32,000 nucleotides of DNA. Source: Candidatus Saccharimonadota bacterium (GTDB lineage: Bacteria; Patescibacteriota; Gracilibacteria; UBA1369; 2-02-FULL-48-14). Each line of letters begins with the position of its first letter. The first letter of the stretch is position 1. Of the stretch, positions 1 through 32,000 are shown in pieces. The stretch lies in contig OZ246396.1 of NCBI GenBank assembly GCA_965230905.1, positions 1,110,001 to 1,142,000 on the forward strand, in the 5' to 3' direction. Under the pieces are notes generated by a model. It saw only the letters and a list, made by a program, of their open reading frames with translations. It made no database searches and was not told where the DNA came from. A program made the position numbers and the translations under genes.

Positions 1-8
1 GCGCCCGA

Positions 9-56
9 TATGGAGTCGCTGACGCGACGGCTTTTTGTACGCTCGCCTTTGGCGAG
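9..56. repeat. Two-hairpin spacer module, copy 1, immediately 3' of tRNA-Leu
   Basis: Hairpin gtcgc-tgac-gcgac (15-28) is followed by ggcttttt, then hairpin ctcgcc-ttt-ggcgag (42-56). A near-identical module lies 150 bp away at 159-206. Confidence 0.6.
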
Positions 57-58
57 TT

Positions 59-147
59 TGGTGCGCAGGAGAGGACTTGAACCTCCAATCCCGGTAAAGG
101 GAGCTACCACCTCAAGGTAGTGCGTCTGCCAATTTCGCCACCTGCGC
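59..147 (-). tRNA. tRNA-Leu (anticodon GAG), type II with long variable arm, CCA encoded
   Basis: The reverse complement reads GCGCAGG-TG-GCGAAATTGGCAGACGC-A-CTACC-TTGAGGT-GGTAG-(16-nt variable arm)-GGAGGTTCAAGTCCTCT-CCTGCGC-A-CCA. The acceptor stem is 7 bp. The anticodon loop is U-U-GAG-G-U. The T-loop is TTCAAGT. Total length is 89 nt. Confidence 0.93.
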
Positions 148-158
148 ATGAGAACTTA

Positions 159-206
159 TATTGAGTCGCTCGCGCGACACCTTTTTTACCGCTCACCTTG
201 GTGAGT
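159..206. repeat. Two-hairpin spacer module, copy 2, 5' of tRNA-Leu
   Basis: Contains gtcgc-tcgc-gcgac followed by accttttttacc, then ctcac-cttg-gtgag. Stem 2 differs from copy 1 by a compensatory pair (G45:C53 becomes A195:T202). Confidence 0.6.
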
Positions 207-281
207 AGCGAACGCATTTTAGCGCATCTTGCGAAGAGTACAAGTTTTTTTGTATGATGGATTCATCCACCGCCCGAAAAT

Positions 282-1574
282 ATGGTTGAAAAAATCCTGT
301 TCCTCGAGAACCTGGGCCTTGCCCTGCTTTTGGGCAGTTTGATTGGGCTTGAGCGTGAACGGAACCGCCATAAGGCTGATGCGCATGAATTTGGAGGTAT
401 TCGGACGCTTTCGCTCATCAGTGTGCTCGGCTATCTGGCTTTCAGCCTTTTTGCCGATTCTGTTCTGTTTCCTGTGGTGACGGGCGGCTTTTTGCTTTTG
501 CTGATTGCGTCCTATGTGATGTCGGCGTATTTGGACAAACGAACCGGGGCCACCACTGAACTGGCCGGCTTTTTTACTTATTTTGTGGGAATTTTGATGG
601 GGATGGGGGAGACGCTCATCGCCACGGTCATTACGCTGGTGGTGGTGATGCTCCTGTACTTTAAAGAAGCGCTGCACCGTTTTGCTCATAAGGTTGAAAA
701 GGAGGAACTTTACGACACCATTAAGTTCATCGCCATTGTTTTTGTGATCCTGCCGCTGCTGCCCAATGAAACTTTTGGACCGCTGAATGTGCTGAACCCG
801 TATGAGATTTGGCTCATGGTGGTGCTGATTTCTACGATTTCTTTTGCCAGTTACATCGCCATTAAAGTGGTGGGGCCGCGAAAAGGCATTGGAGTGGGCG
901 GCTTTTTGGGTGGACTCATCTCTTCCACGGCCGTGGCGCTCAGTTTTTCAGGTTTGAGTAAGAAGAGCCCCAAGGTGGTGACCCCCTTTGTTTTTGCCAT
1001 TTTGGTGGCGGCATCGGCCATGTTTTTCCGTGTTTTGGTCACGGTTTCGGTGCTGAACCCCGAGCTGATTTCCATTATTGCCTTGCCGATGGGAGTGATG
1101 GGAGCCACGGGTTTGCTGGCGGCCGCGTATTTTTGGTTTAAAAAAGAACAGACTTCGTACGCCAAATTCAGTGCCAGCGATTTGGACCTAAAAAGCCCTT
1201 TTCAGCTGCGTTTAGCGGTGAAATTCGGGCTTATTTTTACGTCTTTGATCTTCATTTCCAAGTTCGCGGCGGACTATTTTGGGGACGACGGAGTTTATTT
1301 GACCGCCTTTTTCTCGGGAATTTTTGATGTGGACGCCATCACGGTGTCCATGGCCGATTTGCATCGAGATGGATCGGTGAGCGCCATGACCGCTTCCACC
1401 GCCATTGTTATCGCCGCGCTCACCAACACTCTTTCTAAGGGCGCGATTGTATTGGCTTTGGGTTCACGGGCAGTTGGGCTGCGAGTTTTACTAGCTCTGC
1501 TTCTTGTGGCGGGTGTAGGATTGGCTTCCTTACTTCTCCTTGTACCTGAATATTATGGCCTTATTGCAATCTAG
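282..1574 (+). CDS. MgtC/SapB-family membrane protein with DUF4010-type C-terminal half
   Basis: 430-aa multi-pass membrane ORF. The N-terminus LALLLGSLIGLERERNRH...GGIRTLSLISVLG matches the MgtC-family signature. The long hydrophobic C-terminal extension is typical of MgtC+DUF4010 proteins. Confidence 0.8.
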   Translation: MVEKILFLENLGLALLLGSLIGLERERNRHKADAHEFGGIRTLSLISVLGYLAFSLFADSVLFPVVTGGFLLLLIASYVMSAYLDKRTGATTELAGFFTYFVGILMGMGETLIATVITLVVVMLLYFKEALHRFAHKVEKEELYDTIKFIAIVFVILPLLPNETFGPLNVLNPYEIWLMVVLISTISFASYIAIKVVGPRKGIGVGGFLGGLISSTAVALSFSGLSKKSPKVVTPFVFAILVAASAMFFRVLVTVSVLNPELISIIALPMGVMGATGLLAAAYFWFKKEQTSYAKFSASDLDLKSPFQLRLAVKFGLIFTSLIFISKFAADYFGDDGVYLTAFFSGIFDVDAITVSMADLHRDGSVSAMTASTAIVIAALTNTLSKGAIVLALGSRAVGLRVLLALLLVAGVGLASLLLLVPEYYGLIAI

Positions 1575-1575
1575 T

Positions 1576-2079
1576 ATGGTTCCGCTGGGTACGCCGGCGC
1601 CTGATTTTAATCTACTGGGCACGGATGACGTGATGCACACGCTAGCTGCTTACGCCGACAAAAAGGTTCTGGCGGTGATTTTTATGTGCAACCACTGTCC
1701 CTATGTGCAAAAGATGTGGGACGACATGGTGGCTTTGGAAAAACGCCTGCCCGAAACGGTGCAGTTTGTGGGTATCAATTCTAATGCAAATCCCGCGTAT
1801 CCAGAAGATTCTTTTGAGAAAATGAAAGAATACGCCCAGCAAAAAGGCCAAGAGTTTCCGTATTTGTACGATGCGGACCAAATAGCCGCCAAGGCTTATG
1901 GCGCCCAGTGCACTCCGGACATCTTTGTATATGGAGAGGAGCGGACGTTGGCGTACCGCGGGGCCTTTGAAGGTCTGGAAGGGGCCGTGAATACGCTCCT
2001 AGAAGGAAAAAAACCTGCTGAGCAGCCACTGGGCGGAGCCCAGGTCCCCTCTATGGGTTGCTCTATTAAGTGGAACTAA
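1576..2079 (+). CDS. Thioredoxin-fold thiol-disulfide oxidoreductase (AhpC/TSA/redoxin-like)
   Basis: The motifs GTPAPDFNL...VLAVIFMCNHCPYV (CxxC) ...CTPDIFVY and the C-terminal GCSIKW match a thioredoxin family. I chose the ATG at 1576, just after the upstream stop. The ATG at 1555 and the TTG at 1540 are alternatives. Confidence 0.8.
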   Translation: MVPLGTPAPDFNLLGTDDVMHTLAAYADKKVLAVIFMCNHCPYVQKMWDDMVALEKRLPETVQFVGINSNANPAYPEDSFEKMKEYAQQKGQEFPYLYDADQIAAKAYGAQCTPDIFVYGEERTLAYRGAFEGLEGAVNTLLEGKKPAEQPLGGAQVPSMGCSIKWN

Positions 2080-2086
2080 TATGGGC

Positions 2087-3169
2087 CTAGGCCTGGGCGA
2101 ATTTTGCCAAAGTGTATTTGTCGCGTCCAACACGGGAGAATTGGTTCTTGTTCTTTAGGTTGAGGTAGATGGTGATGGTTTTCACGTGACGTTGATCAAG
2201 CACCGCCTTGGTGATTTCCTCGCGGCTGCGGGGAAGGCCATCCGTCAGGATTTCACTGATCACATCGGCCACGGTTCCAGTTTTGTATCCCCAGTCCTTG
2301 AGCGCGTAGATTCCGCGTCCAATGAGGATGAAGTTGTCGTTTCGGATGAGTTCATTGTGTACCGCCTGAACGTTCACACGTTTGTTGTCGAATTTCCCGC
2401 CCTTGATGAGCTCGGAGATTTTTTCGAAGTGAAGAGGCTTCTTTTCACGGTGGAAAACGAAGAAGATTTTATCGCGCAGGGTGCGAGGATGGATGTGTCT
2501 CCAGCTGTACAGTCCAATGCCGTTTTCGGTGAACTTGCAGTCCTTAGCCGTGCGCAAGATGTTGGTGACCGTGTTTTCGGGTAGGGGAGATTTGAGAGTT
2601 TCGTTTACTTTTTCAGCGAGCTTGTCGATGGGGAGCACATGCTTAGCCTTTTGAAGAGTCTTGGTCGCCGCACTCGCCACTTTTTTAATGGTGTCTTCGT
2701 TGAAAGACGCGAGACGCCAGTAAGGGTGGTATTTGAGAGTGTTGGAATCAAAGTGGATCTCTGAATCGAGGCTGAGAGCGAGGTGCAGGTCTTGAATTTC
2801 TTGTTCGCTCACATTGGGCAAAATGCGCATCAGGAGTTCTTTAAAGTAGGAATCACGAGCAATGCCGCCTTCCTTATCCAGGAGAGCCTTGGCAAATTCA
2901 GTCAAAATCTTAATATTGGTGTTTTGTGCGTTTCGTTCCAGCTTTCGGAGCGCAGTCTTTTCAATTTGACGTACGCGTTCACGAGTCACTCCAAAATGCT
3001 CCCCAATTTCCTCTAAAGTGAGTTTTTTCTTTGTATCCAGGGCAAAACGGTTCTTAATGATGTACTTTTCCTTGTCTGAAAGCACGATGAGCAAATTCTG
3101 TACTAGGTCATGCAATTGAATTTGCTGCGGAGTCATCTTGCTATCGAAGGTAAAGTTTGCGTTAACCAT
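2087..3169 (-). CDS. Sigma-70 region-4 HTH protein fused to HARE-HTH-like winged-helix domain(s); no sigma region 2 visible
   Basis: The N-terminal LSDKEKYIIKNRFAL...LTLEEIGEHFGVTRERVRQIEKTALRKLE is a classic sigma70 region 4. The C-terminal KPLHFEKISELI...NFILIGRGIYALKDWGY resembles the HARE-HTH/RpoE-delta N-domain pattern. I used the ATG at 3169. The ORF-track start at 3238 is a TTG. Confidence 0.75.
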   Translation of the reverse strand: MVNANFTFDSKMTPQQIQLHDLVQNLLIVLSDKEKYIIKNRFALDTKKKLTLEEIGEHFGVTRERVRQIEKTALRKLERNAQNTNIKILTEFAKALLDKEGGIARDSYFKELLMRILPNVSEQEIQDLHLALSLDSEIHFDSNTLKYHPYWRLASFNEDTIKKVASAATKTLQKAKHVLPIDKLAEKVNETLKSPLPENTVTNILRTAKDCKFTENGIGLYSWRHIHPRTLRDKIFFVFHREKKPLHFEKISELIKGGKFDNKRVNVQAVHNELIRNDNFILIGRGIYALKDWGYKTGTVADVISEILTDGLPRSREEITKAVLDQRHVKTITIYLNLKNKNQFSRVGRDKYTLAKFAQA

Positions 3170-3196
3170 TTTGACAGTTGTTAGGGTATTGACGGG

Positions 3197-3226
3197 TATA
3201 TAGCTATTTTCTTTCGCTTTTGTCAC
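3197..3226 (-). promoter_or_regulatory. Candidate sigma70-type promoter for the 2087-3169 gene
   Basis: The minus strand reads GTGACA, an 18-nt spacer, then TATATA. This sits about 28 nt upstream of the ATG at 3169. Confidence 0.3.
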
Positions 3227-3280
3227 CAGGAGTATCAAACAAAACGCCCAATATGTAAATAGCTATAGTGGAATTTAGTG

Positions 3281-3299
3281 TTGTCAAAAAAAATGACAA
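3281..3299. promoter_or_regulatory. Palindrome TTGTCA-A7-TGACAA (candidate operator or weak terminator)
   Basis: A perfect 6-bp inverted repeat directly abuts the stop codon (3300-3302) of the TrmB-like gene. The same TGTCAA/TTGACA half-sites recur at 4112-4147. Confidence 0.35.
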
Positions 3300-4088
3300 T
3301 CAATCGTCTTCGTCTACTAAGTATCTTAAGTCGTCCTTTGTTAGCAGATCCTTCTCCAAAAGCTTCGCATATTCAAAACCTAGATTGAATATCACTCTTT
3401 GAGTGTCTGCAATACTTTGATTTTGTATTATAACGCCCGTCTCATCTTGGTGTGAGATGATCGCTACTTTATCGTCGTAAATATTAATTTCATTCTTGAA
3501 AGGAAATTTGTCCGCCGGTATTAAGTGTACTTCTCTTAGTTCTTTCTCCCCCCTTTTTTTAAATTCAAGACTCCTTTTTTCATATGGGAATATACCTTTT
3601 AGAAAAACCTTATTCTTTACTTTTTTCTTAATATAAAGTGGGTAATAATCTTCTAGGAGTGTATGTACGGCAACGCTGATGTTTGCCCAACATAACAGAC
3701 CAGTGCTGGTTGTGAGTGTGTCTTCCATGATTTGGATTAACCCCTCTTTCCCTTCAAAAACGGACATTTGAGGTGTAGACGCATACTTTCTATTTAAATT
3801 ACTCAAGTCTGGCAGTGCTTCTTCTAACCATTTTAATTTTTGTCCCTGCTCTTGTACAAATGACTTGGGATTGAGTGCTCTAAAATATAGATTCCCCCCC
3901 CTTTTAACGTGACTAATTAATCCCTTTTTTTGTAATTGTTCTAATATAACATAAGTTGTTGGACGTTTTATGCCCGCTCTTTTGGAGATTACACTTGGAA
4001 GTGCCTCCTGTAGTTCAAGTAAAACTAAGTAAATTTTAGCTTCTTTTGGATTTAAGCCTTGATACTGCAATACTGTTTCAAGATTCAT
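3300..4088 (-). CDS. TrmB-family transcriptional regulator (paralog 1)
   Basis: The N-terminal wHTH LNPKEAKIYLVLLELQEALPSVISKRAGIKRPTTYVILEQLQKKGLISHV matches TrmB. The C-terminal half is highly similar to the ORF at 5160-5993 (QMSV[FY].G.EG...LREV[HY]LIP.DK[FY]PFKNEINIY[DN]DK...IIQNQ..AD.QR..FNLGFEYAK). Confidence 0.85.
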   Translation of the reverse strand: MNLETVLQYQGLNPKEAKIYLVLLELQEALPSVISKRAGIKRPTTYVILEQLQKKGLISHVKRGGNLYFRALNPKSFVQEQGQKLKWLEEALPDLSNLNRKYASTPQMSVFEGKEGLIQIMEDTLTTSTGLLCWANISVAVHTLLEDYYPLYIKKKVKNKVFLKGIFPYEKRSLEFKKRGEKELREVHLIPADKFPFKNEINIYDDKVAIISHQDETGVIIQNQSIADTQRVIFNLGFEYAKLLEKDLLTKDDLRYLVDEDD

Positions 4089-4141
4089 CGAGTGTTATTG
4101 TACCACCTAGATTGACCTTGTCACCCTTTTGTGTCAAAGTA

Positions 4142-4169
4142 TTGACAAAATCTCAATAAGAACTATATT
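4142..4169 (+). promoter_or_regulatory. Near-consensus sigma70 promoter for the 4182 gene, overlapped by a palindrome
   Basis: TTGACA (4142-4147), a 16-nt spacer, then TATATT (4164-4169), with the ATG at 4182. The -35 hexamer is the right arm of the inverted repeat TGTCAA-agta-TTGACA (4132-4147). A second repeat, TGAC-ctt-GTCA, lies at 4113-4123. Confidence 0.5.
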
Positions 4170-4181
4170 TAGTCTAAAATT

Positions 4182-5132
4182 ATGGGTAAGCCTGCGGCAA
4201 TACTAGAAAACGCTAGAACCTACATTATTTTGGGGAATGGAGGTCTCATTGATAAACGAGGGGGTGATCATGCGTGTGACGAGGAGGAAGATGAAGAAGA
4301 TGATGATTGGCTCCAGCTGCCAGATCAGGCAATCGAAGAATCAGGTGCAGTTCATAAGACAGTTTGTGAAGTAGATAGAGTCAAAAAAAGTGTATTATCG
4401 CTTGTTGATTGTGAAGCTGATATTCAACCACAGGCTATAAGTGCTGGTTTAGAGCTAGCTCATAAGATAAATTCCGCTAGAGGTCGGTTAGGTCAGGTAG
4501 TCGGTATGGGTACTTTATTTGATATACCCCGAGGATTTAATGAGATGGATGCTTTTGATCCTGAATTGCGTGACTTGGATACTTCAGATCCTCGCAGAAT
4601 AACGGTTAGACGTTTAGAAACAGGCCCAATTCCTACCGCTGATGACTTAGCGCCGACAATAAGAGATCAATATCTGGCAGCAATAAATAGTTTTAACCTG
4701 CAGCGAGGGAGTCAATTCCGATTAAGCGAAGTCGATGTTTTAACTGCCCAAAGAGCTAGAAGAGAGTTAGCTCGGATGGCAAGAGGTGCGGAAGGATACC
4801 CTAATATTTCTCAAGTCGATTCTAGTGAACGTGGTTTGATCTACGACCGTCAGGCTGGAAATGTTGTTTTGGTTCATTGTGCTGGGGTTTACGCTGCTAC
4901 CAATTGGTTTTTCCATAAAAAATCTGATTCCGCAGATATATATGCAGTTTGGTCTGTTGATAAAACTAGGGTGAAAGGAGGAAATCGTAAGGCAGGTTCT
5001 GATTTCGCGCGTAGACATCTTGGTGTGCACAAGGTTGTTGATAGGGTTTTATCCTCGTCTGTGATTGTATACGTGGGTGAAGATGAAAGCTTTCATGAAG
5101 GCGGTGAATCATTGTGGACAATGCCCAAGTGA
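4182..5132 (+). CDS. Hypothetical protein, 316 aa, with an acidic N-terminal stretch; no domain recognised
   Basis: Long ORF behind a strong promoter. No signal peptide or TM segment. It has an acidic run DEEEDEEDDD and an Arg-rich central helix (TAQRARRELARMARG). I recognise no family. Confidence 0.6.
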   Translation: MGKPAAILENARTYIILGNGGLIDKRGGDHACDEEEDEEDDDWLQLPDQAIEESGAVHKTVCEVDRVKKSVLSLVDCEADIQPQAISAGLELAHKINSARGRLGQVVGMGTLFDIPRGFNEMDAFDPELRDLDTSDPRRITVRRLETGPIPTADDLAPTIRDQYLAAINSFNLQRGSQFRLSEVDVLTAQRARRELARMARGAEGYPNISQVDSSERGLIYDRQAGNVVLVHCAGVYAATNWFFHKKSDSADIYAVWSVDKTRVKGGNRKAGSDFARRHLGVHKVVDRVLSSSVIVYVGEDESFHEGGESLWTMPK

Positions 5133-5159
5133 GGTTTAGGTGAACAGTTCAATTAGAGT

Positions 5160-5993
5160 CTACATTTTGGACGATAATTTTTCTCCTCTGAGATATCTGA
5201 TGTCACTTTGAGTTAAAAGATCTTTTTCAAAACTTTTTGCATACTCAAATCCTAAATTAAAAAGGGCCCTTTGACTGTCTGCCATGTCTTGGTTTTGGAT
5301 TATGACTCCAACACGATCTGTCAGTGAGATAATACTGGTTTTATCATTGTATATATTTATTTCATTTTTGAACGGATATTTATCCTGTGGGATTAGATAT
5401 ACCTCTCGAAGCTCTTTTTTTGAATTTTTCTTAAATTGAAGCCCACTCTTGTCGTAGGTGAATAGACATTTGGAATGAATTTTTCGTTCGATTTTTTTCT
5501 TTAAAAAAGTTGGGTGATATTTATTTAGTGCTGTGTCTGATGCCAAGCCTGTATTTGACCAGCAGTAGATTTCTCCTTTTGCAGACAGTGAATCCTCTAG
5601 TATGTGAATAATTCCTTCATCGCCCTTATAAACAGACATTTGAGGGGTTGTGGTGAAGTCTTTGTGTAGAAGATTGAGTTCAGGGATTACTTGTTCCAAA
5701 GAAGTGAGTTGTTCCTTAATTTCTTCGTATTTTTTGCGTTGATTGGCAATGAGGAAATCAGGTTTGCAGGATTGGAAGTAGAGGTGACCGCCTTTTTTGA
5801 TACTGGTGGCCAAACCTTTCTTTTGGAGTTGTTCTAAAATTAAATAGGCCGTGGAGCGTTTAACATTTGTTATGCGGGAGATGGTGCTTGGGAGGGCTTC
5901 GCTTAGTTCGAGTAAAGTCAGGTAAACGGCAGCTTCTTTTTCGGAGAAGCCGATCTTGTGAAGAGTCTTGAGGAGATCTTCTTTGTCAGTCAT
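5160..5993 (-). CDS. TrmB-family transcriptional regulator (paralog 2)
   Basis: The wHTH is FSEKEAAVYLTLLELSEALPSTISRITNVKRSTAYLILEQLQKKGL. It is collinear with paralog 1 over its full length. I chose the ATG at 5993 (MTDKEDLL) by alignment to paralog 1 and to avoid overlap with the upstream gene. Confidence 0.85.
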   Translation of the reverse strand: MTDKEDLLKTLHKIGFSEKEAAVYLTLLELSEALPSTISRITNVKRSTAYLILEQLQKKGLATSIKKGGHLYFQSCKPDFLIANQRKKYEEIKEQLTSLEQVIPELNLLHKDFTTTPQMSVYKGDEGIIHILEDSLSAKGEIYCWSNTGLASDTALNKYHPTFLKKKIERKIHSKCLFTYDKSGLQFKKNSKKELREVYLIPQDKYPFKNEINIYNDKTSIISLTDRVGVIIQNQDMADSQRALFNLGFEYAKSFEKDLLTQSDIRYLRGEKLSSKM

Positions 5994-6001
5994 AGCCGAC
6001 A

Positions 6002-6664
6002 TTATAGATCCAACTGGTACCCTAAGCAAGGAATGGTGCGGATGAGGGGGCGGGGGGCGAGGGGGGTGAGTTTTTTGCGGAGGCGGGAAATGTAGACGTC
6101 GATGGTGTTTTGGGCGACGTAGTCGCGTTTGTCCCAGACGGTGTCGATTATGTAGTCGCGGCTGATGATGCGGCCGGTGTTGAGGAGGAAAAGTTCGAAT
6201 AAATAGAATTCTTTGCGGGAGAGTTCGATGTTTTGTTTGCCATGAAAGACTTTGCGGGTTATGCGGTCGAGGGTGAGTTGGCCGATTTTGACGTCTTTTT
6301 GTGGGGAGATCTTTTGGACGATTTCGCGGATGAAAAAGGGCGCCTGGGAGAGCGGAATGCTTTGGTCTAGGAAGATGGATTGTTTTAGGAGCGGTTCAAA
6401 AGGTTTATTGCGGAGAATACGGCGCTCGCTGCGGTGGTAAAAAATCAGGGGCATAGTCGGTGAGAGATTTCTTAAGAAGTTTTCCAGCATAGCCCACTGC
6501 TCCGATATAAGCGCGTGCGGGAAAACAATGGCATCGGCCTCCAGATAGTCCGAATAGGCAAGGCTCATGGGTGAGAGAATGAGTGTGGTGAAATTGTGAC
6601 GCTTGAGCGCAAAGCTGAGTGTGGAGCCTTGCATCAAATGCGGTGTGATGATGAGTATATGCAT
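6002..6664 (-). CDS. OmpR/PhoB-type winged-helix regulator with a degenerate (pseudo-)receiver domain
   Basis: The C-terminal Trans_reg_C pattern is LSRKEFYLFELFLLNTGRIISRDYIIDTVW...NTIDVYISRLRKKL...IRTIPCLGYQL. The N-terminal ~115 aa has receiver-like beta/alpha periodicity but lacks the acidic pocket and the acceptor Asp (see findings). Confidence 0.8.
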   Translation of the reverse strand: MHILIITPHLMQGSTLSFALKRHNFTTLILSPMSLAYSDYLEADAIVFPHALISEQWAMLENFLRNLSPTMPLIFYHRSERRILRNKPFEPLLKQSIFLDQSIPLSQAPFFIREIVQKISPQKDVKIGQLTLDRITRKVFHGKQNIELSRKEFYLFELFLLNTGRIISRDYIIDTVWDKRDYVAQNTIDVYISRLRKKLTPLAPRPLIRTIPCLGYQLDL

Positions 6665-6862
6665 ATGCCGGGGGTGAGGACTTATAGCGTAGATTGGTAT
6701 GCAAAAAATGGGAAATGGCGGCGAGGCGCTTCTCGATCAAAATCGCGTTGTTGAAGCGTTGACAACACCCCTTTGGGGCCGGACTGTCATCCAACGCTGA
6801 CGACAGTAAATGCTTTACAAATGCCGCACGGCTTCTATGCTTGGGTTACATTTTTCACTGCC

Positions 6863-7183
6863 ATGTTTAATGTAAATCTCATGGAATTAGGTCTTTCGGA
6901 AAAAGAAGCCCTCCTTTATCTGCTTCTGCTTAGGAGCGGACCCGCGCCGGCCAGCTCTCTGGCGAAACGCCTTCAAATCAAACGGGTTTCTTTATATCCA
7001 CTTTTGGAATCCCTGACGGAGCGGGGCATGGTGGCTTATGAACAAACTCCGACCGGGCGGAAATACATCTCTCACGACCCGATTTGCTTGCTCGACCTTT
7101 TGGAAAAAGAAAGCGCACAAATTCGGCATCGCATGGAGCTTGCCAAACGCTGCGTAGAAAAACTGCACAGTTGGACGGTTTAG
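6863..7183 (+). CDS. TrmB-like wHTH protein, N-terminal domain only (about 106 aa)
   Basis: LSEKEALLYLLLLRSGPAPASSLAKRLQIKRVSLYPLLESLTERGMVAY matches the TrmB HTH. The protein ends after the helix that follows the HTH. Its stop codon TAG (7181-7183) lies inside the left arm of the long inverted repeat. Confidence 0.7.
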   Translation: MFNVNLMELGLSEKEALLYLLLLRSGPAPASSLAKRLQIKRVSLYPLLESLTERGMVAYEQTPTGRKYISHDPICLLDLLEKESAQIRHRMELAKRCVEKLHSWTV

Positions 7184-7338
7184 GAATTCATATTTCCTTT
7201 CCCTCTTTCATTCTCTGGGTGGATTTCTTCAACAGGAGCGAAAGAACTCGGATCATGATCCTCGTCCTTTCTTCCTTATTGGTTTATGTTTCATAAATCC
7301 ACCCAGAGAACCACGGAAAGGGAATCTGAATTCCTAAA
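7179..7338. repeat. 160-bp rod-like inverted repeat between convergent genes
   Basis: The left arm (7179-7226) pairs with the right arm (7295-7338). The outer segment matches at 22 of 24 positions (tttaggaattca...cctttcc). The inner segment is a perfect 15 bp (tctctgggtggattt/aaatccacccagaga). The 68-nt centre contains the palindrome ggatcatgatcc (7250-7261). Confidence 0.8.
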
Positions 7339-7403
7339 CAGAGGAAGATTGTTTGGAGAGATTCAGCATAAAGGCTCCCGCTGAATCGAACCAAGACAGT
7401 CTT

Positions 7404-8060
7404 CTAAAGCTCAGGAGGTTCGGCCTCCACTTCGATCTCTTTTTCTAAGAAGGGGTGGAAGAATTTGGTTTTCCAGGAGTGGAGGTAGAATTTGCCTTTG
7501 CCTTTTTTCATTTTTTGCCAGGCACCGTTGAAGGTTCGGTCGCCGTATTCGTAGTCCAGAATCAGCGGGTGGCCGATCATGGCGAGGTGCTTGCGAATTT
7601 GATGTTTACGGCCGGTTTCGATACGAACTTCCAGCAGGGACGAATTGCCGATCTTTTTGAGAATTTTGTAGTGTGTCACGGCGGGGACTTTTTTTGGAGA
7701 ATTGCGGGCTTCCAACAGAAAGGTGATGAAGCCTTCGGCCTGCTTGGGCACCCACTTAACCTGGGCTAGGTAGGTTTTGGAGGTGCGCGAGTCTTGGAAA
7801 ATGGATTCCAGGGCTTCTCGGTCACGAGGGTATTTGCCCACCAGCAGCACCCCTGAGGTGTTTTGATCCAGGCGATTTAAGAGGTAGGGTTTGTAGTCTT
7901 TTTTATCACGAAAAGCGCGTTCGCGGAGTTGTCCCTGAATAGTTTTATATTCAGGAATTTTAGGTGCAGGTACGGAAACGAGCCCAGCTGGTTTATTTAC
8001 AACCAGTAGGAACTCGTCTTCATAGATTACCGGTATTGGAGATTTATTCTTGGCCGCCAC
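7404..8060 (-). CDS. RluA-family pseudouridine synthase
   Basis: Motifs LVVNKPAGLVSVP, LNRLDQNTSGVLLVGK (catalytic Asp motif) and TGRKHQIRKHLAMIGHPLILD are present. Confidence 0.9.
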   Translation of the reverse strand: MAAKNKSPIPVIYEDEFLLVVNKPAGLVSVPAPKIPEYKTIQGQLRERAFRDKKDYKPYLLNRLDQNTSGVLLVGKYPRDREALESIFQDSRTSKTYLAQVKWVPKQAEGFITFLLEARNSPKKVPAVTHYKILKKIGNSSLLEVRIETGRKHQIRKHLAMIGHPLILDYEYGDRTFNGAWQKMKKGKGKFYLHSWKTKFFHPFLEKEIEVEAEPPEL

Positions 8061-8583
8061 TCATGTCAAAGTACTCGTGTAAGTCTTCACCGTCAAATTT
8101 GATGGAGATATCTCGGTTCTCAGGTGAGTTGGCTTCCACGGTCGCTCGAATCTGTTCTTCGATGCGAGGATCGTCGCACGAACCAGCAGAAATAATAGAC
8201 CCACTGAGTTCAACGAAGGTGGTCATTCCGTCACTGGTCACGCTGTCCACCACAATGTCCGAGGGGGCGAGGCTGTTGTAGAGCCCCGTTTCTGGGTCTA
8301 GAGATTCTTCGATGGCAAAGAGTTCCTCAAGAGCGGTGAGTACATCTCCGCTGGCGTTGCCGAAGGGCTCTTCGTCACTTTCAATAAATTCAATGGTGTC
8401 TCCACAACCAAAAGAATCGGCTGGGGGAGTGGTCACGCCATCGTTCATCGCTACGAGCGCGAGGGTAATGGTTTCAACGCGACCTTCCTCTTCTTCTTCA
8501 GGAGTTTCCACAGAGGGAGCTTCGGGCTGGGTACAAGCGGATAAAAGTAGGGTCAACATAACTAAAGAAAGAAATTGTTTCAT
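8044..8583 (-). CDS. Acidic lipoprotein (possibly GerMN-like domain)
   Basis: Signal peptide with lipobox MKQFLSLVMLTLLLSAC. The mature part is acidic. Its layout is loosely GerMN-like (a tentative call). Confidence 0.7.
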   Translation of the reverse strand: MKQFLSLVMLTLLLSACTQPEAPSVETPEEEEEGRVETITLALVAMNDGVTTPPADSFGCGDTIEFIESDEEPFGNASGDVLTALEELFAIEESLDPETGLYNSLAPSDIVVDSVTSDGMTTFVELSGSIISAGSCDDPRIEEQIRATVEANSPENRDISIKFDGEDLHEYFDMSGGQE

Positions 8584-8626
8584 TAGGAGTGGTTAGGTTC
8601 GTAAAGTAAGACGCGTGGTGGTCTTA

Positions 8627-8917
8627 TTACTTACGGCTTTTTTTCTTGGATGTGGCTTTTTTTGGAGCGGGCATGGGCAGTTCGCAAGAACCGTCGCAGC
8701 TGTTTCCACCGCACATACAGGAATCTTCCATTTGGCATGAATCGGAATTGCGGCTGATCATCCATTTAAGACCAGTAACTACGAGGATGCTTGGCCAGAG
8801 GTAATCCCAGGTTTCAGCGGGAACGAGGTCGAAACGTTGTAAAAGTAAAACGGCTCCAATTACAAAAGCGACGAGTCCAAGCCATAATTGATGGTCTTTA
8901 TTGTTTGAGCAGCACAT
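8627..8917 (-). CDS. Small two-TM membrane protein with a Cys-rich, Lys-rich C-terminal tail
   Basis: Two hydrophobic helices (LWLGLVAFVIGAVLLL and YLWPSILVVTGLKWMI) are followed by DSCQMEDSCMCGGNSCDGSCE and KKATSKKKSRK. Confidence 0.6.
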   Translation of the reverse strand: MCCSNNKDHQLWLGLVAFVIGAVLLLQRFDLVPAETWDYLWPSILVVTGLKWMISRNSDSCQMEDSCMCGGNSCDGSCELPMPAPKKATSKKKSRK

Positions 8918-8980
8918 AGGGGGCGTGGTTAGGAGTATGGATAACCTTATTCTGCTCGTAAAAAAAGTTTTTGCAAGCGC

Positions 8981-9009
8981 GTGACCTTGCCAGGATTTTG
9001 TGATATACT
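8981..9009 (+). promoter_or_regulatory. Candidate promoter with extended -10 for the 9049 gene
   Basis: GTGACC (8981-8986), a 17-nt spacer ending in TGa, then TATACT (9004-9009). Confidence 0.4.
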
Positions 9010-9048
9010 GTTAGTACTTAAAAAACATTTTCTAACCCTTCTACGCCC

Positions 9049-9462
9049 ATGGCAGACGCAAACCAAAACCAAAATGCTGGTCAAGCAGCCCAGCAACAAC
9101 TTCAGGTCAAAGTGCCTGACGATGTACAAAAAGGATGCTATTCAAACGCAGTGTCCGTAAACGTGAACTCCAATGAGGTGGTTCTCGATTTCGGTTATTT
9201 GCTGCCAAACACTCCCGCTCCTATTATTGAAGTGGTGAGCCGTGTGAACATGAATCAACGAACCGCTGAATCTTTTATTGGAGTGCTTCAAGGTGCCATG
9301 GAAGACTTTAAGAAGAAGCAAGCGCAACAGGCTCAGCAACAAGCCGCGCCTGCACCAGCTCCTCAGCCAATGCCAGCGCCTATGCCGGAGCAGCCAATGG
9401 GACCTGCACCAATGGGACCAATGCCGGAAGCACCTATGCCTCCGTATCCCACTAACGCGTAG
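9049..9462 (+). CDS. DUF3467-family protein with a Q/A/P-rich C-terminal tail
   Basis: GCYSNAVSVNVNSNEVVLDFGYLLP...VVSRVNMNQRTAESFIGVLQGAMEDF fits the DUF3467 pattern. The tail is QQAQQQAAPAPAPQPMPAPMPEQPMGPAPMGPMP. Confidence 0.75.
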   Translation: MADANQNQNAGQAAQQQLQVKVPDDVQKGCYSNAVSVNVNSNEVVLDFGYLLPNTPAPIIEVVSRVNMNQRTAESFIGVLQGAMEDFKKKQAQQAQQQAAPAPAPQPMPAPMPEQPMGPAPMGPMPEAPMPPYPTNA

Positions 9463-9486
9463 CGTTAGTTTGTATTTAAATTTAAA

Positions 9487-9517
9487 AGACTTCGATTTGC
9501 ATCGAGGTCTTTTTTTG
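9487..9517 (+). terminator. Rho-independent terminator
   Basis: A 9-bp stem agacttcga/tcgaggtct (one G-U pair), loop tttgca, then a T6 run (9511-9516), 25 nt after the stop codon. Confidence 0.8.
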
Positions 9518-9531
9518 TGCATTCTGAGCAC

Positions 9532-9984
9532 ATGCGCAGTGTTGTTCAACGAGTCCTTGAGGCTCGCGTCACCGTTAGTAAGGAAACCGTGGGTCACATT
9601 GACGCTGGTTTGTTGATTTATTTGGGAGTAGAAAAGGGCGATACCAATGACGATATGATTTGGACGGCGGAGAAAATCTTGAAAATGCGGATTTTTCCGG
9701 ATTCGGAGGAGCGGATGCAGTTCCCGGTGACGGAGATTGCGGGCGGAGTTTTGGTGGTTTCACAATTCACCTTGTGCGCGGACATGAGCAAGGGCAATCG
9801 GCCGAGTTTTCATCTGGCGGAGGCGCCGGCGGAAGCGGAGGCCATGTACGAAGCTTTTGTTTTGTATTTGTCGGGGAAGGGCGTGCCCGTGCAAACGGGT
9901 CAGTTCGGCGCCATGATGCACGTGGAGAGCGTGAATGACGGCCCGCTCACGATACTTCTTGATTCCAAGGAGAAAGTCGCTTAA
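9532..9984 (+). CDS. dtd: D-aminoacyl-tRNA deacylase
   Basis: MRSVVQRV...AGLLIYLGV...VVSQFTL...KGNRPSF...GQFGAMMHVESVNDGPLTILLDS is the canonical Dtd pattern. I used the ATG at 9532. Confidence 0.93.
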   Translation: MRSVVQRVLEARVTVSKETVGHIDAGLLIYLGVEKGDTNDDMIWTAEKILKMRIFPDSEERMQFPVTEIAGGVLVVSQFTLCADMSKGNRPSFHLAEAPAEAEAMYEAFVLYLSGKGVPVQTGQFGAMMHVESVNDGPLTILLDSKEKVA

Positions 9985-10010
9985 GATTACGGGGCTCCTA
10001 ACCCTGGATT

Positions 10011-11369
10011 ATGTCAACGATGGACGAAGTCATGTCACTCTGTAAACGACGCGGTTTTGTGTATCCGGGCAGCGAAATTTACGGCGGGCTCGCCAATACC
10101 TGGGATTACGGACCTTATGGAAGCGTGCTCAAGCGCAATATCCTAAACCTGTGGTGGAAGACTTTTATTGAAGACCGCGACGATATGCTCGGGCTCGACA
10201 GCGCGATTTTGATGAACCCACGCGTGTGGGAAGCCAGCGGACACGTGGCGAATTTTGCCGATCCGTTGATGGATTGTAAAAAATGTCAGGAACGTGTGCG
10301 TGGCGATAAACTTTTGGAAGAACATTTTAAAACAACGATTGCGGGTCTTAGTAACGATGAGATCTACAACCGAATTATGGATGCGAAAATTCCGTGCCCA
10401 AAATGTGGCAAAGTGGAATGGACGCAGCCTCGTGCCTTCAATCTCATGTTCAAGACCTATCAAGGAGTAGTGGAAGACACGGCAGAGCAGATTTACCTGC
10501 GACCAGAAACGGCGCAAGGAATCTTTGTGAATTTTAAGAATATTATGGATTCTATGCGCGTTCGACTGCCGTTTGGAGTTGGACAATATGGGAAATCCTT
10601 CCGAAATGAAATCACGCCGGGGAATTTTATTTTCCGTACGCGTGAATTTGAACAGATGGAAATTGAGTATTTTGTTCGGCCCGACGAAGCAGAAAAATAT
10701 TTCGACCAATGGGTGGAGGATTTTAAGGCCTTTTTTGATAGTTTGGGCGTTCCCAAAGAAAAACTTCGTCTTCGTTACCACGAAAAGGACGAACTTTCGC
10801 ATTATTCAAGTAAAACCGTGGATTTTGAATTCGAATTTCCTTTTGGATGGGGCGAATTGATGGGAATTGCGCACCGTGGTTCCTTCGATCTCGATCAGCA
10901 CACCAAATTTTCAGGTGAAAAATTGCAGTACCGTGACCCGGTGAGCAATGAAGTGTTTGTCCCTCACGTGGTAGAACCCGCCTTGGGTCTTACCCGCAGT
11001 TTCTTGATTGTTCTATTGAGTGCTTATGAAGAACAAGCCTTGGAAAATGGAGAAACCCGCACGGTGATGCACTTTGCACCGGCTATTGCACCCGTACAAG
11101 TGGCCGTTTTCCCTCTGCAAAAACAACAAAGTGAGCAAGCGACCGCGCTGTACCGCACTTTAAAGAAAAATTTCCGAGCTGAGTACGATGAAAGTGGCGC
11201 GATTGGTAAGCGCTACCGCCGTCAGGACGAGATTGGAACGCCGCTCTGTATTACCTACGATTTTGACTCTGATGCTGATGGAAGCGTGACGGTCCGTGAC
11301 CGAGATTCCATGCAACAGGAAAGGGTGAAAATTGAAGAACTTACTACTTATTTAAACGCACGTTTATGA
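10011..11369 (+). CDS. glyQS: Glycine--tRNA ligase (homodimeric class II GlyQS type)
   Basis: LCKRRGFVYPGSEIYGGLANTWDYGPYG, YLRPETAQGIFVNF, FRNEITPGNFIFRTREFEQMEIEYF and the C-terminal anticodon-binding region GKRYRRQDEIGTP are all present. Confidence 0.95.
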   Translation: MSTMDEVMSLCKRRGFVYPGSEIYGGLANTWDYGPYGSVLKRNILNLWWKTFIEDRDDMLGLDSAILMNPRVWEASGHVANFADPLMDCKKCQERVRGDKLLEEHFKTTIAGLSNDEIYNRIMDAKIPCPKCGKVEWTQPRAFNLMFKTYQGVVEDTAEQIYLRPETAQGIFVNFKNIMDSMRVRLPFGVGQYGKSFRNEITPGNFIFRTREFEQMEIEYFVRPDEAEKYFDQWVEDFKAFFDSLGVPKEKLRLRYHEKDELSHYSSKTVDFEFEFPFGWGELMGIAHRGSFDLDQHTKFSGEKLQYRDPVSNEVFVPHVVEPALGLTRSFLIVLLSAYEEQALENGETRTVMHFAPAIAPVQVAVFPLQKQQSEQATALYRTLKKNFRAEYDESGAIGKRYRRQDEIGTPLCITYDFDSDADGSVTVRDRDSMQQERVKIEELTTYLNARL

Positions 11370-11581
11370 ATCCTGAATCAAATGACCGAAAGCCTTGGAC
11401 CTATAACCCTAAAATTTGGGAATCCACTCCTGAAACAGCTGAGATAGATGCAGCCATTGCATCGGTGAGTGAAAGTGTGGGCGATATAGAGTACTTCGTT
11501 CAACCGGGTGTTTGTACTAGAAGCCGCGTGCCGATTTCAGCGACTGAGTTTTATACTGGTACTGCCCGTTGGCGTAGCTGA
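11366..11581 (+). CDS. Possible small hypothetical protein (71 aa)
   Basis: Its ATG overlaps the glyQS stop codon (ATGA). There is no recognisable family. A competing ORF in another frame (11508-11729) makes this call weak. Confidence 0.25.
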   Translation: MNPESNDRKPWTYNPKIWESTPETAEIDAAIASVSESVGDIEYFVQPGVCTRSRVPISATEFYTGTARWRS

Positions 11582-11725
11582 TCTGGTGGATCTGCGTGAA
11601 CTTAGATTTACAATGGCCCTCAGGCCAACTAATGAAGAAGTGATTCCTGGTATGCTGAGGACTTTACCTCGCATCGCGTTAACAGAGATTGCAGCCGGCT
11701 ATTGTGCAACGCTAAAGCCTAGGCT

Positions 11726-12289
11726 TTAAGCCCAGGTTTGGGCATTGACGGCACTGGGTTTCATGGGCATCCCCATGAAGGTAGAAGATGTTGCGTAGCA
11801 AGGCTCCTGCCCTCCAGGTGAACGAAGCATTTGTCCTGATCCGTAGGTAATACGATGCGCGGCTCCACTTAGGACAGCCATGCTGCGTTCACTAAAGTTG
11901 GTGACTTGTTGAATAGGATCTTCTAGCCAATCGCCGAGTTCGTTCCAGGCTTTACCTGGATTAAAACCCCAGTGTCCATCGTGGTGAACGAGCGTTTTTA
12001 GTGCGGTAAAAGGACGGCCAACGGCACTTACAATGCCATTCCCAATAGGTACTAGTACGCTTTTATCCCATTCATGCCCTGGTTGAGCGGATACATCATA
12101 AATACCTTTTCCTAGTTCAGCTAAAGGTCCCCAGACCGTATTTTTTATACCATTCCCAAAGCGAGCCATTGCGTTGCGTAGATAACCGGGTCCGGCAGGT
12201 GCAGCGTGGGCTGCGTGAGGAGCCGCATGTGGGGCGGCATGAGGTGCTGGGGCTGCGTGTGGAGCAGCGGCGGGTGCATGTGCGCTCAT
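11726..12289 (-). CDS. Hypothetical protein with an N-terminal His/Ala/Pro repeat
   Basis: 187-aa ORF. The N-terminus is MSAHAPAAAPHAAPAPHAAPHAAPHAAHAAPAGPG. The remainder is a Gly/Trp-containing globular part with no TM segment, no signal peptide and no recognised domain. A candidate promoter on the minus strand has its TTGACA at 12339-12344. Confidence 0.6.
   Translation of the reverse strand: MSAHAPAAAPHAAPAPHAAPHAAPHAAHAAPAGPGYLRNAMARFGNGIKNTVWGPLAELGKGIYDVSAQPGHEWDKSVLVPIGNGIVSAVGRPFTALKTLVHHDGHWGFNPGKAWNELGDWLEDPIQQVTNFSERSMAVLSGAAHRITYGSGQMLRSPGGQEPCYATSSTFMGMPMKPSAVNAQTWA
12191..12286 (-). repeat. Imperfect ~15-nt tandem repeat encoding (A-A-P-H-A)n
   Basis: Repeated gc.gc.tg.gg units are visible in 12191-12286. 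They correspond to the HAAP repeats of the 11726-12289 product. Confidence 0.6.
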
Positions 12290-12398
12290 AAGATTGGGGT
12301 AAATCGAATTACATCAACTTAAGGTACTTTGGCTAATTTGTCAAGTTTTGCCTTTCCTGAGCCATTCCTAGAGCTTTGAGTCTAATCTGTTAGGCCCA

Positions 12399-12427
12399 TT
12401 GCAAAAAGGCGTGTTTTTTGATATAAT
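12399..12427 (+). promoter_or_regulatory. Near-consensus sigma70 promoter with extended -10
   Basis: TTGCAA (12399-12404), a 17-nt spacer ending in TGa, then TATAAT (12422-12427), 29 nt upstream of the ATG at 12456. Confidence 0.6.
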
Positions 12428-12455
12428 AATAAGATTAAATCAAAACAAAACGCGT

Positions 12456-15170
12456 ATGGCACCGCTACTGGCTAGTTTAACCGGATTCTGGGAAACCGTA
12501 AAAAGCATGGCTTTAGATGCGTATTTGTACATCGATGTGAACTGGGAGTGGATGATCTGGGGCCTTTCTATTTTGCTCGTGGTGAAATTGTTTGGGCCTT
12601 GGTTTGTGCGTGAACTTTATGAACGTTGGGTGGCTAGGCACCGTGTGTTTATTCAGATTACGATGCCGCGTGAAGAGTCCACCAAAGACAAAGAAAATGC
12701 GACGGAAAAGGACTTTAGAGAACGAATTGGAATCATGGAGCAGCTTTACCGGGCTGTGCATGAGATTCGTGAGCTTAATTTGAGCAACCGACTGATGGTT
12801 TGGCTCTTTCATCGTGATGCGGTTTCATTTGAAATTCATGCGCGACATGAGGACATCACATTTTTTGTGTCGGTGCATCCGTATTACTCTGGGATTTTGG
12901 AAAAACAGATCACGTCTTTTTATCCAAGTGCGTCCATTGAATTCATTCGTCCGGAGCCGATGCAGCCTAAGGAGCTTAAGAAGAAAAATACGGTAAAAGG
13001 ATACTATTTGTATTTGAAAAATTTGAACTGGTACCCGCTCAAGACCTATAAAACCATTGAAAACGATTCGCTCAATGATTTCACGAACGTGCTTTCTAAA
13101 TTGGAAGACAATGAAAAGGCAGTGATTCAAATCATGATCCGACCTCGTCACGAAAAATGGCAAAAGACCGCACGGGATTTTGCGACGAAGATGTTTAAGA
13201 ATGAGAAGCCCGAAAGCAAGAATCCGCTGCGAAAACTTCTTGGAATGCTAAGTTGGTTCTTTACGGCTACCGCCTTTGGTTATGATGCCGCTGAGAAAAA
13301 CAATCCTCCTCCTGGAGCCAAAAGTGGAGACAGCTATGTTCGTATGCTGCAGACCGATGAAGAACTCGCCAAGCGCATTGGTGAAAAAGCCAATCAAGTG
13401 GGGTTTGATACGGTGGTTCGTATTTTGGCTTCTTCCGATAAAGGGGAGAGTCAGTGCGACAATATTTTGAATGGGCTCTTTGTGGCCTTCAACGTGACTA
13501 AGGACGCGGCTTCGAACTGGTTTGAGGCACGACGTCTCATTCCTATCAACTTTATAAATACGCCTTTGCTCGTGGATTCTTTGGAAAGCAGAGCCTTTAC
13601 GTTCGGAGAAAAAGTTTCCGTACTCAATCCAGAGGAATTGGCTTCTATTTTCCATATTCCAAACAGCCGTTACAACTACACGCCGATTATTAAATGGCTT
13701 TCTTACAAAGTGGTTCCTGCGCCTACTGATTTGCCTACCGAGGGAATTTTGCTGGGAAACAATGTGTACCGTGGGGTCAAACGCGAGGTGCGTTTCAAAA
13801 AGAAAGACCGTACGCGTCACCACTATATTATTGGGCAAACCGGAACCGGGAAATCTGCCTACATCAGCTACATGGCGCGCCAGGACGTTATTAATGGAGA
13901 CGGAGTTTGTGTGATCGATCCGCATGGAGATTTGATTGAAGAAATTTTGCAGTTTATTCCTAAGGAGCGCGCGAAGGATGTTATTATTTTTGATCCCGCA
14001 GATACGGAGCGTCCGATGGGGCTCAACATGCTCGAGGCCAAGACGCCGGAACAGCAGGACATGGCGTCCAGCCAAGCCACGGAAATCTTTATTAAGATCT
14101 TCGGAGATGAAATTTTTGGACCCCGTATTCAGCATTATTTCCGAAACGCGTGTTTGACGCTGATGGAAGACCCTGATGAAGGCGCGACTTTGATTGATGT
14201 GCCTCGAATCTTTGTGGATGAGGAATTCATGCGATACAAGGTTTCTAAGGTTAAGAACCCCGTGGTGAAATCGTTCTGGGAACATGAATACGCCAACACC
14301 GGAGACCGCGAACGTCAGGAAATGATTCCGTATTTCTCGGCCAAGTTCGGTCCGTTTATTACGAACTCGATCATGCGTAACACCATTGGCCAGGCGAAAT
14401 CTGGGTTCAACATTCGCGAGATCATGGACAACAAAAAAATTCTTTTGGTGAACCTTTCTAAAGGTAAACTCGGGGGACTCAATACGCAGCTGCTGGGGCT
14501 GGTACTCGTGGCGCAAATTCAGCAAGCGGCCATGAGCCGTGTGGATATGCCGGAAGCCGACCGTAAGGATTTCTACCTTTATGTGGATGAGTTCCAAAAC
14601 TTTGCGACGGACACGTTCTGTTCGATTCTGTCTGAGGCCCGAAAATACAAACTCTGTTTGATCATGGCTCACCAATACATTGGTCAGCTCACGGTGACGA
14701 AGGGTGGTTCGACCAGCAGCCAGATCCGCGACGCCGTGTTCGGTAACGTGGGTACGCTGCAGTCGTTTAAAATTGGTGCGGAAGACGCCGAATACTTGGC
14801 AAAAGAATACGCGCCGGTGCTCACGGAGCAGGACGTGATTGGAATTGCGAATTATCGCGCGTACATGAAGCTCAATATCAATATGGCGACGTCACGGCCG
14901 TTCTCACTGGAAACCATTTGGGACATGGCGGCGGCAAACCCCAAAGTGCGCGACGTGGTGAAGCAGTATTCTCGAATGAAATACGGACGCAAAAAGCTCT
15001 TTGTAGAACAGGAAATTGGAGCGCGTATTGGAATTAGTGTTAATGATCTTGGCCCCGAGGTGAAAGCCGATTACACTGCTGAGGTCAAACCTGCTGCGCC
15101 AGCAGCACCTGCAGCACCTGCTGCTGCGCCTCAACCACCAACCACGCCTTCGCCCAATGGAGCAGCCTGA
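12456..15170 (+). CDS. Membrane-anchored VirD4/TraG/TraD-like (type IV coupling protein-like) P-loop ATPase with a large unassigned N-terminal domain
   Basis: An N-terminal TM helix (WEWMIWGLSILLVVKLFGPWFV) is followed by about 400 aa of unassigned sequence. Walker A is GQTGTGKS (13833-13856), followed by VCVIDPHGDL. Walker B is FYLYVDEFQNF (Asp-Glu at 14586-14591). Then comes ARKYKLCLIMAHQYIGQL, typical of the TraG/TraD C-terminal region. The tail is Ala/Pro-rich. I used the ATG at 12456 because the TTG at 12399 coincides with the promoter -35. Confidence 0.8.
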   Translation: MAPLLASLTGFWETVKSMALDAYLYIDVNWEWMIWGLSILLVVKLFGPWFVRELYERWVARHRVFIQITMPREESTKDKENATEKDFRERIGIMEQLYRAVHEIRELNLSNRLMVWLFHRDAVSFEIHARHEDITFFVSVHPYYSGILEKQITSFYPSASIEFIRPEPMQPKELKKKNTVKGYYLYLKNLNWYPLKTYKTIENDSLNDFTNVLSKLEDNEKAVIQIMIRPRHEKWQKTARDFATKMFKNEKPESKNPLRKLLGMLSWFFTATAFGYDAAEKNNPPPGAKSGDSYVRMLQTDEELAKRIGEKANQVGFDTVVRILASSDKGESQCDNILNGLFVAFNVTKDAASNWFEARRLIPINFINTPLLVDSLESRAFTFGEKVSVLNPEELASIFHIPNSRYNYTPIIKWLSYKVVPAPTDLPTEGILLGNNVYRGVKREVRFKKKDRTRHHYIIGQTGTGKSAYISYMARQDVINGDGVCVIDPHGDLIEEILQFIPKERAKDVIIFDPADTERPMGLNMLEAKTPEQQDMASSQATEIFIKIFGDEIFGPRIQHYFRNACLTLMEDPDEGATLIDVPRIFVDEEFMRYKVSKVKNPVVKSFWEHEYANTGDRERQEMIPYFSAKFGPFITNSIMRNTIGQAKSGFNIREIMDNKKILLVNLSKGKLGGLNTQLLGLVLVAQIQQAAMSRVDMPEADRKDFYLYVDEFQNFATDTFCSILSEARKYKLCLIMAHQYIGQLTVTKGGSTSSQIRDAVFGNVGTLQSFKIGAEDAEYLAKEYAPVLTEQDVIGIANYRAYMKLNINMATSRPFSLETIWDMAAANPKVRDVVKQYSRMKYGRKKLFVEQEIGARIGISVNDLGPEVKADYTAEVKPAAPAAPAAPAAAPQPPTTPSPNGAA

Positions 15171-16335
15171 AGAATATAACGTTATTCATATTGGTCCCGA
15201 GTTAAACTCGGTGGACCGGCATCTTGTTAATCAAGCTAAGAAGAGTAAACTGATAAGCATGGCGGCCTTCACATCGATTGGAATCATGTTCCTGAGTCTT
15301 ATTTTTGTGAATGCTTCCTTGCATTCCGCTTTGGATGAACAGCAGGGTCAGATCAGTTCTTTGATCGACGAAATGGGGCAGCTGAGCCAGAAAAATTTCA
15401 CACTTTCTGAGCAAGTGCTGTCACAGGAAACGGTGATTCAGGGCATCGCCACGGATTTCACCAGCCTCGGAACCGCCATTCAAGGCGGAGACAATACGGG
15501 CATTCAAAATGTCTTTGCCAGTATTCTTTCACGCGTGGCCACCGGTGGTCAGACCGTGAGTTTGGCCGGGGATACACCAGCCGTAGCGGCTGAGGACAGT
15601 ACTTTTGATATTTTGGTACTAGGAACCAACGGTTCGCATACTGATACGATTATTGTGGCCAGCATCAATGAAGAAAAAAATAAGATTTCTCTGTTTTCCA
15701 TCCCACGCGATTTGTATATAAATGGGCGACGCATCAATGAGTATTACACTTATTATGGCGTGGACCAGTTGGGCCGCATGGTTTCTTCGGTGACAGGTTT
15801 GGAAATGGATCACTATGTGCAGGTGGACTTGAACGGCTTTGTGGAAATTGTGGATTTGCTGGGTGGGCTGGATGTGTATGTGAGCGAGGCCTTGTATGAC
15901 GGATTGTATCCAAATGGAAAGGGCGGCTACAGCGCGTATTCTGTTGAAGTCGGTCAGCATCATTTCACGGGGGAAGAGGCTTTGCGTTACGCTCGTAGTC
16001 GTAAATCCACGTCCGATTTTGACCGTGCCGAACGTCAGCAAACCATTCTCGCCGCGCTTCGCAGCAAAGTGGTGCAGCTCGACAGTGTGATGGAAATGAA
16101 GGGACTCACCAAGCTCTTCCAAACGGCTATTCAAAACACCACCACCGACATCGATCTTTTGGATTTGGTGGGTTATTACTACGACTATCAAAACTACGAT
16201 TTGAACACCGGTTTTGTGCTGAACAGTGGAAATTATTTGACCTCGCTCATCAACGAAAGTGGGGCCTACATTTTGATCCCACGCGACGGCGATTTTAGTG
16301 AAATACATCAGGTGATATCAGAACTTGTGAATTGA
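15157..16335 (+). CDS. LytR-CpsA-Psr (LCP) family cell-envelope glycopolymer transferase
   Basis: An N-terminal TM anchor is followed by FDILVLGTNG.HTDTIIVASI....ISLFSIPRDLY...VDLNGFVEIVDLLGGLDV...GEEALRYARSRKSTSDFDRAERQQ, the LCP signature. It overlaps the upstream gene by 14 nt. Confidence 0.88.
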   Translation: MEQPEEYNVIHIGPELNSVDRHLVNQAKKSKLISMAAFTSIGIMFLSLIFVNASLHSALDEQQGQISSLIDEMGQLSQKNFTLSEQVLSQETVIQGIATDFTSLGTAIQGGDNTGIQNVFASILSRVATGGQTVSLAGDTPAVAAEDSTFDILVLGTNGSHTDTIIVASINEEKNKISLFSIPRDLYINGRRINEYYTYYGVDQLGRMVSSVTGLEMDHYVQVDLNGFVEIVDLLGGLDVYVSEALYDGLYPNGKGGYSAYSVEVGQHHFTGEEALRYARSRKSTSDFDRAERQQTILAALRSKVVQLDSVMEMKGLTKLFQTAIQNTTTDIDLLDLVGYYYDYQNYDLNTGFVLNSGNYLTSLINESGAYILIPRDGDFSEIHQVISELVN

Positions 16336-16336
16336 G

Positions 16337-16406
16337 GAGACCCATTTCTATAACTTGCTCGTCACGGGAGCCTTTATGTGTCTCACAAGTTATAGAAATG
16401 GGTCTC
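16337..16406. repeat. Perfect 21-bp-stem hairpin (28-nt loop) starting 2 nt after the LCP stop codon
   Basis: gagacccatttctataacttg (16337-16357) is the exact reverse complement of caagttatagaaatgggtctc (16386-16406). No U-tract follows. Confidence 0.85.
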
Positions 16407-16420
16407 TCCGTCATGGACTT

Positions 16421-16517
16421 AAAATTTACAATGAGGAGGTTTTGGAAGGGGGTGAAATACATAAAGGCCCCCGTATTGAACCCCTTCCAAAACCTAGTAT
16501 TCTTCATTGTAAATTTT
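16421..16517. repeat. 97-nt rod-like hairpin
   Basis: aaaatttacaatga pairs with tcattgtaaatttt (14 bp). ggttttggaagggg pairs with ccccttccaaaacc (14 bp). The two stems are separated by an asymmetric internal loop. An apical 5-bp stem aatac/gtatt closes the structure. Confidence 0.8.
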
Positions 16518-16546
16518 AAGATCCCCCGTTAGAGTGCTTTGCGAAT

Positions 16547-17158
16547 ATGATTGATAAAACCACTTTTGTTGTAGTCGATTTAGAAACCACCGGGCTCCAC
16601 GCGAGCCTCGATGGCATTGTTGAAATTGCGGCGGTGAAAATTGTGAATGGGCAGATTGTGGGGGAGTGGGACACCATGGTGAATCCGGGTGTGTTTTTGC
16701 CGCTCGAAACCACGCAAATCACGGGTATCACCACCGAAATGGTGAAAGATTCGCCGGCTTTTGCGGATATTGTGGATGATTACCTCGGCTTCATGGGAAC
16801 CGACTCGGTGTTTGTGGCGCACAATGTGGATTTTGACCGTGAATTCATGAATAAGCATTTGGAAAAAATGGGGCGCTCACTTTTGCCAAATCCTTACTTG
16901 TGTACCTTTAAAATGGCGAAGCAAGTGCACCCCAATTTGTCCCGCTACGGGCTCGGCAGTTTGTGCACCGCTTTTGGCATTGAACTTCCTCAGGCTCACC
17001 GGGCACTCCACGACGCGCGTGCCACCGCTCAACTTTTCATTAAGTTTTTGAAGGTCCTACAAAACGGCGGCCTCAAAAATCTCAAAGACATTCCTTACAT
17101 CCAAAACCTCCCCAAGATCGTAGATAAAAGTGTGGAAGGGCAGGTGAGTTTGTTTTAG
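16547..17158 (+). CDS. DEDDh 3'-5' exonuclease (DNA polymerase III epsilon/DnaQ-like)
   Basis: Exo I is VVVDLETTG. Exo II is FVAHNVDFDREFM. Exo III is HRALHDARATAQL. Confidence 0.88.
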   Translation: MIDKTTFVVVDLETTGLHASLDGIVEIAAVKIVNGQIVGEWDTMVNPGVFLPLETTQITGITTEMVKDSPAFADIVDDYLGFMGTDSVFVAHNVDFDREFMNKHLEKMGRSLLPNPYLCTFKMAKQVHPNLSRYGLGSLCTAFGIELPQAHRALHDARATAQLFIKFLKVLQNGGLKNLKDIPYIQNLPKIVDKSVEGQVSLF

Positions 17159-17166
17159 TCTGAGTT

Positions 17167-17349
17167 TTATCTCTTGAAAAGATCGGAAGGGGCCCAATTC
17201 CACACTTTTTTATAATATCTTTTTAAGTTCACAAAATAAGCATCTTTCCCAAACAAAGCTGCGATTATTACAAAAGGAGTGGAGAGAATGAGTTTGATGC
17301 CGCCGACAATGACGTCACCAACGACCACGGTCAAGAATTCATCGATCAT
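17167..17349 (-). CDS. Possible small membrane protein (60 aa)
   Basis: It starts 6 nt downstream of the 17356-17868 gene on the same strand. It has one or two hydrophobic segments (VVVGDVIVGGIKLILSTPFVIIAALF). No family recognised. Confidence 0.4.
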   Translation of the reverse strand: MIDEFLTVVVGDVIVGGIKLILSTPFVIIAALFGKDAYFVNLKRYYKKVWNWAPSDLFKR

Positions 17350-17355
17350 GAGTCT

Positions 17356-17868
17356 TTATTTAAGTGCTTCAGCTAAACCCGGCGTTGAACAAGTGCCTGA
17401 AATCAGGTCTCCACTCCATTTAAGGTCACAAACAGACACACTCTTTTGATATAAGCTTGGGTCCTTAAATATTACTGTAATTGTGACGCCAGTCTCACTT
17501 GGCACTATACTTGTGATTAGATATGTTTGTTTACTAACGCCATCAACCATGGGGGATGTGAATAGCCGTGTCGTAATTTCTCCTGTAGGTAGAAGGATGG
17601 AGCTGGTTTCTGCCAAATTTCCTGCAGGAGTTTCGTAGATCTGCATGGCAGTCACACTGGCACGGTTGGTTTCAAGGATTTCTCTAAGTTCTTTGTTGAA
17701 CATAGTGCCCTCAAAATGGATCGGTTCGGGACTTTCACTTATCGGTGCAGGGCTTGCACTTATTGGGGCAGTTTTAGGTCCGACGGATGTCGGGGGTGTA
17801 CTACCGCCCGTACATGCCAGCCCGATTGCAGCTTCTAGAACAATCGTTGCGCCAAGGAGTTTATTCAT
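17356..17868 (-). CDS. Hypothetical lipoprotein
   Basis: Signal peptide and lipobox MNKLLGATIVLEAAIGLAC, followed by a Ser/Pro/Thr-rich linker. No recognised domain. Confidence 0.65.
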   Translation of the reverse strand: MNKLLGATIVLEAAIGLACTGGSTPPTSVGPKTAPISASPAPISESPEPIHFEGTMFNKELREILETNRASVTAMQIYETPAGNLAETSSILLPTGEITTRLFTSPMVDGVSKQTYLITSIVPSETGVTITVIFKDPSLYQKSVSVCDLKWSGDLISGTCSTPGLAEALK

Positions 17869-17900
17869 GGGATTTGATTATGGCTTTGAATCTTACACGA

Positions 17901-17933
17901 ATTTCACTTCACGTCAAAAATTGGTTGCGGGGG
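17901..17933. repeat. Direct repeat A (pseudo-att; copy of the tRNA-fMet 3' end plus its downstream flank)
   Basis: atttcacttcacgtcaaaaattggttgcggggg compared with atttttactcacgtcaaaaaatggttgcggggg at 18610-18642. Confidence 0.75.
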
Positions 17934-17962
17934 ATTGCACTTCGATGAGCTTCTATTTATAA

Positions 17963-18157
17963 CGAGAGCCTAAGAAATTTACTGTAGTGGCTTCAGAAGT
18001 TCTGGCTTTTGAGATGACAGCTGATGAGAGGAAAACAGTAATTAAACTTCCTGATGCCATCATTGCTGCTACGGCTCTTCATAGAGAGACTCCTTTATTT
18101 ACGCGAAATATAAAAGACTTTAAAAAAGTGAAGGGGTTGAAAGTAGTTACCACTTAG
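17963..18157 (+). pseudogene. C-terminal fragment of a PIN-domain (VapC-like) toxin gene
   Basis: An open frame without a start codon follows the stop at 17960-17962. It translates as ...EVLAFEMTADERKTVIKLPDAIIAATALHRETPLFTRNIKDFKKVKGLKVVTT*. The segment DAIIAATAL....L.TRN.KDF is the conserved C-terminal PIN/VapC signature. The N-terminal ~70 aa with the first acidic catalytic residues are absent. Confidence 0.55.
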
Positions 18158-18234
18158 ATCCGGTCCTATTCAGAGCTTTTACACGAGAGCTACCTTCTTT
18201 ATTGTATGCCCTTCGAACTTTTTATGCGTCGGTT

Positions 18235-18570
18235 TTATTTACTGAGCTCACGTTGGGGGCAATCGGTGTTCAAACAATTGCTACATTCAAGGTTGAAAGA
18301 GTTGATACTAGTGGCTAACTCTAAGGATTTAATTTCTCCTAATTCTTGTGTGTGATTTAGGGGTGCCGCTATAACTATCGTGGTACCCTTTACTTGAGAT
18401 GGGGTGAAACAAACCCCTGGATTTACGAAGCCTTTTATCCTGTTGATGGTGTTTCTTAGTTGGTTCGGACTGTTTACGAGCCCTTGTCTTGGGCTGCCTA
18501 GTTCTTTTAGGATCTGATCGAAAGCAACTTCTGAGCTAACGCCACTTTCTGGGGGGATATTTTTAGGCAT
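18235..18570 (-). CDS. Hypothetical protein (111 aa) inside the island remnant
   Basis: ORF with an ATG start. No recognised family. Confidence 0.4.
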   Translation of the reverse strand: MPKNIPPESGVSSEVAFDQILKELGSPRQGLVNSPNQLRNTINRIKGFVNPGVCFTPSQVKGTTIVIAAPLNHTQELGEIKSLELATSINSFNLECSNCLNTDCPQRELSK

Positions 18571-18609
18571 AAAAAATTAGTTTTATTACAGTGGCGCATT
18601 TTCGCACAG

Positions 18610-18642
18610 ATTTTTACTCACGTCAAAAAATGGTTGCGGGGG
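18610..18642. repeat. Direct repeat B (overlaps the 3' end of tRNA-fMet)
   Basis: See repeat A. Positions 18631-18642 are the tRNA 3' acceptor strand plus CCA. Confidence 0.75.
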
Positions 18643-18705
18643 TTGGATTCGAACCAACGACCTCCGGGTTATGAGCCCGACGAGCTGCCACTGCTCTACC
18701 CCGCG
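18631..18705 (-). tRNA. Initiator tRNA-fMet (anticodon CAT), CCA encoded
   Basis: The reverse complement is CGCGGGGTAGAGCAGTGGCAGCTCGTCGGGCTCATAACCCGGAGGTCGTTGGTTCGAATCCAACCCCCGCAACCA. It has a C1:A72 mismatch, three consecutive G:C pairs closing the anticodon stem, and loop CUCAUAA. These are the bacterial initiator hallmarks. Confidence 0.95.
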
Positions 18706-18814
18706 CAGGGATTCTACGAGAATAAGCCGCCCATGGCAAGTTTATAAATAAGATGGGGTGGGATTGTGCGTGAAAGGGTGTACAATGGGGTCATTAATCT
18801 TAAGCCCCACTTCT

Positions 18815-18973
18815 ATGGAAGGCTACTGCGTAAAATGTAAGGCTAAACGTGAGATGGCAGAAACTGAAGAAGTTACTATGAAAAATGGCCGCAAGGCTAT
18901 GCGTGGTAAGTGTTCTGAATGTAACACGGGTATGTACAAGATTTTAGGTGGAAAAAAGAAAAAAGCTGAATAA
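18815..18973 (+). CDS. DUF5679-type small zinc-ribbon protein
   Basis: MEGYCVKCKAKREMAETEEVTMKNGRKAMRGKCSECNTGMYKILGGKKKK has two CxxC pairs. The pattern is typical of DUF5679. I used the ATG at 18815. Confidence 0.75.
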   Translation: MEGYCVKCKAKREMAETEEVTMKNGRKAMRGKCSECNTGMYKILGGKKKKAE

Positions 18974-19007
18974 TCTGCTTTAATCTTATTATCTTACCCC
19001 CACGCTT

Positions 19008-19367
19008 ATGATGTACTCTAATGCTGGTTTTTCTCTTGGATTTGCTTTCCATTGGGTGTTCATGTTTCTTACGCTCTTAGGTCTTGTTGCTGGAGTGATT
19101 TGGATGGCTCGGTTTGCCTCTAAAAAACAACTCAAGCTTTGGTTCGTTCTTGGACTCATTCTTGGCCTTCTTGGTTCATGGATGACTTTTGGAGCTGCCG
19201 TTGAAGGTATGGAAGGAATGATGGGTGACTGGAGAGATTCGGACGACGGAAGCGAATATGATTCAAGTGAACTCGATGATCGTGTGGAGTCTATGGAAGA
19301 ATGGCGAGACGATATGATGGACCTTGATGAGGAAGAAACCGAGGGAGGAACAACAACCACTCTTTAA
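19008..19367 (+). CDS. Small membrane protein with a highly acidic C-terminal tail
   Basis: Three hydrophobic segments are followed by DWRDSDDGSEYDSSELDDRVESMEEWRDDMMDLDEEETEG. A terminator follows the gene. Confidence 0.6.
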   Translation: MMYSNAGFSLGFAFHWVFMFLTLLGLVAGVIWMARFASKKQLKLWFVLGLILGLLGSWMTFGAAVEGMEGMMGDWRDSDDGSEYDSSELDDRVESMEEWRDDMMDLDEEETEGGTTTTL

Positions 19368-19382
19368 TCTGAATCTAAAAAG

Positions 19383-19410
19383 AGCCCCTTTCGAGGGGCT
19401 TTTTGTTTGT
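19383..19410 (+). terminator. Rho-independent terminator
   Basis: agcccc-tttcga-ggggct followed by ttttgtttg. Confidence 0.75.
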
Positions 19411-19421
19411 CTTTTTTTAGG

Positions 19422-19503
19422 CTCGTCTTCGACGAGAATGGTACTTCGTGCCATCCTTGAATTCACTTCGTTCGCTCTGAAGTGCCTTTTGCATTCGCAA
19501 AAG
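19422..19503. other. Array of four short hairpins between the terminator and the tRNA-Met 3' end
   Basis: The four stems are ctcgtc/gacgag (19422-19436), atggtac/gtgccat (19438-19454), cacttc/gaagtg (19464-19484) and cttttgc/gcaaaag (19486-19503). Confidence 0.5.
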
Positions 19504-19512
19504 ATTCAAGAA

Positions 19513-19589
19513 TGGTGGCTGGAGGCAGATTTGAACTGCCGACCCCGGGCTTATGAGTCCCGTGCTCTAACCAACTGAGCTACCCAGCC
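19513..19589 (-). tRNA. tRNA with anticodon CAT, elongator Met-type (Ile2/lysidine type not excluded), CCA encoded
   Basis: The reverse complement is GGCTGGGTAGCTCAGTTGGTTAGAGCACGGGACTCATAAGCCCGGGGTCGGCAGTTCAAATCTGCCTCCAGCCACCA. It is a 77-nt cloverleaf. The 1:72 position is paired, so it is not an initiator. Confidence 0.9.
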
Positions 19590-19641
19590 ACGAGGAGCAG
19601 TTTAGGGAAAAAGCCACTCTTTTGCAAGCAGAGCTTACAGG

Positions 19642-20058
19642 TTAGGATTTAAACGCGTTGGTGCTGAAGAAAAATTTCCACCATTTTTTTGGAGTGCTCC
19701 AGGAGGCGCGGATTTGTTCGGCGACGCGTTGTTCTTCGGCGTCTTGGGAGAGGACGATGAGGTCTTCGTCTGGAATCACGACCACTTGTTCACCGGGATT
19801 GATGAGGCCGAGGTTTTGTTTGGCCACTTTTTCTACGTACTCCTCGGAGGTGTAGTACTGGAAATCGGCGAGTTTCTTTTCGTTTTCGGCTTTGAGTTCG
19901 GCGTTGCGCGTTTCGAATTCGGTGATGTGTTTTTCGATCTGGTAGTTTTCGTAAATGGACACGGTGAGGTTGTAGAGCATGTAGGCAACCACGAAAAATC
20001 CAACGATGAGAACGAGTCTCATGAGGTTAAACTGGTTGTCGTGGCTTTCCTGGAGCAT
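19642..20058 (-). CDS. Septum formation initiator (FtsB/DivIC-family) protein
   Basis: A single N-terminal TM helix is followed by a coiled coil (ENYQIEKHITEFETRNAELKAENEKKLADF) and then SEEYVEKVAKQNLGLINPGEQVVVIP. Confidence 0.85.
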   Translation of the reverse strand: MLQESHDNQFNLMRLVLIVGFFVVAYMLYNLTVSIYENYQIEKHITEFETRNAELKAENEKKLADFQYYTSEEYVEKVAKQNLGLINPGEQVVVIPDEDLIVLSQDAEEQRVAEQIRASWSTPKKWWKFFFSTNAFKS

Positions 20059-20095
20059 TGTTGGTAAACTAAGGCCGATTTAGTGTAACCCCATT

Positions 20096-21325
20096 ATGAG
20101 CTTTTTTGAAGACCAGAACGTGATCTATTTTGTAGGGATCGGTGGAATCGGTATGAGCGGCTTGGCGCGGCTGCTCAAGAGCTTTGGCAAAGAGGTGCGG
20201 GGAAGTGATGTAGCGGCTTCTTCGACCACGGCTGAACTAGAGGCGGAGGGAATTGCCGTGGACATCGGGCACACGCCGGAGAATTTGCCGGAGGATGCCG
20301 AGCTCGTTATTTACAGTGAAGCGGTGCCGCCTTTGAATCCGGAACTTTTAAAGGCCAAGGAGTTTGAAATTCCTGCGGTGACCTATTTTCAGGCGCTCGG
20401 GGAGGTGACGAAAGACTACCGATTGATCGCCATTGCAGGAACCCATGGAAAAACCACGACCACCGCGATGCTGGGTTTGATTTTGGAGAATGCGGGTTTG
20501 GATCCCACGATTTTGCTGGGGAGTAAGCTCAAGGAATTTGGCGGGCGGAATGTGAAAGTGGGCGAGAGCGATTTGTTTGTGCTGGAGGCGTGTGAGTATC
20601 GCCGGAATTTTATGAGTTTGGAGCCGGAACTTTTGGGAGTGACGAATATGGAAATGGACCACATGGATTATTTTAAAAGCTGGGAGGATTACCAAATGGC
20701 TTTTGAGGATTTGAGCGCGCAGAGCGAGGATGTGATTTGGCCGGATGAAGTGGCGGAGTACGAGGGCGAAATGGGACTGCCGGGCGCGCACAACTTGATG
20801 AACGCGGGCTTGGCCGCGCAGATTGCCCGGAGGATTGGTGTTTCGGAGGACACGATTGCCGATACTTTGAAAGAATACAAAGGCGCGTGGCGACGATTTG
20901 AGTTTAAAGGTCCGACGGTGGAAGGTGCTTTGATTTATGACGACTACGCACATCACCCCAGTGAAATTCAAGCGACGCTGGAAGGTGCACGAGAAAAATA
21001 TCCAGAAGCACGGATTGTGGCGGTGTTTCAGCCGCATCAGTACAGCCGAACGGCGGCTTTGCTGGATGGCTTTGCGGAGAGTTTTGAGAATGCGGACGAA
21101 GTGATTATTCCCAATATTTATGAGGCCCGTGATACGGAGGAAGACAAACACGCCGTTTCAACGGAAAGCTTGGTGGAAGCGATTTCTCACCACCACGACA
21201 ATGTGCGGGATGGGGAAGGTTTGGACGCGACGGCAGAGTATTTAAACGACACCATCCACGATGGAGACGTGATTATTGTGATGGGAGCGGGGGATGTGAA
21301 CCGGATTATTCCGAAGCTGCTTTAG
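20096..21325 (+). CDS. murC: UDP-N-acetylmuramate--L-alanine ligase
   Basis: YFVGIGGIGMSGLARLL..G..V.GSD, IAIAGTHGKTTTTAM and DDYAHHPSEI are present. At 409 aa it is somewhat shorter than typical MurC. Confidence 0.92.
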   Translation: MSFFEDQNVIYFVGIGGIGMSGLARLLKSFGKEVRGSDVAASSTTAELEAEGIAVDIGHTPENLPEDAELVIYSEAVPPLNPELLKAKEFEIPAVTYFQALGEVTKDYRLIAIAGTHGKTTTTAMLGLILENAGLDPTILLGSKLKEFGGRNVKVGESDLFVLEACEYRRNFMSLEPELLGVTNMEMDHMDYFKSWEDYQMAFEDLSAQSEDVIWPDEVAEYEGEMGLPGAHNLMNAGLAAQIARRIGVSEDTIADTLKEYKGAWRRFEFKGPTVEGALIYDDYAHHPSEIQATLEGAREKYPEARIVAVFQPHQYSRTAALLDGFAESFENADEVIIPNIYEARDTEEDKHAVSTESLVEAISHHHDNVRDGEGLDATAEYLNDTIHDGDVIIVMGAGDVNRIIPKLL

Positions 21326-22650
21326 ATTCTGGGTTTTGCAAAGGTTCCCTCGGCCGAATCTTCCACATCAATTCCTTGAGTGGTGAGTTGATCGCGCAGT
21401 TCGTCGGATTTTGCCCAGTTTTTTGAAGCGCGCGCTTCGTCACGGGCGGCCAGGAGAGATTTTTGCTCGTCGGTGAGGCTAAAATCAATGGGGAAAGTTT
21501 GCAGTACCAAGTTGATGCGTTCCAGGGTGCCTTGGACATTGGCGGTGGCGGTGTTCATCCATTCAAAGAGCACGCCGAGGGCGCCGGCTACGTCGAAATC
21601 GTTTTGGAGTTTTTCGCTGAAGTCGCGGAGGAACTCGCTGTCGACTTCGTTTTTGGATTCGCTCGTTCCGTCGAGGTGGCGGAGGTAGAATTCGTCGAGG
21701 CGTTTGAGGCTGCTGCGGGCTTGTTCTAGCATTTCTATGCTGTATTCAATGGGAGAGCGATAGTGCGTGCCGAGGAGGAAGAAGCGGACCACGCGAGGGT
21801 CGTACGTCTTGAAGATTTCCTTGAGCGTGAAAAAATTGCCGAGGGATTTACTCATTTTTTCGGCGTCCACCGTGATGTAACCGTTGTGCATCCAAATGTT
21901 TGCAAAAGGCTTGCCGGTGGCCGCTTCGCTTTGGGCGATTTCACATTCGTGGTGCGGGAATTTTAGGTCGAGTCCGCCGCCGTGAATGTCAAAGGTTTCG
22001 CCCAAAAGTTCGGAGCTCATGGCGCTGCATTCGATGTGCCAACCGGGGCGGCCGTCACCCCAAGGGCTGGGCCAAAAGGGTTCCCCTTCTTTCTTGAGTT
22101 TCCACAGTACAAAGTCTTGGTGATTGCGTTTGTCGGTGCGTTCTTCCATGCGGGCGCCGGCATTCAGTTCGTCTAGGTTTTGGTGGGAGAGTTTTCCATA
22201 ATCTTTAAAAGTGGTGACGTCAAAATAAACTCCATCGCTCAGCGTGTAGGTGTGGCCTTTTGCTTCCAGTGTTTGCACGAGTTTAACCATGGGCTCCACG
22301 TAGTCGGTGGCACGGGGATTGTGGGTGGGCGCTTTAACGCCGAGAGCGCCGTAATCCGCCTTGTATTCGGGAATGATTTTTTCAGCGAGTTCATTCACGG
22401 TGATGCCTTCTTTGGCGGCGCGGTCGATCATTTTATCTTCGATATCGGTGGTGTTGAACGTGAAAACTACGTTGTATCCACTGAATTCCAAAAAGCGACG
22501 AACTAGGTCGAAGGCCACGGCGCTGCGTCCGTGCCCGAGATGGGCGTGGTCGTAAACGGTGGGGCCACACACGTACATTTTAATAGTGTCGCCCGGCTCT
22601 TTGTTGAGGGGGACTTTTTCGCCTTTCATGCTGTCGTAAAGATGAATCAT
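21322..22650 (-). CDS. cysS: Cysteine--tRNA ligase
   Basis: [19 protein letters not shown] (HIGH motif), [25 protein letters not shown] and KMSKSLGN are present. Confidence 0.95.
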
Positions 22651-22904
22651 AGGTAAGAATTGATGAGAATGCGGAGAACTTTAATGAGGAGAATGGCTAC
22701 GATGGGGGAAATATCGAAAACGCCCAAGGTGGGGATGGCGCGGCGAATAGGCGCTAAAATGGGCTCGGTGACTTGGTAGAGCAGGTTCATGAGGCCGTGC
22801 GCTTCATGCCTAAACCAGCTCAGCACAATGCGAAGGAGGATCAGCATGGTGAGCAGATCGGCCAAAATATTGAGCGTTTGTTTCAAGAAATAGACAAATT
22901 CCAC
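22647..22904 (-). CDS. yggT: YggT-family membrane protein
   Basis: The 85-aa product has LLRIVLSWF....L..PIRR.IP..G.FDISPIV, the YGGT repeat pattern. It overlaps cysS by 4 nt. Confidence 0.85.
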   Translation of the reverse strand: MEFVYFLKQTLNILADLLTMLILLRIVLSWFRHEAHGLMNLLYQVTEPILAPIRRAIPTLGVFDISPIVAILLIKVLRILINSYL

Positions 22905-22933
22905 TGCAGGGTATTAAGACTGCGGGGATTCTA

Positions 22934-25141
22934 TCAGAAAGTTTGGCGGACTGCACGCTTTCGCATTTGCAGGTAGGCGAGGGCTCCCAGGGCGCTCAGT
23001 ACAAAGAGGGCGGTTTGAGCGGGACCGGAGTCAGGGGTTGAAGCGATGTCATCCTCGTTGCCGGTGATGGCAGGCACCACGCTGGTGTCGTCGATCACGT
23101 CGATTTCCACCACTCGAGAAAGTTCAGGGATTCCCATAACCACGTCGCTGAGTTCGCCTTCGGTTCCTTCAATGTCCACGGCTGAAACCGCGAAGTAGTA
23201 ACGTTCTTCACCGCTCAGATCCACAATGGACCAGTTGGTGGAAGCGTCGTAGGTTTCTGAAATGGCGTAGAGAGATTCAGCAGAAGGTCCGTAGTACACA
23301 CGGTAGAACGCGAGAGTTTGAGTGCTTTCAGCGGGTTCCCAGCTGAGCAGAACGGTTTCGGGCGCGCTGCTGGCGGTGAGTCCGCTCACGGTTCCAATGG
23401 CAGGTTCGGGTTCTTCCACCACAACCGGTTCTTCTTCTATCACCACGGCTTCTCCAAGCGAAATGGTGAGTTGATCTTTGTATTCCACTTCATTTCCGAG
23501 AGTGTCCATAAGGATCACGTCCACGGTGTAATCACCGGCGGTTTCGGGCATGATGAGTTCCACTTCATATTTTCCAGAAGTGCTGCTTTCTTCCATGGTA
23601 TAAACTTCTTCTTGGAAGATCACAGAAGCTTCTTCAAGGTCACTTTCGCTGAGCACCGTAATAGTTACGCTGTCGCCGGGAACCAAGGCTTCTTCCGGTT
23701 CTGAACTGATTGAAATGAGTTCGGGAGCGGTGGTGTCGATGGTGATTTTTTCGCTATCGGACGTTTCGTGAACGGAAAGAATTTCTTCTTCGCCTTCTTC
23801 ACCGTCGCCCAGTTCCACGACATCTACATAGAGGTCATAGGTTCCGTCTGCAATGTCTTCCACCGTGTAAGTAAAGCTGTTGTCAAAATCCACGTCCACT
23901 CGGCCCACTTCGTCTTCACTCAGGTAAATAACGGCGGTGTATCCGTATTCGGCTTCTCCTTGTACTTCCACGCTGTCGGAAGAATAGCTTCCTTCGGCAG
24001 GGCTGATGAGGGTGAAGTCTCCGTCGCGTTCAAAATCGGTGCTTTCAAAGTCGCCGTCGTAGTCGACCCCACTGTCTTCTGTGGTGATGACTTCGGTAGT
24101 CGCTTCACCTTCTAAACTGAATTCATCAATGTCCGTAACGGTCACGGTTTGTTCCCCTGGAGTCACGAATTTAACGGAAAGGCTGAAGGTGTGTTCCCCT
24201 TGGTCGTCAGCAATGAAGCTGTAGTCGTTGGGAAGGGTGGCACTGTTGTCGCTGGAAGAAAAATGGATGGTTCCGGTGTAGTCGGGAACGGTGAACCCGT
24301 CGGCGTCCACGGCTTTAACCGTGAGGCTTTGAGAATCGCCCACTACCGCTTCCTCGTCCAAGCCGTCTAGAATAAAGGAATCCATTTCACCGCTTTCGGC
24401 GGAGAGGATCACGTTGGTGTTGTGGCCACCGGCGTCGGCGTAGCTGCCGGTACCAGAAAAGGCCAAACTGCTTTGGCTGGTCAAGGTTTTGTTCACACTG
24501 GAGTCAAACACAGTGAAGCTGTAAACTCCCTTGCTTTGGCTGGTGATGTAAAAGTTCATGTGGCCGTCTTCATCGGTTGCGAAGTCTGGGCTGTACACAG
24601 AAACGTTCGGGCTGCTCGGAGCCACTTTGAGCACGTGTCCGTCGATTTCGTTTCCGTAGCTGTCCAAAAGAGAAACCGTCATTTCGATGGTTTCGCCGAG
24701 GGCGGCGGATTGTTTATTGAAATCCACTTGAGACTTGGTTTCTGAAACGGTCCCTGGGAAAATTTCAAAGTTGCTCGACGTTCCATAGGCTTGATTGCTT
24801 CCAGCTTCACGGGCTGCGACTTCATAAAGTCCGGCGCTTCGGAGGTGGTAATCGGAAACCATGAGGCTGGCTTCTCCTTTTCCATTCGTTACGGTTTCCA
24901 AAATCAAAACGGTTCCATCGGGTTTTTGCAGAGCTACTTCGAGAGTTTTGTAGTTTTTACCTTGAAGGACGATTTCAGTAGAAAGACCGGCCAGGGTATC
25001 GGAAGCTTCCAAAACCGTAACGGTGCTGGTTTGCTTGGACCCGGCTTGAGTGATGAAAGGCGTCGACAGAAAAGCCAATACAAGGGCTCCTACCAAGAGG
25101 AAGCGAAATTTCTGTAATCCTTGAAGGAATAGAGGTGCCAT
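22934..25141 (-). CDS. Large acidic cell-surface protein with Ig-like (Big/invasin-type) and FN3-like repeats and a C-terminal TM anchor
   Basis: The signal peptide is FRFLLVGALVLAFLSTPFITQAG. Repeated beta-rich modules include GETIEMTVSLLDSYGNEIDGH and SQSLTVKAVDADGFTVPDYTG. An FN3-like segment reads LLSWEPAE....FYRVYYGPS......YYFAVSAVDIEGTEGE. The C-terminus is PDSGPAQTALFVLSALGALAYLQMRKR. Confidence 0.8.
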   Translation of the reverse strand: MAPLFLQGLQKFRFLLVGALVLAFLSTPFITQAGSKQTSTVTVLEASDTLAGLSTEIVLQGKNYKTLEVALQKPDGTVLILETVTNGKGEASLMVSDYHLRSAGLYEVAAREAGSNQAYGTSSNFEIFPGTVSETKSQVDFNKQSAALGETIEMTVSLLDSYGNEIDGHVLKVAPSSPNVSVYSPDFATDEDGHMNFYITSQSKGVYSFTVFDSSVNKTLTSQSSLAFSGTGSYADAGGHNTNVILSAESGEMDSFILDGLDEEAVVGDSQSLTVKAVDADGFTVPDYTGTIHFSSSDNSATLPNDYSFIADDQGEHTFSLSVKFVTPGEQTVTVTDIDEFSLEGEATTEVITTEDSGVDYDGDFESTDFERDGDFTLISPAEGSYSSDSVEVQGEAEYGYTAVIYLSEDEVGRVDVDFDNSFTYTVEDIADGTYDLYVDVVELGDGEEGEEEILSVHETSDSEKITIDTTAPELISISSEPEEALVPGDSVTITVLSESDLEEASVIFQEEVYTMEESSTSGKYEVELIMPETAGDYTVDVILMDTLGNEVEYKDQLTISLGEAVVIEEEPVVVEEPEPAIGTVSGLTASSAPETVLLSWEPAESTQTLAFYRVYYGPSAESLYAISETYDASTNWSIVDLSGEERYYFAVSAVDIEGTEGELSDVVMGIPELSRVVEIDVIDDTSVVPAITGNEDDIASTPDSGPAQTALFVLSALGALAYLQMRKRAVRQTF

Positions 25142-25240
25142 ACCGTGGTTTTATTTTTGTTTATCTCATAAGTATAGCAGATTTTGGGGTGGAGAACAAG
25201 ACAGGGGTTTGCTAGACTTAATCCAACTACCCTCAACGCC

Positions 25241-26731
25241 ATGTTCCAACGTTTCGCCCTCGCTCTGTTTTCTGCTGCTTTCTTGGTGCTTCCGGTGCAG
25301 GCCGAAGTGCTTTTGGAAGCGACGCCGGAAGGGATTGTGCCGGAAATTGAATCGCAAACGAGCATTGGGGTGAACCGCAGCATTATTTTTAATGCCTCGG
25401 GAACGAGCACAGCTTTTGAGAGTCCGCTGACTTATGAGTGGCAGTTTGGAGATGGAAACCGCCAAGAGGGTTTGGAGGTGGTGCACAGCTACGCCGAGCC
25501 GGGGGAGTACACAGTGGCTTTGACGGTGCGAGATTTTGCCGGACATTCAGCGACTGCTGAGCAGATGGTGTATGTGTTTAAAAAATCCTTTGTACTGGTG
25601 ACGAATGTGGAGGATGAGGAGGAGAAAATTCAAAGTTTAATTGAGGTGGCGCGTGAACAGGGCGTTTATATTGAGGTTTTGCAGACCTACACGTCGCGGT
25701 CGGGATTTTTGGAAGAGGAAGAATTGCGCCGCCAGCTTTTGGAGCACATTTCAGATCTGGAACCCGCTGAGGATATTGTGATTTACACTTACGGAAGCAG
25801 CGGGCTCACCGTGCTTTCGCAGCTGCAACAAAGCCTCAGTAACGAGACTTTTTTTGAAGGAAAAAACATTTATTTTGCTTCCGAGCACAATTTGGGAACG
25901 CTTAGAAACATCGCCAAGGGAGTTTATTCCAGCATTCACCCGCAGCAGATCATTTTGACGCGTTCGGAAGCCTTGTGGGTGTTGGTGGAATCGCCAGACA
26001 CGGAAAGCTTTATCCAGGTTTTGGAAGAACGCGGTATCGAGTATTTGGCGGTAGACGACCGTTTGAAACTCCGCCCCTGGAATTTGCTGTCCAGTTTGGT
26101 GAATGGCATGATCAGCCGTGGAGTGCCCAGCAGCACGGTGCTTTTGGTGCTCATGCTTCCCATCATCGCCACGGTGGTGGCCTTTATGAAACAAGTGGTT
26201 GGGCTCAACACCTTGGGGGTTTACACGCCTTCCATTCTGTCGCTGTCTTTCATTGCCCTGAACTTTTGGTACGGACTTTTGATCTTTGTGATTTTGTTTG
26301 CGGTGGCGACCTTGGTTCGTCACGCCTTGCACCATTATCGGCTGCTGTATATTCCGCGTATGGCTATTATTCTGACCTTTTCCAGTTTCGCTATTTTGCT
26401 GGTGCTGTTTTTGGGAACGCTGTTTGATCAACGCATCGATGAGCTCGCCATCTTCCCGATTTTGATCATGGCCACCATGGTGGAAAAATTCGTAACCATT
26501 CAAGGAGACAAGGGAATTAAAGGAGCCATGCACATTGGAGTGGAGGTGCTGGTGGTGGCGATGATTTGTTACTTTGTGGCGCAGTGGAATTTGCTCGAAG
26601 TCTTGGTCCTCGGTCACCCGGAAGTGGTGCTGATCTTCTTGGGTTTCAACTTTATTTTGGCGCGTTGGACAGGTCTTCGCATCACTGAGTACATTCGTTT
26701 CCGCGAGATTATCCGTCACATCGAAGAATAA
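25241..26731 (+). CDS. Secreted PKD-domain protein fused to a 7TM module (7TM_transglut-like), C-terminus -EE
   Basis: The signal peptide is MFQRFALALFSAAFLVLPVQAE. The PKD domain reads IIFNASGT....LTYEWQFGDGN......HSYAEPGEYTVALTVRDFAGH. About 170 aa of unassigned ectodomain follows. About seven hydrophobic helices end in HPEVVLIFLGFNFILARWTGLRITEYIRFREIIRHIEE. This resembles the 7TM domain normally fused to an inactive transglutaminase. I used the ATG at 25241. The track start at 25184 is a TTG. Confidence 0.8.
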   Translation: MFQRFALALFSAAFLVLPVQAEVLLEATPEGIVPEIESQTSIGVNRSIIFNASGTSTAFESPLTYEWQFGDGNRQEGLEVVHSYAEPGEYTVALTVRDFAGHSATAEQMVYVFKKSFVLVTNVEDEEEKIQSLIEVAREQGVYIEVLQTYTSRSGFLEEEELRRQLLEHISDLEPAEDIVIYTYGSSGLTVLSQLQQSLSNETFFEGKNIYFASEHNLGTLRNIAKGVYSSIHPQQIILTRSEALWVLVESPDTESFIQVLEERGIEYLAVDDRLKLRPWNLLSSLVNGMISRGVPSSTVLLVLMLPIIATVVAFMKQVVGLNTLGVYTPSILSLSFIALNFWYGLLIFVILFAVATLVRHALHHYRLLYIPRMAIILTFSSFAILLVLFLGTLFDQRIDELAIFPILIMATMVEKFVTIQGDKGIKGAMHIGVEVLVVAMICYFVAQWNLLEVLVLGHPEVVLIFLGFNFILARWTGLRITEYIRFREIIRHIEE

Positions 26732-29085
26732 TGTTTTTTAAGAATCCCGGCATTTTGGGGATGAACGCACGGAACCTGCTCTACATCCGTCCGTTCAACA
26801 AAAAAAAGGCCATCCGTTTGGCGGATGACAAGCTTAAAACAAAGCATTTTTTATCCGCACGCGGAATCCCGGTGCCTCGCTTGTACGCGGTGATTCGTAC
26901 GGCCGAGGAACTGGAAAAATTCAACTTCGCCAGTCTGCCCAAGAGTTTTGTGCTCAAGCCCAATTTGGGTTACGGCGGGGAAGGAATCATTCCCATTGTG
27001 GACACCAAGCATGAGCAATTTGTGAAAGGCAGTGGAAGCACCGTGAGCCGGGAAGAGCTCAAAGAACACATCAACGATATTTTAGAAGGGCGTTTCAGTA
27101 TTTCGGAATTGCAGGACACGGCTTTTTTTGAACAGCTCATCCTGTGTGATTCGCGGCTCTCCCAGTTTTGCTACAAGGGCATTCCCGATATTCGTATTGT
27201 GGTGCACAACCTCATTCCCGTGATGGCCATGCTGCGCTTGCCCACCCGCGAGTCGGACGGAAAGGCGAACCTGCACCAAGGCGCTGTTGGGGTGGGGGTG
27301 GACATTGCCAAGGGCACCTGCACCAATGTGATTTATAAAGGAAAGATTGTGGATGAGGTGCCGGGCGCCGGGCCTATTCGTGGCTTTGTGGTGCCGTATT
27401 GGGACGAACTTTTACTGATCGCTTCCCGCATTCAGCTGGCGACCAATTTGGGATATTGCGCGGTGGATCTTTCGCTGGATAATCACGCGGGACCCATGCT
27501 TTTGGAAATCAACGCGCGCGCGGGACTTGGCGTGCAAATCGCCAATTTGGCTCCGCTTCGTCGACGTTTGGAACGCATTCAAGGGGTGAAGGTGACCACG
27601 CCAGAAAAGGGTGTGCGCATTGCCCAAGAACTCTTTGGTCATAAGCTTAAAAAGGAAGAAAAAGAACTGCGTGAAGTGATTGGCGGCGAAGAAGAGGTGA
27701 GGATCATTGCTCCGAATGAAATGCGTCACATTTGGGGGTCTATAAACCCTTTGGTGGAAACCAGCATTCTAGACCGAAAATTGGCAGAAGACTTGGGCCT
27801 CGGCGAAAAATCGGAAGGAGGTCAGCTGAAAATTAAATTCTCACTCGCCAATAAACGGATCCAAACCTTGGTTTACACGGATGATTTTTCCAAAAAAGAC
27901 TACGACATGATCATTGGAAAACGTGATTTACAGGGCTTTTTGATCGATCCTATGAAAGGAAGAAACAAGGTGGTTAAATTGCCGACGCTGCTCAGTGGCA
28001 CGGAGGATTTCTTGCCTTACCATGAGCTCGATGCCCAGCTCACGTCCATTGACCGCAAGCTGCAACTGCTGTCCCATTTAAAGCCAGCCAATCTAAAAGA
28101 AGAGAAAGAAAAATTTCTGCAGGATCCTACGTACAATCCTTATTTCAAATACAAAGAGTTGACGTTTGATGCGCCCGCGCTTAAACAGCAGCTCAAAAAA
28201 ATGGAGGAACGGTTTGACGATTCGCCACTCTCTAAACTCTTTCAAAAGAAAGCTCAGGAGCATCATCAGAAAATTTTGCTGCTTGAATCACGCGGTGGGG
28301 ATCACTTCACGGAGCGAAGTTTTGAGCTCTATGGAAAACCCACGGAAGCTTTGCTGGAAGAAGCTAAAAAAAGATTGTCGACTCAGCCTAAAGAATTTGT
28401 GGAGGTCACTAAATACTACAGCGTGCCGGAAGCCATTTTGGAATTTGAGCGTGTGTTTCAGGAATATGGATTGCACCACTGGCGCATAAAAGTGAACCGT
28501 CACATGGTGAGTGCGTGCAGTGCCGGGAAGGAATCCACTTTGTTTATACGCGAGGGTATTAAATTTTCCGAAGAACGTTTGCGAATGGTGGTGGCTCATG
28601 AAATTGAGACGCACATACTCACGGCGGAGAACGGCAAGCAGCAGGGTTATGGCTTGTTCAATCGAGGTTTCGGAAACTTTTTGGAGACGCAGGAGGGCTT
28701 GGCTATTTGGAATCAGGAACAAATCTCCACGGTGGATAACGAAAAAAACTATCGCAGTGCGGCGCTCATTTTTGTGGTGGAGTACGCCCGCAAGCATGGC
28801 TTTGCGGAAACTTATGATTACTGCCTCAAACTGAGCATGACGCCGGATCGTGCGCTGCAAACCACGCTCAAAGTGAAACGTGGCTTGGGGGATACGTCTC
28901 AAGCGGGGGTCTTCACCAAGGATGCCTTGTACTTTTCCGGTTACCTCCAAGTGCAGAACTTTGTGGTGAACGGCGGAAATTTAAAAGACCTCTACTATGG
29001 CAAGTACAATTTGGACGACCTCGAGCTTATTAAAAAAATCCCCGATCTCAAGGAGCCGATGATTCTGCCACATTTCCTCAGCTAG
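26731..29085 (+). CDS. Tri-partite fusion: RimK-related ATP-grasp ligase, retropepsin-like (DUF785-type, apparently inactive) segment, and DUF1704 'QEGLA-motif' metallo-carboxypeptidase-like domain
   Basis: ATP-grasp motifs: GILGMNARNLLYIRPFN, FVLKPNLGYGGEGI, DIRIVVHN, NLHQGAVGVGVD, LLEINARAGLGVQ. Middle segment: EEEVRIIAP....IWGSINPLVETSIL......YDMIIGKRDLQGFLIDP. C-terminal domain: LLSHLKPANLKEEKEKF, AHEIETH (HExxxH, 28597-28614), ETQEGLAIWNQ (QEGLA at 28690-28704). The start codon overlaps the upstream stop (TAATG at 26729-26733). Confidence 0.8.
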   Translation: MFFKNPGILGMNARNLLYIRPFNKKKAIRLADDKLKTKHFLSARGIPVPRLYAVIRTAEELEKFNFASLPKSFVLKPNLGYGGEGIIPIVDTKHEQFVKGSGSTVSREELKEHINDILEGRFSISELQDTAFFEQLILCDSRLSQFCYKGIPDIRIVVHNLIPVMAMLRLPTRESDGKANLHQGAVGVGVDIAKGTCTNVIYKGKIVDEVPGAGPIRGFVVPYWDELLLIASRIQLATNLGYCAVDLSLDNHAGPMLLEINARAGLGVQIANLAPLRRRLERIQGVKVTTPEKGVRIAQELFGHKLKKEEKELREVIGGEEEVRIIAPNEMRHIWGSINPLVETSILDRKLAEDLGLGEKSEGGQLKIKFSLANKRIQTLVYTDDFSKKDYDMIIGKRDLQGFLIDPMKGRNKVVKLPTLLSGTEDFLPYHELDAQLTSIDRKLQLLSHLKPANLKEEKEKFLQDPTYNPYFKYKELTFDAPALKQQLKKMEERFDDSPLSKLFQKKAQEHHQKILLLESRGGDHFTERSFELYGKPTEALLEEAKKRLSTQPKEFVEVTKYYSVPEAILEFERVFQEYGLHHWRIKVNRHMVSACSAGKESTLFIREGIKFSEERLRMVVAHEIETHILTAENGKQQGYGLFNRGFGNFLETQEGLAIWNQEQISTVDNEKNYRSAALIFVVEYARKHGFAETYDYCLKLSMTPDRALQTTLKVKRGLGDTSQAGVFTKDALYFSGYLQVQNFVVNGGNLKDLYYGKYNLDDLELIKKIPDLKEPMILPHFLS

Positions 29086-30220
29086 CCTTCCACTCGGTGC
29101 TCAGGTCTTGATTCTCGATCTTTTCGCTGTGCTTCATAACAATCAGGGTCATGTCGTCGAGTTGGGCTTGGCCTTCCATGAAACGCCCCACGTCGATGGC
29201 AATTTTTTCAAACAAAGTATCGGTGCTTACTTCCGCTCCGGCGTGGGCTTTTAGAAAATCCTGCAAACGCGCAAGGCTATAGAGTTCGCCGGCCACGTTC
29301 TTGGCTTCCACAATTCCGTCTGAGTAGAGCACCACAAAGTCATCCTGCTCCAAAGTGATTTCGCTTTCTTGAATGAATTTTTCGATGTCGGGCAGCATTC
29401 CCACGGCCAATCCACCGGATTTGATGGCCTCAGTTTCGCCTTTATGGGTTTTCACATGGATTATGTATTCGTGACCGGCGCCCACCCATTTGAGTTTTCG
29501 CTCCGTCGGCACCCACTCCAGCAAAATCATGGTCATGAACATGCTGGGTTTTAAATGGGGTTTTAAGTAATGATTGAGCCGCGTCACCATGCCGCGCAGG
29601 GTGCTTTCCATCTCAATGAAAGTTTCCAAAAGCACATCCACCATTATCATCACAATTCCCGCGGGAATACCGTGCCCCGTGGAATCGCCCACGTACAGAA
29701 TAGTGCGACCGTCTTTGTTGAAGAAATCAAAAGTGTCTCCGCCAATTTCGGAGGCGGGACGGGTCTTGGCGGTGATTTTGAGGCCGGGAATCTGCGGCGC
29801 GGTTTTGGGGATGAGCATGCGCTGAATATCCTGGGCGCTGTCGAGCTCCTTTTGAATGCGCGCGTGGCTCTGCACTTTGCCGGAAATGCTTTCTAGATTG
29901 CGAGTCACTTCATTAAAAAAGTGAGCCAAGATTCCTATCTCGTTGGTTTTGGACGTGAGGATGCGGCGGTAGGGTTTTCCGGTCAAAAGGGCTTTCATTT
30001 CACGGATGATTTTTTGCAGGGGACGGTGGAGTTTGGAGTAAACCAGCGTGTAGCAAAGTAGCGTCAAAAAGCTCAGCACGACTACGTGAACCATCCAGGG
30101 TTCCAGGTCCGCGTAGGTATTCAAGGCCCAGAGCAAGCCGTAAGAAAGGCCTCCAGCAAAGAGGAAGGAAAGGAAGAGGGTGGCAAAAATGGAGCGGCGT
30201 AGAAAGGACATTGCGTCCAT
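29078..30220 (-). CDS. Membrane-bound HAMP-domain PP2C/SpoIIE-family serine phosphatase
   Basis: Two N-terminal TM helices are followed by a HAMP domain (HRPLQKIIREMKALLTGKPYRRI...NEIGILAHFFNEVTRNLESI). The SpoIIE/PP2C motifs are GGDTFDFF, YVGDSTGHGIPAG, LYSDGIVEA and DDMTLIVMK. Confidence 0.88.
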   Translation of the reverse strand: MDAMSFLRRSIFATLFLSFLFAGGLSYGLLWALNTYADLEPWMVHVVVLSFLTLLCYTLVYSKLHRPLQKIIREMKALLTGKPYRRILTSKTNEIGILAHFFNEVTRNLESISGKVQSHARIQKELDSAQDIQRMLIPKTAPQIPGLKITAKTRPASEIGGDTFDFFNKDGRTILYVGDSTGHGIPAGIVMIMVDVLLETFIEMESTLRGMVTRLNHYLKPHLKPSMFMTMILLEWVPTERKLKWVGAGHEYIIHVKTHKGETEAIKSGGLAVGMLPDIEKFIQESEITLEQDDFVVLYSDGIVEAKNVAGELYSLARLQDFLKAHAGAEVSTDTLFEKIAIDVGRFMEGQAQLDDMTLIVMKHSEKIENQDLSTEWKAS

Positions 30221-32000
30221 TATAATCTGTTCTTGTGCCTGGAGTCGAGTACTTTCTTAATACTGTGCACTTCGTGGTGCGCGTTGATTTTTTGGTAGAG
30301 CTGGTGAAGCAGTAGAAGCGTTTCGTGCGGCAATTCATGGAGCTTCTTGCCCTTTTCTTTGGACAGCAAATGGTTGATTTTATCGGCAATTTTTAGATCT
30401 AAGGTGGCTCGCAGCAATTCTCGGAATTGTTTTGGGAAGGTCGCCAGCAGGCTGAAGGTTTTGTTGAACCACTCGTGCGCCGGGTTGCTGAGCGCTTCCA
30501 CCAAAGGAGCGATGGTGCTGGCTTCTTCCATTTGTGCCAAGGCCAAGAGCGCGGTTTGCTTAACTTTTTCCGACGTATGGGTGAGGTGCCGCTTGAGCTC
30601 GTTTTTAAAGAAGGATTCTTTTATGGTTCCGCAGGCCTCGATCCCTTCACAGAGCACCGTTTCTTTAGGGCTGCTGAGCATTTGGCTCAGGTGGTGACGA
30701 AGTTCATTGCGAAGTGCTTTGAACTGCCAGAGGGCGATGATTGCAGCGGCTTTCACCTCCGGATCACGGTCGTCCAAATATTCTTCCAAATAGAATCGCA
30801 GATTGGAATCGTGGAAGAGGCGGAGCATGCGGATGAAGCGTGCCTTTTCTTTGGTTTCCTTTTGAATGGTTTCCATGAGGAATTCCGTCAGCGTCTCGGG
30901 AGCCAGGTTATAAAAAACATAAACCAATTCCTCTCGGATGGCTTCATTTTGTTCTTTGAGCAGGCGATCCTTCAAGCTTTCGATCACGCGGTAACGAGTG
31001 AAGGATTGTTCCATCAAGGTCTTTTTGAGTTTGTGGAAATGGCTGAGGGCTTGCGCAGCCGCCAGACGCAGGTGTTCGTTTTTGTGGCTGAGCATTTCGA
31101 GCACACTGGAAATGGATTCCGGATCCTCTTGTAGACCCAAGGTGCGCAAAATACTTTCCTTTAAAATCTCCGGTTCATTTTCCCGCTTCAGGATTTTTTG
31201 CAGAGCGCCGGTGGTTTTTTCGTGACCGTGCTGCGCCAAAATTTCAATGGCGTTCAAACGTGTGGGCAGGTCGAGTTTGTGGCTTAAATTGTGTTCGGAC
31301 ATCTGGGTATATTTTTTCCCCATTCCCCAGAGCAAGAAAGTCATCAAAATGCTCATTCCTATGAGTCCAAAGTTTAGAGCAAGGGTTTGTGGAGCTCCTT
31401 TCAAATTCACAGCCACCACAATCATGAGCAAGGTTCCGATCATGGCCCCCAGCGGTTTCATGATTCCTTGCATCCATTCTTTAACATCGCTTCGCACGTG
31501 ATGCGGGATTCCGTAGTACGAAGAATCGTAGGAATTTTTAAACAAAATACCGGTGAGCTCGTATCCTCCACGCGCCATGGCGGCACTGAAGAAGTTGAAA
31601 CGCAGGGTCATCCAAATTAGGTTGAAAAAAGTCACCAGCGGGTGCAGCAGCATGCTGGAGCTGACTCCCAAATAAGTCATGATGCGGCTGGCGAAAATCA
31701 GCTGCATGAAGAGAGCGGCGCTATTAAAAATCACGTGCAGCGTACCCAGTTTTTGTGCAATGAGGTTTTGATAATCTTCGTTCGTGCCTTCTTCGGCCAG
31801 AATCACTTCGCCGTCTTCATGGTGCACCAAGGTCGTTTCTTCCACAGAAAAAACGTCTTGTTGAATGGCTTTGGTGTACTGGAATTCCAAGACATTGATG
31901 ATGGCCCAGTGAAGCACCACCACCACCATTAAGGTTTTTAAGAAAGGAATTTTTTTAATCTCGGCAAAGTTTTCCCGGAGTTTTTTACTCTTCTTTTCTT
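30220..32000 (-). CDS. TLC/MFS-like permease (ATP:ADP antiporter-like) fused to a C-terminal HEAT-repeat domain; 5'-partial, running off the window
   Basis: The frame stays open to position 32000 upstream of the first Met in the track. KKSKKLRENFAEIKKIPFLKTLMVVVVLHWAIINVLEFQYTKAI resembles the central loop and TM7 of TLC-family carriers. About six TM helices follow. Then come HEAT-like repeats (LEMLSHKNEHLRLAAAQALSHF, LDDRDPEVKAAAIIALWQF, TSEKVKQTALLALAQM). The stop codon overlaps the phosphatase start (TAATG). Confidence 0.7.
   Translation of the reverse strand, partial: EKKSKKLRENFAEIKKIPFLKTLMVVVVLHWAIINVLEFQYTKAIQQDVFSVEETTLVHHEDGEVILAEEGTNEDYQNLIAQKLGTLHVIFNSAALFMQLIFASRIMTYLGVSSSMLLHPLVTFFNLIWMTLRFNFFSAAMARGGYELTGILFKNSYDSSYYGIPHHVRSDVKEWMQGIMKPLGAMIGTLLMIVVAVNLKGAPQTLALNFGLIGMSILMTFLLWGMGKKYTQMSEHNLSHKLDLPTRLNAIEILAQHGHEKTTGALQKILKRENEPEILKESILRTLGLQEDPESISSVLEMLSHKNEHLRLAAAQALSHFHKLKKTLMEQSFTRYRVIESLKDRLLKEQNEAIREELVYVFYNLAPETLTEFLMETIQKETKEKARFIRMLRLFHDSNLRFYLEEYLDDRDPEVKAAAIIALWQFKALRNELRHHLSQMLSSPKETVLCEGIEACGTIKESFFKNELKRHLTHTSEKVKQTALLALAQMEEASTIAPLVEALSNPAHEWFNKTFSLLATFPKQFRELLRATLDLKIADKINHLLSKEKGKKLHELPHETLLLLHQLYQKINAHHEVHSIKKVLDSRHKNRL

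Follow-up and report, generated by a model that had tools for sequence, protein, structure and literature searches.

What could a membrane protein do together with an enzyme that carries a ligase and a peptidase in one polypeptide? The question is raised by two overlapping genes in the window, i.e., the whole 32,000-nucleotide stretch of DNA that we analyzed (all positions below are on its + strand).

Two Overlapping Genes

ORF1 (25241..26731) encodes a secreted protein of 496 aa with a PKD domain, a further ectodomain, and a 7TM module, and is a RloB-like membrane partner. ORF2 (26731..29085) encodes a cytoplasmic enzyme of 784 aa with three domains. The stop and start codons overlap in TAATG (26729..26733); the junction reads GAA GAA TAATG, with one base common to both codons. 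The start of ORF1 is the ATG at 25241, and an in-frame TTG lies further upstream at 25184. ORF1 is identical to P0121, a homologue from a "Patescibacteria group bacterium", and the two-gene module is conserved in uncultured Peribacteria/Peregrinibacteria. The original prediction, a PKD-7TM gene overlapping a three-domain ORF through TAATG, was thus confirmed as a whole.

Hydropathy analysis revealed a signal peptide and about seven transmembrane helices in ORF1, and neither feature in ORF2. The signal peptide of ORF1 (aa 1-25, ...LPVQA/EV, 25241..25315), also seen by direct reading of the sequence, is followed by the PKD domain (aa 34-109, 25340..25567; Pfam PKD_4, 5.5e-19) and by an ectodomain of ~180 aa (aa 113-295, 25577..26125) that is conserved in homologues and has no significant match in Pfam or PDB sequences. 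This ectodomain lies where RloB has its inactive transglutaminase; as predicted, PKD plus another domain stands in for the latter. The 7TM_transglut-type module (aa 298-472, 26132..26656) is supported by transmembrane prediction and matches PF14402 over aa 302-490 (8.6e-31, Pfam) and the 7TM part of NF052267 (RloB) at 2.3e-24, under the curated cut-off (NCBIfam). The protein ends in a family-wide GLRxxEYxRFRE helix and a short tail (26657..26728), which the positive-inside topology derived from the transmembrane prediction would place in the cytoplasm.

The Three Domains of ORF2

The first domain is an ATP-grasp ligase (aa 4-305, 26740..27645), matching ATPgrasp_ST (PF14397, aa 14-284, 7.5e-64, Pfam) and TIGR02291 (2.1e-84, under the equivalog cut-off, NCBIfam). 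Its Foldseek matches include RimK (7qys/5zk6/4iwx, E~1e-7), and the RimK-related motifs named in the prediction (GILGMNARN, KPNLGYGGEGI, NLHQGA, LLEINARAG) are all in the translation. In an alignment of 58 sequences, K76, D246, E259, N261, and R263 are invariant, which shows the ATP/Mg residues to be intact. ORF2 has no match to PF03133 (TTL family). Hence, the ligase is of the RloC/RimK type and not of the TTL type.

The middle segment (aa 315-405, 27673..27945) has no Pfam match, even at E<=10. Its AF2 model (pLDDT 92.9) matches the retropepsin RloA (9g58, E 1.3e-5, TMq 0.72), with RloA2 (9g59), DUF785 (2pma), Ddi1, and HIV protease among the further best Foldseek matches, and a profile built from it retrieves PF05618 proteins. 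The predicted retropepsin-like/DUF785 segment is therefore supported by structure and not by Pfam. The degeneration of its catalytic site had been missed: N339-P340-L341 (27745..27753) replace D-[TS]-G. From this comparison, the active site is dead, with N339 for D as in RloA D48N, which is inactive (PMC12239564). The D[TS]G motif is kept in 12/12 ligase+retropepsin fusions lacking MATCAP versus 8/65 of those with it, and at least five state changes are required on a tree; these counts, like those given below for the C-terminus of ORF1, are without phylogenetic correction and their correlation with MATCAP is largely at the level of clades. The pattern fits MATCAP having taken over the peptidase role.

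The third domain (aa 434-783, 28030..29079) is a MATCAP/DUF1704 metallocarboxypeptidase (PF08014, aa 465-770, 1.4e-51, Pfam) whose fold matches human MATCAP in Foldseek (7z5g, E 4.9e-13, TMt 0.67). Both motifs that had been called are present. HEIETH (HExxxH, metal-binding/catalytic; aa 623-628, 28597..28614) is kept in 72/76 MATCAP ORFs, with H623, E624, and H628 invariant in 58 sequences; in QEGLA (28690..28704), E655 and G656 are invariant. E655 probably serves as the third metal ligand, by comparison with the EEG motif that supplies one in TMCP/MATCAP (PMC10499314). Conservation thus shows the HExxxH...E site to be intact. Stand-alone QEGLA (TIGR02421) genes share this domain and its motifs, and some genomes show a link between them and ATP-grasp genes; the difference is that the domain is fused in ORF2, where it matches TIGR02421 at 1.3e-55 and 189 bits, below the equivalog cut-off of 338.65 bits (NCBIfam). 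The full-length model of ORF2 has a pTM of 0.50, so that it does not define the mutual arrangement of the domains, and it also includes a conserved N-terminal motif modeled at low confidence.

Conservation and Relation to Known Systems

One might suspect that such a long ORF joins separate genes by an assembly error or a frameshift. We found no point in favor of this reading, and its probability is practically nil: an uninterrupted ORF of ~785-800 aa occurs in at least 120 protein clusters and in about 60 independent MAGs, including contigs >1 Mb. The fusion and its adjacency to the 7TM gene are conserved across this set of about 60 species-level genomes.

The same modules occur in other combinations: ATPgrasp+RVP, RVP+7TM, RVP+7TM+ATPgrasp, and ATPgrasp+MATCAP. 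In a Micavibrio operon they are separate genes, with four ATP-grasp genes and a MATCAP gene. That four modules recombine in so many architectures argues for one common function. The claim that the ligase adjoins a separate QEGLA gene in Proteobacteria held in part: the Micavibrio operon and Photobacterium locus tags support it, but the Legionella and Aeromonas rlo loci do not show it. In Photobacterium, the QEGLA locus tag adjoins a co-induced gene annotated as glutathione synthase GshB, taken to be an ATP-grasp gene.

The domain calls, the fusion, and the adjacency of the original interpretation stand, and so does the cassette it describes, of a 7TM protein with inactive transglutaminase and a ligase; its description as of unknown function does not, since this is the rloABC operon, partly characterized in Pseudomonas (PMC12239564). 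Its RloA is a retropepsin that is secreted and cleaves polyGlu, RloB the inactive-transglutaminase 7TM protein, and RloC the ATP-grasp enzyme. The module studied here is a variant of this system, a compact two-gene version of the Rlo/Rim family. As in Pseudomonas aeruginosa (Lormand et al. 2025, PMC12239564), an RloB-type 7TM protein adjoins an RloC-type (TIGR02291/PF14397) ATP-grasp, a retropepsin of the RloA/RimB/DUF785 fold is present, and a functional link joins these three modules. In contrast to Pseudomonas, the retropepsin is internal to the ligase protein, cytoplasmic, and dead, a MATCAP carboxypeptidase is added, the ectodomain and C-terminus of the membrane protein differ, and the hosts are Peribacteria/Peregrinibacteria instead of Gammaproteobacteria.

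Could the enzyme instead modify ribosomal protein S6, as RimK does, or a different soluble target, the membrane protein being a mere neighbor? Together, RimK and RimB add Glu to the tail of S6 and take it off again; RimB also binds and stimulates RimK in a non-catalytic role (PMC11957791). The RimK/RimB system has in common with the module the pairing of an ATP-grasp with a retropepsin, fused in the RimBK hybrid, and a C-terminus ending in Glu-Glu as the target or candidate target (PMC11957791). The precedent and the related fold and motifs speak for an S6-type reading. It is nevertheless very improbable. The ligase scores 283 bits for the RloC-type TIGR02291 versus 48 bits for the RimK family (NCBIfam), the 7TM gene adjoins or overlaps the ligase gene at nearly every locus across phyla, and no genetic interaction connects rimB with rlo (PMC12239564). 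ORF2 also differs from the RimK/RimB system in its order, ligase then retropepsin (RimBK has the reverse), in having a membrane partner and not the ribosome, and in that its intact trimming enzyme is a metallocarboxypeptidase and not an aspartic endopeptidase. The gene for S6, rpsF, lies outside the window.

The Glu-Glu End of the Membrane Protein

The last two codons of ORF1 (GAA GAA, 26723..26728) encode a Glu-Glu that is a candidate acceptor or docking end. This -EE ends the ORF1-type protein in 120/120 homologues. By locus it is found in 62/66 MATCAP-fused versus 0/10 non-MATCAP cases. The controls, short 7TM-only relatives (0/118) and RloB sequences from Proteobacteria (0/2), lack it. Positions -1 and -2 have an entropy of 0, positions -3 to -7 are variable, and both GAA and GAG codons occur. 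The four exceptions (L054, L055, L056, and L057) indicate that the tail is not obligatory for a fused MATCAP. The -EE end of alpha-tubulin is the acceptor for tubulin tyrosine ligase (TTL). The acceptor of RimK on S6 is also a C-terminus ending in Glu-Glu (PMC11957791). The invariable -EE of the 7TM partner, which the original prediction had not noticed, gives indirect support for an add/remove cycle on a C-terminal tail.

The prediction had invoked a membrane sensor, and the 7TM protein might indeed sense an external cue through its PKD/ectodomain and switch a bound enzyme acting on another protein's tail, with -EE lodged in the groove of MATCAP or of the dead retropepsin, where it would act as a tether or a pseudo-substrate. 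Ectodomains do vary by lineage (PKD plus another domain, inactive transglutaminase, retropepsin, or none), whereas the 7TM module and C-terminal helix are constant; a dead domain that binds acidic chains would make a good tether, and ORF2 could dock through its N-terminal motif. Such control is improbable, as there is no signaling output domain and no alternative substrate turned up: among the ORFs of the window, ORF1 alone has an EE, DE, or ED end. The conservation pattern points to the membrane protein as acceptor or dock at least as much as to sensor control.

A Possible Cycle on a C-Terminal Tail

The best reading, to which we give an even chance, is a mechanism in which an acidic C-terminal end (most plausibly the one on the 7TM partner) is lengthened by the ligase and shortened again by MATCAP. 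The ligase would add alpha-linked residues, most likely Glu, and the MATCAP domain would take residues off the same end one by one, so that both together would set tail length. The dead retropepsin may have been kept to grip the acidic chain, to dimerize, or to activate the ligase as RimB does RimK. More speculatively, the most plausible acceptor would be the -EE of the 7TM partner itself, as -EE is the acceptor end in the S6 and tubulin cases.

Evidence from Pseudomonas bears against this reading. RloB and RloC act in one pathway with the periplasmic, polyGlu-cleaving RloA proteases, the loss of rloA genes being suppressed by loss of rloB or rloC, which implies a RloB/RloC-dependent product in the periplasm (PMC12239564) and suggests export over a cytoplasmic tail. 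The ATP-grasp would then synthesize poly-alpha-glutamate, or some other short peptide, in free form to serve osmotic or cell-wall homeostasis, the 7TM module would pass it to the surface or envelope, MATCAP (and active retropepsins) would limit chain length or recycle it in the cytoplasm, and -EE would merely be a dock or primer mimic. RimK with RimB does produce free poly-alpha-Glu (PMC11957791), the Micavibrio operon suggests stepwise peptide synthesis, RVP+7TM fusions put the protease on the membrane's outer face, and the Photobacterium QEGLA and adjoining ATP-grasp genes respond to low salinity with a 27-38-fold induction. In P0312 the ligase is joined straight onto the 7TM C-terminus, leaving no free tail, which excludes acceptance by the tail as the ancestral mechanism. 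Free-peptide export is still rather unlikely here: the two peptidase domains lie in the cytoplasm and in one chain with the ligase, so that the product would be degraded before export, transport by the 7TM module is hypothetical, and the invariance of -EE limited to MATCAP-fused cases is left unexplained.

Under the tail mechanism, the closest eukaryotic parallel is the tubulin cycle of TTL/TTLL and MATCAP/TMCP (KIAA0895L/KIAA0895), whose trimming enzymes take Tyr and Glu off the acidic tails of tubulin and also cut back chains of polyGlu (PMC10499314; PDB 7z5g). Both systems pair an ATP-grasp ligase with a MATCAP fold bearing an HExxxH...E(E/Q)G site, and the candidate acceptor shares its -EE end with detyrosinated alpha-tubulin; the bacterial module differs in its ligase from outside the TTL family, in joining ligase and peptidase in one polypeptide, and in its candidate substrate, a 7TM membrane protein. 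By this analogy, the module may be what bacteria have in place of the add/remove cycle on tubulin tails, and it comes with a candidate substrate. If so, the state of the tail would tie the function of the membrane protein to ATP/amino-acid supply or to sensing by the ectodomain.

Organization of the gene pair

ORF1 spans positions 25241 (ATG) to 26731 on the forward strand of the window, with an in-frame TTG upstream at 25184. It closes with GAA GAA TAATG, where its stop codon overlaps the start of the 784-aa ORF2 (26731-29085, forward strand), the coupled arrangement described in the original prediction. The PKD and 7TM parts assigned there to ORF1 were recovered with Pfam profiles: PKD_4 at aa 34-109 (5.5e-19) and 7TM_transglut (PF14402) at aa 302-490 (8.6e-31, 107.7 bits for a cut-off of 25 bits). 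The model of RloB (NF052267), the inactive-transglutaminase 7TM protein of the Pseudomonas rloABC operon, matches ORF1 in the 7TM part alone (model positions 313-507, 2.3e-24, 86 bits for a cut-off of 900 bits). A GLRxxExxRF helix, C-terminal in the 7TM module, is present in ORF1 and conserved across lineages. The inactive transglutaminase ectodomain is absent from ORF1, which has instead the PKD and a domain without significant match (aa 113-295). A direct scan of this ectodomain against Pfam found no match at E<=10, and its profile retrieved nothing credible from the PDB and Pfam, the matches to PPR and ANF_receptor being at noise level.

The hydropathy of ORF1 indicates a signal peptide and around seven transmembrane helices, and that of ORF2 indicates none. 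Given seven helices, a positive-inside pattern and an ectodomain on the outside, the C-terminus of ORF1 is predicted to be cytoplasmic, on the same side as ORF2. Scans for promoters and terminators found fewer sites than in shuffled sequences.

Upstream and divergent from ORF1 lies a gene for a 735-aa Ig-like/fn3 surface protein (22934-25141, reverse strand), in conserved synteny. In many of its orthologues the C-terminus consists of [ST]GP[EAQ], a hydrophobic helix, and a basic tail, in this order, like a cell-surface sorting signal. On the other side, positions 29078-31929 (reverse strand) encode a SpoIIE/PP2C phosphatase with N-terminal transmembrane segments, whose gene has a convergent 8-nt overlap with the end of ORF2, and then a HEAT-repeat protein. 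The homologous locus L002 has SpoIIE/PP2C and HEAT-repeat neighbors too, plus a STAS protein, and also a TrwB/TraG-type gene upstream; the window itself encodes a 923-aa VirD4/TraG-like type IV coupling ATPase (12399-15170, forward strand). The remaining features of the window are a tRNA-Leu (GAG) at 59-147, two tRNA-Met (CAT) about 800 nt apart on the reverse strand (18631-18705 and 19513-19589), and a region of low GC content (3001-6000, 0.37-0.41 versus about 0.49 elsewhere). This region contains two TrmB-like regulators and a 316-aa ORF without Pfam match, and may be acquired DNA.

ORF2 combines ligase and metallopeptidase domains with intact sites

The ATP-grasp and DUF1704 domains proposed for ORF2 were both found. 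The N-terminal part matches ATPgrasp_ST (PF14397; aa 14-284, 7.5e-64, 216 bits for a cut-off of 31.4 bits) and nearly all of TIGR02291 (model positions 8-316 of 317, 2.1e-84), with 283.2 bits for a cut-off of 314.2 bits. Residues K76, D246, E259, N261, and R263, which by analogy with RimK we take to be the ATP and Mg ligands, are invariant among 58 homologues. The C-terminal part matches MATCAP (PF08014; aa 465-770, 1.4e-51, 176.1 bits for a cut-off of 27 bits) and TIGR02421, the QEGLA family (1.3e-55), at 189.2 bits, short of the equivalog cut-off of 338.65 bits. It carries HEIETH at aa 623-628 and QEGLA at aa 654-658. H623, E624, and H628 of the HExxxH motif and E655 and G656 of QEG are also invariant in the 58 homologues. 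An HExxxH plus EEG metal site has been defined for TMCP1/MATCAP, and these enzymes also cut off C-terminal Glu and shorten polyGlu chains (PMC10499314). The HExxxH is kept in 72 of the 76 MATCAP ORFs examined, and the four ORFs without it are frameshifted, truncated, or fragmentary.

Structural comparison agreed with these assignments. In the full-length model of ORF2 (mean pLDDT 83.7, pTM 0.50), the best Foldseek match was human MATCAP (7z5g, E 4.9e-13, TMt 0.67), followed by RimK, ArgX/LysX, and cyanophycin synthetase at E of about 1e-7. We observed that the N-terminal motif GILGMNARNLLYIRPFN (aa 1-29, window 26731-26817) is near-invariant, yet the monomer model gives it a pLDDT of less than 50. 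Possibly it docks to the 7TM partner, or takes up an ordered structure only with substrate bound.

A retropepsin fold with a decayed aspartic site

The segment between the two domains had been described as DUF785/retropepsin-like. Sequence searches gave this no support: we found no Pfam match at E<=10, including PF05618, and a profile of the domain retrieved from the PDB sequences only Ddi1 retropepsin domains, below threshold (E 0.16). Structure did support it. With 53 sequences, AlphaFold2 modeled aa 312-412 confidently (pLDDT 92.9), and the top Foldseek match of this model was the secreted polyGlu-cleaving retropepsin RloA of P. fluorescens (9g58, E 1.3e-5, TMq 0.72). P. aeruginosa RloA2 (9g59, TMq 0.76), a Legionella DUF785 protein (2pma, TMq 0.72), the RVP domains of Ddi1, and HIV protease were also among the best matches. 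The profile retrieved 408 proteins from 1.84 billion representatives, and the stand-alone proteins tested from this search pass the PF05618 threshold. Homologous domains in relatives also exceed its 27-bit cut-off, e.g., 38.6 bits at locus L074 and 37.1 bits in protein P0264. Hence, by its modeled structure and its relatives, the middle domain of ORF2 is a genuine retropepsin fold of the RloA/RimB type.

The catalytic D-[TS]-G is absent from this domain in the window, where N339-P340-L341 puts Asn in place of the catalytic Asp. In RloA, the equivalent substitution D48N is inactive (PMC12239564). In 14 of the 58 full-length homologues aligned, K-I-D-T-G or D-S-G stands where the window has S-I-N-P-L. 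Among the fusions examined, the D[TS]G is intact in all 12 ligase-retropepsin proteins without MATCAP versus 8 of the 65 with MATCAP (Fisher p 3e-9, phylogeny ignored). It has been replaced by many different triplets, and the trait requires at least five changes on a neighbor-joining tree of 58 fusions. We infer that, after fusion to MATCAP, the aspartic activity became dispensable and the fold was still useful. RimB offers a precedent for a non-catalytic role: it binds to RimK, whose ATPase activity and synthesis of poly-alpha-Glu it stimulates, and a RimBK hybrid also exists (PMC11957791). The repeated loss of the aspartic site after MATCAP fusion is a clear case of replacement of a peptidase with retention of its fold. 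We also placed the polyGlu-binding Arg/Lys of RloA on the window domain by offset, and the placement was unreliable; we draw no claim from it.

Distribution and module architectures

Proteins with the three domains of ORF2 form at least 120 clusters, at 50-84% identity and all of about 785-800 aa, and the PKD-7TM protein likewise forms at least 120. One of the latter is identical to ORF1 and lies on a 1.3-Mb contig of a "Patescibacteria group bacterium"; no contigs encoding the representative protein P0008 were found. In two distant genomes the two genes are adjacent and the wider synteny is shared, comprising DivIC, a Mur ligase, CysS, YggT, and the divergent Ig-like surface protein. We then scanned one genome per GTDB species and confirmed at least 586 relatives, of which the best 80 were annotated with HMMs built from our own alignments. 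Among these 80, around 60 loci of Peribacteria, Peregrinibacteria, and Gracilibacteria encode an ectodomain, with or without PKD, joined to the 7TM module, and directly after it the ATP-grasp, retropepsin, and MATCAP fusion. Since the same arrangement recurs in so many loci, an assembly artefact can be ruled out, and the fusion and its adjacency to a 7TM gene are conserved.

The 7TM gene adjoins an RloC-type ATP-grasp in around 70 of the best 80 relatives, as it does in Legionella rloABC. In the same set, Moranbacteria, Paceibacteria, Bdellovibrionales, and Micavibrio have a short 7TM-only gene followed by an ATP-grasp-retropepsin fusion, and Gracilibacteria using code 25 have ATP-grasp fused to MATCAP without retropepsin. 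The operon of an uncultured Micavibrio (L074, 4115-10487, forward strand) encodes a 7TM protein, an ATPgrasp_ST domain fused to a PF05618 domain with intact DTG, three more RimK-like ATP-grasp proteins, and a stand-alone MATCAP, which suggests stepwise assembly of a peptide. Retropepsin-7TM fusions were seen among the representative proteins as well. This recombination of ATP-grasp, retropepsin, MATCAP, and 7TM across architectures ties all four to one function.

Some representative proteins are unusual fusions (P0312, P0265, P0278, P0248, and P0281), among them a 657-aa retropepsin-7TM-ATP-grasp protein, one or more retropepsins joined to 7TM, and a class-I lysyl-tRNA synthetase joined to a PF05618 domain. 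Four loci (L064, L070, L080, and L081) have an intact enzyme ORF only under code 25, with UGA as Gly.

An invariant Glu-Glu terminus in the 7TM partner

The last 25 or so residues of ORF1 read ...GLRITEYIRFREIIRHIEE. Among the matches listed, all 120 homologues of ORF1 end in EE, EEE, or EEEE. Entropy is zero at the last two positions and about 2 bits at positions -3 to -7, and the terminal Glu pair is encoded by GAA and GAG in all four combinations. Within the window, ORF1 alone among 195 six-frame ORFs ends in EE, DE, or ED. In the best 80 of the at least 586 relatives, 62 of the 66 7TM partners of MATCAP-fused enzymes have the terminus, among them partners from code-25 loci whose gene order differs, versus none of the 10 partners of enzymes without fused MATCAP. 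It is also absent from 118 short 7TM-only proteins, a negative control drawn from a 7TM-profile search that gave short CPR 7TM proteins and no proteobacterial RloB, and from two RloB sequences (Legionella and Aeromonas) taken from a plasmid collection.

Three loci (L054, L055, and L057) are exceptions to this coupling: their three-domain enzymes have an intact DTG, and their 7TM partners end in ...KSA or ...KSS. On the opposite strand, two of them (L054 and L055) have another MATCAP gene, which stands alone. The 7TM gene of L080 and L081 is downstream of the enzyme, and its product still ends in -EEE.

Ribosomal protein S6 ends in Glu-Glu, and RimK lengthens this C-terminus. In alpha-tubulin, the -GEE end is re-tyrosinated by tubulin tyrosine ligase and regenerated by MATCAP. 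In the gene pair, a presumably cytoplasmic -EE is encoded one base ahead of a RimK-like ligase that is joined to MATCAP, and is thus an obvious candidate acceptor. We considered the C-terminus of the divergent Ig-like neighbor as an alternative acceptor and rejected it, its last residues not being conserved.

Relation to known systems and possible mechanism

Since the cut-offs of NF052267, TIGR02291, and TIGR02421 are all missed, the pair is, as judged from its sequence, a variant of the Rlo/Rim systems that falls outside every curated equivalog. It differs from Rlo in lacking the transglutaminase ectodomain, in having its retropepsin inside the ligase protein and inactive, and in its additional MATCAP. 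Both halves of the ORF2-type protein are already labeled in public annotations, and a literature search found no papers containing both "MATCAP" and "ATP-grasp". What the original prediction had observed is confirmed, and its interpretation, a prokaryotic analogue of the tubulin tail code, is partly supported. The MATCAP fold and the candidate -EE acceptor speak for it, but the ligase does not belong to the TTL family, as PF03133 has no match in ORF2 at E<=0.1. The likeness to the tubulin cycle of TTL/TTLL and MATCAP is therefore by analogy only. Here, the candidate with an acidic -EE end is ORF1 itself, and this end is invariant among its homologues.

We propose that the ligase would extend an acidic C-terminus by alpha-linked residues, most probably Glu, and that MATCAP would remove them; the retropepsin relic could serve in chain binding, dimerization, or ligase activation. 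That the acceptor is the tail of the 7TM protein itself is the more speculative part, and we regard it as possible, though somewhat short of an even chance. Several observations speak against it: the -EE is missing in four MATCAP-fused loci (L054-L057), P0312 joins the 7TM C-terminus to the ligase, and Pseudomonas genetics indicate a periplasmic location for the product that depends on RloB and RloC, the ATP-grasp of that operon (PMC12239564). As the main rival, a free acidic peptide would be made and then exported by the 7TM protein. In Photobacterium, low salinity induces a QEGLA gene and its neighbor, a probable ATP-grasp gene; both models are compatible with this induction and with the hypo-osmotic phenotype of rlo mutants.

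Modification of the 7TM protein's own tail can be extended to a tail code, in which the ligase-carboxypeptidase of Peribacteria, Peregrinibacteria, and Gracilibacteria would reversibly lengthen and trim the encoded -EE, tail length gating the function of the 7TM protein. We put this forward tentatively, as an unlikely but specific proposal. If true, it would define a substrate for a prokaryotic MATCAP for the first time and provide a prokaryotic precedent, possibly the evolutionary source, for the eukaryotic cycle of tubulin tyrosination and glutamylation. It would also hint at where to seek the substrate of the Pseudomonas Rlo system, which is relevant to osmotic tolerance, biofilm formation, and beta-lactam tolerance. 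The locus unites a ligase, a retropepsin, a MATCAP, and a 7TM protein, and the invariant -EE offers a concrete candidate acceptor. Its confirmation would extend reversible editing of C-terminal tails beyond eukaryotic tubulin and ribosomal S6, and would provide the first function for a bacterial MATCAP.
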